This document shows positions 1-58,642 of a stretch of DNA of 58,642 nucleotides, one piece after another. The stretch's first letter is position 1. Every line of letters begins with the position of its first letter. The stretch comes from an uncultured virus (IMG/VR IMGVR_UViG_3300008003_000324) (Duplodnaviria > Heunggongvirae > Uroviricota > Caudoviricetes): IMG/VR virus record IMGVR_UViG_3300008003_000324. One strand, 5' to 3'. A program made the position numbers and the translations under genes. Under the pieces are notes generated by a model that had not been told where the DNA came from, searched no databases, and saw nothing but the letters and a program-made list of their open reading frames with translations.

Positions 1-2575
1 GTGGATTGATACGTTGCCACCTGAAATCAAGTACATTTTAGTAGAAGCCCCCGTAGGCTGTCATGCAATAGATACACCAATAATAGGCTATGACGGACAC
101 ATCAAACTGGTTCAAGAAATAAAGGTTGGGGATCAACTAATGGGACCTGATGGAAAAAAGCGTACCGTTTTGGAACTGCATCGAGGTACTCAACAGATGT
201 ATAAGATAACACCGGTAAAAGGTGACCCATTTGTCGTCAACCAAGACCACATACTATCGTTGAAAACCACTCCGCTGGGAGGTAGGTACAATGTGTCAGG
301 GAGCGAAATAGTAAACATTTCTGTTCGTGATTATCTGAATAAATCGAATCACTTTAAAAGAAATCACAAACTGTATCGACCGGATTTCATTGAATTTACG
401 GATTCTCAGTCTTTTCAGTCTTGCAACGAAAAACAGCAAGAGATAAACCCATATTTCATGGGAGTACTGTTGGGGGATGGATGTATGAAAAAATGTGCTT
501 CAGTTACCACTATCGATTATCAAATTGCACAGACCGTATATGAACAAGCGGAAGTATTTGGACTTGAGGTTAGGGAACAAGTCAAAGAATCTACACATGC
601 AATACAGTATTACTTGTCTAGTGGAAGGTCTCAGCTATATGAAGACCGAAACCGCTTGATCGATATTCTGAAGAGAAACGGCTTGTATGGAAAAACTTCA
701 GGGAATAAGTTTATTCCACACATGTACAAGGTTGGAAATAAGTTAACACGACTCGAAATACTGGCAGGGCTTATAGACACCGATGGAAGTCACAACGGTA
801 GAGGGGGTTTTGATTATGTAACTAAATCCCCCCAGTTGGCAGAAGACATTAAGTTCATATGCAGAAGTTTGGGACTATCTGTAAATTCCAGTATAAAGAC
901 GGTAGATGGAAAAAAATATGCAAGAATATGTATTAGTGGTAACACAGATATTATACCTACCCGTTTGGAGAGAAAAAAGGCACCACCTCGAAAACAAAAA
1001 AAGAGACCCACAGTGACCGGGTTTTCGATAGAAAAACTTGATGTAGATGAATATTACGGCTTTTCTCTGGATGAAGACCATCTCTATTTGTTGGGGGATT
1101 TCATAGTAACACACAATTCAGGAAAATCTAATTTAGCAATGGCATTCAGTTCTTACATTAGTGATAGAATGGGTGATTCGTTCATATTAACTCCACAGAA
1201 AACGCTACAGCGCCAATATGAAGAGTCATTTGAAAAACATCTTCTTTTTTCTGTATACGGAAGAAGTAATTATGAATGCGAACAAAAAAACACGACTTGT
1301 GATGTAGGCGCGGATATTAAACCTGCATGTGATAATTGTCCCGCTAAACTCGCAAGAGATATGTCTATTACATCACCTAATGCCGTAATGAACTATACAT
1401 TAGCTCTAACTTATTTCAAATACTTGAGAAAAATGATTCCCCCTAGAAATTTAATGGTGTTGGATGAAGCACATACCTTGGAATCCAACCTTGTCGAATT
1501 CAGTTCGATTTCTGTAACGGACAAGAAATGTAAGAAATACAACGTCAAGTTCCAGTTCGCTCGTAGCGCCGCTGAGGCCATAAATTGGATAAGTCGTACC
1601 TATCTACCTGCCGTCGAAGCAAAATCGATAGAGCTACGTAAGAAGGTGACTGAGATCGAAACTAGAGGTGGGGCACTGAGTAAATCTGACATACAGACTG
1701 TTCGTGCTGCCATAACAGCCACGGAACATCGTAACCAATTAGTAGATCTAGTAGAAATGGACATGTCTCTAATAGACAAGAAATACGTCCTTGTGTCTGA
1801 AAAAGTTGGATTCAAATTCAAGGAACTCTACGCCAAGAATAATTTTAAAAACATTTGTTTACCAATGGCAAATCGTTTTCTCTTTATGTCATCTACTATT
1901 CTGGATAAAGACGAATTCTGTCGAGACTTGGGGATCGACCCAGATGAGTCTGCTATGATTTCTCTTGATTCCGAATTTCCAGAAGAAAACAGGGAAGTAA
2001 TATTTTCTCCCGTTACCAAAATGAATTATGGGTGGAACTCTGAAGAAAGAACACAAGATCGTAAGAAGATGATGACCCACATCAATCATGTATGTAGCTA
2101 TCATGCGGACGAGTCGGGTGTGATACACACGGGTTCTTTCCAAGTTTCCCAGTGGATTCTTGAAAACATAAAGACAAATCATAGAATCATTCATCATAAT
2201 CCCGGTTTCAATCTTAGTAGAGATGAAGCTATTGACACCTTTTTGGAGTGTTCTGAAAAAGAACCAACTTTGCTGATATCTCCTTCTGTGACTGAAGGCA
2301 TGGACTTGAAGGATAATCGCGGAAGATTTGCACTTATAGTCAAAGTTCCGTATCCGTATTTAGGAGATGCGTGGACAAAACGACGTATGCAGATTTCCAA
2401 GGACTGGTACAACCGACAGGCTATTACAGGAATAATTCAGGGTTGTGGTAGAGTTGTACGTTCCAAGGATGACTGGGGTACGGTATACATTCTCGACGAG
2501 TCCTTCGAATATTTGTATAATCAGACTAGAAAAATGATTCCATCATGGTGGAAGAGAGGATTGACAGTAGTATGA
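1..2575 (+). CDS. DinG/Rad3-like SF2 helicase containing an intein (5' end probably outside the window)
   Basis: Spliced Walker A EAPVG|SGKS, LTPQKTLQRQY, Cys cluster (possible Fe-S), VLDEAH, FMSSTI, EGMD, IQGCGRVVRSKDDWG. The frame is open back to position 2. Confidence 0.85.
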   Translation, partial: WIDTLPPEIKYILVEAPVGCHAIDTPIIGYDGHIKLVQEIKVGDQLMGPDGKKRTVLELHRGTQQMYKITPVKGDPFVVNQDHILSLKTTPLGGRYNVSGSEIVNISVRDYLNKSNHFKRNHKLYRPDFIEFTDSQSFQSCNEKQQEINPYFMGVLLGDGCMKKCASVTTIDYQIAQTVYEQAEVFGLEVREQVKESTHAIQYYLSSGRSQLYEDRNRLIDILKRNGLYGKTSGNKFIPHMYKVGNKLTRLEILAGLIDTDGSHNGRGGFDYVTKSPQLAEDIKFICRSLGLSVNSSIKTVDGKKYARICISGNTDIIPTRLERKKAPPRKQKKRPTVTGFSIEKLDVDEYYGFSLDEDHLYLLGDFIVTHNSGKSNLAMAFSSYISDRMGDSFILTPQKTLQRQYEESFEKHLLFSVYGRSNYECEQKNTTCDVGADIKPACDNCPAKLARDMSITSPNAVMNYTLALTYFKYLRKMIPPRNLMVLDEAHTLESNLVEFSSISVTDKKCKKYNVKFQFARSAAEAINWISRTYLPAVEAKSIELRKKVTEIETRGGALSKSDIQTVRAAITATEHRNQLVDLVEMDMSLIDKKYVLVSEKVGFKFKELYAKNNFKNICLPMANRFLFMSSTILDKDEFCRDLGIDPDESAMISLDSEFPEENREVIFSPVTKMNYGWNSEERTQDRKKMMTHINHVCSYHADESGVIHTGSFQVSQWILENIKTNHRIIHHNPGFNLSRDEAIDTFLECSEKEPTLLISPSVTEGMDLKDNRGRFALIVKVPYPYLGDAWTKRRMQISKDWYNRQAITGIIQGCGRVVRSKDDWGTVYILDESFEYLYNQTRKMIPSWWKRGLTVV
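59..1117 (+). mobile_element. Intein (353 aa) with LAGLIDADG homing endonuclease in the helicase Walker A
   Basis: Starts CHAIDT, block B VNQDH, GVLLGDG and LAGLIDTDG motifs, ends VTHN followed by Ser+1. Confidence 0.95.
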
Positions 2576-2739
2576 AAACATTTCAAGTTTCAGTACAGGC
2601 CAATATAGTTGCAATTGATGATGTTGTGGCGGAGGATTCCGACGAGGCTATCCAAAAGGTTTTGTCGGATATCAGGGCTGACGGTTATGATATATGGGGA
2701 GATTTTTCTGCACATGCAGAAGAGGTAACCTACGAGTAA
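2572..2739 (+). CDS. small hypothetical protein
   Basis: ATG at 2572 overlaps the helicase stop (ATGA); 55 aa, acidic. Confidence 0.6.
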   Translation: MKTFQVSVQANIVAIDDVVAEDSDEAIQKVLSDIRADGYDIWGDFSAHAEEVTYE

Positions 2740-2850
2740 GACTAAATCGATATCATTCATATTGATGATTCCATCGTGGTGGAAAAGACGCAAAAAGGCT
2801 TATAGAAGACAACATCATCCGAGGCAGAGAATTAAGACAGCGTTTCATGG

Positions 2851-3072
2851 ATGATTATAAAAAACCACGCTTACTGTCCGGAATGTGGGAGTGACAATTC
2901 CATATCCACCTTAATGAGCTTTACATTTGATACCGACGACCCGGATAGTTACGAAGATAGAAACAACGTGACATGTTGTTGCTGTAGTTGGAAAGGAATT
3001 GCACATGATTTGGTTGGAAATCAAAAAAAAGATTTACAGAGAGAATTTCGTATAAATATTAAAACAAGTTGA
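2851..3072 (+). CDS. small zinc-ribbon protein
   Basis: CPECGS ... CCCCSWKG. Confidence 0.6.
   Translation: MIIKNHAYCPECGSDNSISTLMSFTFDTDDPDSYEDRNNVTCCCCSWKGIAHDLVGNQKKDLQREFRINIKTS
3051..3058 (+). promoter_or_regulatory. T4-type late promoter TATAAATA
   Basis: Exact consensus 27 nt upstream of ORF 3086. Confidence 0.7.
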
Positions 3073-3085
3073 GAAGATATAGAAG

Positions 3086-3715
3086 ATGTCAAAAATAATA
3101 TACACTACGGAAAACGAAAACGAAAGACCAAAACAAACCAATGCGGATACTGCTCCTCCTTTAAATCTGGTATATGGCCAAGAAGACACGAACACACGCC
3201 CCAAAAGAAGGACAGTATTGCAGCATTATCTCGAAGAAAACTCTTATTACGTTTATGATTCGGAAAGCAGAAAAACTTTTGCAGAAACTGTAACCGGCAG
3301 TTTAATCACAGAAGATTTCACTACGGACTGGTTGTTGAATGCTGCACAATCGCAGGGAGAATCTCCTTTTTTTGGTGAATGTTATAGTGTTGAACAAGCA
3401 CAGACTCCAGTCCTTTTGAGCATAGATTACGACGGGGACAAATCGTATTATTCTTTGTCACTGATATTGCGGTACATTGGATCACAACCATCTACAACCG
3501 TGGAAATGGTGTTGACCTATAACGACGGCTCTGATAATGTCGAACACAATTTTAATTTTGAGGTTAATAACGGAGAAGATCGCGAGGTTAATATAGATTT
3601 AACTGCTCTTGGGATTACACCCGTATCTTTCGTGAATATTTTATTGACACCAGATTTGGTGGAATACGACATATTCAGGTTGTGTGATATAACGGGTGTC
3701 CGTATGTCCGGTTAA
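3086..3715 (+). CDS. hypothetical protein (late, possibly virion)
   Basis: 209-aa ORF after a late promoter; beta-rich C-terminal half. Confidence 0.6.
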   Translation: MSKIIYTTENENERPKQTNADTAPPLNLVYGQEDTNTRPKRRTVLQHYLEENSYYVYDSESRKTFAETVTGSLITEDFTTDWLLNAAQSQGESPFFGECYSVEQAQTPVLLSIDYDGDKSYYSLSLILRYIGSQPSTTVEMVLTYNDGSDNVEHNFNFEVNNGEDREVNIDLTALGITPVSFVNILLTPDLVEYDIFRLCDITGVRMSG

Positions 3716-3719
3716 TCTA

Positions 3720-4343
3720 ATGATTGACGTTGCTATAATTTGTAGTGGAAGCAGGGAAAGTTATTTCAAAGAATGTTTACTCAGTTTGGAAAAAGAGCCC
3801 GTAAACATATGTGTAGTAGATAAACAGAAAACTCTTGGCGACGGAAGAATAAAATCTTATGAAGCTGGAGTAAACAGGTTTGTATGCTTTGTTGATGACG
3901 ATGATGTTATTATTCCCGGAGCTTTTGATCGTGCTTTGTTTAAAATTAAGTTAGAGTCGAATATATCCGCATATTATTCTAACCATTTAGTTGTTACCGA
4001 AGATTTGTCTACCGTTATCGGACGTAGGTTTTCTAAATTGTCGTCACCCGGCTTATTACAAGACGCACAAATGCACCACATAGTAGTATATGACAGAAAT
4101 ACTATAAGCCCTGTTATTGGTTATCTGAGGGGGGTTCATACTCGCGACAGAAGGTTGCTGAATTACCATTCTATAATGAATGGTCGGGTTATTGGAGATT
4201 TGAACCATGGCGCAATGTGGAGAATACATTCTGGGAATAACCATAAAACCGCAGACATCAGATCCAATCCACCGGAATGGTTCGCAAAGATAGAAGAACT
4301 GGAAAAAGATATCATCGACAAATTCTCCAAAATAGTCAGGTGA
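3720..4343 (+). CDS. GT-A/family 2-like glycosyltransferase
   Basis: N-terminal beta strand, 'FKECLLSL', DxD motif FVDDDD. Confidence 0.65.
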   Translation: MIDVAIICSGSRESYFKECLLSLEKEPVNICVVDKQKTLGDGRIKSYEAGVNRFVCFVDDDDVIIPGAFDRALFKIKLESNISAYYSNHLVVTEDLSTVIGRRFSKLSSPGLLQDAQMHHIVVYDRNTISPVIGYLRGVHTRDRRLLNYHSIMNGRVIGDLNHGAMWRIHSGNNHKTADIRSNPPEWFAKIEELEKDIIDKFSKIVR

Positions 4344-6498
4344 CTATTTTGGAGAATCCGTTTTTCAATTCAATTTTGATTTGATCTTTGAATGAATCTT
4401 TGATTTCGTCTCTATGCGAAATGATGAACATTGACAGTTTATTCTTTTCTGCTACCTCTTTCATCAGCTTTACGGTTTTTCTTACACCAACATTACTCAG
4501 ACCGACATCTAGACATTCGTCTAGAATATACAAGTTGATGAAATTGTGCTTGGATTGTAGAACGTCTCTGAAGGCCAGAGAGAGGGCAATGTTTATCCGT
4601 GCCTTCTGTCCAGACGAAAGGCTCGTAAAGGTGATCTCACGGTCAAACTGGCCAATTTCCATGGAGAGGTCAGATTTGAACTTAGCCTTGTGAGGCAAAC
4701 CCATGGTGCTCAAATAATAGTGCCATCGTTCGTTTAGGAACGGCAGGTACTTGTCCATCAAAGCTTTTCTTACAAACGAGTCCTTCTTAGTTAAAAGCTT
4801 TAACAAGAATTCTTGATGTTTAACTGTTTTCTCAAGAGAGTCGATTTCTTCAGACTTGCTTTCCTTGACCCTAAAACCTTGTAAAGTTTCAAGTGATTTT
4901 TCATAAGGGTTTTCTTGTTCTACAAGGTATCCTTTTTTTTCTTTCGCTGATTCCATCTTGTTTTTGGCTTCGAAGAGTTCTCGTAGGGTACCGAATGAAG
5001 GACTATCAAAAGTCTTTCCCTTCTCTATTTCAATGTCGCTTTTTATTTTTCCAAGTTCTTTCAAGAGTGACTCTATCTCGTCATTTCTATTAGAATGAGG
5101 ATTTTGTTCTACTTTTAATTCTTCGATAGTTTCTTTGACACCATCTCTAGCGTTCCGAAAACTTCCGACCATGAAGGGATGAGTGAATTCATTTGGTATT
5201 TGATTTTTGATTTCCTCTAATCTAACAGTAGATTCGCTAATTGATTCTTCTATCTCCTGTGAGGTTTTCAGAGTTTTCTTGAGAACTTCAGAAAGAGTCT
5301 TCAATTCATCAACAACACTTTCGAGTTTATCTTTCGAGTCCTTGTAATCTTGAGAACAGTAAGGACATTTGGCGTTTTCCAAAGTCTTTTTTTCTTTTTC
5401 AAGTTCTTCTACTGCATCTAGACCTTCATCAAGGACCTTTTCCAACTTGCTCAGCTCTCTTTTCTTTTCCCCTATTTCCTTTTCCAGATTGTCTCTATCC
5501 TGAAAGAGGATCAATATCTTGTCGAGATCTTCTTCAGAAAATCTCTCGTAATTGGTCAATTCTTTTTCAAGTTCAACAATTTTTTTAGCTTTATTCTCAT
5601 CATATGCTTCGAACTTCTTTTGTTCTTCTGTATAACGAGTCATAGTTCTGGATTCTTCTGTTAAAGAAGACTGTAGTTCCTTCAACAGTTTATTGTGTAC
5701 GTCTAGTTTTTCCAATAAGATTTCTTCCTTATCGAAATTGAATTTGCTATATTTTTCAATCAACTTTTCAACTTCTTCAATATCCAACTGGTGCTGATGA
5801 TTCCAAGATGCAATATTTTTTTCCGCTTCTTCCACACCCTTTTTGTGTCTGGCGTGTTCTTGTTTGATTTCTTCGTTGGAATCTTTGGCATATTTCAAAT
5901 CACTCTTACTGGATTTGATCTGTTCTTTTAAGGTTTCGGCCTTTTTTGTAAGTTCAGTATAGGAGAAAAGTTCTTCTATTACATCTCTCTGCTTAGCTAG
6001 AGGCATTTTTAAAAAAGATTCTTCGCTTGCAGCGTATGTTATGATCCTACTGAATATCTCGTATGGGACTTTGACAATTTCCTCGGCAATGTAAACATTA
6101 GCATTCGAAATACTGTCTGGTGTTATGTCTTTCCCGTTCTTGACAATTTTAACACCACTACCGCCCATTGCTTTATTTTTTCTATATCTGCTTATTTTGT
6201 AGATATCTTCTTTTATTTTAAAGTCTATTTCCACAAGGAGATCCTTGTTGTTGATGTTGTTTATTAGGTTGTCTTTCTTTTCTGATTCTTTCCCTAGAGC
6301 CAGATCGTAAAGAGCGAAAGTTATTGCCATCAACAATGAACTTTTCCCGCACCCATTAGAGTCCATTTCTCCATTCACAGAAGCATCGTGGTTGATACCA
6401 GTAATAAGGGTTGGATTCTTTCTCTGTAGATCTAAGCTAACGGCCTCATTCCCGTAGGACAGGAAATTTTGTAATGTCACTTTTTCAAATACAATCAT
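4336..6498 (-). CDS. gp46: recombination nuclease ATPase subunit (gp46/SbcC/Rad50)
   Basis: NFLSYGN, NGCGKSS, CPYC zinc hook within coiled coil, LSSGQ, ILDE, ISHR. Confidence 0.95.
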   Translation of the reverse strand: MIVFEKVTLQNFLSYGNEAVSLDLQRKNPTLITGINHDASVNGEMDSNGCGKSSLLMAITFALYDLALGKESEKKDNLINNINNKDLLVEIDFKIKEDIYKISRYRKNKAMGGSGVKIVKNGKDITPDSISNANVYIAEEIVKVPYEIFSRIITYAASEESFLKMPLAKQRDVIEELFSYTELTKKAETLKEQIKSSKSDLKYAKDSNEEIKQEHARHKKGVEEAEKNIASWNHQHQLDIEEVEKLIEKYSKFNFDKEEILLEKLDVHNKLLKELQSSLTEESRTMTRYTEEQKKFEAYDENKAKKIVELEKELTNYERFSEEDLDKILILFQDRDNLEKEIGEKKRELSKLEKVLDEGLDAVEELEKEKKTLENAKCPYCSQDYKDSKDKLESVVDELKTLSEVLKKTLKTSQEIEESISESTVRLEEIKNQIPNEFTHPFMVGSFRNARDGVKETIEELKVEQNPHSNRNDEIESLLKELGKIKSDIEIEKGKTFDSPSFGTLRELFEAKNKMESAKEKKGYLVEQENPYEKSLETLQGFRVKESKSEEIDSLEKTVKHQEFLLKLLTKKDSFVRKALMDKYLPFLNERWHYYLSTMGLPHKAKFKSDLSMEIGQFDREITFTSLSSGQKARINIALSLAFRDVLQSKHNFINLYILDECLDVGLSNVGVRKTVKLMKEVAEKNKLSMFIISHRDEIKDSFKDQIKIELKNGFSKIVT

Positions 6499-7544
6499 TA
6501 TAAACCTCTGTAAATTTTTTTAAGTTCTTCAGATTCAATTTCTTCAGCCTTGATTTTTCCTAACAGGGCTAAAACTATTTCGTCCGTACTTTCCGACTCC
6601 AAGTCTTCCTCGTCTATGTCTTCGCTGATCTTATAATCATCGACAGGCTCTTCCATTTTCAGTTCCCTGAGAGAGTATTTGTTGATAAGAACTTCCTTGA
6701 TATGCAGAATATCTTCGAAACCCAAGTCTTTCTCATCAACCAGACAGGTTACAGTTGCCTTGGGTCTAAGATAATCTTTCGGATTCTCCAGAAGATCACT
6801 TAGAGAACATCTGATGTAGGTTGGTGCTTCTTCCCAATCAATGTATTTTAGATTATCATTTTCGAAATCGTAGATCGCCATACCACGTTCTGTTTGATTG
6901 GCGTCACTATAGTCCATCGGGAAAGTATTGCCAATATAATGAACGTTTTTCTTTTCCTGTCTTTTGTGGAAGTGGCCGGTGAATATCCGATCAGGCCCCC
7001 TGAAATCTTCTTGATCGGGTCCGTGTTCTAGAACCTTGGTTTCTCCCGTCAAAACGAATCCCTTGAACTCAAAGTGTCCAAAGACTACGTCATGAGAGTT
7101 GATCACCACAATTTGTTCAGCATATTCTTCTTCGAAAAGATACGGACAGAAAAGAATACTCTTGTTGCCGATTTTGACACTTATATTATCATCCACCAGA
7201 ATTAGATTACCAAATGGTTCAAAAATTACAGTGTTAAAAGAGTTACGATTGTTTCTGTAGACTAAATCATGATTTCCTACGATTAGAAAAAATGGAAGTT
7301 TCAGTTCTTCGACCAACTGTTTAATTATTTTGTGTGATCGGTCTAGGGTTTTTCCTGTGATAGCATCTCGGTGTTCAAACCAATCACCACAAAATACAAT
7401 TATGTCAACCTTTTCTTTTTTACAATTGTCTATAAACCAGTCAATGTAATCTTGACAATCATTCAAATGAACATCACTACTGTTTTTTCTACCTAGATGG
7501 ATGTCGGTGAACATTGCAGCTTTTTTTACATTATTCAGATTCAT
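6498..7544 (-). CDS. gp47: recombination nuclease subunit (gp47/SbcD/Mre11)
   Basis: TDIHLG, GDWF, GNHD, GHFH; AGGAG RBS at 7551-7555 favours a start at 7544. Confidence 0.93.
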   Translation of the reverse strand: MNLNNVKKAAMFTDIHLGRKNSSDVHLNDCQDYIDWFIDNCKKEKVDIIVFCGDWFEHRDAITGKTLDRSHKIIKQLVEELKLPFFLIVGNHDLVYRNNRNSFNTVIFEPFGNLILVDDNISVKIGNKSILFCPYLFEEEYAEQIVVINSHDVVFGHFEFKGFVLTGETKVLEHGPDQEDFRGPDRIFTGHFHKRQEKKNVHYIGNTFPMDYSDANQTERGMAIYDFENDNLKYIDWEEAPTYIRCSLSDLLENPKDYLRPKATVTCLVDEKDLGFEDILHIKEVLINKYSLRELKMEEPVDDYKISEDIDEEDLESESTDEIVLALLGKIKAEEIESEELKKIYRGL

Positions 7545-8208
7545 ATTCATCTCCTGAATATTGTTTGTATGTCGGATCGTAGATCGACGAAAGTTCACTT
7601 ATCTCTCTTTTTAGGAACTCGCAAACAGAAACTTTATTTTCCCTGTCCTCTTCCTTTTTCAAAATGGTTGATACCATATCTCGGTGGATATTTCTAGTCG
7701 CTTCTTTGTCTTCTACAACTCTGGCAATTTCTCGCATCAATAGATTTTTGAAACGTTCGGAAATTTTCTTTTTGGCAACAGACTCTAGATATGCTTCCTC
7801 TAGTTCCATTTCTCTGAAATCTTCTTCGTAGGTGTGTGATGGAAGTTCTCCCTCTTTCAATAATAAAGCATCTTTGATATTTCTTTGTGATTTTTCTGAA
7901 TCTAAAAATTGCCAAAAAGCCCGTTTAATGGTCTGGGTGAAATATGCAAAAGGGTTGTAGTATGTATTTGGGTCAAAGCTGTCCCAGCCCCTACACACAA
8001 TTGTAAAGGCATATGATTCCATATCCTCACGATATGTGTAACTTGCATAACTACCCTGAGACGAATATCGTTTGGCTAGTATCATGATCATCTCGCCAAA
8101 ACGCTCAGTCATTCTGCCTTGTGTTTTGCTCTTGATAACTTCTTCAAGCATTTCTTTGTTATTGATGTAATATTGATCTTTTTTTGTTTTTCTTTTTCTT
8201 GTAGTCAT
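7531..8208 (-). CDS. gp55: late-transcription sigma factor (T4 gp55-like)
   Basis: YINNKEM, YTYREDM, FDP...NPFAYFTQ; T4-like 55-47-46 order; many TATAAATA-type promoters in the window. Confidence 0.9.
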   Translation of the reverse strand: MTTRKRKTKKDQYYINNKEMLEEVIKSKTQGRMTERFGEMIMILAKRYSSQGSYASYTYREDMESYAFTIVCRGWDSFDPNTYYNPFAYFTQTIKRAFWQFLDSEKSQRNIKDALLLKEGELPSHTYEEDFREMELEEAYLESVAKKKISERFKNLLMREIARVVEDKEATRNIHRDMVSTILKKEEDRENKVSVCEFLKREISELSSIYDPTYKQYSGDEYESE

Positions 8209-8246
8209 GTTTAATTCTCGACAGTAAGTTGCTATATTTACAAAGT

Positions 8247-8275
8247 ATTATATGGTCTTGAATGAATTATTCCAA
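8247..8275 (-). promoter_or_regulatory. sigma70-like promoter for the 55-47-46 operon
   Basis: TTGGAA-N17-TATAAT on the minus strand. Confidence 0.6.
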
Positions 8276-8283
8276 ACATGTTA

Positions 8284-8291
8284 TATAAATA
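8284..8291 (+). promoter_or_regulatory. late promoter TATAAATA
   Basis: Exact consensus upstream of 8319, back to back with the gp55 promoter. Confidence 0.7.
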
Positions 8292-8318
8292 TCTTCGAAA
8301 TAATTTTGATTATTAAAA

Positions 8319-11300
8319 TTGGATAAGCAAGCGGCAAACCAACTAATACTCGCCATAAACGAGTTAAATCGCAGATTGGGTATGATGGGTGCAAATCAAC
8401 GCCCCGGCTGGATGCGCGATGGTGATTCTAACGCCAGATACGGTGGGACGGATTCCAGCGGAGAGAAACTGCTGGATAAGATGCGTGAACAGCGCAAGGT
8501 TTTCGACGATACCACTAAAGTACAAACTAGATTTATGCGAACCATGGCAGAGGGTGTTCCAATTATTGGAAACATCGTGAAGGTTATCGGCAAACAGACC
8601 GAGGATTTGAAAATGTCAATGCGCGGTCAATCTGATGCTTATAAAAATGCCGCTCTCGCGACCGAAGAATACGCATACAGGGTGGGGCAGAATAGTGACG
8701 ATCTTTATACTATTCATCAAACCCTATCCAATGTTCAAAAGAAAGCGTCAGATCTTGCAAAGATTGTCCAAAATAGAGCAAGTATAGAAAAAAGAATCTC
8801 CGAAAACGCAAAAACAGCAAAAATAGGCGCACAGAAAGTCAAATTGGAAAAAGATCTTTCGAATATTTCAGAGGTGTTGAAAGAAGCCCAGAAGAAACTT
8901 AGGTTGGAAAAAAACGCTCCGGTGGAGGGTAACATCAAAGAAATCATTAAAGATCTAAAGGAACTGAAGAAAGTTCCTGATCTGTTTTCTGATATTAAAG
9001 ATGAGTTGGCCAAGAAAGACGTTCAAGAAGCGATAAGAAAAGATCAATCACTAGCAGCCATCATGAAACCTATTGTGGATGGGTTGGGTAAAGATGTAGG
9101 AGAGGCTTCTGATAACATCAAAGAATACTCCAAATCTATTAATGAAACCGTGAAAGGAAGTTTCAATACGTTAGCTGGAATAATGCAAAAAAGTTTGGAT
9201 GATGTTGTACAATCCAGAAATGATTTGAACAATACTCTTTCTAATTTGGGAGCCTCTATTGCTGCATCCGTGGGGGTGGCGGCTAAACAAGAAGCCGTAA
9301 TGTTTATGGAGCGCCAGAGGCTGACTGGATCAACCACAAGTACAGCCATGCGAGGGGAAGCCATTACGATGGGGGTTTCTGAAACAGAACTACTGACTTC
9401 ACTCGCAGAGAATAGATTTCAGATGAGAAGACTAGGACAGGCTGAAGGATTCGGTGGGGCCGCGGAATTTATGGAGTCTTCGGCGTTCGAACAGATGAGA
9501 CAAACCGCATACGAAATGGGATACACCGGAAAAGCAGCGTTGGATGCTATCATGCAAACTACTGATGTACTTAGAAGAGTCGGTGCAGATTCTAGTGTAC
9601 AAGCGGTTTCTTCTACAATAAAATTCATCAAAGAAACACATAAAGAGTTGGGCGTGTCACAAGAAGAAATGGCCGGTTTCTTTAGTGATATGATGAAAGA
9701 TACAGAAGGTTTGAGATTATTGGCCGGGGCCCGTGACGGTGGGGGATTTGCTTCTATCGAGGCAATGAATGAAGAAATTGAAATGAGAGGAAAACTGGCA
9801 CGGGTATTAAATCAAGATTTGGAGATTCAAAAGAAAAGATTGAATGAGCAGAAATCATTGGCGTTCGGTGATCCAGCAGAAGCACTCAGACGGTCTATAG
9901 GGGGTAGTATTCTAGCTAGACAGGTGGGCATGCCGTCGGAGGATGCAAACTTGCTTCGTCGCTACATGACATCCGGGGGTCAGGATATGAACGAACCAGA
10001 CCTATTGAGGGCTAAAATAGCCAGAGAGAATATCGAGATACTTACTGGTAAAGCTCTTTCAGAGGCTGCAACAAAGGGAGAGGCGGGGTTTGGTGAGAGA
10101 GCACTTCTTACTGCATTCATGGGCCAACTCGGACTTGATGTTGATAGTGCGCTTGGTGCATACACCAGATCGGGTGGTGGAAAACTTATTACTAATGAGG
10201 AACAACTTCTTGCGGCAGAAGCGGCTAGAACCCAAGAACCCGTTGAACCCGTGGGTCCGGCCATGAAGACCGCCATTGGGGCAATAGAGACTGCCCAAGG
10301 TGTTTTAAAATCTAGTATCGGACAGGCCGCTGCGGTAATTACTGGTTCTATAGTTACGACATCTGGGGGGATAATAGCATCAATCTTTGCAACCAGAATG
10401 GGGCTAGGACTTTCACCTCTAGGTCGCGCGGGTGGAGCGATTTCTAGGGCAGGTGGCGCAGTCGTGGGTGCTGCTAAGAGGATTGGGGTGCGTGGCGCAA
10501 TACGGGGTCTAGGTCGAGCATCGGTTCCGGTTTCTGTGGGGTTTTTGGCACATGATGTATACAAAGGCGTAAATGCCGGAATGTCTATCAGATCGTCTCG
10601 ACAGGCAGAAACCCGAGCCAGACGGGGGTCAATAGGTTCTCTGGATAGAATGATTTCAACTATGCAAGAACGGGGACTTACTCACCACCCCAACGGAAGA
10701 AGCCTCGAAGAAATGATCGCCATGCGCAACCAACTGGCAGGAAGCAAAGGACCAGACACTGCTTCTGCGAATAGTATACCTAGCTTGATTGGCGTGTCCA
10801 ATGATCCTACAATCCAACGAATTTTAAACGAAACTGGTCCGGGGAAGAGTTCAACACGACCCCCATCCAGTAGTCTACTTAGTGGAGAACACCAGATTCA
10901 ACTTTCTTCGGCATTTAGAGGCGGGGAAGCCATAACATTGGCAGAAATGATGTCATCTTCTCGTAGACCGACAGACCCAAATTCAACATGGGGGGCTGAC
11001 ATTGGCTTGGACGACAGACAGGGTATGAGAAAGTTGGCAGAGGATGGAATTATCAATTTTTCACAAAGCTCTGATTTTTCTAATACAACAGATATTGCGG
11101 GTTTGCGGGAAATGAAAGAATATCTTGAAGAAGACGGAAGCTTGGAACGTACCGGAGAACGAGAAGCAGTAGAGATGATACGAGAAAAACTAGATCAATT
11201 GATTGGTGTAAACGAGGAGGGCAACCAAATAACCCTATCGACAGCGGATAAAGAATTCCGTGCAAGAAGAGAAATGAGCGAGGAGGACCAACGGAAAGCC

Positions 11301-11375
11301 GTAGACGAAGGTATTAATAGTGTAGTATCTACACAACTAGAAAACGCTCGCCGAAGAGCAGCTTCATATTCGTAA
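8319..11375 (+). CDS. large helical virion protein, possibly tape-measure-like
   Basis: 1018 aa, coiled-coil then Ala/Gly-rich with hydrophobic stretches; late promoter; next to portal. Function inferred only. Confidence 0.45.
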   Translation: MDKQAANQLILAINELNRRLGMMGANQRPGWMRDGDSNARYGGTDSSGEKLLDKMREQRKVFDDTTKVQTRFMRTMAEGVPIIGNIVKVIGKQTEDLKMSMRGQSDAYKNAALATEEYAYRVGQNSDDLYTIHQTLSNVQKKASDLAKIVQNRASIEKRISENAKTAKIGAQKVKLEKDLSNISEVLKEAQKKLRLEKNAPVEGNIKEIIKDLKELKKVPDLFSDIKDELAKKDVQEAIRKDQSLAAIMKPIVDGLGKDVGEASDNIKEYSKSINETVKGSFNTLAGIMQKSLDDVVQSRNDLNNTLSNLGASIAASVGVAAKQEAVMFMERQRLTGSTTSTAMRGEAITMGVSETELLTSLAENRFQMRRLGQAEGFGGAAEFMESSAFEQMRQTAYEMGYTGKAALDAIMQTTDVLRRVGADSSVQAVSSTIKFIKETHKELGVSQEEMAGFFSDMMKDTEGLRLLAGARDGGGFASIEAMNEEIEMRGKLARVLNQDLEIQKKRLNEQKSLAFGDPAEALRRSIGGSILARQVGMPSEDANLLRRYMTSGGQDMNEPDLLRAKIARENIEILTGKALSEAATKGEAGFGERALLTAFMGQLGLDVDSALGAYTRSGGGKLITNEEQLLAAEAARTQEPVEPVGPAMKTAIGAIETAQGVLKSSIGQAAAVITGSIVTTSGGIIASIFATRMGLGLSPLGRAGGAISRAGGAVVGAAKRIGVRGAIRGLGRASVPVSVGFLAHDVYKGVNAGMSIRSSRQAETRARRGSIGSLDRMISTMQERGLTHHPNGRSLEEMIAMRNQLAGSKGPDTASANSIPSLIGVSNDPTIQRILNETGPGKSSTRPPSSSLLSGEHQIQLSSAFRGGEAITLAEMMSSSRRPTDPNSTWGADIGLDDRQGMRKLAEDGIINFSQSSDFSNTTDIAGLREMKEYLEEDGSLERTGEREAVEMIREKLDQLIGVNEEGNQITLSTADKEFRARREMSEEDQRKAVDEGINSVVSTQLENARRRAASYS

Positions 11376-11440
11376 CAGCTTCATTGGTGTTCATATAATT
11401 CATTGTTAAATAAATAGGTTGTATAGAATTTAAAAAACAC

Positions 11441-13171
11441 ATGAAAGCAAGCAAGTTTTACAAGATCGTACGCCCGATGGGTCGGGATTCCGAGGTCATA
11501 GATAACCAATCTGCTTATGGTGGCGGAGGTGGGCTTTTTGGAAAGTCTTCATGGTACAATAGAATCGTAAATGGTTCGGCAAATAGAAAGGGTCGTTACC
11601 GCGAATATGACATCATGGATAGTGACTCAGACGTCGCTTTGGCTTTGGACTACATTGCGGAAGAAATGTGTGGGAATGCCACGAAAGGAAAAGATATTCT
11701 AAAGTTGGAGATGATGACTGAACCCTCCCAGAAGGTATCCAACACTACTATCCTCACATTGAAAGCAGCACTGAAAACATTCACCGCCCTGCATCAATTA
11801 GAGGGTGATCGTCTATTCAACATATGTAGAAACACGATCAAATATGGAGACAGTTTCTATCTCCGTTCTCGAAAAACGAACGGGCGATGGATGTTTATTC
11901 CAGCCAAAAACATCGATGCCGCTATCACTGACAAATATGATCTAACGCATGTTAAGGCGTGGATGGTTAGAAGCGATTACAACAATGAGGTCAACGACAA
12001 CACGGGAGTGTTCAACTATTCTAGCGTATACGCGGGACAAGATACAAACCAAGCACAGCCCTATCGGGCCTCTGATGTCGTTAGGTTTTCTTTGTTCGAC
12101 GAGACCAGCGAAGAAATGCCTTTCGGTCTTTCTATACTTCGTTCGATATACAAAGTGTTTAAACAAAAAGAACTGTTGGAAGACGCTATAGTTATCTACA
12201 GAATCCAACGAGCGCCGGAGCGCAGAGCATTCTACATCGATGTTGGTAGAGCACATCCACATGAAGTAAAAACCATTCTAGAAAAGGTCAAGAACGATTT
12301 TAGACAGAAGAGGATACCGTCGCAGATAGGGGGACAAAACCAAGTTGATGCAATTTATAATCCACAGTCCATGCAAGAAGATTTCTTTTTGGCCGTTAGA
12401 CCGAACGGTGGTGGAACAAAAATTGAAACACTACCGGGGGGACAGAACCTCGGAAACTTAGATGACCTACACATTTTCTTCCGAAAGATCTGGAGAGGAT
12501 TGAAAATACCACAAAGTTACATTAACACCTTAGAGGGTGACGGCGGCACTGGTAATTTCAATGACGGTAAGGTTGGCATTGCTATGATGCAAGAAATTAA
12601 ATTTAGTCTATACATCGAAAGACTACAGAGTTCAATAGAACGAACATTGGACGAAGAGTTCAAAAGATTCGTTTATGAAAACAATTTGAACATCGACCCA
12701 TCTTTGTATTGCATCAAATTACCGGAACCGAGTAATTTTAAGAAGAACAGAGACCAAGAGATTGATGCTGCTCTTATTGGTGTATACACCAGCATTTCTG
12801 GTGACAAGACGATCTCTAACCGCTTCGCGCTTAGAAAATATCTACAACTCACAGATGAAGAAATGGCTCTCAATGAGAGATTGCTTCGTGAAGAAAAAGG
12901 ACTACCTGTTGATGGTGGTCGTGAGGACATCCCAAAGCTTTACAATGAAGAAGGTGCTGAAGCGGGCGGATTCGAGGGTGGCCTCGGTGGAATGGCAGCA
13001 GGTGGCGGTGCTTTTGGCGGTGCGGGAGGTCTTGATGGTCTAGATGACATGGAAGAACCCCCGTCCGGAGGTGGCGGTCTTGAGGGTGAAGGGGTTGGGG
13101 CTGACGAAGAGGTTGGTGGAGAGACTCCCCCAGAACAACAACCACCCACCCAAAAATCTCCCGCGTTTTAA
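11441..13171 (+). CDS. gp20: portal protein (gp20-like)
   Basis: LLEDAIVIYRIQRAPERRAFYIDVG, SMQEDFF, TLPGGQNLG. Confidence 0.96.
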   Translation: MKASKFYKIVRPMGRDSEVIDNQSAYGGGGGLFGKSSWYNRIVNGSANRKGRYREYDIMDSDSDVALALDYIAEEMCGNATKGKDILKLEMMTEPSQKVSNTTILTLKAALKTFTALHQLEGDRLFNICRNTIKYGDSFYLRSRKTNGRWMFIPAKNIDAAITDKYDLTHVKAWMVRSDYNNEVNDNTGVFNYSSVYAGQDTNQAQPYRASDVVRFSLFDETSEEMPFGLSILRSIYKVFKQKELLEDAIVIYRIQRAPERRAFYIDVGRAHPHEVKTILEKVKNDFRQKRIPSQIGGQNQVDAIYNPQSMQEDFFLAVRPNGGGTKIETLPGGQNLGNLDDLHIFFRKIWRGLKIPQSYINTLEGDGGTGNFNDGKVGIAMMQEIKFSLYIERLQSSIERTLDEEFKRFVYENNLNIDPSLYCIKLPEPSNFKKNRDQEIDAALIGVYTSISGDKTISNRFALRKYLQLTDEEMALNERLLREEKGLPVDGGREDIPKLYNEEGAEAGGFEGGLGGMAAGGGAFGGAGGLDGLDDMEEPPSGGGGLEGEGVGADEEVGGETPPEQQPPTQKSPAF

Positions 13172-13239
13172 TAAATTGGGTTTTAAGTTCAATAAATAGT
13201 ATTGAAAATCAATAAGACAATTCGAAATAGGAGTTTTTT

Positions 13240-13950
13240 ATGTCTATTAACAAATTTTACAACAGTTTTGTTCAAAAGCGTTCCACAGGTGAATTGAATG
13301 AAACAGAAGACTTGGACTCGTTGTTTAACGAGTACCTAACAGAAAAGATGGCGGGCCTTTTGGTAGAAGATCATGAAAAGTCTATGACTGCCGAACAAAT
13401 GGCAGCACATATCAAGAAGCTATTTAAAATGTGTGATGATGAAGCAACCGAGAGTAAATTTTTGAAGCGCCTAGGCAAAGCTGCCGATGTGGAAGATTGC
13501 AAGGAAAAGGATATTACCACATGTGCCAAAAAGCTTTGCGACATGGACGATGAAAAGTGTGATGATATGATTCATGAATTAGAAGGCATGGTTGATTACA
13601 CTTATGAGTCCAAAAAGGAAAAGCCAGAAGAATCTGACGAGAAAGAAAAAGACAAAAAAAAAATTGATGAAGGGGTGTCAGTAGGCTCAGTCGTTAAGAC
13701 TATGAACGGAAAGCATATGGTGGTTATTGGTGATATGGGGGAGGGCGACGTAACTGCTGTTCGCCTACATCATGGAAAACCCTTATACAGAACGCAAATC
13801 AACTTGCGTAGTAGCGAATACGTTCCCACCGGGGAAACAGTTCCTGTAATGTCTAAGAAAGACCTGAAGGATCGAGAAAACTCTATTATGGACAAGAGAA
13901 AGGATCATGTGGAATATGGTCACCGTACAGTAGGATCTTTTAACTTCTAA
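13240..13950 (+). CDS. hypothetical prohead-region protein
   Basis: Late promoter AATAAATA at 13191; AGGAG RBS; charged protein. Confidence 0.6.
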   Translation: MSINKFYNSFVQKRSTGELNETEDLDSLFNEYLTEKMAGLLVEDHEKSMTAEQMAAHIKKLFKMCDDEATESKFLKRLGKAADVEDCKEKDITTCAKKLCDMDDEKCDDMIHELEGMVDYTYESKKEKPEESDEKEKDKKKIDEGVSVGSVVKTMNGKHMVVIGDMGEGDVTAVRLHHGKPLYRTQINLRSSEYVPTGETVPVMSKKDLKDRENSIMDKRKDHVEYGHRTVGSFNF

Positions 13951-13952
13951 AA

Positions 13953-14123
13953 ATGAAGATCTCTATCGTTCTAGAAGCATTGGACAGGAACAGGGCCGCT
14001 TGGGGAGATCCCATTCCAAACTTCATGGAAAAGAAGAAAGTAAAAAGCAGAGAAAAGAAGCTTCCAAAATTGGGAGCTTCTGTCTACGGTGTTGATCACG
14101 ACAGCGGAGGTTCAAACGAATGA
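13953..14123 (+). CDS. small hypothetical protein (56 aa, not in the ORF track)
   Basis: MKISIVLEALDRNRAAWG...; fills the gap and has an ATGA overlap with the next gene. Confidence 0.55.
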   Translation: MKISIVLEALDRNRAAWGDPIPNFMEKKKVKSREKKLPKLGASVYGVDHDSGGSNE

Positions 14124-14344
14124 AAAAGAAACTTTCACTCCAAAGAGAAATACTAGAGCGTATCGATTATTTTAATTATCTTGACCCAGATAGTTTGTGT
14201 GCAGATTGTAAAGAAAAAGATCAAAAAAAAGACGACAAGGAAGAGGAAGAAACTTCGGAAGAAGAACTTTCTAGTGTCAAAAAATATTCTAAACCGGCAG
14301 ATGTTAGACGATATCTTCAATATGTTAATGCTAAGAACGATTAA
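14120..14344 (+). CDS. small hypothetical protein
   Basis: 74-aa ORF in the head operon. Confidence 0.55.
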   Translation: MKKKLSLQREILERIDYFNYLDPDSLCADCKEKDQKKDDKEEEETSEEELSSVKKYSKPADVRRYLQYVNAKND

Positions 14345-14383
14345 CTATAAATAATTACTGAATTCAACCAAACAGGTGTTACT

Positions 14384-14995
14384 ATGAGCAACATTCAAAA
14401 TAAAATTGTAGACGCAATATTCGAAAACGACGAGGAATTGACTCGCACTCTAGTACGAGAACTTTCTTACGTTAAGACTCGAAAGATTCTTGGACTTTTG
14501 GAAAGTGGTGAAGTCACTATTCGCGGTAACGACATTTTCGTAGGTGGCAATACGGTCGGTTCTTTTGAAACCAAGGACGATAAGATCGAATTCACGGCCT
14601 CCGGTGATGGTACCGTCAAGACTTTCGAAAACGATGAAGAATTGATGAATTATGTTTCCGGCCTTACTGAAGATATGAAAGAAGTAAAGGCACCAGAAGG
14701 ATACACAAAGCATGATCTTTCGGCAAAACACAAAGACGAGCGCATGGAAAATCCTAAAAAGAAAGATCATGGCCATGATAAGGATCAGAAGGAACCCACT
14801 GGTAGTAGTGCCAAGGGTCCGAAAGAGCATGAACATTCTTTAGATACAAAGGGCCACGGTCATGATAAGGATCAGAAGGAACCCACTGGTAGTAGTGCCA
14901 AGGGTCCGAAAGAACATGAGCACACCCCAAACAGTAAGGCACACTCCCATGACGCTCCGTCTGGGGTTGGAGCCGTAGAGAAGAAAGGCAAGTAA
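14384..14995 (+). CDS. putative prohead core protein with His/Lys-rich repeat
   Basis: TATAAATA at 14346; coupled to the protease by TAATG; lies where T4 has gp67/68. Confidence 0.55.
   Translation: MSNIQNKIVDAIFENDEELTRTLVRELSYVKTRKILGLLESGEVTIRGNDIFVGGNTVGSFETKDDKIEFTASGDGTVKTFENDEELMNYVSGLTEDMKEVKAPEGYTKHDLSAKHKDERMENPKKKDHGHDKDQKEPTGSSAKGPKEHEHSLDTKGHGHDKDQKEPTGSSAKGPKEHEHTPNSKAHSHDAPSGVGAVEKKGK
14774..14913 (+). repeat. 87-nt-period direct repeat with a 53-bp identical core
   Basis: catgataaggatcagaagg...ccgaaaga at 14774 and 14861, encoding HDKDQKEPTGSSAKGPKE twice. Confidence 0.95.
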
Positions 14996-15624
14996 TGATG
15001 GATACTCTAATTGAAAGCGTAGAACCCAGTATAGCAAACATTGTTTGTGAGTCTAACACGACTGGCAAAAACATGTGGCTTAGCGGTGTTTTTATGCAAG
15101 CCGAACATCCTAACAGAAACAAAAGGATCTATCCTATTTCCGAAATGACTAGCGCAGTTAAAAATGCCAATGACATCATTAAAGAAAATGGCGGCATTTT
15201 TGGAGAACTCGACCACCCAGAGAAGCTCACAATAAATATGGATAGAATATCTCACGCAATTAAAGAACTTCAAATCAACGGTAACAACGTCATAGGTAGA
15301 GCAGAGATTTTGCGCACACCAATGGGATTGATCGCTGAAGAACTTGGTAAGTCTGGTGTTCGTTATGGTATTTCTAGCAGAGGGGCCGGGAACGTTGGAC
15401 CAAATGGAGTAGTGTCTGAGTTTGTGTTTGTGACTGCTGATTTGGTTGCCACGCCTTCCGCACAGGGAGCATATCCACGTCCCGTCTATGAAGGTTTGCA
15501 GAATAGCAAGGAAGGAAGAAAGGTTCTTACTTTGGCCGAAAGTTTGAAGCATGATGAAAATGCACAGAAGTATTTCAAAAAGAGCATATTGTCATTTATG
15601 GAGAATGTATTCAATAAGATGTAA
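14995..15624 (+). CDS. gp21: prohead core protease (gp21-like)
   Basis: NRNKRIY, GELDHP, RISH, GISSRGAG, DLVATPS. Confidence 0.95.
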   Translation: MMDTLIESVEPSIANIVCESNTTGKNMWLSGVFMQAEHPNRNKRIYPISEMTSAVKNANDIIKENGGIFGELDHPEKLTINMDRISHAIKELQINGNNVIGRAEILRTPMGLIAEELGKSGVRYGISSRGAGNVGPNGVVSEFVFVTADLVATPSAQGAYPRPVYEGLQNSKEGRKVLTLAESLKHDENAQKYFKKSILSFMENVFNKM

Positions 15625-15694
15625 TTGGATGTTACTATTGAAACATGTATAATTCCTTGTGTAGGCAATACTAAAAAATAAAGCTTACATCTTT

Positions 15695-15722
15695 GACCCC
15701 ACACTAGTGTGGGGTCTTTTTT
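15695..15722 (+). terminator. intrinsic terminator
   Basis: Perfect 22-bp palindrome GACCCCACACTAGTGTGGGGTC followed by T6. Confidence 0.85.
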
Positions 15723-15772
15723 CATCTAAAAATATAGAATCTAAATACCTTTAACATAACAGGGTAACACAA

Positions 15773-16138
15773 ATGAATGAACTACACGGACAGTTGACAA
15801 TGTATGTATCAGGCGAAAATACATATACCAATGGAAATCTTACCAAAGCCACCGGAAAAGTTTCGTGGGGGATTAGGGACGACAGAAAAATAAACAAAAA
15901 CGAATGGATGGTAGAGGATGGTGATTTCCTTGAAGTGTATGATAATAGTGGAAGAATACTATTTTCAAAACACATCATAGAAGATTATGATTCTCATTAC
16001 AATCCTTCTTTGAAAAGACAAGTGTATAGAGGGACCACGGTGGGGTGGCTTCCTCACGGAGTTGACGCTGGATTTTGGTTCAACATGTTCAATAATAGAT
16101 TTAGAGCAAGGTTGGTTAAAAAAGATGATCAGGAATGA
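15773..16138 (+). CDS. hypothetical protein
   Basis: 121-aa ORF. Confidence 0.65.
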   Translation: MNELHGQLTMYVSGENTYTNGNLTKATGKVSWGIRDDRKINKNEWMVEDGDFLEVYDNSGRILFSKHIIEDYDSHYNPSLKRQVYRGTTVGWLPHGVDAGFWFNMFNNRFRARLVKKDDQE

Positions 16139-16256
16139 AGATAATGATGATTTGGTCGAAGGGTTCCTGAAACATTTTGATGGTAAGATGATAGACACCC
16201 CGGCAGACATACAAGAAATCGTCAATGAGGAATTTTGGGATTTGTTAGGAGATTAA
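16125..16256 (+). CDS. small hypothetical protein
   Basis: 43 aa from ATG 16125, overlapping the previous gene. Confidence 0.5.
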   Translation: MIRNEDNDDLVEGFLKHFDGKMIDTPADIQEIVNEEFWDLLGD

Positions 16257-16259
16257 AGC

Positions 16260-16448
16260 ATGCCAATGTTTGATTTTAAATGTAACAAGTGTAATAAAGT
16301 AGTTGAGAAGATCGTATCACACAAAGATGTAGATAAGTTGTTTAATTGTGATTGTGAAGAACAAGGAACTCTTCAACGAGTTGAAAGGATAGGAAAAACC
16401 TCTGTGGCTTTCAAGGGTAGATGGTTTTCAAATACCGGGGGGTATTAG
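16260..16448 (+). CDS. FmdB-family zinc-ribbon protein
   Basis: MPMFDFKCNKC...CDC...FKGRWF, resembling the MPxYEYxCxxC...FKGSGF pattern. Confidence 0.8.
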   Translation: MPMFDFKCNKCNKVVEKIVSHKDVDKLFNCDCEEQGTLQRVERIGKTSVAFKGRWFSNTGGY

Positions 16449-16455
16449 GCTTACA

Positions 16456-16686
16456 TCAATCTAACCACTTTTCAATATTTTCTTTCAAGGCTTCTATTTC
16501 AAATAGAAGCCTTTTTGCTTCTGAGAGATTGATATATTTCATACTCTCAATACTTTCTCTTACGGCCCTTATCCTCACAACCTCTGGTTGTAAATTTCTC
16601 TCCATTTTTTCTAGAGTATTACTGTCCACCGATTTAGTTTTAGGTACTACGTAGCGATCCAGTATGCTTTGGGTGTGTTGGTTCAT
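16456..16686 (-). CDS. hypothetical early protein (76 aa)
   Basis: ATG at 16686 with an AGGA RBS, downstream of a perfect sigma70 promoter. Confidence 0.65.
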   Translation of the reverse strand: MNQHTQSILDRYVVPKTKSVDSNTLEKMERNLQPEVVRIRAVRESIESMKYINLSEAKRLLFEIEALKENIEKWLD

Positions 16687-16710
16687 ATTCAGTCCTAAGT
16701 GTAAGTAAAT

Positions 16711-16739
16711 ATTATAGTTTTTCCCAAATATTTTGTCAA
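16711..16739 (-). promoter_or_regulatory. perfect consensus sigma70 promoter
   Basis: TTGACA-N17-TATAAT on the minus strand. Confidence 0.85.
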
Positions 16740-16786
16740 TACCCAAAGACATTTTTAAAAATTCCAGAAAAATAAAAATCTTTACA

Positions 16787-16799
16787 AATCAATAAGTTA
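16787..16799 (+). promoter_or_regulatory. IHF-consensus site
   Basis: AATCAATAAGTTA matches WATCAANNNNTTR, with upstream A-tracts. Confidence 0.5.
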
Positions 16800-16880
16800 A
16801 GAACTTTACATTAGTATTCTTTTAATTTTTTGGTTTAACAATAAATAATACACGAAAATCCAAACAAATTTCTGGAGTAT

Positions 16881-17831
16881 ATGAAAATGGATGAACTATT
16901 GAAAATGTTGATGGAATCTGAACTTCTAACCGAAGACACTAAACAGGAACTATCCGAACAGATTAAATCTGTGATGGAATCCAAGATTTCTGAACAGGTA
17001 GAACAGAAGGAAAACGAACTTCGTGCTGAGTATGCTCGGAAGTTTGTTACAGAGAAACAAGAACTGGCAGAAGCTATTGACACCAAGATTGAAGAGGCAT
17101 TAGCTGCCGAGTTGGAAGAATTACGTGAAGACGTAGAACGTTTCCGAGATCTTGAGGCTGAATATGCTCACAAGATCGTTGCAGAGAGACAGAAGATTGC
17201 CGAAGCTGTTCAGGAAGACATGAGACAGTTGATGGAAGCTCTAGATGCATATGTTGAACAGCGCTTGACCGCTGAACTGAATGAACACAGAGAATCCATC
17301 GATGAGGTTCTCAAGGAAAATTACGGTCGTCAGATTGTTGAATCAATCGGTGGCGAATTCCGTAAGCGTTTCTTGAACGAAGATGATATTGAAGATCGCA
17401 AGCTTGAGTTGGAAGCAGAACTTAACGAAGCTCGCGAACAGTTGAGCGAAGTTCGTAAGAAGTTGGATGAATCCATCAGAACTCGCAAAATGGAAGAAGT
17501 TTTGGAAAGCTTGAGCGGAACTCCGCGCAGCGTAATGGAAGCAATTTTAGATAACGTTCCGACGGAAAAACTAGAAGAAGCGTATGACCGTTACATTGCT
17601 AAAGTTCTCAACGAGTCTACCAATAAAGTATCGGAGAAGGAAAGCAACAAGCCAGTACTCGCCGAGGGAGAAGAAGCTGAAAACCTACTCGAAGGTTATG
17701 AGATCAAGACCGGTAACACACAACAGTTGGCCGAAGATGTTTCTGGCATCGATGATGGCGACGGTGACGAGGTTAAGGCTCAACTAAACGAATGGCTTAC
17801 TAAGCTTCGCAAAAGCGCAGGTGTGAAGTAA
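16881..17831 (+). CDS. gp22: prohead scaffold/core protein (gp22-like)
   Basis: Glu-rich coiled coil directly before the major capsid gene; late promoter AATAAATA at 16840. Confidence 0.85.
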   Translation: MKMDELLKMLMESELLTEDTKQELSEQIKSVMESKISEQVEQKENELRAEYARKFVTEKQELAEAIDTKIEEALAAELEELREDVERFRDLEAEYAHKIVAERQKIAEAVQEDMRQLMEALDAYVEQRLTAELNEHRESIDEVLKENYGRQIVESIGGEFRKRFLNEDDIEDRKLELEAELNEAREQLSEVRKKLDESIRTRKMEEVLESLSGTPRSVMEAILDNVPTEKLEEAYDRYIAKVLNESTNKVSEKESNKPVLAEGEEAENLLEGYEIKTGNTQQLAEDVSGIDDGDGDEVKAQLNEWLTKLRKSAGVK

Positions 17832-17868
17832 CACCACTAGTCTATAACTAAATTATAAGGAGAAAGTA

Positions 17869-19287
17869 ATGGACGATTTAAAATTGTTAAATGAAAACTG
17901 GAATGAAGCGCGTTCCGCTCTCTTGGAAGGATTGGCTCCGAACAAGGCAGAAATGGTTGCACCGCTTCTAGAAAACCAAAAGAACTATATTCTTAAAGAA
18001 ACCGCATCCTTGGGTTCTACACAGGCCCATGACATCGCGAACTTCCGTAAGACCCTGTTGCCGATGATTCGAAGAATCATTCCGGGAACCATATGTTCTG
18101 AAATCGTAGGTGTTCAGCCTATGAGTGGACCGGTATCTTTGATTTATACCTTGAGATACAAGTACGCAGAAGAAATGACCGCGCCTGCAAACTTTGATGG
18201 AAATCCGTTTGGTGGATTTGATATTGGAGAAGGGGACGAAGCTTTCGGTAACGATAAGCCAATTCGTAGATTCTATGCTGGTTCTACCGGAACAGCTCAG
18301 CTTGCTGGGGCTTCTGGTATCGCTAACCCCAACGGCTCTGAGTCTGACATTGATGTTGGCCCGGCAACCGGTGAAGGTTGGGAATCTAGCCTTCGTCCGG
18401 GCGACGGAAATGATTACGACGTTGGTACCACTCTGTATGGTGAGCCGGTAGGTGGTTCTCTGCGCGGTGGTTCTGGTAGCTTCCTAGAAGGTTCCGGTGG
18501 TCGTAAGATGACCCTAGAGATCATCAACCAGACCGCTGAAGCTCGTACCAGAAAGCTACAGTCAGGATGGACCATTGAAGCCATGCAGGACATGCAGTCC
18601 CAGCACGGTCTAGACATCGAATCCGAACTAACCAAAGCATTGTCTGCTGAAATTGTTCAGGAAATCGACGCCGAAATCGTTGGTGACCTATTGGCTCTTG
18701 CGGGTACCGTCAGAACCTTTGATTATGATCAGACCGGTGGCACAACCTATGCACCTGCTTTTGCTGGTGACCGTTTTGCCAACCTAGGTGTTCGTATCAA
18801 TGAAGTGGCAAATGAAATCGCACGTAAGACTCGTCGTGGTGCAGGTAACTTTATTGTTGCTTCTCCAATGATCGTTTCGGTTCTACAGAGTGCATCCAAG
18901 GCAGTATTTGCTCCTGCGGTTGAAGGTTCCTTCCAAGGTCCTAACAACACTCAGTTGGTTGGTACTCTAAACGGACAAATCAAGGTTTACAGCTACCTAT
19001 GGAATCAGGCTCAGTCTGTTGATAGCTTGTCTCCGCCAGTGGGTGGCAGTGATCAGATTTTGGTTGGTTATAAGGGTGGTAACGGTGAAACTGATACCGG
19101 TTACTGGTATGCACCGTATATCCCACTGATGTCTTCTGGTGTCATCATGAACCCGGTCACGTTCCAGCCTGTAATGTCCCTCATGACCCGTTATGGTAAG
19201 GTTGTTCTTACGGACACCACTACCTCTCTGGGTAACAGTGCGGACTATTACGGTAAGATCAATGTCCAAAATCTAGACTTCATTTAA
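17869..19287 (+). CDS. gp23: major capsid protein (gp23-like)
   Basis: VGVQPMSGP, ARTRKL, EIARKTRRGAGNF, YAPYIPL, TRYG. Confidence 0.97.
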   Translation: MDDLKLLNENWNEARSALLEGLAPNKAEMVAPLLENQKNYILKETASLGSTQAHDIANFRKTLLPMIRRIIPGTICSEIVGVQPMSGPVSLIYTLRYKYAEEMTAPANFDGNPFGGFDIGEGDEAFGNDKPIRRFYAGSTGTAQLAGASGIANPNGSESDIDVGPATGEGWESSLRPGDGNDYDVGTTLYGEPVGGSLRGGSGSFLEGSGGRKMTLEIINQTAEARTRKLQSGWTIEAMQDMQSQHGLDIESELTKALSAEIVQEIDAEIVGDLLALAGTVRTFDYDQTGGTTYAPAFAGDRFANLGVRINEVANEIARKTRRGAGNFIVASPMIVSVLQSASKAVFAPAVEGSFQGPNNTQLVGTLNGQIKVYSYLWNQAQSVDSLSPPVGGSDQILVGYKGGNGETDTGYWYAPYIPLMSSGVIMNPVTFQPVMSLMTRYGKVVLTDTTTSLGNSADYYGKINVQNLDFI

Positions 19288-19302
19288 GTCTCAACACCCC
19301 CG

Positions 19303-19329
19303 AAAAGCCCCGCCCTGCGGGGCTTTTTT
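19303..19329 (+). terminator. intrinsic terminator after the major capsid gene
   Basis: AAAAGCCCCGC-cct-GCGGGGCTTTTTT. Confidence 0.9.
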
Positions 19330-19342
19330 ATAACCTCTAAGG

Positions 19343-19543
19343 ATGCATAGGTGGGCCTTCAGGAAAGACGCTTTGAAAGAAAAATTCTCCTCTAAATATG
19401 ATAGCAGTCTAACCGAATACCAAAACATGCTGGAATTAGGGTATGATAGAATTTGTGGTTGTGGTATATTGCGATATGAGATAGTCAATCAAGGACAAAT
19501 AAAACATGCTTACAATAAGACAAAAACACGAAAAAGCCCTTAA
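19343..19543 (+). pseudogene. C-terminal remnant of a Hef-like phage homing endonuclease
   Basis: HRWAFRK...LTEYQNMLELGYDRICGCG matches the family C-terminal pattern HRxxFxK...TExExM...GYxRIWDCG; no N-terminal part. Confidence 0.6.
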
Positions 19544-19793
19544 GGTTATTATGGAGACTGGTATTGATATTGAAGATGTAGCAAAAGTTGTATCTGAAAA
19601 TCAACAATTCACAGATGACGGCTGGTACATGGGTCCAAAAGAAAAAGTTTTGGGGGTTACAGGGAAGAATGGAAAGACTATTAAGTTGGTTCACGGTGGT
19701 AGTATCACGATGATACAGAGTCCCTGTCGTAGAAAAAAGAATATATCATGTGGTTTTTGGACGGGTTTACTCGTTGGAATTATTGGTTCTTAA
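19506..19793 (+). CDS. hypothetical protein with C-terminal hydrophobic anchor
   Basis: 95-aa ORF ending GFWTGLLVGIIGS. Confidence 0.55.
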   Translation: MLTIRQKHEKALKVIMETGIDIEDVAKVVSENQQFTDDGWYMGPKEKVLGVTGKNGKTIKLVHGGSITMIQSPCRRKKNISCGFWTGLLVGIIGS

Positions 19794-19873
19794 TTCTTGA
19801 GGACGGGAAGACAAAATTGTATCAGGTAAAAGGCAACAGATAAATATAGAAGAACAAGTTTGAAGGCACAATT

Positions 19874-20221
19874 TTGGATATAAAGAAGATTTCGTTTTCT
19901 GAGTATTTTGAAAGCAAAAAACAGCTTTTGGAAAAAGCCGAAGAAATACCTAGAATCTATTCGCATTACGAGATGAAAACTTACAAGAGGGTTCCCGTAA
20001 AAGAGTCTTATGACGATGATGATGAAAAAATTTATGTGAATCTAAAACCAAAAGATAGAATCAAAATATTGTGGGAATATGAGAATTTATATTACCCCAC
20101 TGCTAGAAATTTTGTGGTAATTACAGAAGACTGCCAAGAATACTATTTTCCTTGTTGGGGTAACAAAAAATTAATGCATTGGGTCATAACAAACACAAGA
20201 GAAATAGATGCACAGAAATGA
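19874..20221 (+). CDS. hypothetical protein
   Basis: ORF after a GATAAATA late-type promoter at 19839. Confidence 0.65.
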   Translation: MDIKKISFSEYFESKKQLLEKAEEIPRIYSHYEMKTYKRVPVKESYDDDDEKIYVNLKPKDRIKILWEYENLYYPTARNFVVITEDCQEYYFPCWGNKKLMHWVITNTREIDAQK

Positions 20222-20534
20222 ACCCCCCTACGGCGATTGTGAATATCAGTTACTAGTGAAAAAGTTGGAAAATTTTTGTGGGAAGATGCCTAGCAAGTTA
20301 TTGTTCGAAGAATTGTCCAAAGAGGTCAAAGAATACTCTATAAAACAATCGACAAATTTCTGGAATCAAGAGTCATCTAAAAGATTTGTGGATCACATAT
20401 CAGAATCAGAGAAGTGGAAAAATTCTTATTGTGCTACTCTTGTCATCGAAGCAGTTCTAACAGAACTATGTAGATCATATCCCAAAACAACGTTTAATCA
20501 TATATCACAAATTCTTCTAAAATTAACGATTTAG
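20208..20534 (+). CDS. hypothetical protein
   Basis: Overlapping ORF in the operon. Confidence 0.6.
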   Translation: MHRNEPPYGDCEYQLLVKKLENFCGKMPSKLLFEELSKEVKEYSIKQSTNFWNQESSKRFVDHISESEKWKNSYCATLVIEAVLTELCRSYPKTTFNHISQILLKLTI

Positions 20535-20594
20535 TCTTTTTTACGCTGCTCATAAAATAAATACATATGTTGAATTTTATGGGGGCGAATCAAC

Positions 20595-21302
20595 GTGCTT
20601 TCTTTTGCAGATATTATTAAAATGGCCCAAGAATACGGCCTAGAGACCATGGTGGGGATATTGTTGATGGGGGTAATTTACTTGTTTGCGAAAGGTCACG
20701 TTGATGTTTGGGCATTTAAGAAAAAACATCAAATTGAATCATCCAAAGCTTTTCCAGAAGAAGACTTTGACAGTATGATTGATGATATTCTCAAAAGTGA
20801 ATTTTTTCGAAACATAAAATTCAAAATCACGGTAGATATACCCGCTGAGCATTTTTCTGAGGATGCTACTTTGGATATGTTGTACAAGGATCTTCTCATA
20901 TGTCTTTACACTAGCTATCAAAACGTTCTTTATGAAAAAGTGTCAAAGATGAAAAAATCAGACACCGCAGGGATGTGGGTAAATTCTTTTCTTGAAATAA
21001 TATATTATACCATGGATGAGTTTGATAAATCCACTGAAAGAATGAACATTCCTCCAGAGATTGTTGCAGAGTTTACTTCATGGTTTTCTCCGTTTTTGCA
21101 TCAGATTTATAACTATGTCACAATTATTGATTTGTCTGAGCCGGGTTGCGTTGTTCGTAAAACAAAACTTTTTTTGCTAACATTAGAACTTATATTAGTC
21201 AATGCTACGGCACAAGCCCAGAAGTTTCAAGTGTTTGAAGGAAAGTTCAACGGCAAAGAATATAAAGGGAATACAATAGGCAATAAGATAGTCGACAGTT
21301 AA
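20595..21302 (+). CDS. single-pass membrane protein (holin-like topology possible)
   Basis: N-terminal TM segment MVGILLMGVIYLFA; late promoter at 20556. Confidence 0.5.
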   Translation: MLSFADIIKMAQEYGLETMVGILLMGVIYLFAKGHVDVWAFKKKHQIESSKAFPEEDFDSMIDDILKSEFFRNIKFKITVDIPAEHFSEDATLDMLYKDLLICLYTSYQNVLYEKVSKMKKSDTAGMWVNSFLEIIYYTMDEFDKSTERMNIPPEIVAEFTSWFSPFLHQIYNYVTIIDLSEPGCVVRKTKLFLLTLELILVNATAQAQKFQVFEGKFNGKEYKGNTIGNKIVDS

Positions 21303-21352
21303 ATCGTTCCAATCATCTTTATAAATACACTGTAGGCATAGAGAAAGGCTAG

Positions 21353-24300
21353 ATGTCCATTTTCAAATCATTCGCAGATTCACCGGATCAAATTAGACTA
21401 GAGGGTCAGGAAATAACCCTTAAGTATGTCAGAATTGATGATGAAACGGGGAAGCTCACTTGGAATATACCCCCGTCTATTGAAGGATGCAGTGGGGATG
21501 GTAAGTACGACGGAATTGTGCTAACAGTCAGTAGGGTTCCGGCGAATTACATCGGTTCTTCGCCCAAGGACGGTCAATATTACATTGGTGATTCTACCGT
21601 TGACCCGGACCTACATTCTGGTAGCAGGATAGAAGATGGGGTTATGGTTGTTGGTGCATTTTATAATGATAGAACAACAACAGAGTTGGAGGTTACCGGC
21701 CTTCAACCAAACACTGCATACTATTTTTCCGGGTATGCTGCAGATAATGTTGCAAGATACCATCGAGAGGGCGTTCATTCATATTCACTGCCGACGGGAA
21801 TTCAGGAAGGACCACACGATGATGCGACTCCGGCGAATCACACCATTGTACTGGACAACACCATCAGATTGACACAACCCACAGGACTAAACCCTAGCAA
21901 AACTTACAAGGTTCGTTTGAATGTCAATGATTGTGAGCACGAGATACAATTTCTTGGGGGAGAAGTATCAAACTACCAACAGTTGATAAACGTAATCAAC
22001 GAAAAGTTAATCTTGTTGGATTCGGACCTATACAAGTCTCCCGTTTTTCCGTTTATAAACACTATTTGGTTGGAAGATGGTGTTTATTATTTGTGGGACG
22101 GTGAGAACAAAATCAAGTTAGAGATAATTTATTCGGATGTTGCTCCCAACAATCTACCAATAGGAACTCTATGGTATGACACGGATGATGATAAATTATA
22201 CGAATACAACGGAGTTGGATTAAGCGCAGGAGCTTCATGGACCGAATTAGATTTTGTCAGTTACGGATTTGACATAACAGATCCGGATGATGGGACTATT
22301 TGGTTTGATTCTACGTCCGGCATCGCCAGAATTTGGAAGAATGGTATCTGGTGTGATCTAAATACCGTAGTTTCAACCAGAAATCCTTTGTTACCTGTTT
22401 GGATTGAAGGATTTGCCTACTGGTATAACACGGCAAGCGGGGAACTGACTAGATTAAATAAGGAAACCAGTCAGTGGGAGGAAATTCTCGCCATATACTT
22501 TGACAAGGACCCGGAAGATATTGATGTCGGGGACTACTGGTACGACGAAAATAACGAAACCGTATTTCAGTTGCAGTCCGGGTTAAATTGGGAAGAATCC
22601 ACGAATGTTTTCTTTGAAGATACGAACTCTAATATAGCCGGCAGACTTTCTTTTCGTTATGTGAAGGATGAATTCAACCTATACCGGTGGAACTCAGCAG
22701 ACGAGCTTTGGGACAGGATTCAGGTCATTAACAATGCTATTGATCCGAACGCCGATCCTGACGCTCCTGACGGTCTTCTAGGCGATTTTTGGTATGATAC
22801 AAATGACGAAATACTGTATGAGTTTAAGTCTTCTGGTTGGGTAGTCGTAGATAATGTAGTAATAGAAGAGACAAATTCACACATCTCGGAGCCATACGAT
22901 TTGAGATATGTGAAAGACGAGCAAGCCTTATTCCAATGGTCTTCTGTAACACTATCATGGGAAGAAGTTTCGGTTGCGAGTTTCCCCACCGACCCCAGAA
23001 ATAGAAGTTCATGTCAGTATTGGTGGAATTCCAGTCCTTCGGTTGACACACTGTTTTCGTGGGATTTTTTAAATTCTCGATGGGTGGAAGTCGACAATTT
23101 CTTCCAGCAGGAAAGCAATCCACTGGAGCCAGAAAAATTGCCGGAAGGTACAGTTTGGTTTAACCCGGAAACTGAGGTGTTGACCAGAATTCTTTCTGAA
23201 GCATGTGAAGAGCTTAAATTCATCAACGAAACTTTTAACCCGCTGGAACCACCACTCGGGCTATATTGGCTGTTTGATGATAAATTTTACATGTATTCAG
23301 AAAGTTTGCAGCAATGGATTTTGTTAGACGAACAACCTATTAGATCACCGACTGATCCGACTGACGTTGAGGCGGGTACATATTGGCTTAACACCATTAC
23401 AGATGAGCTATTTCAATGGGATGGGTCGTTCTGGGTTTTACAAGAAGTTGCTGAATCTGACCCCAAACCAGACGAAGGTTTTGTTTGGTACAACACTGCC
23501 GAGGAACAATTGTATTTGTGGAATGCAATTAGATGGGAAAAAACCACAGCATTTGCATATTTAGAATTTACAAAGGGAGAAGAATGTAACGACAAAGACA
23601 CATTTGTATTTAAAACTCGTGTGAGGGGATGTGATGCGGTAATTGAAGTTTTAGATGTAGTAGATAATGTATTTGGGGACCTTTCTGTCACTATAAGATA
23701 TAGAGAACCGGTTCCGGGGCAAGATATTCAAAGAGTCAAGCCCATGTACAAACAACTCGGCGTCGGGGACGATGGAAGTCCGGATGAACGTCGAGAACTA
23801 CACAGAAAGATTCGCGAGCTTCTCGGGTCTCCTTCCACGAAAGTTGAGTTATCGAAATCACAGATAGATATATGTATAGACAACGCGTTGAAAACATTGA
23901 GAAAGTATAGTGGTTATGCATATAAGAGAGGTTTTTTCTTCTTGAATATGAAGAGAAATCAACAAACTTATGAACTGAGCGATAAGTGCGTTGGTTTTAA
24001 TAAGATCGTAAAGGTTACAGCCACGTATCGTTTGAGGAGCGGTTTCCTCAAGGGCGCGTATTCCGGGTATGATATATATGGTTACGCCGCTTTAAAACAG
24101 TTGTATACCCTTGGCTCCTTTGATATTTTGAGTTTTCATCTGGTTTCATCTTTTATTGAAGAACTTGAAAATATTTTTGCTACCAGATTGACATTCCAAT
24201 GGAACGAGCAGACTAGAGAATTAAAAATGTACAACGCGATTTACGCAGATGAAAAAATATTGGTTGACGCCAGCGTAGAAAGAACAGAACAAGATTTAAT

Positions 24301-24544
24301 GGTTGACCGGAATACGACTATGTGGATTCAGAAATGGGCATTAGCAGAAGCCAAGATGATGCTATCTCAGGGTCGAGGAAAATTTCAATCTTTGCCGGGT
24401 CCTAACGGTAACACTGTGTTGAACGCACAGGAATTAATTACCCAGTCCGAAGCCGAGAAGGCTGGTTTGTTAGAAGAGTTAGAAGATATGTCAATGGCAG
24501 ATGCCAGTGAAGTTGGACAGCATGCTTACTTTATAATGGGATAA
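21353..24544 (+). CDS. gp13: neck protein (gp13-like) with large N-terminal FN3-like and Trp-repeat extension
   Basis: C-terminal 'IRELLGSPSTKVELSKSQIDICIDNAL...WIQKWALAEAKMML..GRGKF..LPGPNG..LNA'; TATAAATA at 21320. Confidence 0.8.
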   Translation: MSIFKSFADSPDQIRLEGQEITLKYVRIDDETGKLTWNIPPSIEGCSGDGKYDGIVLTVSRVPANYIGSSPKDGQYYIGDSTVDPDLHSGSRIEDGVMVVGAFYNDRTTTELEVTGLQPNTAYYFSGYAADNVARYHREGVHSYSLPTGIQEGPHDDATPANHTIVLDNTIRLTQPTGLNPSKTYKVRLNVNDCEHEIQFLGGEVSNYQQLINVINEKLILLDSDLYKSPVFPFINTIWLEDGVYYLWDGENKIKLEIIYSDVAPNNLPIGTLWYDTDDDKLYEYNGVGLSAGASWTELDFVSYGFDITDPDDGTIWFDSTSGIARIWKNGIWCDLNTVVSTRNPLLPVWIEGFAYWYNTASGELTRLNKETSQWEEILAIYFDKDPEDIDVGDYWYDENNETVFQLQSGLNWEESTNVFFEDTNSNIAGRLSFRYVKDEFNLYRWNSADELWDRIQVINNAIDPNADPDAPDGLLGDFWYDTNDEILYEFKSSGWVVVDNVVIEETNSHISEPYDLRYVKDEQALFQWSSVTLSWEEVSVASFPTDPRNRSSCQYWWNSSPSVDTLFSWDFLNSRWVEVDNFFQQESNPLEPEKLPEGTVWFNPETEVLTRILSEACEELKFINETFNPLEPPLGLYWLFDDKFYMYSESLQQWILLDEQPIRSPTDPTDVEAGTYWLNTITDELFQWDGSFWVLQEVAESDPKPDEGFVWYNTAEEQLYLWNAIRWEKTTAFAYLEFTKGEECNDKDTFVFKTRVRGCDAVIEVLDVVDNVFGDLSVTIRYREPVPGQDIQRVKPMYKQLGVGDDGSPDERRELHRKIRELLGSPSTKVELSKSQIDICIDNALKTLRKYSGYAYKRGFFFLNMKRNQQTYELSDKCVGFNKIVKVTATYRLRSGFLKGAYSGYDIYGYAALKQLYTLGSFDILSFHLVSSFIEELENIFATRLTFQWNEQTRELKMYNAIYADEKILVDASVERTEQDLMVDRNTTMWIQKWALAEAKMMLSQGRGKFQSLPGPNGNTVLNAQELITQSEAEKAGLLEELEDMSMADASEVGQHAYFIMG

Positions 24545-24545
24545 C

Positions 24546-26279
24546 ATGGAAGATAATAATATTTACGACTGCTATCCAGAAGAAAACTCTCCGGGCAATT
24601 GTCCAGATGGTGGTGTTGTTGGGCCCGATGAACCTATAAGGGGTGATAATGGTACCAACAACAGTTGTTCTCCGGGGGGCAACGTTCGAGGGTTACCATG
24701 TGTAGACACCGAACCGTGTTATCCGTGGCAATTGACAAATTTCGATGAGGAAGTCTGTGCCATAGACGGCTATGTTGAAGAATCTATCGCGATAGGCGGA
24801 GCGGTGGTCAACATCCATAAAATGCTGGGAATCTATGAACAGGAAAAGCTTGTTGATCAGACGGGAGTGGGCGAATCCATATCTGGCGGAGATCATCCAA
24901 ATTTTCCAGCAGACGACGCATTTAACAGATTCGACACGGAATGGAGATCTCTCCAAACGGGTCAAGATGTAGTTAGAAAAGCCTTTATAGGATACGATTT
25001 TGGGCCGATACGACTCGACAACGGGAGAATACGGTATGCTATCGAAACATACGTTAAACACAACATAGCCACGATTAGAATCAAGCAGGGTTGTAATTCT
25101 AAAAACAGAGTCACAAAAGTCCGAATCGAGAGGTCCCCAGACGGCGAGAAATGGTTTGGGGTATCACTGTTGAGCATTCCTGATTGTGACGGATACGTTA
25201 CTATACATTTCAAAGCGTCAGTGCCTTCTAGATATTGGAGAATACGCCCAGCAGCTTTTAATGGTGGCCCAGAAGATCACTGGGCAGTAAAAGCAGTACA
25301 ACTGTCCGAATACGAGAAAACTGATATAGAAAATATTCAGGATAAGATCTTTCTTGAAAATCGTGATCGACAGTACACTGAAGACCCTATAAGAATAAAA
25401 GGCACATACGCCCCTGTAGATTATGCGGGTTTCTTGGCAAAAATGGGATTTGGCTCTGGGTATTATAACGGAGAACAATATTTGTTTGAATTTTCTTTTA
25501 CTGCGTTGGTACGAGCTTTGGGTAGACCCATCGTTATAGGTGATATTCTGCAGTTGCCTAGTGAAACGTATTATGATGCTAAAATGCAACCTACACTGAA
25601 ATACCTCGAAGTGACTAACGTCTCATGGTCTTCTGCCGGATTTACCCCCCACTGGACCCCCACTATGATTCGTGTGGTAGCCGAACCTGCTATTGCTTCG
25701 CAAGAAACTCAGGGGATTTTCGGTAAACTTACAGAAGATAGGGATAATTTAGGTACAGTAGACACCAATGATGGAAACAAAAAGAAATACCAAGATGTTC
25801 ACGATATCGATCAGACCGTGGAAGCGGATGCAAATACACAGGTTCCACAGAGAGGTCAAGATTTTGCAAACAAACAGGTCCCTAGCAACGATCTTCGGGA
25901 GTGGATACAGAGAGAGCTTCCGAACGTTGATCCTACCAAACTGGACCCAATGATTTTTCGTTGGGGCATGGACGCAATACCACCGAACGGCGAAGATTAT
26001 ACCGAGGGAGACGGTTTTCCAAAAAACCCCAAGAATGGTGATTATCACAGGAAGACCTATAATGACATCGATAGAAATTTGGCACCTAGACTTTATCGAT
26101 ATTCTTCGAAGAAAAAGAGATGGTTGTATCTATCGACAGATGTTCGATATAAGCTCCGTCAGACCAAACCCGTACTTACAGACTTCTTGAACCCAGATTC
26201 CGAAGACGGTAGTATAGACCCCCGTGCAGATGTTGATAAGATTGAAGAAAAGATCAACAAGGACATAAACGGGAAATAA
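24546..26279 (+). CDS. gp14: neck/head-closure protein (gp14-like) with an inserted discoidin-like domain
   Basis: IQDKIFLENRDRQY, LGRPIVIGDILQLP; follows gp13. Confidence 0.7.
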   Translation: MEDNNIYDCYPEENSPGNCPDGGVVGPDEPIRGDNGTNNSCSPGGNVRGLPCVDTEPCYPWQLTNFDEEVCAIDGYVEESIAIGGAVVNIHKMLGIYEQEKLVDQTGVGESISGGDHPNFPADDAFNRFDTEWRSLQTGQDVVRKAFIGYDFGPIRLDNGRIRYAIETYVKHNIATIRIKQGCNSKNRVTKVRIERSPDGEKWFGVSLLSIPDCDGYVTIHFKASVPSRYWRIRPAAFNGGPEDHWAVKAVQLSEYEKTDIENIQDKIFLENRDRQYTEDPIRIKGTYAPVDYAGFLAKMGFGSGYYNGEQYLFEFSFTALVRALGRPIVIGDILQLPSETYYDAKMQPTLKYLEVTNVSWSSAGFTPHWTPTMIRVVAEPAIASQETQGIFGKLTEDRDNLGTVDTNDGNKKKYQDVHDIDQTVEADANTQVPQRGQDFANKQVPSNDLREWIQRELPNVDPTKLDPMIFRWGMDAIPPNGEDYTEGDGFPKNPKNGDYHRKTYNDIDRNLAPRLYRYSSKKKRWLYLSTDVRYKLRQTKPVLTDFLNPDSEDGSIDPRADVDKIEEKINKDINGK

Positions 26280-26285
26280 TATTTC

Positions 26286-26314
26286 TTTACTTTCATATCC
26301 CTAGACCCTATCAT
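26286..26314 (+). promoter_or_regulatory. sigma70-like promoter
   Basis: TTTACT-N17-TATCAT upstream of the helicase. Confidence 0.5.
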
Positions 26315-26357
26315 TCTGCCGTGGCTATATAGAGGAATATGTCAAGGACAGCAATGA

Positions 26358-27854
26358 ATGAATAATAAAAAACAACACCATATTATCAACAATTTGCTAA
26401 ACTCTCCAGAGCTTTTGGGGAGATGTATGGCGATCCTAAAATCTGAATATTTTGACCCAGAGTATATACCCCACGTTCAATTTTTGTTGGATTATCACCG
26501 AGAACACAACACTAATCCCACCATAAAATTGATGAATGCTGAGGCTGATGCTGAACAGGAATATGAAAAATATGCAGTACCAATGGATGAAATCGACCAT
26601 AGTGCGAAGGAAGTAGAATCTTTTTGTAAACAATGCGCTATGCGAGACGCGGTCAGCGAAAGTTTCCCCTTGATCCAGAAGGGAGACTTTGGTGCAGTGT
26701 ATAAAATGGTATCCGACGCACTAAACGTATCACTGGCCACCGACTTGGGGATTGACGTTTTTTCTAACCCGGAAGAACGTTTAAAAGAACTAGCCAAAAA
26801 TTTAAATCATATTTCGTGTGGCATTACAACATGGGATAATTTAATGGGTGGGGGAAATCTGCGCAAACAATTACAGATAGTATCCGCAAATTCCGGTGGA
26901 GGCAAATCTGTTTGTTTGAGCAACGTTGCCAACAATTATGTCCTCCAAGGTCTGGACGTTTTATACATATCTCTCGAATTGCCACCAGAGATGGTATTTT
27001 TGCGTCAATCGTACATAATGACAGCGTCATCTCATAGAGAGTGGAAATCGAGAATTTTTGAGATTGCTAAGAAGATGTCACATTTCAAAGAACTCGGTGC
27101 TGGCGATTTTAGAATAATTCGCTTACCGGGCGGTAGCAATTGTAATCAGTTTAGAGGTTATATCAAACAGTATGAAATCGAACACGGGAAACCACCTGAT
27201 GTATTAATTATTGACTACATGGATTTGATGTCCCCAATCTCTAAGATGCATGCCCAACGTGGGCTTTCTGAAGAAGACAAGGCAAAGTCCGAAGACATTT
27301 ATGAACTGCTTCATGCATATGACATGATTGGTTGGACAGCATCACAGCAGAATAGAGATGCTTTGAAAATGAATGAACCAAATCAATCCGTCATCGCTGG
27401 CGGTCTGTCAAAAATCAACATATGTGATAACTGGTTGTCTGTTTATATGTCTAGTGAAATGCGACTAGAAGGTGAAATGCTGACCTACGCCTTTAAAACT
27501 AGATGGTCTGATGGTGCAGGTAAGAAGGCATTGTTGGCATATGATTCGGAAACTCTAAGGATTTCTGATCACGGTTCGCCTAACAAATACGAAGACCTTC
27601 TTACTAAAATAAAGAAAAAGACGGAAGAAAAAACAGATAACGGTTCTAGTATGTTAGAAAAGCTTGTAGAGAAAGGTTACATTTCTCCTCCGTCTAAAGA
27701 ACGAACACAAGAAGACGAAATGGTGGAGAACCAGTTGGATGTGTTGAAACATCAACTAGTTGATTTCAAGGGAGAAGATTCAGAAGAAGCCTATCAATTG
27801 AAAAAAGAAATAGATGACGAGCTGGATTTGTTGGATTTTAGGAACGCAATTTGA
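26358..27854 (+). CDS. gp41: DnaB-like replicative helicase (gp41-like)
   Basis: SGGGKS, LYISLEL, IIDYMDLM, WTASQQNR, KTR. Confidence 0.92.
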   Translation: MNNKKQHHIINNLLNSPELLGRCMAILKSEYFDPEYIPHVQFLLDYHREHNTNPTIKLMNAEADAEQEYEKYAVPMDEIDHSAKEVESFCKQCAMRDAVSESFPLIQKGDFGAVYKMVSDALNVSLATDLGIDVFSNPEERLKELAKNLNHISCGITTWDNLMGGGNLRKQLQIVSANSGGGKSVCLSNVANNYVLQGLDVLYISLELPPEMVFLRQSYIMTASSHREWKSRIFEIAKKMSHFKELGAGDFRIIRLPGGSNCNQFRGYIKQYEIEHGKPPDVLIIDYMDLMSPISKMHAQRGLSEEDKAKSEDIYELLHAYDMIGWTASQQNRDALKMNEPNQSVIAGGLSKINICDNWLSVYMSSEMRLEGEMLTYAFKTRWSDGAGKKALLAYDSETLRISDHGSPNKYEDLLTKIKKKTEEKTDNGSSMLEKLVEKGYISPPSKERTQEDEMVENQLDVLKHQLVDFKGEDSEEAYQLKKEIDDELDLLDFRNAI

Positions 27855-27864
27855 GGAGAAAAGT

Positions 27865-28158
27865 ATGAGTAAGATAAAGATATCTAAAACACATTATTGG
27901 AAAACAGAAAATGGTCGGGTCATAAACCTAGATGACTTGCCCGGTAGCGTCAAACAACATATTGAAATTTTTGATGCAATTAGAAAAGATCTGACAGATA
28001 TAAAATATCAGGAACAGGTATATTCCCTCGCCCTCGCCACAAAGAAACAGCAGATAGAACAAATCATTGCTGCAATGATAAATGCACATACAAAGCAGGA
28101 AGAACAGACAAGAAATGTAGATATAAACGGTAACTTTTCTGGATCTGACGAACAGTAA
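27865..28158 (+). CDS. hypothetical protein
   Basis: GAGGAG RBS before ATG 27865. Confidence 0.65.
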   Translation: MSKIKISKTHYWKTENGRVINLDDLPGSVKQHIEIFDAIRKDLTDIKYQEQVYSLALATKKQQIEQIIAAMINAHTKQEEQTRNVDINGNFSGSDEQ

Positions 28159-28196
28159 CAACATAAATAGTCATTGAAACGAAACCAAGTATATCT

Positions 28197-28742
28197 GTGA
28201 TTAGTGATTTTGACCAAACAAGTGGAGATCTTACGGAAAAAGAAGATGCTCCTACCATCAAAAAGGTGAAAGAGAAACGGGGGCACGCCTTAGAAAAATT
28301 CTTTAACGTCCCAGAAGAGAGTACGGAGATGGAACGAGTCCTTGTCTCTTACCCCCTTAAGAAATCTGGGGATTATGACGATAAAGACTCCGAGATAGAG
28401 AAAGAATTTCATGATGTTTTCAGAAGAGCCATGGAAGGATACGAATCTTTATCTGATATATTAGACAAGGTGGAACCTAAGTACAGAGCAAGAATTGCTG
28501 AAGTCGCAGCAACATACCTCAACACTGCTTTGAATGCTTCTACAAAGAGGGCCGGACAAAAAGAATCAATTCATAAAATAAAACAGAAACAACAAGAAAT
28601 AGACAAGAAAGCATCGGGATCTAGAACTACAAACAATATTGTCTTTAACGGTGATCGAAACGAGTTTTTGAAATTTCTTCGTGGCGACAAAGAAGAAAGA
28701 GAACCCATCGACATAACACCAGACCCAGACAGTAACGATTGA
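28197..28742 (+). CDS. gp16: terminase small subunit (gp16-like)
   Basis: RARIAEVAATYL...TTNNIVFNGDRNEFLK; late-type promoter at 28162; upstream of terL. Confidence 0.7.
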   Translation: MISDFDQTSGDLTEKEDAPTIKKVKEKRGHALEKFFNVPEESTEMERVLVSYPLKKSGDYDDKDSEIEKEFHDVFRRAMEGYESLSDILDKVEPKYRARIAEVAATYLNTALNASTKRAGQKESIHKIKQKQQEIDKKASGSRTTNNIVFNGDRNEFLKFLRGDKEEREPIDITPDPDSND

Positions 28743-28795
28743 TTTTATAAACTCAAGACTTTAGTATATTCCAGATTATAGGAGAACGTAGTACC

Positions 28796-30502
28796 ATGAG
28801 CAAAAGATTTGAAAATACGGAAGACTTTATTGCAAAGTATAAAGTAGCACACACCAACAAATTGAAGTTAGAAGAATTTGCTTGGTTAATGGGAATAAAA
28901 CCAAAAAGTGTCGCAAGACGAAAGCTTTCAGTAAAGCATCATTCTGGTTTCGAACTACCAGAACTTTCTCGCTATGAGCCCAATGTTAAAAAGTCTCATG
29001 CAATGAGACCGAGTGATGAAGACATCAACAATTATGAAGTAGGTTTGGCCAAAATACAAAAAACCCAAGGCAAATTTGTCATGGAAGTTCACGAAAATGT
29101 GAATAAGAAAAAGAAAGCTACTTACATAGTCACTTCGGCCCAGAACGCAACACCGGTTCATGAAAATTTTCTTAAGTGTCTCGAAAATTACGCACAAATT
29201 AACGATGCACAAATTATGGTCATCCCGTATCGATATAGAAATCCTACATCGATATGGAATTTCAACAACACCGACCATGAATGGTGGGATTCGAAGCTAA
29301 AAAACTACACACTTGAAAATCATATAAAGCTAAATGATCATCTTCGTGTTATGGCACAGATTTCAATTCAGCCCACGGCAACCAGACCGTTGTCCGGATT
29401 CGATCATGTGACCGGTCAGGATTCTGCCATATTCGGACACCCCTCTATCGAACAAAAAACGATTCCGACTCCAGCACAGAAGCTTCCTAAGATATTGACA
29501 AGCACTGGTGCTGTTACCACACCAAACTATACAGACTCCAAAGCAGGGCACAAAGGGGAGTTTAATCACTGTTTAGCTGCGGTAGTAGTAGAAATAGAGG
29601 GCGATCGTTTTTACATTCGGCATGTCCACGGTGACCGGCATACCGGAGCGTTCTATGACAAGGATACCCTTTACACTATCGAAGGCGCTGAGAACGGCCA
29701 CAGGGTCGCTGCTCTGGTGACCGGTGATATCCATGCAGAGTTTCATGATCCTTCTGTGGAAGCCGCCACATATACAGACAAAAACTCGATTATGAACGTT
29801 TTAAATCCCGAAGTGTGGGTTCTTCATGATCTTGAGGATTTTTATCGCAGAAATCACCACCACCGAGGCAACGACATCATTGCTTTTGGGAAACATCATT
29901 ATGGAAGGAACAATGTAGAAGACGGTTTGCAGATTTCCGCAGATTTTGTTGATCGACATTCCAGAAAAAATATGGTTAATTTGATAGTAAAATCCAATCA
30001 TGATGAAGCGCTTGATAGATGGCTGGGGGAAGCTGATCCTAAATCCGATCCGGAGAATGCCGTTCTGTATCACTACCTAAAGTATCACCAGTACAAGAGT
30101 GTACGGATGAGCCGAACCGGTTTTAAAAGTTTTGATCCTTTCAAGTTTTGGTGCGAAAACCCGGAGTCCCGTCCCGGTTTGCGAAATATAGAAAATACAC
30201 ATTTCTTGGAACGCGATGAGTCTTTCGTTATTGCTGGGATCGAGATCGGGTTCCATGGGGACAAGGGTCCCAATGGTGCAAGAGGTAGTATTAATAACTT
30301 TTCCAAAATCGGGCCAAAGACGATCATAGGTCACAGTCACTCTCCGGGAATTTTTCATGGGACATATCAGGTTGGGGTCAGTGCTTATACAGACCTAGAA
30401 TATGCTTCCGGTCCAAGCAGTTGGATGCAAACCCACTGTGTAGTTTATCCAGACGGTTCAAGAACTCTAATTCATATTGTAAAGGGTAAGTGGACGTTCT
30501 AA
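28796..30502 (+). CDS. metallophosphoesterase-fold nuclease, T5 A1-like
   Basis: TSAQNATPVH, GDIH, HD, SNHD, HGDKGPNGARGS, GHSHSP, GPSSW. Confidence 0.75.
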   Translation: MSKRFENTEDFIAKYKVAHTNKLKLEEFAWLMGIKPKSVARRKLSVKHHSGFELPELSRYEPNVKKSHAMRPSDEDINNYEVGLAKIQKTQGKFVMEVHENVNKKKKATYIVTSAQNATPVHENFLKCLENYAQINDAQIMVIPYRYRNPTSIWNFNNTDHEWWDSKLKNYTLENHIKLNDHLRVMAQISIQPTATRPLSGFDHVTGQDSAIFGHPSIEQKTIPTPAQKLPKILTSTGAVTTPNYTDSKAGHKGEFNHCLAAVVVEIEGDRFYIRHVHGDRHTGAFYDKDTLYTIEGAENGHRVAALVTGDIHAEFHDPSVEAATYTDKNSIMNVLNPEVWVLHDLEDFYRRNHHHRGNDIIAFGKHHYGRNNVEDGLQISADFVDRHSRKNMVNLIVKSNHDEALDRWLGEADPKSDPENAVLYHYLKYHQYKSVRMSRTGFKSFDPFKFWCENPESRPGLRNIENTHFLERDESFVIAGIEIGFHGDKGPNGARGSINNFSKIGPKTIIGHSHSPGIFHGTYQVGVSAYTDLEYASGPSSWMQTHCVVYPDGSRTLIHIVKGKWTF

Positions 30503-31108
30503 TGGGTCACCCGGCTATAAAGAGGATAAGGGAGATTGTGGGGGGGGGGAGTCGAATGTGGAAGCGATGTTGCAGATTTCCTCCGCTCTTACATGAATAT
30601 AAATCCTTCACCTCTACAGATTAGGATATTGCATCATTTGTCGAAAAACAATATGAGTGGGGTTGCAGGGCCGAGGGCATCAGGCATTACTACCGCAGTA
30701 CTAGGACATTTGCTATATAATTTTGTCGATAAAAACCATCAAACAATTGTGCTAATGGCCAACAACATGCAATCGGCGAAACACAATTTAACAATTTTCA
30801 GAGATATGATGTTGTCGATTAACCATCAATATATTGATATCAATACGAACATCAAATGCACCAAATGGGGACTAAAACTAATTAACGGTTCTAGGGTAAT
30901 GGCTACAAACACGGTGCGTTCTTTCGAGGGAGCACACATTACACATTTGTTTGTAGACGACTTCTACAAGTATAATTATAGAGACGGTTCAGAACTTTTA
31001 GATTGTATATACCCTGTGATGGCACGTAACAATGGTCAAATTATTTTAGGGTCAACGGGTGGTACGGTTCCTGTGAGCAGTAATATATTCCCTACATTAC
31101 AAGTGTAA
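30502..31108 (+). pseudogene. degenerate terminase ATPase-domain paralog, frameshifted at a G10 tract
   Basis: ECGSDVADFLRSY, PRASGITT (Walker A-like), NGSRV, LFVDDF (Walker B), IILGST. The coupled ATG at 30502 is out of frame by one base across G10. Confidence 0.65.
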
Positions 31109-31163
31109 CCCGTTTTTTCATATTATACTATTTCTCGTAAATATCTTTAGAGATGATATAGAT

Positions 31164-31477
31164 GTGAAAACGGTGATAACCCTATAACTATATAAGTGTG
31201 CAGCCGACCCAAATTATTTCATCGAGCGTCTCGCAGCAGGAATCCCCTCACTTTAGGGAGGGGGGGGGGGGGGGGTGTCGAGACAAGTTGTTTGTCCCGT
31301 AACGAAGGGGATTTGTTTGAGGAAATGTGGAACAATGGGTTGAGTGAAGGTTCTCCAATGAATTCTATAAAGATCTCTTGGGACACCGTCCCATATAGAG
31401 ACGAAGAGTTTAAACGACGCACGATTGACGCTATAGGCTTAGACCAGTGGAATAAAGAGTATGAGTTTTGGGTGTAG
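31164..31477 (+). pseudogene. second terminase remnant with an internal deletion at a G16 tract
   Basis: LYKCAADPNYFI (compare LMKCARDPVYFI in terL), then G16, then LFEEMW...WDTVPYRDEEFK...WNKEYE (compare FAQMW...WNAPPGRDEDFK...WLQEYE). Confidence 0.7.
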
Positions 31478-31751
31478 AGCATGGCTATAAGAAACTGGTA
31501 ACTTTTGTGGATCGTAGATGGTCTACTGGAGATTTGTATACACAAATAGTTTCATTTTATCTAAGTCAATTGAACCGGATTATTATTTCTGCAAAAACGA
31601 CATACGCCTACACAAATTCAATCTGAGAAACTCCCCATCTGAAATAAACAAAGATTGTTCCATAAACGAGGCAGCAATGGCTTTGGGGTATTTAAAAATT
31701 TGGGATTGCGGTAAATTAAAATTCGAAAAAGTGTTGTTGCCAAGGTCATAG
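31465..31751 (+). pseudogene. frameshifted Hef-like homing endonuclease remnant
   Basis: KLVTFVDRRWSTGDLYTQI in one frame continues as FILSKSIEPDYYF...LGYLKIWDCGK in another; one missing G near 31549 would restore QIGF. Confidence 0.65.
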
Positions 31752-31797
31752 AATTTATATAGAACTAAATAATTGAGATGACTTGTCCCATTTGTTT

Positions 31798-34700
31798 ATG
31801 AGTAGAAGAAGTAACCCAAGACTTAAAAAAGCTTTCTCCGAGCAGTCCTATACAGTAGAACAAGCACAAGAGTTAATGAAATGTGCCAGAGACCCGGTTT
31901 ATTTCATTACAAACTATGTGTTTATCAAACACCCGGTTAGGGGACAGATCAAGTTCTCCATGTATGATTATCAACAAAATATGGTCAGACAATTTGAAAA
32001 GAATAGATACAATATTGTTCTAGCATCTAGACAGGTTGGTAAGACTGAAACATCTGCGGCATATCTACTCTGGTACGCCCTATTCAACGAAGAGAAGATG
32101 GTGTTGATTCTTTCCAATAAATCCGATGGCGCTAAAGAGATTATATCCAAGATTCAAAACGCTTATGAAGAATTGCCACATTGGCTGAAGCCGGGGATCG
32201 ATGATGATTCTTGGAATAAGCATGAATGTAGGTTTGACAACAAGTCTAGAATTCTTGCTGGTGCCACTTCTGCCGATTCTGCCCGTGGTCTTGCTATCAG
32301 TCTTTTGTATCTTGACGAGTTCGCATTTGTAAAGACACACTTACAGGAAGAGTTCTGGACTTCGGTTTTACCAACTCTATCTTGTTTGTCGGGTGATACT
32401 TTAATCTTTACACAAGACGGTTTGAAAGAAATAGAAGAATTCCACAAGGAAAAAAATGTGGGAGACTATTTTGAGATAAAAGGCTTGGCCACATGGGGGA
32501 TCGGTGGAAGAGAACGTGTTTCCCATGGTTATGTTAGTCCGGAATCTGAAACCCAAATCATTACAAATCTTTGGGGGATGGAGGTGGAAGCCACGCTCAA
32601 ACACCCGTTTTGGGTTGCTGGGCCGGATGGTCCATTCATGAAACCCAATCAAGAATTATCAGAAAAAGACTATATTCGTGTAGATTCTGGAATGAACATG
32701 TGGGGTAATAACACATTGAAACCAGAGCATGCATATATGCTAGGTGGTTATATTGCAGAGGGTTGGACGCAGAAGAAACACACAACAGGTAAAGCATACA
32801 GTATTCTGGTCTCGAATACAGATGACGAATTCAGAGATGTATATTTAAACTCTAATTTGATAAAGGAATTTACACAACATAGTCAAGAATCTCATAAGTT
32901 GGTTTGTAGTTCTCTAGAGTTGGTAGAAACTTTTGAGAGTTGGGGCGTTGACGTATACGCGAAATGTTACGAGAAAACCACCCCAAAGACTATTTTTACT
33001 AGTTCTAAAGATACCGTAACAAACTATTTAGCAGGACTTTTCGATGGAGACGGCTCCATTACAGATCGTTCTATAAACTTAACAAGCACCAGCAAGAAGT
33101 TGCTAAAAGAAACACAATTATTACTATTGAATATGGGAATCATCAGTAGAGTATATATTAATGATGGTACTAAAAAGAGGCCAAGAAGAATCGCCAAAAA
33201 CAACAGTGTTACTCAAACCTGTAGAGACTCGTATTCTCTCAATATACCGTTGTCGCAGTATGAGTTGTTTAAACAAAACATACCCATACGAATACAAAGA
33301 AAAATCGATAAACTAAATCACATCATTTCAAATAGAAAGCAAGATGACTACAAACAGTTCACAATCCCTTGTGATGTTATTACACCAACAATAAGAAAGA
33401 TTTTGAAAGAATGCAATCTTACGATAGGAAGAGCGAGAACCGAGTATAACATTCGCTTGGATAAAATACTGGACGGGAAATCTGGTAGAGTCTGTACCAA
33501 CCAAAAATTTAATCTATTTTCCGATATGGTGAAAAAAGAAAATAGTGTTGTTTGGGAAAAACATAAATCATTTTGGGATGGATATTTGGTGAAAACCTCA
33601 TGGGTGAAAATAAAAAAAATGACTCCGTCTTATCAGAAAAAGACCTATGATTTTACTGTTCCCGGATCACATTCATTTTTACAGTCCGGGTTCATGGGGT
33701 CAAATACAGGTGGTTCATGTATCATTTCAAGCACCCCAAATGGCAACAGCAATCGATTTGCACAAATGTGGAGAGAGGCAAACAATGATGGGGAATTTGT
33801 TCCTACACATGTTCCGTGGAACGCTCCTCCGGGTCGAGATGAAGATTTCAAAAAGCAACAGATTAGCATCCTTGGAAAAAGAAAATGGCTTCAAGAGTAT
33901 GAGTGTTGTCATGGAGATACATTAATTGAGCTTTCTAATTCAGATGGTACTAGGTTTGTCAAGGTGCCAATTTGCATGGCTTACGAGGCATTGGAACGGG
34001 ACGTTGATATATTTGACATGAATCCCGGAATTCTTACAGGAAAGTATGTAGTTTCCCCACTAGACGGGAAAAAATATTGTAGATGTAACGGCCAATTTTT
34101 TAAACATATAAAAAGCTACGGTTATTGTTCGTATCAAGATTTTTTTGAATCATTATTTCCGGCCCACATAAAGTATTGCGGTTGTGGTAATAGGGCCAGT
34201 TTCAAGAATGCATCAATGTCGTACTATAGTGGATGTGGCGAAATATTCTGTAGGAATAGAAATATATCATCTAGGAAGAAAAAGTTCACGAAAAAAGACT
34301 GGCAGGTTGTCGCAGACCGGTATAGAAAAACAATGTCTAAAAAAGAACCAGATGAAATAAGAGAGATTATAGAGCGAAGAACGAAAAATGGACACGCGAA
34401 TTGCAGCTACAAAAAATCGGTAACCAAGAGGCGAAAAACCTGTACTGAACGCCATGGTAGTTCCGTTTATAATAATCCTAGCAAAATATCTTATACCAAG
34501 AAAAATTGGACAAAAGAAAAAAAGGAAGAATTTTTGTCAAGACTCAAGGAGTCTCTCGGCGGGAGATGGTTGAATGACTATCATGACGAAAAAATGTATA
34601 AAAGACGGAGAAAAACTTTAGAAGAAAGTGGGAGTGTTGTCCCAATAGAAGCATTATCCGAGTGGGAGTTGTATCGAAATGAAGTTCGAAATCTCACAAA

Positions 34701-34926
34701 AAGGAATTACAGAAAATTCAAAAAGATTATTAATCCAAATAATTTGCCTAGAGGAAACGGAAGAGGCAAATATCATCTCGATCATATAATTCCCGTTTTA
34801 TACGGTTTTTTGAATGATGTCCCTGTAGAAGAAATGGCCGGTGTGGATAACTTACAAATGTTGTTGGATAAAGATAACAGGAAGAAATCGTATAAGTACG
34901 AGGGGGTATACGATGGTCAAGAATGA
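31798..34926 (+). CDS. gp17: terminase large subunit N-part (ATPase) with cis intein, split-intein N-half and HNH endonuclease
   Basis: SRQVGKT, LYLDEFAFV, SSTPNG, WLQEYE, then CCHGDT and a C-terminal HNH. Confidence 0.93.
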   Translation: MSRRSNPRLKKAFSEQSYTVEQAQELMKCARDPVYFITNYVFIKHPVRGQIKFSMYDYQQNMVRQFEKNRYNIVLASRQVGKTETSAAYLLWYALFNEEKMVLILSNKSDGAKEIISKIQNAYEELPHWLKPGIDDDSWNKHECRFDNKSRILAGATSADSARGLAISLLYLDEFAFVKTHLQEEFWTSVLPTLSCLSGDTLIFTQDGLKEIEEFHKEKNVGDYFEIKGLATWGIGGRERVSHGYVSPESETQIITNLWGMEVEATLKHPFWVAGPDGPFMKPNQELSEKDYIRVDSGMNMWGNNTLKPEHAYMLGGYIAEGWTQKKHTTGKAYSILVSNTDDEFRDVYLNSNLIKEFTQHSQESHKLVCSSLELVETFESWGVDVYAKCYEKTTPKTIFTSSKDTVTNYLAGLFDGDGSITDRSINLTSTSKKLLKETQLLLLNMGIISRVYINDGTKKRPRRIAKNNSVTQTCRDSYSLNIPLSQYELFKQNIPIRIQRKIDKLNHIISNRKQDDYKQFTIPCDVITPTIRKILKECNLTIGRARTEYNIRLDKILDGKSGRVCTNQKFNLFSDMVKKENSVVWEKHKSFWDGYLVKTSWVKIKKMTPSYQKKTYDFTVPGSHSFLQSGFMGSNTGGSCIISSTPNGNSNRFAQMWREANNDGEFVPTHVPWNAPPGRDEDFKKQQISILGKRKWLQEYECCHGDTLIELSNSDGTRFVKVPICMAYEALERDVDIFDMNPGILTGKYVVSPLDGKKYCRCNGQFFKHIKSYGYCSYQDFFESLFPAHIKYCGCGNRASFKNASMSYYSGCGEIFCRNRNISSRKKKFTKKDWQVVADRYRKTMSKKEPDEIREIIERRTKNGHANCSYKKSVTKRRKTCTERHGSSVYNNPSKISYTKKNWTKEKKEEFLSRLKESLGGRWLNDYHDEKMYKRRRKTLEESGSVVPIEALSEWELYRNEVRNLTKRNYRKFKKIINPNNLPRGNGRGKYHLDHIIPVLYGFLNDVPVEEMAGVDNLQMLLDKDNRKKSYKYEGVYDGQE
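32383..33705 (+). mobile_element. cis intein (441 aa) with LAGLIDADG endonuclease in terL
   Basis: PTLS|CLSGDT, block B ATLKHP, LGGYIAEG and LAGLFDGDG, TYDFTV...GSN|TGG. Confidence 0.92.
33904..34017 (+). mobile_element. split intein N-fragment (about 30-38 aa)
   Basis: QEYE|CCHGDTLIELSNSDGTRFVKVPICMAYEAL; block A only. Confidence 0.88.
34018..34926 (+). mobile_element. HNH homing endonuclease in frame with the intein N-fragment
   Basis: YHLDHIIPV...DNLQML..DNRKKS; Cys-rich and Lys-rich DNA-binding-type segments upstream. Confidence 0.85.
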
Positions 34927-36043
34927 TAAGGGATGGAAGATACTCGCGAAAAACGGATTCGAATCTTTTGCCGGTATAGCCAATCAGGGTAAGAAGGAAA
35001 TATTGGAAATTCGGTTTACAGACAAAACTTCGGTTAAGGTTTCGCTCGACCATGTACTGTTTAGCTTAGATTGTGAAGAAGTGTCGGCTAAAACTATAGT
35101 TTCAGGGGATAAAGTTCTTTCCACTGACCCAAAACACCCAAAAACTGTTCAGGATGTTTTCGAAATAGATGGTGCAGAAACTTTTGATATTATAGAAACT
35201 GAAAGCAATACATATTTTTCAAACGGAATATTGAGTCATAACTGCCACTTTCTTTCATCAGACGTAACGTTGATTGACAACTTTGCACTCACCCAAATAG
35301 AGAAAAAGCTCGACGATTTATACAAGTCCAATGGTGGTGAGCCTATTATTGAAATGACGGTGGCTGACGTAGATTTTTTCAAAAAGCCCAAGAAGTCTCT
35401 CGCTTATATTGTCAGTGTTGACGTAAGTACGGGGTCTGGTAAGGACTATTCTGTAATACAAATAACCGAGTTCCCTACAATGCAGCAAGTTGGTCAGTTT
35501 AGGTCTAATCAGACTTCGGAAAAGTTTTTGTATTCAAAGTTGAAGAATATACTATTGTTCTTGGAACAGAACAGTAAAGAGGTATATTTTTCCGTAGAAA
35601 ACAACGGTGTGGGGTCTAGCATTTTAGCGATGTATGAATTCGATGATAGGCCGCCGACTAAGTCATATTTGATATCAGATTCCATAGGGAACAGGTTGGG
35701 TATAACAATGTCAGAGCAGGTAAAAAGGCGCACTGCATTGAAACTAAAATCCATGGTGGAGACTGAAGCCTACAAAATTCTTTGTCCTGTTTTAATTAAC
35801 GAATTCAAAAATTACACAAGACAGGGCGCAACTTTCAAAGCTGAAGCAGGTGCGACGGATGACATCATTGCTTCTTTGTTGATCATGGTTCGAATTTTAG
35901 AAGAAATGGCAGATTTCAACCCATACGCATATGAGAAAGTTTATAACGCGAAGGGATATGATGATAAACAGGATGAATGGGAAGAAACTTTTGTAGAAAA
36001 CCCGAATAGTCTGGATGATGCACCAATGCCTATTGTATTTTGA
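34913..36043 (+). CDS. gp17: split intein C-fragment (110 aa, 34913-35242) plus terminase nuclease domain
   Basis: GAGGGGG RBS then ATG 34913; KILAKNGFESF, SLDH, TFDI, NGILSHN|CHFL; nuclease motifs VDVSTGSGKDYS, VENNGVG, ATDDII. Confidence 0.92.
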   Translation: MVKNDKGWKILAKNGFESFAGIANQGKKEILEIRFTDKTSVKVSLDHVLFSLDCEEVSAKTIVSGDKVLSTDPKHPKTVQDVFEIDGAETFDIIETESNTYFSNGILSHNCHFLSSDVTLIDNFALTQIEKKLDDLYKSNGGEPIIEMTVADVDFFKKPKKSLAYIVSVDVSTGSGKDYSVIQITEFPTMQQVGQFRSNQTSEKFLYSKLKNILLFLEQNSKEVYFSVENNGVGSSILAMYEFDDRPPTKSYLISDSIGNRLGITMSEQVKRRTALKLKSMVETEAYKILCPVLINEFKNYTRQGATFKAEAGATDDIIASLLIMVRILEEMADFNPYAYEKVYNAKGYDDKQDEWEETFVENPNSLDDAPMPIVF

Positions 36044-36071
36044 TAAATAGAAAAGACCCCAACCGAATATT

Positions 36072-36629
36072 ATGAAACTGAAATCCCTTTTCGAAAGAAC
36101 CATGAATTCTTTAGTCACTGTCACTCGTCAAAATTTTGGAGGTGGTAGGGATGATCGGTCGCACGTGGTCCAGATAAATAATGTTAGGTATATACCGTCT
36201 GTTCAACAGGGGTGGCTTGAGGTCCGATGCGATACTACAAGTACCAACAGTGGAAACACTTACGAAACAGTTATTCGGTTTGATGGTGTTAAGTATATCG
36301 GAAAAGAAGAATTTAATTCTTCGGTAAATGATCCTTCAATGCAGGTGGTTGATTTAACTGGAACGGATGGAAATTTGTATTATGCTAGATATGACAATGC
36401 CAGATCGTTGGATGTTCAAGTAAGGTGTACTTGCGAGGATTTTAGATGGAGGTTTGCTCCATACAACCATGGCGATGGTAGTTTGCATGGAAACCCACCA
36501 CCCGTGTACAGTAAGAAAACTAATAGACCTCCCGTTAATCCAACACGAAGTCCGGGCGTCTGTAAACATTTAAGAAAGCTAAAGACCGTATTAGAAAGAG
36601 AAGATTTTTTCAAATTGTTGTTGAATTAA
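36072..36629 (+). CDS. SWIM zinc-finger protein
   Basis: VRCTCEDF...GVCKHL (CxC...CxH); late-type promoter at 36042. Confidence 0.75.
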   Translation: MKLKSLFERTMNSLVTVTRQNFGGGRDDRSHVVQINNVRYIPSVQQGWLEVRCDTTSTNSGNTYETVIRFDGVKYIGKEEFNSSVNDPSMQVVDLTGTDGNLYYARYDNARSLDVQVRCTCEDFRWRFAPYNHGDGSLHGNPPPVYSKKTNRPPVNPTRSPGVCKHLRKLKTVLEREDFFKLLLN

Positions 36630-36742
36630 AAGTTTTAAGACTCTAAACTGCAACAATGAAAAAAGAGGCACATGGGGTGCCTACAAGAACGATCCAAAAG
36701 ATCAACAAGAAAGCAAAGCTAAGAACCTAAAGGAGAAAAAGC

Positions 36743-37732
36743 ATGCCTAAGAAATCAATGAAAGAAATTCGAGCACTCGCCAAGAAAAAAGTGTCTGGTG
36801 AAGAACGCAATACCAAACGCTACAATCCAGACGTATACCCGTTTTGGAAGATGAACGAGGGTGAAGTAGCAACAGTAAGATTCCTCCCGGACAAGAATAC
36901 AGACAATGATTTTCCTCTAGTAGAAAGATTAGACAACTGGCTTACCATAGACGGTAAGAAGAGAAGAATCACAAGCCCCAAAACATTCGACCCCAAAGCG
37001 AGATGTCCTATTGCGGAACTATCCGCAAAGTACTATGATGCGGGAGACGAAGAGAATGGCAAATATTACTACAGAAGTGCAACACATTTAGCTAGAGCAT
37101 TGGTAATTTCTGACCCTCTTCCACCCGATCCAGAAACCGGCGAAACTTATAAAGGTAAGGTTGTCACCCTACAGTTGGGTTATCAGCTTTACACCAAGTT
37201 TATGGAAGACCTTGGAAACGTTTTCGATGATGATGATGCTCTACCATGGGATTTAGAAGAAGGTTTTAATTTCAATCTTAAGAAAATCACCAACAAAGGC
37301 GGACAGGCCAAGTGGGACTCTTCTTCCTACTTCGACCGCAAACCTTCCCCTATTCCGGACGAATATCTTGAGAACATAGAATTGATCGACTTGCGGGAAC
37401 TCCTAGGAGAGCCCACTACTTATGATGAAGTGAACGAACTCCTAGCCCAGCACCTAAAAGGTTCTGTGGATAAAGATGGGGATGACGATCTAGACAAGAA
37501 GAGGGTTGGTACACAGAATTCCGAAAAGTCTTCTAAGAGGGCAGCAGCCCTAGCTAGGTTGAAGGGAGAAGATGTGTCTGAAGGAGAAGGGTTCGATGAT
37601 GTTCCCGACTTTGATGATAGCACTGGATCTTCGGACGATGGTGACGACAGAACAGAGGCTGCTGATGACGATGACGGTGACGATCTAAGTGATCTTCAAA
37701 ACTTGATTCGGAATAGAAGAAAGTCTGCTTGA
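36743..37732 (+). CDS. gp32: single-stranded DNA-binding protein (gp32-like)
   Basis: VRFLPD, CPI, WDLEEGFNFNLKK, WDSSSYF, long acidic tail; precedes uvsX. Confidence 0.88.
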   Translation: MPKKSMKEIRALAKKKVSGEERNTKRYNPDVYPFWKMNEGEVATVRFLPDKNTDNDFPLVERLDNWLTIDGKKRRITSPKTFDPKARCPIAELSAKYYDAGDEENGKYYYRSATHLARALVISDPLPPDPETGETYKGKVVTLQLGYQLYTKFMEDLGNVFDDDDALPWDLEEGFNFNLKKITNKGGQAKWDSSSYFDRKPSPIPDEYLENIELIDLRELLGEPTTYDEVNELLAQHLKGSVDKDGDDDLDKKRVGTQNSEKSSKRAAALARLKGEDVSEGEGFDDVPDFDDSTGSSDDGDDRTEAADDDDGDDLSDLQNLIRNRRKSA

Positions 37733-37767
37733 GTTTCAACCATCAAATAGATTGTTAAAATCGGACC

Positions 37768-37794
37768 AAGCCTATATCCTAGATATAGGCTTTT
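37768..37794 (+). terminator. intrinsic terminator after gp32
   Basis: AAGCCTATATC-cta-GATATAGGCTT followed by T residues. Confidence 0.75.
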
Positions 37795-37822
37795 CCTTTA
37801 TCAAAAAACTAAGGAGATAATA

Positions 37823-38851
37823 ATGAGTAAAAGCAAATTTATGAAATCGATGGACGCCCGTGGAAAGCTTGACGGGGTTAATGTTCATTCGGCACCACCC
37901 CGCCTTTGGCTGAGTACGGGAAATTGTGCAGTGAACAAGGTCATATCGGGAAAATTTTATAGAGGATACGCTGGAGGAAGACTAGCTATGATCACAGGTC
38001 CATCTGATTCGGGAAAGAGTTTTCTTGCAATGTCTGCTGCGGTACAGGCACAAAAAAATGGATACGGCGTGTTCATTGTGGATAGTGAAAACGCCATAGA
38101 CGACAACTACATGGAAGCCGTTGGATTGGATCTAGAAGACGAGTTGTTGATGTACAACAGTGTCAATTCCTTAGAATCTGGGAAAAAGTTGATCTCTGAA
38201 TTCATTCAAGAATACAGGGCTAACAAAGAAGACCTTCCTCCGTTCCTTCTTTTGATTGATAGCTTAGATGAGCTAAGAACAAAAGCCCATGTTGAAAAAG
38301 AAGAAAAGGGTGTAATACACAATGATCAAGGCCAGAAGGCCAAACAATTGAAACAATTGGGTGGTGATATAATGCATGAGATTCGAGATCTTGATATTTT
38401 TTGCGTTGCCACTAAGCAACCATACCAAAATCAAGATCTTATCATGAAGAAGGTTGATCCGTATATCATAACTGAGTCTATGAAGTTTCCATTTTCTCAG
38501 ATTGTTATGTTAACAAATCGTCGAGTCAAGGATGCAAAGACCAAGACTGTTGAGGGTATTGCTTTGAACGTACTGGGGTATAAAACTCGTTTTGCTAAGC
38601 CTCGTCAGAAGGTGACGATTGAAGTACCATACGATACGGGCATTGATCCGTACAACGGTTTGTTGGACATAGCGGAGAACTTGGGGGTAATTTCTAAATC
38701 TGGGGCATGGTATTCATATAAAGATGATAAGTTTCAAACCAAATCGGCAGATGAAGAAACCCTAAATAAAATATTACAAGACCTCATCGAATTAGATGAT
38801 AATGGTGATCATTTTATTGATACATTGAACGAAGAGGAGTCAGATGACTAA
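37823..38851 (+). CDS. uvsX: RecA-like recombinase UvsX
   Basis: LSTG, GPSDSGKS, DSENA, IDSL, KTRF, GAWY. Confidence 0.93.
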   Translation: MSKSKFMKSMDARGKLDGVNVHSAPPRLWLSTGNCAVNKVISGKFYRGYAGGRLAMITGPSDSGKSFLAMSAAVQAQKNGYGVFIVDSENAIDDNYMEAVGLDLEDELLMYNSVNSLESGKKLISEFIQEYRANKEDLPPFLLLIDSLDELRTKAHVEKEEKGVIHNDQGQKAKQLKQLGGDIMHEIRDLDIFCVATKQPYQNQDLIMKKVDPYIITESMKFPFSQIVMLTNRRVKDAKTKTVEGIALNVLGYKTRFAKPRQKVTIEVPYDTGIDPYNGLLDIAENLGVISKSGAWYSYKDDKFQTKSADEETLNKILQDLIELDDNGDHFIDTLNEEESDD

Positions 38852-39350
38852 AAGCTTAAAAGATGTTATTTTGGAGCGCGACCGTGTATACGCTGATAGT
38901 GTTAGAAAAATCTCTCTACTTTTTGTAGAGAGATTGTTTTCTGCAATCGAAGTTGTATTGTTTAATGGGCATGATGTTGATATGATCATGGGAGATATCA
39001 ACATAGTACCACAAAATTTAAACTATGTCACCCTAGTGATGCTCGTGACAATCAACACAAACACACAGGAACAAAAGAAAACGCGGGTAGCCAACACGCT
39101 AGCATTTCCCATCCCTATTGACATTCTAGAAAAAGGAACAGTAACTGATATTATTGAGTATCTAGAAGCTCTTAAAAATGATGTAGAGGCAACGAGTAAG
39201 CCCGTACCATCTGAAATGAAAGAAGTGGGGGTACGCCAAAAAATTGTTGATAGGGTCAATTATAGGGATATAGACGGAGAAGAACTTCAGTTGGACGACA
39301 TACAAAAAGAGTTAATAAAATTCACACAAGTTACCGAAATAAAACATTGA
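38844..39350 (+). CDS. hypothetical protein
   Basis: Overlapping ORF with an AGGAG RBS. Confidence 0.7.
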   Translation: MTKSLKDVILERDRVYADSVRKISLLFVERLFSAIEVVLFNGHDVDMIMGDINIVPQNLNYVTLVMLVTINTNTQEQKKTRVANTLAFPIPIDILEKGTVTDIIEYLEALKNDVEATSKPVPSEMKEVGVRQKIVDRVNYRDIDGEELQLDDIQKELIKFTQVTEIKH

Positions 39351-39357
39351 GATTATT

Positions 39358-39828
39358 ATGCAGAAGAAACAGATAGTATTAACAGCCAAAGAAGCTGAAA
39401 ATTTTTTGAGTTTATTGGATGAATATGAAGACCGTCTTTCTGGGTGGAAAAAAAATGTTTCTTTGGACAATAAAAACATTCAGATGGTTAATATAGAACA
39501 AGTCGCTTGGATAGCCTACTATGACGAAATCAAGGTGGAATTGAAACATTATCTTGATGATCTAGATCGAAGATTGAAAAGACAGAAGGCTATAGCTATT
39601 AAAGTAATATATGATACCATGCAAAAGTCTATCACTGATCGAATGGTAGACAAATTAGCAGAAGAGAATAAAGATTACGAAAACATATATGCGCTATACT
39701 TAGAATTTAAAAATTTGTATGAACGAGCAGACATGATTGTAAATGCTTTTCAACAAAGGGCGTATGCGATAAACAACATCGTAAAAATTCGAGAAAAAGA
39801 ACTTCAGGGTATTACACTTCATATATGA
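39358..39828 (+). CDS. uvsY: recombination mediator UvsY-like
   Basis: Helical 156 aa ending 'AFQQRAYAINNIVKIR'; lies between uvsX and uvsW. Confidence 0.7.
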   Translation: MQKKQIVLTAKEAENFLSLLDEYEDRLSGWKKNVSLDNKNIQMVNIEQVAWIAYYDEIKVELKHYLDDLDRRLKRQKAIAIKVIYDTMQKSITDRMVDKLAEENKDYENIYALYLEFKNLYERADMIVNAFQQRAYAINNIVKIREKELQGITLHI

Positions 39829-41405
39829 GTAAGAAAATAGCAACCGTCCGTCTTATAAATGAGGTTCAAGCCGCAATCAACGGAGTATCACCCCGTGAGT
39901 GTAAGGAACTGAGTGACGAGTTTTCGTTTTTTGCGAACAATTATTTCTTTAATCCTGAGTTTCAACTAGAACGTTGGGACGGAAAGACCAAATTTTTTAC
40001 ACCCGGTGGTGTTACTTATATTGAAATGCTCCCAGATGTTCTATTTGAACTTAAGGACATGGGGTATTCGATAAAGCTTAAGGACGAAAGAAAACCTTTT
40101 GATCTTGTTGTAGAAAAAATAGGAAAAGATTATTTTAGCGAGTATGGTTGGACCATTGCTGACCATCAATTGAAAGCAATTAATGCAGTAACTGAAAATA
40201 ACCACAAAGGGATAATAAAGGTGGGGACCGGTGGTGGGAAAACTCTTATTACTGCGGTACTGGCCGATTTGTATAGGAATAAAGGTAAAAGAATTATCAT
40301 AATTGTACCAAACAAAGACTTGATTGAACAAACAAAAGAAGAAATTGAACAATTTGGTATAGAGGTAGGCGCTTATTACCAGAAGGAAAAGAATCTGGGG
40401 CCAGCGATTGTTGTTTCTACATGGCAGTCTTTAGGAAGAAATCCACGCATATTGCACGACTTTGACGGTTTCATGGTTGATGAAGCCCATGGTATAAAAG
40501 CTAATGTTTTACAGAATCTTCTTTGTGGTGACACTGGAAAAAACATGCCAATACGAATAGGTCTTACTGGAACATTACCAGATCACGATACGGACAAATT
40601 GACCGTTTTTTGTGCGTTGGGGCAAGTTGTTTCGGAGGTTCGTTCAGAGCAATTGATTTCAGAAGGATGGCTGGCTAAACTAAATTTGACAATGTTGGGG
40701 TTCAAGGAAGATTTCAAGGAAGAGTATGAACAGTTTAAAAATCAGTTCAAAGATGATCCAAAATTGAAAGATGTTGCGTATGCGGAGTTTAAGAGAAAAT
40801 ATCTTTTCCCGGAATACCAGAACGAAAAAAGTTACCTCATACACAACTCGGATCGTATGGAAACTTTGGCATTGATGATTCAAAAGACAACAGAAAAGTA
40901 TGGCAATTCTTTTGTCTTAGTTAATTCTGTAGATTTTGGTAAAAAACTCTCAAAATTGATTGGTGATAATGCTATATTTATCAGTTCTTCTATTAAAGAC
41001 AGAAAGCCCATTTACAAAAGTTTCGACGAGAGTAATGGAATAGTCGGTATTGCTACTTTCAATCTCGCTAGTACCGGATTGAATATCCCTAGACTTTTTA
41101 ACGTGTTTGTTGTTGACGGAGGAAAATCGTCGGTTCGGGTTGTACAGACTATTGGTCGTGGTCTAAGAAAAGCGGTAGACAAAGACCAAGTTAATGTAAT
41201 TGACGTTTATTCGTCTGTGGTATTTTCTACAAAACACGCCGCAAAACGAAAAAAGATTTATAAAGAAGAGAAATACGCGTTCACGGAATTGAAATCCTTG
41301 AAATACGAAGAGAAAACGGACAGAGAAAAGACTGTACAAAATCTTCTCAAGACTATAAAATCTTTAAGATATGATTCAAAATTGGAAAACGAGGTGTTTG
41401 ATTAA
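39825..41405 (+). CDS. uvsW: UvsW-like SF2 helicase
   Basis: WDGK, TGGGKT, DEAH, GLTGT, STGLNIP, QTIGRGLR. Confidence 0.93.
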   Translation: MSKKIATVRLINEVQAAINGVSPRECKELSDEFSFFANNYFFNPEFQLERWDGKTKFFTPGGVTYIEMLPDVLFELKDMGYSIKLKDERKPFDLVVEKIGKDYFSEYGWTIADHQLKAINAVTENNHKGIIKVGTGGGKTLITAVLADLYRNKGKRIIIIVPNKDLIEQTKEEIEQFGIEVGAYYQKEKNLGPAIVVSTWQSLGRNPRILHDFDGFMVDEAHGIKANVLQNLLCGDTGKNMPIRIGLTGTLPDHDTDKLTVFCALGQVVSEVRSEQLISEGWLAKLNLTMLGFKEDFKEEYEQFKNQFKDDPKLKDVAYAEFKRKYLFPEYQNEKSYLIHNSDRMETLALMIQKTTEKYGNSFVLVNSVDFGKKLSKLIGDNAIFISSSIKDRKPIYKSFDESNGIVGIATFNLASTGLNIPRLFNVFVVDGGKSSVRVVQTIGRGLRKAVDKDQVNVIDVYSSVVFSTKHAAKRKKIYKEEKYAFTELKSLKYEEKTDREKTVQNLLKTIKSLRYDSKLENEVFD

Positions 41406-41896
41406 TGGTGTTTTTGGATGAGAACAATGTCCCAATATTTCTAGAAAGCATTGATGTCCCGACTGTTTCTGAATATTTCTGGAGCCTTTCTCTCAAAGAG
41501 AAGGATTTTATGTTAAATGAAATAATAACACTTGAGGAAATGGAAGTGTCTGCTCTGATGCTGGCTATTATGGGATATGTCATTAAAATTCCAACATCAT
41601 GGAACATGTTAATCTATTCTCAGGAGACTTTTCAGATAGATGTAATAGAAGTACATGAGTTGACCAAGGGGAATTTCAGTGCGGTCGTATACGACCATCA
41701 GAAAGATTATGTCGTTCCCGGTGTGGGCTTGGTAAAGGTGTTGGATTACATCCCAAATAGCAAGATAATGACACCCACTTTGCACAAATCTACAATGCTT
41801 TGTCATCCGATAGGACCGAGACATTGGGTGTGTGTTTCACCAACAGATAACTACAATAAATATTTGAAAGGCGCAGTCATAGGAGATTTGTACTAA
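41405..41896 (+). CDS. hypothetical protein
   Basis: TAATG-coupled to uvsW. Confidence 0.7.
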   Translation: MVFLDENNVPIFLESIDVPTVSEYFWSLSLKEKDFMLNEIITLEEMEVSALMLAIMGYVIKIPTSWNMLIYSQETFQIDVIEVHELTKGNFSAVVYDHQKDYVVPGVGLVKVLDYIPNSKIMTPTLHKSTMLCHPIGPRHWVCVSPTDNYNKYLKGAVIGDLY

Positions 41897-42402
41897 TGTC
41901 AACACCAAAAGGAAAAAAATTTACCGTTTCAGAATTTCAAACATGGCTTGATGGTATCATGGAATTTCAAGAATCGGGGTGGTCTCCTTCAGCAGAACAA
42001 TGGAAAGCCATTTACCAAAAGATACAGAATTTAAAAGAGCCGCCCCAAAGTCCTAGGACTGTAAAAGTTGATGCGTCTTCAATCAGCGAGATAGTAGATG
42101 GAATTGCACAGACCATACCAGATATCGGGCACGTTGATTTTGAGCTTATGACAAATGTACTGAATGCTATATTCAGTCAGATACGACAAGGTGCAAACTT
42201 TGGACAGATGCCACACTCAACACCAACAAACACGGGTGGTAGTGGTCAGAACATGCCCTTACAAAGACCTCCGCCTGTTCAAGGAGACGATTTGGCTAAC
42301 ATACCCTTGAGCAAACTGAGAGAGCAGCAGGTCCAGTTGACCGGAAAGCCACAAGGGAACTCCAATCTTGTTGTAGATGATGTAAAAGACGAATTCGTTT
42401 AA
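41896..42402 (+). CDS. hypothetical protein
   Basis: TAATG-coupled; motif EFQTWLDGI...WSPSAEQWKAI. Confidence 0.7.
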   Translation: MSTPKGKKFTVSEFQTWLDGIMEFQESGWSPSAEQWKAIYQKIQNLKEPPQSPRTVKVDASSISEIVDGIAQTIPDIGHVDFELMTNVLNAIFSQIRQGANFGQMPHSTPTNTGGSGQNMPLQRPPPVQGDDLANIPLSKLREQQVQLTGKPQGNSNLVVDDVKDEFV

Positions 42403-42406
42403 AACA

Positions 42407-42982
42407 ATGTCAGTATATTATGAAAAGCTTGCAAACCGAGATTTGTGGGTTGATGGACAATCCAGCTTGTCGGTTGATGCCATTTGTGACAAAATTTTTT
42501 GTGGCGAAAATCTAAGAGATATTCTTTCTAATAATATAATCAGCGGTAGAGACAAGAGAGAAGTAGATAAGTTTCTCAAACTCGTACCTGAGTTCAAGGG
42601 TTCGAAAGTTTGTTACAAGGAAAAAACCCATGTGGCTGGGTTCGATACTTCTTTTGACATTGACGAGAAATACAAAAACCTAGGCATTGAAAAAATTTTG
42701 GTCAAAAAGATCAAGACCGAGATACACAAAAAGCAACTAAACGACGAAGAGGTACTTCTAAGAATAGAGAGGATACAACACGAGTTGGAATTATATAAGA
42801 ATCATGGTTTGACTGATGTACTCTCGGCCTGTCTTTATATCGTCGATACCTTTAGAAACAACAACATCGTTTGGGGTCCGGGTCGTGGGAGTGCTTGCTG
42901 TTCTTATGTTCTTTACTTGATTGGAATTCACAATATAGATAGTGTAGCCTTCGATTTGAAAATGGACGAATTCCTAAGATGA
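42407..42982 (+). CDS. DnaE/Pol III-alpha-like fragment 1 (GRGS motif)
   Basis: RIQHELEL...VWGPGRGSACCSYVLYLIGIHNID...LKMDEFLR (DnaE: GPGRGS..SLVAY.LGIT.IDP...L.FERFL). Confidence 0.85.
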   Translation: MSVYYEKLANRDLWVDGQSSLSVDAICDKIFCGENLRDILSNNIISGRDKREVDKFLKLVPEFKGSKVCYKEKTHVAGFDTSFDIDEKYKNLGIEKILVKKIKTEIHKKQLNDEEVLLRIERIQHELELYKNHGLTDVLSACLYIVDTFRNNNIVWGPGRGSACCSYVLYLIGIHNIDSVAFDLKMDEFLR

Positions 42983-42983
42983 T

Positions 42984-42991
42984 TATAAATA
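42984..42991 (+). promoter_or_regulatory. late promoter TATAAATA
   Basis: Exact consensus. Confidence 0.7.
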
Positions 42992-43022
42992 ACAACACGT
43001 ATGATATCAAAGGAGTCACATA

Positions 43023-43301
43023 ATGGCTAGAAAAGTGAAGAGCTTAAAGGGAGAAGAGATAGATTTTGATCTATTGAAAACAAAACAGGAATTGGGTCAA
43101 AAGGAAACGGTTCTCGAAGTTCGCGATAGAGAAGATTTTGTTCACACCAAGAGACGTACTAGGGGCCGCGCGGCGCTTATTCAACGTTTGAATAAAAATA
43201 AGAAAACACGAGAGTCAAGGTCTAACGAGGAAACGTCCAAAGTAGGTCGTGAGTCCGAGACTACTACAACTAAGAAAAGAAAGATCGTCAAGAAAAACTA
43301 A
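43023..43301 (+). CDS. basic hypothetical protein
   Basis: AAGGAG RBS; SLKGEEIDFDLL motif. Confidence 0.7.
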   Translation: MARKVKSLKGEEIDFDLLKTKQELGQKETVLEVRDREDFVHTKRRTRGRAALIQRLNKNKKTRESRSNEETSKVGRESETTTTKKRKIVKKN

Positions 43302-43309
43302 GGAAAATT

Positions 43310-43645
43310 ATGAAAGTATCACTTTTTGAAGATAAAATAGCATTTAGGTTTGAGGAAGAGATTACAAATCACGGATTTATAAATAAAACAGAGTCGGGTT
43401 TGTATATACAAGAAGTACATTCCGAACAAATCAAACGTCCTCGTTGGGGGGTGGTGTTACAAACCGGTCCTGATTGTACAGAAGTTTCCGAAGGTGATGT
43501 CATATTGATTGAAAACTCTATGTGGACTAATGGAATTGATTTTGAAGAAACCGAAAGTAGTCAGTTTTGGGTAACACGAGAGCGCAATGTCATTGCAGTT
43601 AGAGACCGGAACCCCATAAATACCAAACAGAACATAACCGTTTAA
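43310..43645 (+). CDS. groES: GroES/gp31-like co-chaperonin
   Basis: KTESGLYI, WGVVLQTGPD, VSEGDVIL, ERNVIAV. Confidence 0.85.
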   Translation: MKVSLFEDKIAFRFEEEITNHGFINKTESGLYIQEVHSEQIKRPRWGVVLQTGPDCTEVSEGDVILIENSMWTNGIDFEETESSQFWVTRERNVIAVRDRNPINTKQNITV

Positions 43646-43651
43646 CAACTT

Positions 43652-44587
43652 ATGCCATTCTTAATAATGATAACGCTAGGCACTCTTCTTATCGCCAGTG
43701 CCGCAATATTTTTTAGTGTTTTGGGGCTTGTCCAGACGTTTTCCGAAACTGCACTCTATTGGGGTACAGCCATAGAAATAGCCAAATTGGTGCTTGCTTC
43801 TTTTGTTTATCGCTATTGGGATAAAATGGAAACTTTGTCAAAAATGTTGGGAGTTTTCTTTGTTGGATTGTTGATGGTGATAACTTCTCTTGGAATATCG
43901 GGGCATATTCTTTCTTCTATGCAGCAGGGTGATTTGGAATTAACAGCCCAGCAAATACAAACTGAAACCGCTAACAGCCGTATTTCTAGAATACAAGAGA
44001 GAATAGATTTCGTAGATCAAAGGATCGAGCAGGGGCGGTCTAGATTAGAAGCAATTGACGAAGAAATAGCTCTAGTTCCCAATAATTTTGTTACTGCTAG
44101 ACGACAACTTATTCAAGAACGTCAACCCGAAAAAGATCAAATTCAAAAAACCATAACCGGGCTTTTCGACGAACGAGATGCGTTGTTCTTACAGATTGAA
44201 CAGGCTGAGTCGGAGAGAGGAGAATTGTATTTAGAAACTAAACAGATAGAAGTTAAAGTCGGTCCCATAGTAAAAGTGGTAGAAACTTTTGGGGCAGATG
44301 CCGCCAAAGCAATATACATTTTCATTCTTATTATTGTTTTAAGTTTTGACCCGGTTGCAGTATATTTGACGGTTGCAGCGAATCGTGTTGCAATTGATAT
44401 TCGTATGAAAAAAGAACAGAAAGACACCATGGACGAATCACCCAGAACAGGGTCTAAAATGATTTCCGGTAAGCACATCAAAGATGACGGCAAATTGGAT
44501 AACATAGTCGAAACTATGAGCTACATCAAGGATCGACTAAAAAAAGAAGATGAAAAAAAACAGCAGTTCAGAGACTCTTTGTCTTGA
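43652..44587 (+). CDS. membrane protein with long coiled coil
   Basis: Three N-terminal TM segments, a coiled coil, then one C-terminal TM. Confidence 0.75.
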   Translation: MPFLIMITLGTLLIASAAIFFSVLGLVQTFSETALYWGTAIEIAKLVLASFVYRYWDKMETLSKMLGVFFVGLLMVITSLGISGHILSSMQQGDLELTAQQIQTETANSRISRIQERIDFVDQRIEQGRSRLEAIDEEIALVPNNFVTARRQLIQERQPEKDQIQKTITGLFDERDALFLQIEQAESERGELYLETKQIEVKVGPIVKVVETFGADAAKAIYIFILIIVLSFDPVAVYLTVAANRVAIDIRMKKEQKDTMDESPRTGSKMISGKHIKDDGKLDNIVETMSYIKDRLKKEDEKKQQFRDSLS

Positions 44588-44612
44588 TGTATAGACTCTA
44601 AGCTTATATAAT
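44584..44612 (+). promoter_or_regulatory. sigma70-like promoter
   Basis: TTGATG-N17-TATAAT before the clamp loader gene. Confidence 0.65.
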
Positions 44613-44640
44613 TGTCTCCACTTGTATTAGGAGACAATAT

Positions 44641-45585
44641 ATGCCGAAACAACTCTGGTGGCAAAAACACCGACCGTCCACCGTAGACAATTTCATATTT
44701 CAGAGTGACGAACAAGAACGCTTTATTCGTAAATGCGTGGAAGAAAAAAGCATCCCGCACCTTCTGTTGCATGGACCCAAGGGCTCCGGAAAAACCACTT
44801 TGGCGCAGATCATAATCAACGCTCTCGTGGAACCAGAAAACATTTCATCTGACGTTTTAAAAATCAACGGTTCTAAAGACGGTAAGATAGATAATATCAG
44901 AAAACAATTGATAAATCATGTCACGAGAGTCCCTATGGGAGACGTTCAGCTTGTTTTTGTGGATGAAGCCGACGGTCTGTCATCTTCGGCACAAGATTCT
45001 CTCAGGGGCATTCTAGAGGAATATGACGCAGATGCTAGGGTGATATTCACTTGCAACTATGTACAACGGTTGACCCCAGAGCTTCGTTCTAGGTTTACTC
45101 AGATGAAGTTTACCCCGCCCGATAAAGACGAAATAGTTCCCTATTGTGTCGATATACTAGATGTCGAGGGAATAGATCCTAGTAAAAAGGAAAATTTAAA
45201 AGCTTTCAAGGAAATTATCGATGGCTATACCGGAGATCTTCGACAACTCGTCATAACACTAGAAAACTCTGCATATGGTGATTCTCTTAATGTTTCATCC
45301 ATAGAAGACGGGAATATGGACATTAAGTTATCAATTTTCGATAGCGTTGCGGAAGATAATTGGATACAAGCGAGAAGAATAGCAGCAGAAAATTTCAGAG
45401 ACGAAGAATTGATTGAGGTATATAGATTCTTGTATGAATACTTAGAAGATATGGAGAAGTTTAAAGATCCAAAAGATTTTAAGAAAGGAATAATTATTAT
45501 CTCTGACTACATGTACAGGCATGCTGTGCATCCAGATCAGGAAATTAATTTTGCTAGTTGTTTAGTCAAACTATCTGAGGTGTGA
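44641..45585 (+). CDS. gp44: clamp loader AAA+ subunit (gp44/RFC-like)
   Basis: WWQKHRP, GPKGSGKTT, VDEAD, TCNY, LRSRF. Confidence 0.93.
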   Translation: MPKQLWWQKHRPSTVDNFIFQSDEQERFIRKCVEEKSIPHLLLHGPKGSGKTTLAQIIINALVEPENISSDVLKINGSKDGKIDNIRKQLINHVTRVPMGDVQLVFVDEADGLSSSAQDSLRGILEEYDADARVIFTCNYVQRLTPELRSRFTQMKFTPPDKDEIVPYCVDILDVEGIDPSKKENLKAFKEIIDGYTGDLRQLVITLENSAYGDSLNVSSIEDGNMDIKLSIFDSVAEDNWIQARRIAAENFRDEELIEVYRFLYEYLEDMEKFKDPKDFKKGIIIISDYMYRHAVHPDQEINFASCLVKLSEV

Positions 45586-45586
45586 C

Positions 45587-45898
45587 ATGCGGTTGACAGA
45601 AGAGCAGGTAAAGAAAGAACTCAATGATGTTTCCCGTTTTCCCGAGAATGCGGATAAACTGTCATGGAGAAGAAAGATGGAGAAAATGGAGGGTTTTTTG
45701 AAAGAACTTGAGCCCATAGAAGAAGAAATATTCAACCTATATGAAAAGAAAATTCCTATCACGGACAAGATAGCCAAACTTAGAAAAATTATGGTTGATG
45801 AATGTATTCATCCAAAGGATCATCTCGTACATAAAGGCACTCATATCGAATGCAAGTTTTGCAATAAGATCATCAAACCGGTGAGGAAAAATGATTGA
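45587..45898 (+). CDS. hypothetical protein with C-terminal Zn-binding motif
   Basis: CIHP...CKFC. Confidence 0.7.
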   Translation: MRLTEEQVKKELNDVSRFPENADKLSWRRKMEKMEGFLKELEPIEEEIFNLYEKKIPITDKIAKLRKIMVDECIHPKDHLVHKGTHIECKFCNKIIKPVRKND

Positions 45899-46319
45899 TA
45901 TTTTTGATCAACTGGACAAGATAGACAACTTTGATCTAGCTGCCATCAAAAACGAAGAGTTTCTCAAAGACTTCAATCCCTTCATGGTCAACAAATGGAT
46001 GGCTGCTACACCCAACCCCAGACGAGTATTGTTGGTTAATGAAATACTTAATTCTATGATATTTCAATTGCACCGAGAGAAGAAGCTATTGTATTATTTG
46101 TCGTGTGCATCTTCGACTGGACCGGAACGCTATTCTTGGGTGAAGAGACCAAAAAATGTCCCTGACCCCATCACAGAGATCGTCTCACGGTATTATGATA
46201 TCTCTTATAGAGAAGCTGAAATGTCTTTGAAACTCTTGGAAAGGGAAGATATATTGGAAATGGCCGAAGAATTAGGGTTGGACAATAAGGATTTGAAAAA
46301 GATAAAGAAACATTTATGA
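45891..46319 (+). CDS. gp62: clamp loader small subunit (gp62-like)
   Basis: FNPFMVNKWM...YYDISYREA; close to gp44. Confidence 0.7.
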   Translation: MIDIFDQLDKIDNFDLAAIKNEEFLKDFNPFMVNKWMAATPNPRRVLLVNEILNSMIFQLHREKKLLYYLSCASSTGPERYSWVKRPKNVPDPITEIVSRYYDISYREAEMSLKLLEREDILEMAEELGLDNKDLKKIKKHL

Positions 46320-47008
46320 TACCAAAATTTCATCAATGTGAATTTTGTTCTAAGACTTTTGCAAACGAGATCAACCTTTCTAAGCACCGTTGTGAGTTTA
46401 TGGAAAGGTACGAGTATATCACCGAGAAGGGGTCAGGAGTTGTACTGTTTAAACTCTATAAGTTTTGGTTGAAGGATAAGAAAAGATCTGTAAAGTACGT
46501 TGACCATCAAACCTTTATACATTCCACACATTACAAGCCTTTTGTTCGTTTCATGGAGTTCGCTAAGAAAAATAGTCTACCGAATAAAGAACTTTATATA
46601 TCTTATTGCAATTCGAGAGACATTAGTCCCAAATCATGGACAGATGCGAAGCTTTATGAAGAATTTATTGCATGGTATGACGAATTATATCCATATAATA
46701 AGCAACTTGAAATAAGCATTAAGACTATATTCCAGATATGCGAATGGTTGGAACTCGATGACCCTGCACAAATATTTGATGAATTGGACAGTAAGACTAT
46801 TTTAGAACTACTGAGGCGTAGGAAAATATCTCCGTGGCTGTTTTTTAACAGCGCGGTTTTTATGGATTATTTAAAAACAAGGGCGTCCGCTGTCGAACGT
46901 GACCACATCCAATTAGTAACAAATCCCGTAAGATGGAAAACTATATTCAAAGACAATCCAAAAAAGAGAAGAAATGCAATTAATCTGATAAAAGAAATTG
47001 GACTATAA
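46316..47008 (+). CDS. zinc-finger-containing hypothetical protein
   Basis: CEFCSKTF...HRC. Confidence 0.7.
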   Translation: MIPKFHQCEFCSKTFANEINLSKHRCEFMERYEYITEKGSGVVLFKLYKFWLKDKKRSVKYVDHQTFIHSTHYKPFVRFMEFAKKNSLPNKELYISYCNSRDISPKSWTDAKLYEEFIAWYDELYPYNKQLEISIKTIFQICEWLELDDPAQIFDELDSKTILELLRRRKISPWLFFNSAVFMDYLKTRASAVERDHIQLVTNPVRWKTIFKDNPKKRRNAINLIKEIGL

Positions 47009-47042
47009 ATAAATAGGAATGACTTGAAAACTTTATATCTAG

Positions 47043-48407
47043 ATGTCAATAAACTGTAGAGATGCCTCTTATACCATCCAGAAGGTAGATACAAATACCG
47101 AAGACATAACCGTAAACAGAGGTCAGATAGATCAGACCTCTCTAGACATCACGCTTCTCGGGAAAAGAAGAAGGGAATATGGAGAAATCTTCAATGAAAA
47201 TCTACTGAGAATTCTGGAAAACTTTAGTTCTCCGGAAGATGGTTCCAATCCCGGAAATCCAGATCCTAATTTCACAAATGGCGGGGTTTTATCTAATCCC
47301 ACTTCCGGACAGCTATGGCATAATTCGACAGATGACAGAATTTACCATTTCACGGGATTTGAGTGGAAGATTTTGGGGGAGCTTGGGGACGTTGCCGGTA
47401 ACTTTGGAACAATTATGAGCGGAGAACAATTACCCCGACCGGTGAGTGTGTTTACCGGATATGTGTTTCCGTATGAAGAATGTAGCTGGGTAGTAGCACC
47501 AGCTTATTATGATGATGAAATAGAATACATGGCATGCTATACAGATGATCAGGCTAACGTCACATTTGAATACCGCCGAGTGGGTGAATCTTCCTTAGTT
47601 TCTGGTAGTGTTACATATCAGATAATTGGCATCCGGGATAACAACAGTTTGGGGGTTCAGGTGACACCCACACCGCCACCTTCGGTGTCTCCCACACCGA
47701 GTGCTTCGCTGACACCGACTCCGACTCCGACACAATCAGTTTCGGCATCTGCGGTCGCAGCCACACCGACACCTACACCTACAGCATCTGTAACGGGAAC
47801 GCCGGGGGCGTCACCACCGGCCACACCGACACCTACACCTACAGCATCTGTAACGGGAACGCCGGGGGCGTCACCACCGGCCACACCGACGCCAACACCG
47901 ACACCATCACCAACACCTTCGGTAACCTCAAGTCAAACGCCGACACCAACACCGACACCATCTTCTTCAACGGAAACTTTCGGGAACGTAGAAGCTGCAA
48001 CATACACACACTTTGTTGTTGGGGGCGTCACGGCGGACGAACTGTCTATACGCTTCGTCCTGCAGCCCAACGGAGATATTGATCGTATTTCAACTATTGA
48101 TGGTGTGGTGGGCGCTGCGGTTACAGTTGGAACTTGGGTGGTAGATCCAAGTGATCCGGGGTTTGTCCCCGGAGATTACACATACACAACTGTTGTCACA
48201 GGCCCAACAGGTATCGGTGTGTTTGAAGAACCAACACCGGCTACGGGGGGTACCATAGATGCTTCAAAAGCGTGGGAGTTGTCTAGGTCTACCTCTGGTT
48301 CTGGTACTACTACCGGAACCGTAGCAGTAACTTTGACACCGGGAGGAGGTTCTTCTTCCTTTACAGGTGGAACTATAACTTTTGAATACACATTGGAAAA
48401 GACGTAA
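47043..48407 (+). CDS. baseplate/fibre protein paralog 1 with Pro-Thr linker
   Basis: [16 protein letters not shown]...GQLWHN; TATAAATA at 47004. Confidence 0.7.
47761..47890 (+). repeat. perfect 60-bp tandem duplication in the PT linker
   Basis: 47761-47820 is identical to 47821-47880, plus 10 bp of a third copy. Confidence 0.97.
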
Positions 48408-48411
48408 AAAT

Positions 48412-49719
48412 ATGACTTACAATATAAATTTCACAGACCCGTCGAAAGACCCGATACAAGTCCCGGAAACTGGTATAAACGAGAGTTTGAGTGTCAAGTT
48501 TCCGGGAAGAATACGACTTGAATGGGGTAAGGATGTAAATGAAAATTTACTTAGAATGTTGGAAAATTTTGCGTGTCCTTCGTTGGATTCAAACGAGAGT
48601 GTTCCCGATCTGTCTATCCATGAAGGAATTTTATCCAATCCTGTTGATGGACAACTTTGGTATAATACGACAAACGAAAGAATTTATAAGTATTCGGTGG
48701 AGTCTTCAAAATGGCTCCCCCTAGCTAATAGGAATCAGATGTATGCTGCCAACTGGGGACAAATACAACACGGTGAACAGTTGCCTAGACCAGTAGCAAC
48801 AAACGGTTATGTTTTTCCATATGAAGAGTGTATATGGTCGGTGTCTCCACACAATTATTTGGACGGATTTACTAGCGTAAGATGTTTTTCTTTTCCCAAC
48901 GATTCTACTGTTGTAATGCAGTATCAATCTCGGGATCAACAGATTGTTGTCGACGGGGTAGCTAATTATTTAATTATAGGAATAACCGGGAACGACAACT
49001 TGGGTGAGTTTGTTCCACCTCCACCTCTGGGTCAACAAACTCCTCCAGAGCCTACTCCGGGAGTATCTAGCCCGGCAGAGTTTATTTTATATGACTATTC
49101 TTCAAATCAGGCAACGTTACCATTAACAGCGACCGCCCAGATAAGGACTGAAGAGCTTTCGGTGCTGGGGGGTGGGGGCATAACATATCAGGTTTCGGAT
49201 AGCAGTGTCCAGAATTTTGAAGCGTCTGTATCGGATGCTACTTATGTTGCAACGGTTCGAGCTAGTATAGATAAAAATTCTTTTAGAATAATACACAAAG
49301 CCGGGAAAGGTGTTTCCGGTTCCGAGCTTGATCCGCCGATTGAACAAAGGACACATACATTTTTGACATGGACGGATCTCCCACTGGACAGTTACTCCAC
49401 CCTGCATATCAGGGGCATATCGTTTGCTTCCGGGGCCGGGACAAGTATTTCTGACACTCACGCTATCTCTGTTGCAATAGGTAAAGATTTAGTGACTGTC
49501 GATCAAACTAGCGGCAGTGCTGGATTGATTCTCCCCGAGAAAGCTACGGTCGGAATATACGAAAACAAAAAGTTACAACCTTTCGTGTTTACGGATTACG
49601 TGTTTACAATACCCCCGGCGCTAGACAGGGTTAACAACAATATTACGATAACATATAGCTACACACACCTACAAGATTTCGAAATGTTGCACGACGGGGA
49701 TATATACCTGAGTAATTGA
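48412..49719 (+). CDS. baseplate/fibre protein paralog 2
   Basis: WGKDVNENLLRMLENF...GQLWYN...[16 protein letters not shown]. Confidence 0.7.
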   Translation: MTYNINFTDPSKDPIQVPETGINESLSVKFPGRIRLEWGKDVNENLLRMLENFACPSLDSNESVPDLSIHEGILSNPVDGQLWYNTTNERIYKYSVESSKWLPLANRNQMYAANWGQIQHGEQLPRPVATNGYVFPYEECIWSVSPHNYLDGFTSVRCFSFPNDSTVVMQYQSRDQQIVVDGVANYLIIGITGNDNLGEFVPPPPLGQQTPPEPTPGVSSPAEFILYDYSSNQATLPLTATAQIRTEELSVLGGGGITYQVSDSSVQNFEASVSDATYVATVRASIDKNSFRIIHKAGKGVSGSELDPPIEQRTHTFLTWTDLPLDSYSTLHIRGISFASGAGTSISDTHAISVAIGKDLVTVDQTSGSAGLILPEKATVGIYENKKLQPFVFTDYVFTIPPALDRVNNNITITYSYTHLQDFEMLHDGDIYLSN

Positions 49720-49748
49720 ATAAATAAAACATAGAGGATTTTTAGCAC

Positions 49749-49922
49749 ATGTATATATTAGTCAACCGAGAAAATGTTATTGTGGCAAGCTCCACAAAAA
49801 AGCCTTGTGTGGCAGATTGTTCAGAAAAAGGATTAATGATCTACAAGGTTGCGAGTGAAGAATACAGCCCCATGTTGATTGGACAGAAGCTTGATGATTT
49901 CGAAGCGGTGGAGAGAACCTAA
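49749..49922 (+). CDS. small hypothetical protein (57 aa, not in the ORF track)
   Basis: MYILVNRENVIVASS...; GAGGA RBS and AATAAATA at 49719. Confidence 0.6.
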   Translation: MYILVNRENVIVASSTKKPCVADCSEKGLMIYKVASEEYSPMLIGQKLDDFEAVERT

Positions 49923-49924
49923 TC

Positions 49925-51541
49925 ATGAGTGTAACTTACGACCTAAAAAAGACTGACAGGACGAAATCCGAAATATCTGTCGATGAAAATACCAGAGTTA
50001 GCAACATCGTTGATATTGTGCTGTTTGGTTATAAAGAATTAGAATACGGTCGTGAGTTGAATGAAAACATTCTTCACATTTTAGAAAATTTCGCATGCCC
50101 GGAAGACCCCGACAATGTGGGAAACCCCGATGTTTCTAGAGCCAACTACGGGAAATTGGACGGGAGACAGATTGAAGGGCAGTTTTGGTACAACACTACC
50201 CGGTCAGTATTAAATTTTTGGGATGGGACACAATGGGTTCCGCTTTCAAATTTCGGTGAGGACATAGCAGCGAATTGGGGCCAGATATTACACGGTGAGC
50301 AGCTTCCTAGACCGCAGTCCGTGTCAGGATACCTTTTTCCTTATGAAGAGTGTAGTTGGATAGTTTCTCCTTTCAATCAGGTAGACACTATGGGGAATAT
50401 GGTTTGTAGAACTGACGAAGTAGCTACAGTTCAGATGACGTACTTGTACGATGGCGATGTTGTTGATACAAACGCTATTGCGAACTATTTAATTGTTGGG
50501 ATTAGAGGAAACAACAACATTGGAACACAATTACCGGTTCCAACACCTTTGCCATCTGTTGGTGTAACTCCTTCTCCGACTCCGACATCAACACCGGGAG
50601 CATCTCCGACACCTACACCATCTGTTACACCTTCGCAGTTCTCATTCCCAACACCTACGCCCACTCCGTCGCCTGAGTATTCTCCACTAGGATTAACTTT
50701 CAACGTCGCTGAGTTTTTTGGTAGTTGTACTGCGGTCTCCAGTTGTACCGCATCTGACGTAGTATCGTCTTTCAATTACACAGTATCTGGGGGAAGTGGA
50801 AACTTTAGTTATCTGTGGGAGTACGTATCTGGATCAACGTTTAGCATTGCTGGTGGAGTAACTTCACCCACACCAACTCTGTCTAGATTTGCCGCCGTGT
50901 CTTCTTCTGCGTACACTGGTACTGGTAGGTTGACGGTTGTGGATAACATTACAGGTGAGTCTGTAAACAGAACCTTTACTTTCAGAACTGTTCATAGTTC
51001 TAGTGTGGCCCCATCACCTACGCCGGTGACACCAACGCCGTCGCCCGTACCACCAACTCCATCACCGGTAGCACCATCCCCCACACCGCTACCGTCACCG
51101 TCACCAATACCGCCATCACCTTCTCCGGTAGCACCGTTGGTAGCAACTGACGAGGGTGGTTGTGATTACAACGCGGGTAACACCAGTTTGCTTTGTATTC
51201 CGGTAGGAACTGTTGACATTGTTGACGGTGCGTCATATAGCCCGATCATAGCCGTTGGAGTTACAGGGGGTCAGGGCCCGTATACGTATGAAGTTATTGC
51301 GTCTTCGGTGGGTTCAGCTTCTCCGCAGGTGGTGTCGATTACTGCTGATCATACTTCGAATGGTGGCACTTTATCGTTCTCCGTTCAAGGAAATGCTGGC
51401 GGACCGGATGCTCCGTTGACCGTCACGGTATCTGGAGTGTACACTGTAAGGGTTACTGACGCTCTCGGAAACACTAGCACGGTTAACGTGACTTGTCAGT
51501 CTACACACGGCTACTTCTGTAACAATGTGCCGGTTGAGTAA
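49925..51541 (+). CDS. baseplate/fibre protein paralog 3 with two PT/PS linkers
   Basis: YGRELNENILHILENF...GQFWYN; Ig-like segments (VSGGSGNFSYLW, VTGGQGPYTY, YTVRVTDALG). Confidence 0.7.
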   Translation: MSVTYDLKKTDRTKSEISVDENTRVSNIVDIVLFGYKELEYGRELNENILHILENFACPEDPDNVGNPDVSRANYGKLDGRQIEGQFWYNTTRSVLNFWDGTQWVPLSNFGEDIAANWGQILHGEQLPRPQSVSGYLFPYEECSWIVSPFNQVDTMGNMVCRTDEVATVQMTYLYDGDVVDTNAIANYLIVGIRGNNNIGTQLPVPTPLPSVGVTPSPTPTSTPGASPTPTPSVTPSQFSFPTPTPTPSPEYSPLGLTFNVAEFFGSCTAVSSCTASDVVSSFNYTVSGGSGNFSYLWEYVSGSTFSIAGGVTSPTPTLSRFAAVSSSAYTGTGRLTVVDNITGESVNRTFTFRTVHSSSVAPSPTPVTPTPSPVPPTPSPVAPSPTPLPSPSPIPPSPSPVAPLVATDEGGCDYNAGNTSLLCIPVGTVDIVDGASYSPIIAVGVTGGQGPYTYEVIASSVGSASPQVVSITADHTSNGGTLSFSVQGNAGGPDAPLTVTVSGVYTVRVTDALGNTSTVNVTCQSTHGYFCNNVPVE

Positions 51542-51546
51542 ACGAT

Positions 51547-52224
51547 ATGGATACTATGGAAATTAAAAATCTAAAAACATCAAAAACTGAAAAACAGATT
51601 CAGGATGAGATTAATGCTGTTAAGGCCAAAAGGAAAACTCAACTATCGCAAACAGATTGGACACAGTTAGATGATGTTAACCTACAAAATTCAGAAGAAT
51701 TTAGGAATTGGAGAAAGGCCCTAAGAGAGTTAAACATTACTTCACTGAAAGATAAATCCTTGCTAGATGATTTGATTATTAACAAGCCAGTCCCACGAGT
51801 TTCAAAAGAAATTCCTACGCAAGAAGATAAAGATATCTCAGTGAAAGAATGTATCGTGGAAGACAGAGTCGATGCTGAAAAATGTTTGACAAGTTTGTTG
51901 ATAGAGGAAAAAAACTCTGAGTTAGTAGAGGCAGATGCTTCTAGTTATCCATTGTTCAGGCTTCTCCAAGAAGAATTGATCGAACATGATTTAGGACAAA
52001 CACCACCAAAATTTCTTTCGAGATACATGGGGGCAGTTGGGTTAGACCCACAGGCAACGGAAGATCTTAAAGAGGTTGAAGAAATTTGCAAAAACTTCTT
52101 TGCAACGGTTAATGAGATTTTTTTCACGTTTGAATGTAAGATACGAAGCGTTTATACTATGTCCGAAGAGGAATTGGATCAGGAGTTGAATAAACGTGGA
52201 TATCGATATAGACCTATCAACTAA
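51547..52224 (+). CDS. tail fibre assembly chaperone-like protein
   Basis: RKTQLSQTDWTQLDDV...WRKALREL motif, directly after the fibre genes. Confidence 0.65.
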   Translation: MDTMEIKNLKTSKTEKQIQDEINAVKAKRKTQLSQTDWTQLDDVNLQNSEEFRNWRKALRELNITSLKDKSLLDDLIINKPVPRVSKEIPTQEDKDISVKECIVEDRVDAEKCLTSLLIEEKNSELVEADASSYPLFRLLQEELIEHDLGQTPPKFLSRYMGAVGLDPQATEDLKEVEEICKNFFATVNEIFFTFECKIRSVYTMSEEELDQELNKRGYRYRPIN

Positions 52225-52771
52225 CGTAGATACAAAAAAGCTTTTTCCCAAAGCGATATCTGCTTCATCCAACGAAAACGGAGAGCTTGTAAAGCACCTC
52301 GTCGGTCACTATTTCCAACACATTCCTGTTGATGAAGAAACCGGACTTTCTGCAATAACTTACAAAAGAGCACTAGAGTATGGGTTTTTTAAAATCGATC
52401 TACTCCATTTGCGCTTATTGGATAATTTCAAATCAAAAGAACATTTGGAAAGTTATATGTTTCGAGAGCCAGATTGGGGTTTGTTACAAAATGAAACTGT
52501 CGTAAAACAGCTTTTTCACCTGAGTAAATCGTATGAGCTATTGTGTCGCGCTAAACCTTCGTCTGTTTTGGAAGTAGCAGACTGTTTGGCGTTGATTCGT
52601 CCGGGAAAGGCTTTATTGATAAATAGTTATATCAAAGACAAAAAGGCAATTAGACAAGAGTTGTATAAAAAAGAAAAACCCAGTGATCTGAGAAAATCTC
52701 ACGCAATTCCATATGCATATCTGGTAATAGCGCAACTCAATCTAATTGAAGACAACCTATATGAAGCTTAA
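52196..52771 (+). CDS. DnaE/Pol III-alpha-like fragment 2 (catalytic aspartates)
   Basis: MDIDID, KHLVG, GFFKIDLLHL, LALIRPG, RKSHAIPYA; AGGAG RBS at about 52180. Confidence 0.85.
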   Translation: MDIDIDLSTNVDTKKLFPKAISASSNENGELVKHLVGHYFQHIPVDEETGLSAITYKRALEYGFFKIDLLHLRLLDNFKSKEHLESYMFREPDWGLLQNETVVKQLFHLSKSYELLCRAKPSSVLEVADCLALIRPGKALLINSYIKDKKAIRQELYKKEKPSDLRKSHAIPYAYLVIAQLNLIEDNLYEA

Positions 52772-53093
52772 TAATATCTTCGAAAACCAAATTTCACTAT
52801 CAAATCGTCAAAAATACATATTGGCGACTATAAAATCGGCAGCTACGCCCCTGTTGGCATACGAGTCAATAGTGGACAGTGAGCCAGATGTGGTGGCCTC
52901 TAAATTGCTTGCTCGGTATGGGTTCATTGAGGTGTCGTCTAAGGAAGGAAAAGCTGTATTAACAACAAAGGGCGAAGAAGCGGTTGTTGAGTATGGCATA
53001 GCAGATGAAACCGGTCAACTTACCGACACTGGGACCGAGTTGGTTAATAACTACGGTAACGGAGAAGAAGAATCAGGAGAGATAGTCAGTTAA
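52761..53093 (+). CDS. hypothetical protein starting MKLNNIFE
   Basis: ORF, possibly winged-helix-like (LTTKGEE, LTDTGTE). Confidence 0.65.
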   Translation: MKLNNIFENQISLSNRQKYILATIKSAATPLLAYESIVDSEPDVVASKLLARYGFIEVSSKEGKAVLTTKGEEAVVEYGIADETGQLTDTGTELVNNYGNGEEESGEIVS

Positions 53094-53549
53094 TGTTTTG
53101 AAATCTGCTACGGAATCTTGAAAGTTTTCGGTATTTTTATGAATCTTGCGTTTTCTTTTTCTAATTTTCCTAGGGTTGCTAACATCAAAAAAATACACAG
53201 GCCCAATGATTCTGGAAACGTAATCTATTGAGTAGCTTTTTACGATTTTGGACGACTCATGGTCGAACCCCTCTTTACAAAATTCCACTGAAACCGGGTA
53301 CTGGTCTCTGTTAGCAGCATACCATTGCCTAGCAATTTCAATTACTCTTTCTTCAGAAACTCCAAGAGGTCCACACAAATCCAAGCAAAAAGCAGTGATA
53401 TGCCTTTTCCCTACATTATCTATGATTGACAAATTTTTCTCATCATTGTATTTTATCAATGTTACGAATTCGTACCCCTTGTATGATAGGGGGTAGTCTT
53501 CTATAACTAAGGGAAATTCTGAATTGCTTTTTAGTCTCTTGATTTCCAT
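53073..53549 (-). CDS. hypothetical protein
   Basis: 158 aa; minus-strand TATAAATA at 53587-53594. Confidence 0.7.
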   Translation of the reverse strand: MEIKRLKSNSEFPLVIEDYPLSYKGYEFVTLIKYNDEKNLSIIDNVGKRHITAFCLDLCGPLGVSEERVIEIARQWYAANRDQYPVSVEFCKEGFDHESSKIVKSYSIDYVSRIIGPVYFFDVSNPRKIRKRKRKIHKNTENFQDSVADFKTLTDYLS

Positions 53550-53586
53550 GTCTTTAAAAAAAATTATAGTTATTGGAATATGATGG

Positions 53587-53620
53587 TATTTATACAGCGT
53601 TCTGGAATACCGAATAAATA
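53587..53620. promoter_or_regulatory. divergent pair of late promoters
   Basis: TATAAATA on minus (53587-53594) and AATAAATA on plus (53613-53620). Confidence 0.65.
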
Positions 53621-53644
53621 CAAAAGAATTATTATACAGGGTTA

Positions 53645-54094
53645 ATGATGTTCAAAATTTATCGATATGAAGATGATGAAGAGTTAAACAGGGATGATCT
53701 GTCAGATTTTGATCTTGAAGAAGACGATGCTCCGGAAGAGGACCAAAGCGAAACAGATTTTCCAGACGATTCTTCGGACAATTTCTCCGGAGAGAACACC
53801 GAAGACGGGGAAGCCGCAGAAAAACAGGAAGATCCAGATTTTGCTGGAACGATAAGAACGGTAGTTGGTGCCGCTCTCGTATACAAAAGAAAAGCAAAAT
53901 CCAACACTTTCGAAGAACTTTGGATTTACAATGCAAACAACGATCTTAAAAAGATGACAGAAATTCGGAACAGTATCCTCGCTGGGACAGACATTGACCC
54001 ACACACCGAAAGATCAGATGACGGCACACAAACTTGTGACACAACAACAATTGGAAATGTACAATATTTGCACATAAAAGGATTACCAAACTAA
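53645..54094 (+). CDS. acidic hypothetical protein
   Basis: Acidic N-half; ALVYKRK...FEELWIYN. Confidence 0.7.
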   Translation: MMFKIYRYEDDEELNRDDLSDFDLEEDDAPEEDQSETDFPDDSSDNFSGENTEDGEAAEKQEDPDFAGTIRTVVGAALVYKRKAKSNTFEELWIYNANNDLKKMTEIRNSILAGTDIDPHTERSDDGTQTCDTTTIGNVQYLHIKGLPN

Positions 54095-54522
54095 TGTATG
54101 TTGGATATCAATTAACAGACGCCGCTAGAAAAAAGTTAATGGAACTGTTTCCTCCGAAATACTCTAGGGTTTTCGGACACCATATAACTACTAAATTTGG
54201 CACTACCAACAAAGAAGATATTCCGGGATACACGGAGGAAGTAGAAGTGGTGGCATATTCTGACTCTGGAGACGGTCTAGAAGCACTAGTGGTTCGTATA
54301 AACGGCGATTCCAGAAAAGAAGATGGAACCTTTTTTCATATTACATGGAGCTTGGACCCCGAGAAATACAAACCCGTCGACAGTAATAGCGTTGTGTCGA
54401 AGAGTCAGAAAAAAATAACACCGGTAAATATCCAAGTGGAGCCAAGGATGTTTCAAGGAAAGACTCCTTTTACGGACAAACATGCAAACGAGTCTTTCCT
54501 TGATTATCTCAAGAGAATATAA
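54094..54522 (+). CDS. 2H phosphoesterase
   Basis: Two HxT motifs: HHITTKFG and FHITWS. Confidence 0.75.
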   Translation: MYVGYQLTDAARKKLMELFPPKYSRVFGHHITTKFGTTNKEDIPGYTEEVEVVAYSDSGDGLEALVVRINGDSRKEDGTFFHITWSLDPEKYKPVDSNSVVSKSQKKITPVNIQVEPRMFQGKTPFTDKHANESFLDYLKRI

Positions 54523-54524
54523 TC

Positions 54525-54785
54525 ATGATAAAAGAAGAGAGAAAACAAATGGCAAAAGATTCAGTCGCAATTTCCCAGTACGAAATATTATTCAAGCATG
54601 AGTTTGCAGCATTTGTGGATATGCGAGAGGAATATAAAAAAGCCAAGACAAAAGTTAAAAGGGAGTTACTAGAAAAAAAGATTGCCAAACAACGCGGAAG
54701 AGCCTTGGGTGTGGGTATAAAACTTGCCGAATTGAAAGCATTACAAGAACAGATGAAAGCGAAACAGACGGAACTAGAAAAGTGA
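54525..54785 (+). CDS. hypothetical coiled-coil protein
   Basis: ORF in the operon. Confidence 0.6.
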   Translation: MIKEERKQMAKDSVAISQYEILFKHEFAAFVDMREEYKKAKTKVKRELLEKKIAKQRGRALGVGIKLAELKALQEQMKAKQTELEK

Positions 54786-55309
54786 TTGTAACTCTTTCTG
54801 GAACTCCGGGGAACGGAAAAAATCAAATCATTTCCGGTCTCAAAGAATACGGTTACAACGTAGTCTCAAAGAAAGGTGCTGATGGAACCATGCGGGGTCA
54901 ATTTACGTTGATGAAAAACTACCGTACCCAAATGGAGATGTGTTTAAAATATGAATCTGACGAAGAAATTTGTATTTTTGAGTCATCTTTTGTCGATATG
55001 ATAGTTTATACCGCCCTGTGGATAGGAATCTATGACGACAACATGGAAGAACTGAAAAGTATTCGAGAGAAATGCATTGATTATCAAAATCAATATGTAG
55101 ATCTGAATTTTAATCTATATTCGGATACCAGCGACACCACATATTATAATGAAAACTGGAATGCCATAGCAAATTTATACTATGGTAAAAAGGTTCAAAT
55201 TCCTTATTTGCTTAATGGCTCTAAGAGTGTAGAATATAATATCAAAGAAATAATTGAGGAAATCGAAGAGCATGCATCAAAGCAACAAATATTTGTCGAT
55301 ACACGTTGA
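54782..55309 (+). CDS. P-loop nucleotide kinase-like protein (divergent)
   Basis: IVTLSGTPGNGKN, IFESSFVDMIVY. Confidence 0.6.
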   Translation: MIVTLSGTPGNGKNQIISGLKEYGYNVVSKKGADGTMRGQFTLMKNYRTQMEMCLKYESDEEICIFESSFVDMIVYTALWIGIYDDNMEELKSIREKCIDYQNQYVDLNFNLYSDTSDTTYYNENWNAIANLYYGKKVQIPYLLNGSKSVEYNIKEIIEEIEEHASKQQIFVDTR

Positions 55310-55862
55310 AACTACTGGAATGAATTACGATCTTGAGAAGCTCCCTTGCGAGGGACATGACATTGTAGTTGTGTCATTGGCCGTATGTGATTCTAAATTT
55401 AAATTACTTGATCGGATGACAGTCCATTTTAAACAGAAAGATTCTGATTATGGACAGCAGTACCATAAGATAACACCAGATATTTTGGAAGAGTGTGGTG
55501 TGACAGAAGAAGAGGGTCTTGTTGAAGTTTCAAATTTCATTCTGAATCATTTTGACCCAGATGAATATATTGTTTGTTTGGGGCAAAATGTTCATTCGTT
55601 CACCCTCCCATTTTTCAAGCAATTTCTTTACCGGAATGAAGTATATTTTAAGTTTTCGGTTAATTCCATTGAAGTTTTTTCGCTTACTACCCCAACTATT
55701 GGTCCCTACACGATAGAAGAATTAATAGCGGTATTTGGTGATGTGGACGAGTTAAATGTAGAGGACGAAGAAACTATTAAATACTTGTCGTTAATGAAGG
55801 CAGTCACATTTGTTTCTGTCACAAGGAAAATAAACAAATTATGGAACAGATTGACAGAATAA
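55272..55862 (+). CDS. DnaQ/DEDD exonuclease-fold protein, active site degenerate
   Basis: SIHVETTG, YHKITPD, LGQNVHSFTLPF. Confidence 0.65.
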   Translation: MHQSNKYLSIHVETTGMNYDLEKLPCEGHDIVVVSLAVCDSKFKLLDRMTVHFKQKDSDYGQQYHKITPDILEECGVTEEEGLVEVSNFILNHFDPDEYIVCLGQNVHSFTLPFFKQFLYRNEVYFKFSVNSIEVFSLTTPTIGPYTIEELIAVFGDVDELNVEDEETIKYLSLMKAVTFVSVTRKINKLWNRLTE

Positions 55863-56101
55863 TTAAGTTCGTCAAATCTTTATCAGAAAGACAACAACTT
55901 TTGTCCAAATCGGTTGGAGGATATGACGCAAGAATAAAGACTCTCGAAAATATAGCTAAAGAAAATCGCAGAGTTATACAGAACCAAAACAGGGCCATAC
56001 GAAATCAAGAACGAATCATTCGTCAGCTTACCAACGATTTCAACAATTCTAAAAACGAGATATCGGATTTGAAGAACACTCTCAAGAGCTTGCGGTCTTG
56101 A
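55841..56101 (+). CDS. coiled-coil hypothetical protein
   Basis: Heptad pattern. Confidence 0.6.
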   Translation: MEQIDRIIKFVKSLSERQQLLSKSVGGYDARIKTLENIAKENRRVIQNQNRAIRNQERIIRQLTNDFNNSKNEISDLKNTLKSLRS

Positions 56102-56133
56102 TAAATACCTCTACGTAATTTGAGGTATTTATT

Positions 56134-56547
56134 ATGGCATTAGGCTGGAAACTGATAGGACAATCGGCATTAAGCTTTTTGAGGGTGGCTTGGCCTATTT
56201 TGTTTATCATAGGTGCTACTCTTTTTGTATCAAACCATTTTTATTTTGATCCCAAAATCGATAAGTTAAAAACCGAAGTCAAAATGGTCACCGTAGAAAG
56301 AGATAATGCTAGAGCGACTATTGAAGAACAAAATAAAGCAATCATAGAACTTTCAAAGATATCCGAAAAAGTTACCCGAGAAGAGATCGAAGAGTTGAAA
56401 GACATGCTCGAAAGAATGTCAGAGGATAACAGGAAAGCCATTGAGTCTATCATAGATGCTGGTGTTCCCGAAGGTTGCGAAGATTCTAGACAATTTCTCA
56501 TAGATATGATTAATCAATTACAATGGGAGCAATCTGATGGCAATTAA
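56134..56547 (+). CDS. putative i-spanin (Rz-like)
   Basis: N-terminal TM, coiled coil, C-terminal Cys; late-type promoter at 56100. Confidence 0.65.
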   Translation: MALGWKLIGQSALSFLRVAWPILFIIGATLFVSNHFYFDPKIDKLKTEVKMVTVERDNARATIEEQNKAIIELSKISEKVTREEIEELKDMLERMSEDNRKAIESIIDAGVPEGCEDSRQFLIDMINQLQWEQSDGN

Positions 56548-57040
56548 ATTGACAATAATTCTTGTTTTTGTAATATCTCTATTAGGATGTAGTATATTAG
56601 AGCCCAGAGTAGAATATCGAGATAAACTGGTTCCCGTGTACACAGTCCCAGAGCCACCAAAAATTGAAAGACCCGAGTTACCAATTCACGGACCCCGATA
56701 TGGGAATCTTTTGTTCTTGAGCAACCCAGACAACATTGGACAAATTGCACAAGATTATGCAGTGTCGTTGAGATTGGCTTTGAACTATTCTACAGCCCAA
56801 GAAGAAATTATTGAAACATATCGAAGATTGTCCCAACAGGATTTCTCCGAAAAACTTTTTCCTATTCGGTCTATCGGGAATGTTCAACTATTTTCTGGTG
56901 CTATGTCTAATGATTCCAAAGAGGCAGAAGTCATTTATAGTCAAGCCCAGTTTGAAACTTACGCGAGATTCTCTTTCGAGGATATTGTGGATAAATATGA
57001 AGAGAGAAAAAAAGAAATATTAAAAGATGAGACTGAATAA
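56537..57040 (+). CDS. putative o-spanin lipoprotein (Rz1-like)
   Basis: Lipobox LLGC then a Pro-rich segment; overlaps the i-spanin. Confidence 0.65.
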   Translation: MAIKLTIILVFVISLLGCSILEPRVEYRDKLVPVYTVPEPPKIERPELPIHGPRYGNLLFLSNPDNIGQIAQDYAVSLRLALNYSTAQEEIIETYRRLSQQDFSEKLFPIRSIGNVQLFSGAMSNDSKEAEVIYSQAQFETYARFSFEDIVDKYEERKKEILKDETE

Positions 57041-57338
57041 CATTTTTGAGGGTAAAGAAAAAAACGAAATAGAGTTTAAAGACGAACACCCTGAGAAGAA
57101 GTTGCCCGACATAATCTATGCCAAAGTAAAAAGAAAGATTCGTGACGGTGCCAAAGATTATGACACTGAATGGAAAAACGCCATAGATTTGGTAGATTGG
57201 TCGTTAAACGAACTAAATATAAAGAAACCTACTGCAACACAGCCACGCTGGTCACAATACAAGGATTTGATAAAAAAATCCGTAGAAGAGTTGTCCAGAG
57301 CTAGGGGTGAGGATGCGGATTGGACTTTAGGAGTTTAA
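57027..57338 (+). CDS. hypothetical protein starting MRLNNIFE
   Basis: ORF, 103 aa. Confidence 0.65.
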   Translation: MRLNNIFEGKEKNEIEFKDEHPEKKLPDIIYAKVKRKIRDGAKDYDTEWKNAIDLVDWSLNELNIKKPTATQPRWSQYKDLIKKSVEELSRARGEDADWTLGV

Positions 57339-57344
57339 AGAATT

Positions 57345-58642
57345 ATGGATAAAATTACCGAACAAATGTTGAGAATGGCGCAGCTTTCCGGGAATCCGGT
57401 TGACGCAAAGACGTTGAAACCTGTTGAGAGTGATTCTAATGGATCGGTCGAGCTTACCGAACAGGAATGGAAAGACATACCCATGAATCAAAAAATTGTC
57501 TTAGAAGGAAAAGAACACGTTGTGGCTTTTCAGAACAAATTTGTTCTTAAGCCTGTTACCATTAAGACCGACGATAAAGGCAATACAAAAACCAACAAGG
57601 TCTCCGATTACGAGAAAGATGGTGGTGATGCTGAGAAGGTCAATAAAAAGATGACCGATAATGACACCGATGGTGGCACTAAAATGGTCAAGGAAGAACG
57701 CAGTGTCGGTCCGGTTAGCGATGAACAGCGTGAAGCCGGTAAAATGGTACACGATCACCTTACACACGGCAAGAAGAAATACGGCCTAGAAAAAGACATG
57801 ACTCCCAAAGAAAAAGAAGATGCCGAATACGAAGAGATGATGAAAAAGAAACGCGAAAAGAAAGAGCCTGACTCTTTCATCAAATCCAACTCTTTGAAAA
57901 ATGCTACAATTGGTGAGACATACGAAAACAAACAGGAATTTGATGACAAAGACGCCGACGAATATTATGGTCTAGATCGCCAACGGGAAGATCGTTTAAC
58001 GATTCCAAAACAATTGACAAGCTCCATCAATTCTAAAATTAAGGAAATAGCAGCTTCAATCGAGCACTACGATGAAAAAGGATACAATGATGGAGACGGT
58101 GACAACTCGAACAAAATCAAGGCCATAAATGCTCTAGAGCAGATCAAATCCAACCTCTCTCTAAGAACTGAAGAAGGAATGAAACAAGCTCAGTTGTTTT
58201 TCCTGACTCTAATGAGTCCTATAACTGACTTGTTTCCTGCTGATGTTGTAAACTTCTTGGCTAAGGGTAGTTTGGAATCTGGTAAAGACAGTAGTACCCT
58301 TGATAAGGTTGAACCCTTTTCGACTTCCTTGAAGGAAACTTTTTCTGGTAAAAATTACATGTTTACAAACAAGAGTCGGTTTGACAAATTTTTTATGCAG
58401 GAAGTTTTACCAAGTTCTGGCATTCAGGACGACGTACCAGCTTACAACCAGATGTACATAGATTATGTGGATTCTTTAGTTCGAGACGGGCAGCTACCAG
58501 CCAACGCTATTGATTGGATTCCACCAGAAATAAAAAAATTTCCTCTTAGAGAGTCTAAGGAACAGCGCAAAATGTGGGACATTCTTGAAGAGCGTAAGAA
58601 AGCAAAAAAAGACCCATGTTGGAAAGGTTATACTCAACTCGG
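57345..58642 (+). CDS. charged hypothetical (probable head) protein, runs off the 3' end
   Basis: AGGAG RBS, ATG 57345, frame open to the window end (MDKITEQ...DPCWKGYTQL); missing from the ORF track because it has no stop. Confidence 0.75.
   Translation, partial: MDKITEQMLRMAQLSGNPVDAKTLKPVESDSNGSVELTEQEWKDIPMNQKIVLEGKEHVVAFQNKFVLKPVTIKTDDKGNTKTNKVSDYEKDGGDAEKVNKKMTDNDTDGGTKMVKEERSVGPVSDEQREAGKMVHDHLTHGKKKYGLEKDMTPKEKEDAEYEEMMKKKREKKEPDSFIKSNSLKNATIGETYENKQEFDDKDADEYYGLDRQREDRLTIPKQLTSSINSKIKEIAASIEHYDEKGYNDGDGDNSNKIKAINALEQIKSNLSLRTEEGMKQAQLFFLTLMSPITDLFPADVVNFLAKGSLESGKDSSTLDKVEPFSTSLKETFSGKNYMFTNKSRFDKFFMQEVLPSSGIQDDVPAYNQMYIDYVDSLVRDGQLPANAIDWIPPEIKKFPLRESKEQRKMWDILEERKKAKKDPCWKGYTQL

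Follow-up and report, generated by a model that had tools for sequence, protein, structure and literature searches.

The window analyzed here is the whole stretch of 58,642 nucleotides from an uncultured tailed virus (Caudoviricetes; IMG/VR IMGVR_UViG_3300008003_000324). It contains two ORFs, separated by 9,213 bases, which resemble different parts of the alpha subunit of DNA polymerase III (Pol III) and are here called half 1 and half 2. The features of the region, in window coordinates, are as follows.

42407..42982, + strand: half 1 (alpha-N), ORF of 191 aa with an ATG start; a phage-specific N-terminal part followed by the N-terminal half of a Pol-beta-type palm
42407..42640, + strand: half 1 residues 1-78, the N-terminal part, at the place of the PHP domain and without a Pol III alpha counterpart; covered by no structural match
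42641..42979, + strand: half 1 residues 79-191, N-terminal part of the palm, equivalent to E. coli DnaE 272-393 (VIA-align and hhalign)
42884..42892, + strand: GS nucleotide-binding motif, codons R160-G161-S162 (E. coli R362-G363-S364), invariant in 48/48 aligned sequences
44641..46319, + strand: clamp-loader genes, gp44-like (44641-45585), a small ORF and gp62-like (45891-46319); PHROG 168 and PHROG 225
47043..52224, + strand: variable cassette filling much of the gap between the halves; a tail-fibre-assembly-like gene plus three paralogues (PHROG 15511) whose linkers are rich in Pro/Thr
52181..52185, + strand: AGGAG ribosome-binding site 10 nt 5' of the half 2 GTG, read from the sequence
52187..52189, + strand: in-frame TGA two codons 5' of the half 2 start, likewise read from the sequence
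52196..52771, + strand: half 2 (alpha-C), ORF of 191 aa with a GTG start, beginning MDIDIDL; contains the palm's catalytic strands, a thumb of reduced size and some of the fingers; corresponds to E. coli DnaE 401-786
52199..52213, + strand: codons of D2, D4 and D6 (E. coli D401, D403, D405), invariant in 55/55; D2 and D4 are the metal-binding pair
52391..52399, + strand: codons K66-I67-D68 (E. coli K553-F554-D555); K66 and D68 invariant and paired with K553 and D555 by hhalign
52598..52606, + strand: codons R135-P136-G137 (E. coli R639-P640-G641, templating-nucleotide contact); R135 and P136 invariant, pairing by hhalign
52694..52702, + strand: codons K167-S168-H169 (E. coli K758-S759-H760); K167 and H169 invariant, paired by where the structural alignment ends and where the motif lies in E. 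coli
52746..53093, + strand: small conserved ORF overlapping the end of half 2, found at a constant offset in 51/81 loci (566-611 nt, interquartile range)
53073..53549, - strand: convergent conserved ORF (PHROG 11637), present in 70/81 loci about 0.9 kb 3' of the half 2 start

Half 1 is related to Pol III alpha already at the sequence level. It matches positions 3-94 of the 260 in PF07733 (DNA_pol3_alpha; E 2.3e-13, above the Pfam cut-off) and PHROG 11127, 'DNA polymerase' (E 3.6e-42), and 93 homologous clusters have lengths of 108-195 aa. An older annotation of half 1 reads plainly 'DNA polymerase III alpha subunit'. The AF2 model of half 1 (pLDDT 90.1) superimposes on E. coli DnaE 272-393 (4jom) over 111 residues with a VIA-align Z of 12.8 and an rmsd of 3.6 A, the next unrelated chain reaching Z 4.8, and a Foldseek-independent search of 48,161 chains gave the same C-family outcome for residues 79-191. 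Similarly, hhalign pairs half 1 with DnaE 260-393 at a probability of 96.6%. The whole GRGS motif is invariant among the 48 aligned half 1 sequences, and the position of E. coli R390, a dNTP contact, is occupied by a conserved Glu in the family alignment. An Atlas feature search with residues 1-78 gave no feature above 0.85; residues 3-19 are predicted by the complex model described below to contact half 2.

Half 2 matches PHROG 11778 (E 9.1e-58), and its only Pfam match is a weak one to the Pol III finger domain, below the cut-off (E 7e-4). A PDB sequence search retrieved no match at E <= 1, and the hhalign probability against E. coli DnaE is only 2.5%. The AF2 model of half 2 (pLDDT 94.7) aligns with E. 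coli DnaE 401-783/786 (VIA-align Z 10.5, rmsd 3.6-3.7 A, 171-184 residues) and with PolC 972-1301 (Z 10.4), the next unrelated chain being at Z 2.6. Because sequence evidence outside its own family is weak, the residue pairing of half 2 with E. coli rests mainly on predicted structure. D2, D4, D6, K66, D68, R135, P136, K167 and H169 are invariant in all 55 aligned homologues; K66 corresponds to the primer-phosphate lysine, and D68 completes the catalytic Asp triad. As the KSH pairing is deduced from the alignment end and the E. coli motif position, H169 is regarded as a putative counterpart of the steric-gate histidine. The RPG and KSH motifs are approximately 30 residues apart in half 2 vs 117 in E. 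coli, the index finger is mostly absent (R709, R710, K714, K715) and Y754 has no clear equivalent, for which reasons nucleotide selection may differ from that of E. coli.

The break between the halves falls in the FERFL...D401 loop of DnaE, since the half 1 profile aligns as far as residues 392-393 (the FERFL stretch) and the half 2 alignment begins at residue 401. Half 1 terminates in GPGRGSACCSYVLYLIGIHNIDSVAFDLKMDEFLR, with EFLR as its last residues, and the in-frame TGA means that the half 2 gene is not extendable in the 5' direction; an upstream in-frame stop lies 0-28 codons from half 2 in 81/81 loci. In the Pfam search neither half matched the Hint/intein, PHP, HhH or OB families, and no clamp-binding element was found for the pair. 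Contigs of four further metagenome runs covering the entire stretch contain no credible joined form. The initial annotation had placed two ORFs at 42407-42982 and 52196-52771, located the break between FERFL and DIDID, and reported DIDID, KID, IRPG and KSHA..YA without intein, PHP or OB domains; all of this holds, the motifs being invariant or nearly so in the 55 homologues.

Both halves lie within a replication and recombination block with genes for UvsX, UvsW, a gp32-like SSB, the clamp loader, a dNMP kinase, primase and DnaB. Upstream of half 2 a gp44-like gene is found in 42/81 related loci and a gp62-like gene in 55/81; the PHROG 15511 paralogue cluster (83 members) is present in 36/81. 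A primase gene is located near half 2 in 16/81 loci, and the annotations of PA5oct and Atu_ph07 include one; the distance between half 2 and the genes for primase and DnaB is 1.4-5 kb in some relatives. No family was found for ORF 52746..53093, a candidate accessory protein. Nearby, an epsilon-like protein of this phage carries HVETTG, a degenerate version of the first exonuclease motif, and the D-x-E form is absent from 12/21 relatives.

Related T4-core jumbo phages, among them XacN1, the Rak2-like phages, PA5oct and Atu_ph07, conserve both genes, each as a single copy and the two always apart. Both occur once in each of the five complete named relatives, and half 1 was found in 24 of the 28 half 2-bearing viral contigs of at least 100 kb. 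Among contigs at least 90% complete the proportion is 6/7, and the exception has half 2 at its extreme end. Representative clusters numbered 390 at E <= 1e-3. XacN1 and Xoo-sp13 are the closest phages with a name, half 1 being 37-38% and half 2 55-57% identical to theirs. A family B polymerase (PolB) is encoded by 12/12 complete or nearly complete relatives examined, none of which has a PHP domain; no PolB was found in the window or in a near-identical record of 118 kb, which is 34% complete. Half 2 shows 15 synonymous vs 1 non-synonymous change in total, a count restricted to close pairs; dN/dS at intermediate divergence is not estimable due to saturation of synonymous sites. Population variants of half 2 include two non-synonymous ones, Q105R and A119V, both at non-conserved positions. 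The initial annotation had also tied its reading to co-occurrence of the halves, to the accompanying PolB, and to the absence of gene decay and of further DnaE pieces elsewhere, and on co-occurrence, PolB and further pieces the relatives bear it out, as do the close pairs on decay.

In the model of the complex the two chains are predicted to associate with an ipSAE of 0.90 (0.90, 0.91 and 0.90 in three runs) vs 0.00 for the best control, a mark reached by 116/157 solved complexes and 2/215 mismatched pairs; the score may stem in part from solved single-chain Pol III alpha structures that the model remembers, and it is a sign of likeness, not of binding. The runs have at least 96% of contacts in common, with a partner pLDDT of 92, and residues 155-157 of half 1 are paired with residues 5-7 of half 2. 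Natural single-chain forms are rare and metagenomic. P0302 (375 aa) is covered by the half 1 profile over residues 8-181 (probability 99.65%) and by the half 2 profile over 191-372; P0348 (336 aa) is a second such protein. Given the co-occurrence, the complex model and these fusions, the pair very probably works as a non-covalent heterodimer, a miniature C-family core without inteins, in line with the heterodimer proposed by the initial annotation. Half 1 would contribute the helices and the strand bearing the GRGS nucleotide-binding loop, and half 2 the adjacent strand with two metal-binding Asp and the strand with Lys and the third Asp, together with a short hairpin of the thumb and a finger, reduced in size, that keeps the template-contacting RPG and the KSH histidine. 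Since the central sheet of the palm is made from both chains in the structure model, neither half is expected to be active alone.

In the parts of the study of E. coli Pol III that bear on these residues (bioRxiv 10.64898/2026.06.29.735100), roles are described for R362/G363/S364, D401/D403, K553/D555, R639-P640-G641 and H760, the RPG contacting the templating nucleotide and the KSH histidine excluding ribonucleotides. Equivalents of all these residues are retained in the pair. The retained Asp triad, K553, RPG and KSH histidine make a templated, dNTP-using polymerase the most likely activity, and the products of the two genes are probably the paired chains of a single enzyme, a minimal DNA polymerase core of the C-family (Pol III alpha type). 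The intein-less two-chain core of the initial annotation stands; its suggestion of priming or end-tailing is not supported, because the retained RPG and KSH histidine fit templated dNTP synthesis better. Its proposed non-replicative role is a candidate reading for two genes that lie inside the replication and recombination block. Literature searches on the family retrieved only a computational description.

The Pol-beta-type nucleotidyltransferase fold includes many untemplated enzymes, and the pair could accordingly be an active nucleotidyltransferase that adds untemplated tails, starts chains de novo or makes a signalling nucleotide. The loss of most of the index finger, which in E. coli closes over the nascent pair, the Glu at R390 and the missing DNA-holding parts (clamp-binding, HhH and OB) speak for such an enzyme, but we consider it unlikely: every structural match above noise, for both halves, is a C-family DNA polymerase, the template-bonding RPG and the rNTP-blocking histidine are invariant, and a primase gene is found near half 2 in some related loci and annotated in two named relatives. 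A catalytically silent pair, serving as a scaffold or decoy for DNA, the clamp loader or host replication proteins, is very unlikely. Such a role would agree with the drastic reduction of the enzyme and its lack of a known activity, and the degenerate epsilon-like neighbour hints that some Pol III-like parts are non-chemical, yet the metal- and triphosphate-binding residues are all invariant over deep divergence and a pure scaffold needs none of them.

It is still more improbable that the halves belong to a larger set of scattered pieces which jointly reconstitute a conventional Pol III alpha, complete with PHP, HhH, OB and full fingers. Genes are indeed interrupted in these phages, with inteins in two other genes of the window (helicase and terminase) and PolB divided into two or three parts in PA5oct, Atu_ph07 and a viral contig. 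However, a PHP domain was found in 0/5 named genomes and in 0/10 viral contigs, HHH_6 in 0/5 named genomes, and matches to PF07733 and the fingers are confined to the two halves in complete relatives, save that GAP32 has one weak hit to each outside them, both below threshold (PF07733 E 0.008, finger E 0.016). That these are decaying remnants of a host-captured DnaE gene, as short fragments of a long gene and the long-standing annotation of half 1 might suggest, is hardly credible and is contradicted by the recurrent boundaries (half 1 ends exactly with the profile in 23/33 cases and at most 11 residues past it in the remainder; half 2 starts with M-D-[IV]-D in 56/81, the others having at most a short extension), by hundreds of clusters of approximately 190 aa, by invariant catalytic residues, and by the predominance of synonymous changes in close pairs.

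The minimal C-family core shares with Pol III alpha (E. coli DnaE; 2hnh, 4jom, 5fku) and PolC (3f2b) the Pol-beta-type palm, GS motif, Asp triad, K553, thumb hairpin, RPG and KSH helix. It has 382 aa in two chains vs 1,160 aa in one for E. coli DnaE and, unlike DnaE, has no PHP, HhH beta-binding or OB domain, is missing the greater part of thumb and fingers, and has the new 78-residue N-terminal part in half 1. In cyanobacteria DnaE is also encoded by two distant genes, and inteins join the halves by protein trans-splicing, whereas the phage break has no Hint/intein sequence and lies at a different site, the loop before D401; the halves must remain non-covalent. DnaE2/ImuC are error-prone C-family polymerases, similarly operating apart from the main replicase and with no active proofreading partner, but ImuC is a full-length single chain and the phage enzyme consists of two small ones. 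In two-polymerase replisomes primers are first elongated by a second polymerase and then passed to the main replicase (DnaE/PolC in Bacillus, Pol alpha/Pol delta in eukaryotes). The present phage group likewise has a C-family enzyme beside a different main replicase; here, however, the latter is of family B, and hand-over or primer extension would be a putative function.

Using sequence analysis, Iyer et al. (2021, Viruses 13:63) had already reported a 'minimal split DNA polymerase III' from jumbo phages of group 2.2, as the initial annotation had suspected in noting that similar fragments may be annotated elsewhere. According to the relevant passages of that paper, the system has two standalone proteins, one N-terminal and binding NTP, the other C-terminal and binding metal and template, encoded by distant genes of T4-core jumbo phages in which a family B polymerase is present and further Pol III domains are absent. 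PHROG families 11127 and 11778 cover both that system and the present pair. As the whole arrangement had thus been published, the present pair is a new member of an already described family and its novelty is lower; it differs from the examples in those passages in coming from an uncultured aquifer or spring phage. The heterodimer model, residue mapping, synteny and single-chain forms are added here to what those passages contain. The pair has no proofreading, PHP or clamp-binding parts of its own and would work beside a family B replicase in the replication and recombination module, where it may fill gaps, synthesize short patches during repair or recombination, or extend primers ahead of hand-over.

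The window is part of the genome of a T4-core jumbo phage, as judged from its PHROG matches. It carries structural genes (gp23-type major head protein, portal, prohead protease and terminase), recombination genes (SbcCD-like nuclease and UvsX) and replication genes (gp32-like SSB, UvsW-type helicase, DnaB-like helicase and the gp44- and gp62-like clamp-loader subunits), and its nearest named relatives are XacN1 and Xoo-sp13. The two ORFs which the initial annotation had proposed to be the halves of a miniature DnaE-like polymerase were confirmed at these positions:

42407-42982, + strand: half 1 (alpha-N), 191 aa; Pfam DNA_pol3_alpha, 3-94 of 260 (E 2.3e-13); PHROG 11127 (E 3.6e-42)
52196-52771, + strand: half 2 (alpha-C), 191 aa; PHROG 11778 (E 9.1e-58)

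The start codon of half 2 is GTG; it follows AGGAG by 10 nt and is preceded, two codons upstream, by an in-frame TGA. In Pfam, half 2 matches only the finger domain of Pol III, weakly and below the cut-off (E 7e-4). With the ORFs separated by 9.2 kb, the catalytic core resides on two polypeptides and not on the single one that characterizes the C-family. DNA nearly identical to positions 42800-52771 of the window (82-98% of sampled words) is found in 24 runs from 21 studies, comprising aquifer, hot-spring and cold-spring metagenomes; eleven of the runs are flagged as potential sources of the window, and no RNA run is among these 24. A 22-letter "joint" from 43887 to 50452, present in one contig of one run, was judged spurious because its side is shorter than 30 letters.

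The pair adds a member to a family that was predicted from sequence in a 2021 publication and whose function is inferred. Iyer et al. (2021; PMC7824862) describe the whole arrangement as a phage-specific minimal Pol III alpha of the group 2.2 jumbo phages that is split into two proteins, the N-terminal one binding NTP and the C-terminal one binding metal and template. In their account the halves are encoded by distant genes, together with a family B polymerase and without the other Pol III domains, and the suggested role is the synthesis of one strand or repair. The same two standalone proteins from distant genes are found here, and the T4-core traits of the group 2.2 genomes (gp23-type capsid, UvsW, gp32-type SSB and RFC-like clamp loader) are matched by the window. 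Homologs of half 1 are annotated as "DNA polymerase III alpha subunit" in the GAP32, XacN1 and Atu_ph07 records, and such a protein is also mentioned by Attai et al. (2018; PMC6102473). Neither "DNA polymerase" nor gp264 is mentioned in the main text of the PA5oct omics paper, and no experimental work on the split minimal Pol III alpha was found in the full-text literature, a scope outside which most subscription journals fall.

A profile of 48 half 1 homologs aligned to residues 285-392 of Escherichia coli DnaE in a search of PDB sequences (E 3e-7), and hhalign matched it to DnaE 260-393 with a probability of 96.6%. The AlphaFold2 model of half 1 (pLDDT 90.1) matches DnaE 272-393 with its residues 79-191 (VIA-align Z 12.8; 111 residues at an rmsd of 3.6 Å), the best unrelated chain reaching a Z of 4.8, and the picture was unchanged in a Foldseek-independent search of 48,161 chains. 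Nothing in Pol III alpha corresponds to the first 78 residues; they are not spanned by any structural match, and the scores of their Atlas features are all 0.85 or less. The profile of half 2 gave no match at E <= 1 in the PDB sequence search, and its hhalign probability with E. coli DnaE is 2.5%, an alignment used for pairing of motifs only. The AlphaFold2 model of half 2 (pLDDT 94.7) superposes along its whole length (1-191) on E. coli DnaE 401-786 (Z 10.5, rmsd 3.6-3.7 Å over 171-184 residues), and also on Taq 462-843 and PolC 972-1301. All 13 C-family entries scored Z 7.3-10.5 against it, and the next chain 2.6. In E. coli DnaE the motif FERFL occupies residues 388-392 and the first catalytic aspartate is D401, so the chain break falls in a short helix-strand loop in the middle of the Pol-beta-type palm. 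Its proposed location within the FERFL...DIDID stretch is thus borne out, the alignments of half 1 ending at DnaE 392-393 and those of half 2 beginning at 401.

The residues to which a role has been assigned in E. coli Pol III (bioRxiv 10.64898/2026.06.29.735100; Vaisman et al., 2021, PMC8485763) are retained to a large extent.

Equivalents of functional residues from E. coli Pol III alpha in the two halves
R362-G363-S364, contact the incoming dNTP: half 1 R160-G161-S162, invariant
D401 and D403, bind metal: half 2 D2 and D4, invariant
K553, bonds the primer end (K553A inactive): half 2 K66, invariant
R639-P640-G641, contact the templating nucleotide: half 2 R135-P136-G137, R135 and P136 invariant
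H760, steric gate against rNTPs: half 2 H169, invariant

The GPGRGS of half 1 aligns to E. coli 359-364, providing the GS motif of a Pol-beta-type palm, and a conserved glutamate of the same half aligns with R390. All three catalytic aspartates (E. coli D401, D403 and D555) are present in half 2 as D2, D4 and D68, and hhalign pairs K66 and D68 with K553 and D555, as well as the RPG motif with its E. coli equivalent. We infer the pairing of the KSH motif from the structural alignment of the model, which ends at DnaE 783-786. Both finger elements, RPG and KSH, are thus kept (R135, P136, K167 and H169 are invariant), and approximately 30 residues separate them compared with 117 in E. coli, meaning that most of the index finger is gone. 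Half 2 has no clear equivalent of Y754; a candidate is Y157, which is nearly invariant and ends the preceding helix.

The retained set of GS motif, aspartates, K66, RPG and histidine fits a template-directed polymerase using dNTPs. Most of the structural interpretation in the initial annotation holds, and its suggested roles in priming or end-tailing are less likely than templated DNA synthesis, which the retained template-contacting RPG and steric-gate histidine fit better. The CCA-adding, CD-NTase and MNT-like families, which have the Pol-beta fold and are untemplated, were not among the matches above noise, although a family's absence from such a list does not by itself speak against it.

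Several lines of evidence concern the question of whether the two chains form one enzyme. Both halves are present as single copies in all five complete named relatives (XacN1, Atu_ph07, PA5oct, GAP32 and RsoM2USA), and half 1 was found in 24 of the 28 viral contigs of at least 100 kb that carry half 2. Among half 2 contigs at least 90% complete it was found in six of seven; in the lone exception half 2 is less than 1 kb from the contig end, so that an upstream half 1 would fall off it. Co-occurrence, a check proposed at the outset, is seen in the named genomes and in most of the viral contigs. In the viral contigs the halves are approximately 4 to 189 kb apart and never adjacent. In 23 of 24 contigs they share a strand and half 1 is the upstream gene; in one they are on opposite strands.

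A heterodimer with a DnaE-like palm, as envisaged at the outset, is also what the structure prediction returns. The model of the complex has an ipSAE score of 0.90 (0.90, 0.91 and 0.90 in separate runs) vs. 0.00 for the best control. Solved complexes attained this mark in 116 of 157 cases and mismatched pairs in 2 of 215. It contains 163-165 contacts with at least 96% agreement between runs, and the pLDDT of the partner is 92. In the model the palm sheet is built from both chains: residues 155-157 of half 1, the strand before the GS loop, pair with residues 5-7 of half 2, the DxD strand, and further contacts with half 2 are made by residues 3-19, in the N-terminal part of half 1. Because solved single-chain structures of Pol III alpha hold the same contacts, the result may partly be memory of the predictor, and it indicates likeness to Pol III alpha, not binding.

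Independent support for one enzyme made of two chains is, at the sequence level, provided by rare metagenomic proteins that contain both halves in one chain. Longer relatives in which half 2 is fused were not returned by a word-index search, and an exhaustive profile search then gave two among the best 150 representatives. P0302 has 375 aa, of which residues 8-181 correspond to the profile of half 1 (probability 99.65%) and residues 191-372 to that of half 2 (E 1.2e-32); a 10-residue linker lies at the position of the break. The second form, P0348 (336 aa), is without the N-terminal part. Both are rare: a single contig of 2.4 kb carries P0302, two contigs (8.0 and 1.2 kb) carry P0348, and no relative of P0302 was detected in the scanned viral contigs. 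A FastTree phylogeny built from 105 sequences of half 2 separates the fused forms; each falls among split forms in a different clade (supports 89 and 86), within a larger clade supported by 96. This hints at two secondary fusions, not decisively, and no order of split and fusion events is drawn because the tree is midpoint-rooted with half of its forks unresolved.

Both halves are widespread and have conserved cores. Half 1 homologs of 108-195 aa form 93 clusters, and those of half 2 form 315 clusters by word-index search and 390 representative clusters by exhaustive profile search at E <= 1e-3. Invariant in all 48 aligned half 1 sequences are G157, G159, R160, G161, S162, S166, Y167, H175 and S179, and EF[LF][RKNH] is at or a few residues from the end in all of the 24 rows, out of the 48, that were inspected. 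In half 2 (55 of 55) these are D2, D4, D6, K66, D68, R135, P136, K138, K159, D164, R166, K167, H169, Y173 and A174, and the C-terminal tail is not conserved in the same alignment. The gene boundaries were compared in 81 half 2 sources (80 viral contig loci and the window) and 33 half 1 sources, counts that include near-duplicate loci and are not independent. The codon before D-[IV]-D is ATG in 50 and GTG in 6 of the 81 sources, the other 25 having a short N-terminal extension. An in-frame stop is found 0-28 codons upstream of half 2 in every source, and the halves are separate in 81/81. In 23 of 33 sources the last residue of half 1 coincides with the profile end, and in the rest it lies at most 11 residues beyond.

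In the dN/dS comparisons synonymous sites were saturated in 1,774 of 2,145 pairs for half 2 and in 125 of 253 for half 1, and the medians of the other pairs, 0.24 and 0.40 respectively, are inflated by saturation. Four close half 2 pairs, the only informative ones, sum up to 15 synonymous vs. 1 non-synonymous change. Population variants in four metagenome runs were C27C and K185Q in half 1 and D68D, V103V, Q105R and A119V in half 2. Position 42959 of the window is A (K185 of half 1), and C (Q185) is found in contigs of all four other runs and in the related locus L008; residue 185 is variable across the family.

The pair has in common with DnaE and PolC the GS motif, the Asp triad and the RPG/KSH elements, but is without PHP, HhH/beta-binding and OB domains and without a one-chain core. 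As expected from the first reading of the sequence, Pfam searches gave no PHP match on half 1 and no HhH/beta-binding or OB match on either half, and the end of half 2 corresponds to DnaE residue ~786. The alternative that further DnaE pieces encoded elsewhere reconstitute a conventional replicase finds little support in the relatives. The PHP domain (PF02811) was found in none of the five complete named genomes and none of ten viral contigs, the same search giving matches in 14/14 cellular genomes, and HHH_6 (PF14579) in none of the five genomes. In the named genomes PF07733 matches are confined to half 1 and finger matches to half 2, with two exceptions elsewhere in GAP32, both weak and sub-threshold, one to PF07733 (E 0.008) and one to the finger (E 0.016). 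A family B polymerase (PF00136) co-occurs with the pair in 5/5 named genomes and 9/10 viral contigs (7/7 of those at least 90% complete); none was found in the window or in a near-identical 118-kb fragment, estimated to be 34% complete. In several relatives this polymerase is itself divided among two or three open frames that lie as much as ~2.5 kb apart (Atu_ph07, NC_042013.1 212336-213688; PA5oct, NC_071039.1 217618-221395; viral record G007, 90907-94077), and interrupted or split polymerase genes seem to be common in this group of jumbo phages.

The initial annotation saw no intein motifs in either half, and indeed no Hint/intein family was detected on them, although this search did pick up inteins in two further genes of the window. 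Half 1 stops at the profile end and half 2 begins at the catalytic strand, with no intein flanks. The following genes were noted elsewhere in the window:

14-2575, + strand: helicase (Helicase_C_2, PHROG 2488) with an intein (Hint and LAGLIDADG homing endonuclease) in the N-terminal 370 residues; the ORF may run off the window start
30536-31108, + strand: first of two terminase large subunit copies, a 190-aa N-terminal-like fragment
31783-34926, + strand: second copy, a 1,047-aa ORF with the ATPase part followed by an intein with LAGLIDADG

The genomic surroundings were compared across the 81 sources, where the two halves flank the clamp-loader genes. The features around half 2 in the window are:

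46316-47008, + strand: 230-aa PHROG 11058 protein, directly following the clamp-loader genes; found upstream of half 2 in 60/81
47043-51541, + strand: three PHROG 15511 paralogs sharing the N-terminal ~250 residues and diverging after Pro/Thr/Ser-rich linkers
52746-53093, + strand: ~115-aa ORF overlapping the half 2 stop, with an acidic C-terminal tail; at a fixed offset in 51/81
53073-53549, - strand: ~150-aa PHROG 11637 gene, convergent and downstream of half 2 in 70/81
55254-55862, + strand: epsilon-like gene, 30% identical (E 5e-22) to a XacN1 gene annotated as "DNA polymerase III epsilon subunit"

Upstream of half 2 a gp62-like gene is found in 55 and a gp44-like gene in 42 of the 81 sources. 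Further downstream are dNMP/thymidylate-kinase-like (27/81), epsilon-like (21/81), primase (16/81) and DnaB (13/81) genes, and the neighbors of both halves thus place them in a replication and recombination module. Much of the distance between the halves is accounted for by the variable Pro/Thr-rich paralog cassette, present in 36/81. Its copy number varies (83 members in 36 loci), and contigs of other runs break at the PHROG 15511 repeat near 47790-47860. The N-terminus of the PHROG 11058 protein, as read from the translation, is Cys/His-rich and zinc-finger-like. The ORF at 52746-53093 has no PHROG or Pfam family, and its Atlas matches (<=0.89) are without a family; its product or that of 53073-53549 could be a partner of the polymerase. 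The epsilon-like gene has no Pfam match at E <= 0.01, and its first exonuclease motif is HVETTG instead of D-x-E. The D-x-E form is missing in 12 of the 21 members of the epsilon-like cluster (HCHTTG, HCHTSG, HVETTG, SIDSNG, SVDTNG and SIDTNG).

To the published description the present analysis adds a high-confidence model of the two-chain palm, a residue map, natural single-chain forms, evidence against other encoded Pol III pieces and the conserved synteny around the clamp loader. A bolder proposal, which we consider rather unlikely, is that the pair is a self-sufficient, templated two-chain DNA polymerase of ~380 residues, the smallest of the C-family, serving as the second of two polymerases in the phage replisome and possibly helped by the small overlapping ORF. 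Primase products would then be extended, or recombination gaps filled, by the pair before hand-over to the family B enzyme, and the single-chain versions (375 and 336 aa) would be ready-made minimal polymerases. If the pair is active, templated synthesis would need little of Pol III alpha, namely the palm, a thumb hairpin and a finger stub, and a palm sheet could be built from two chains. A ~380-residue polymerase with natural single-chain variants would in that case be a useful starting point for enzyme engineering. An active pair would also bear on the origin of the bacterial replicase, an idea raised by Iyer et al. (2021), and on why large T4-type phages retain a second, unrelated polymerase.
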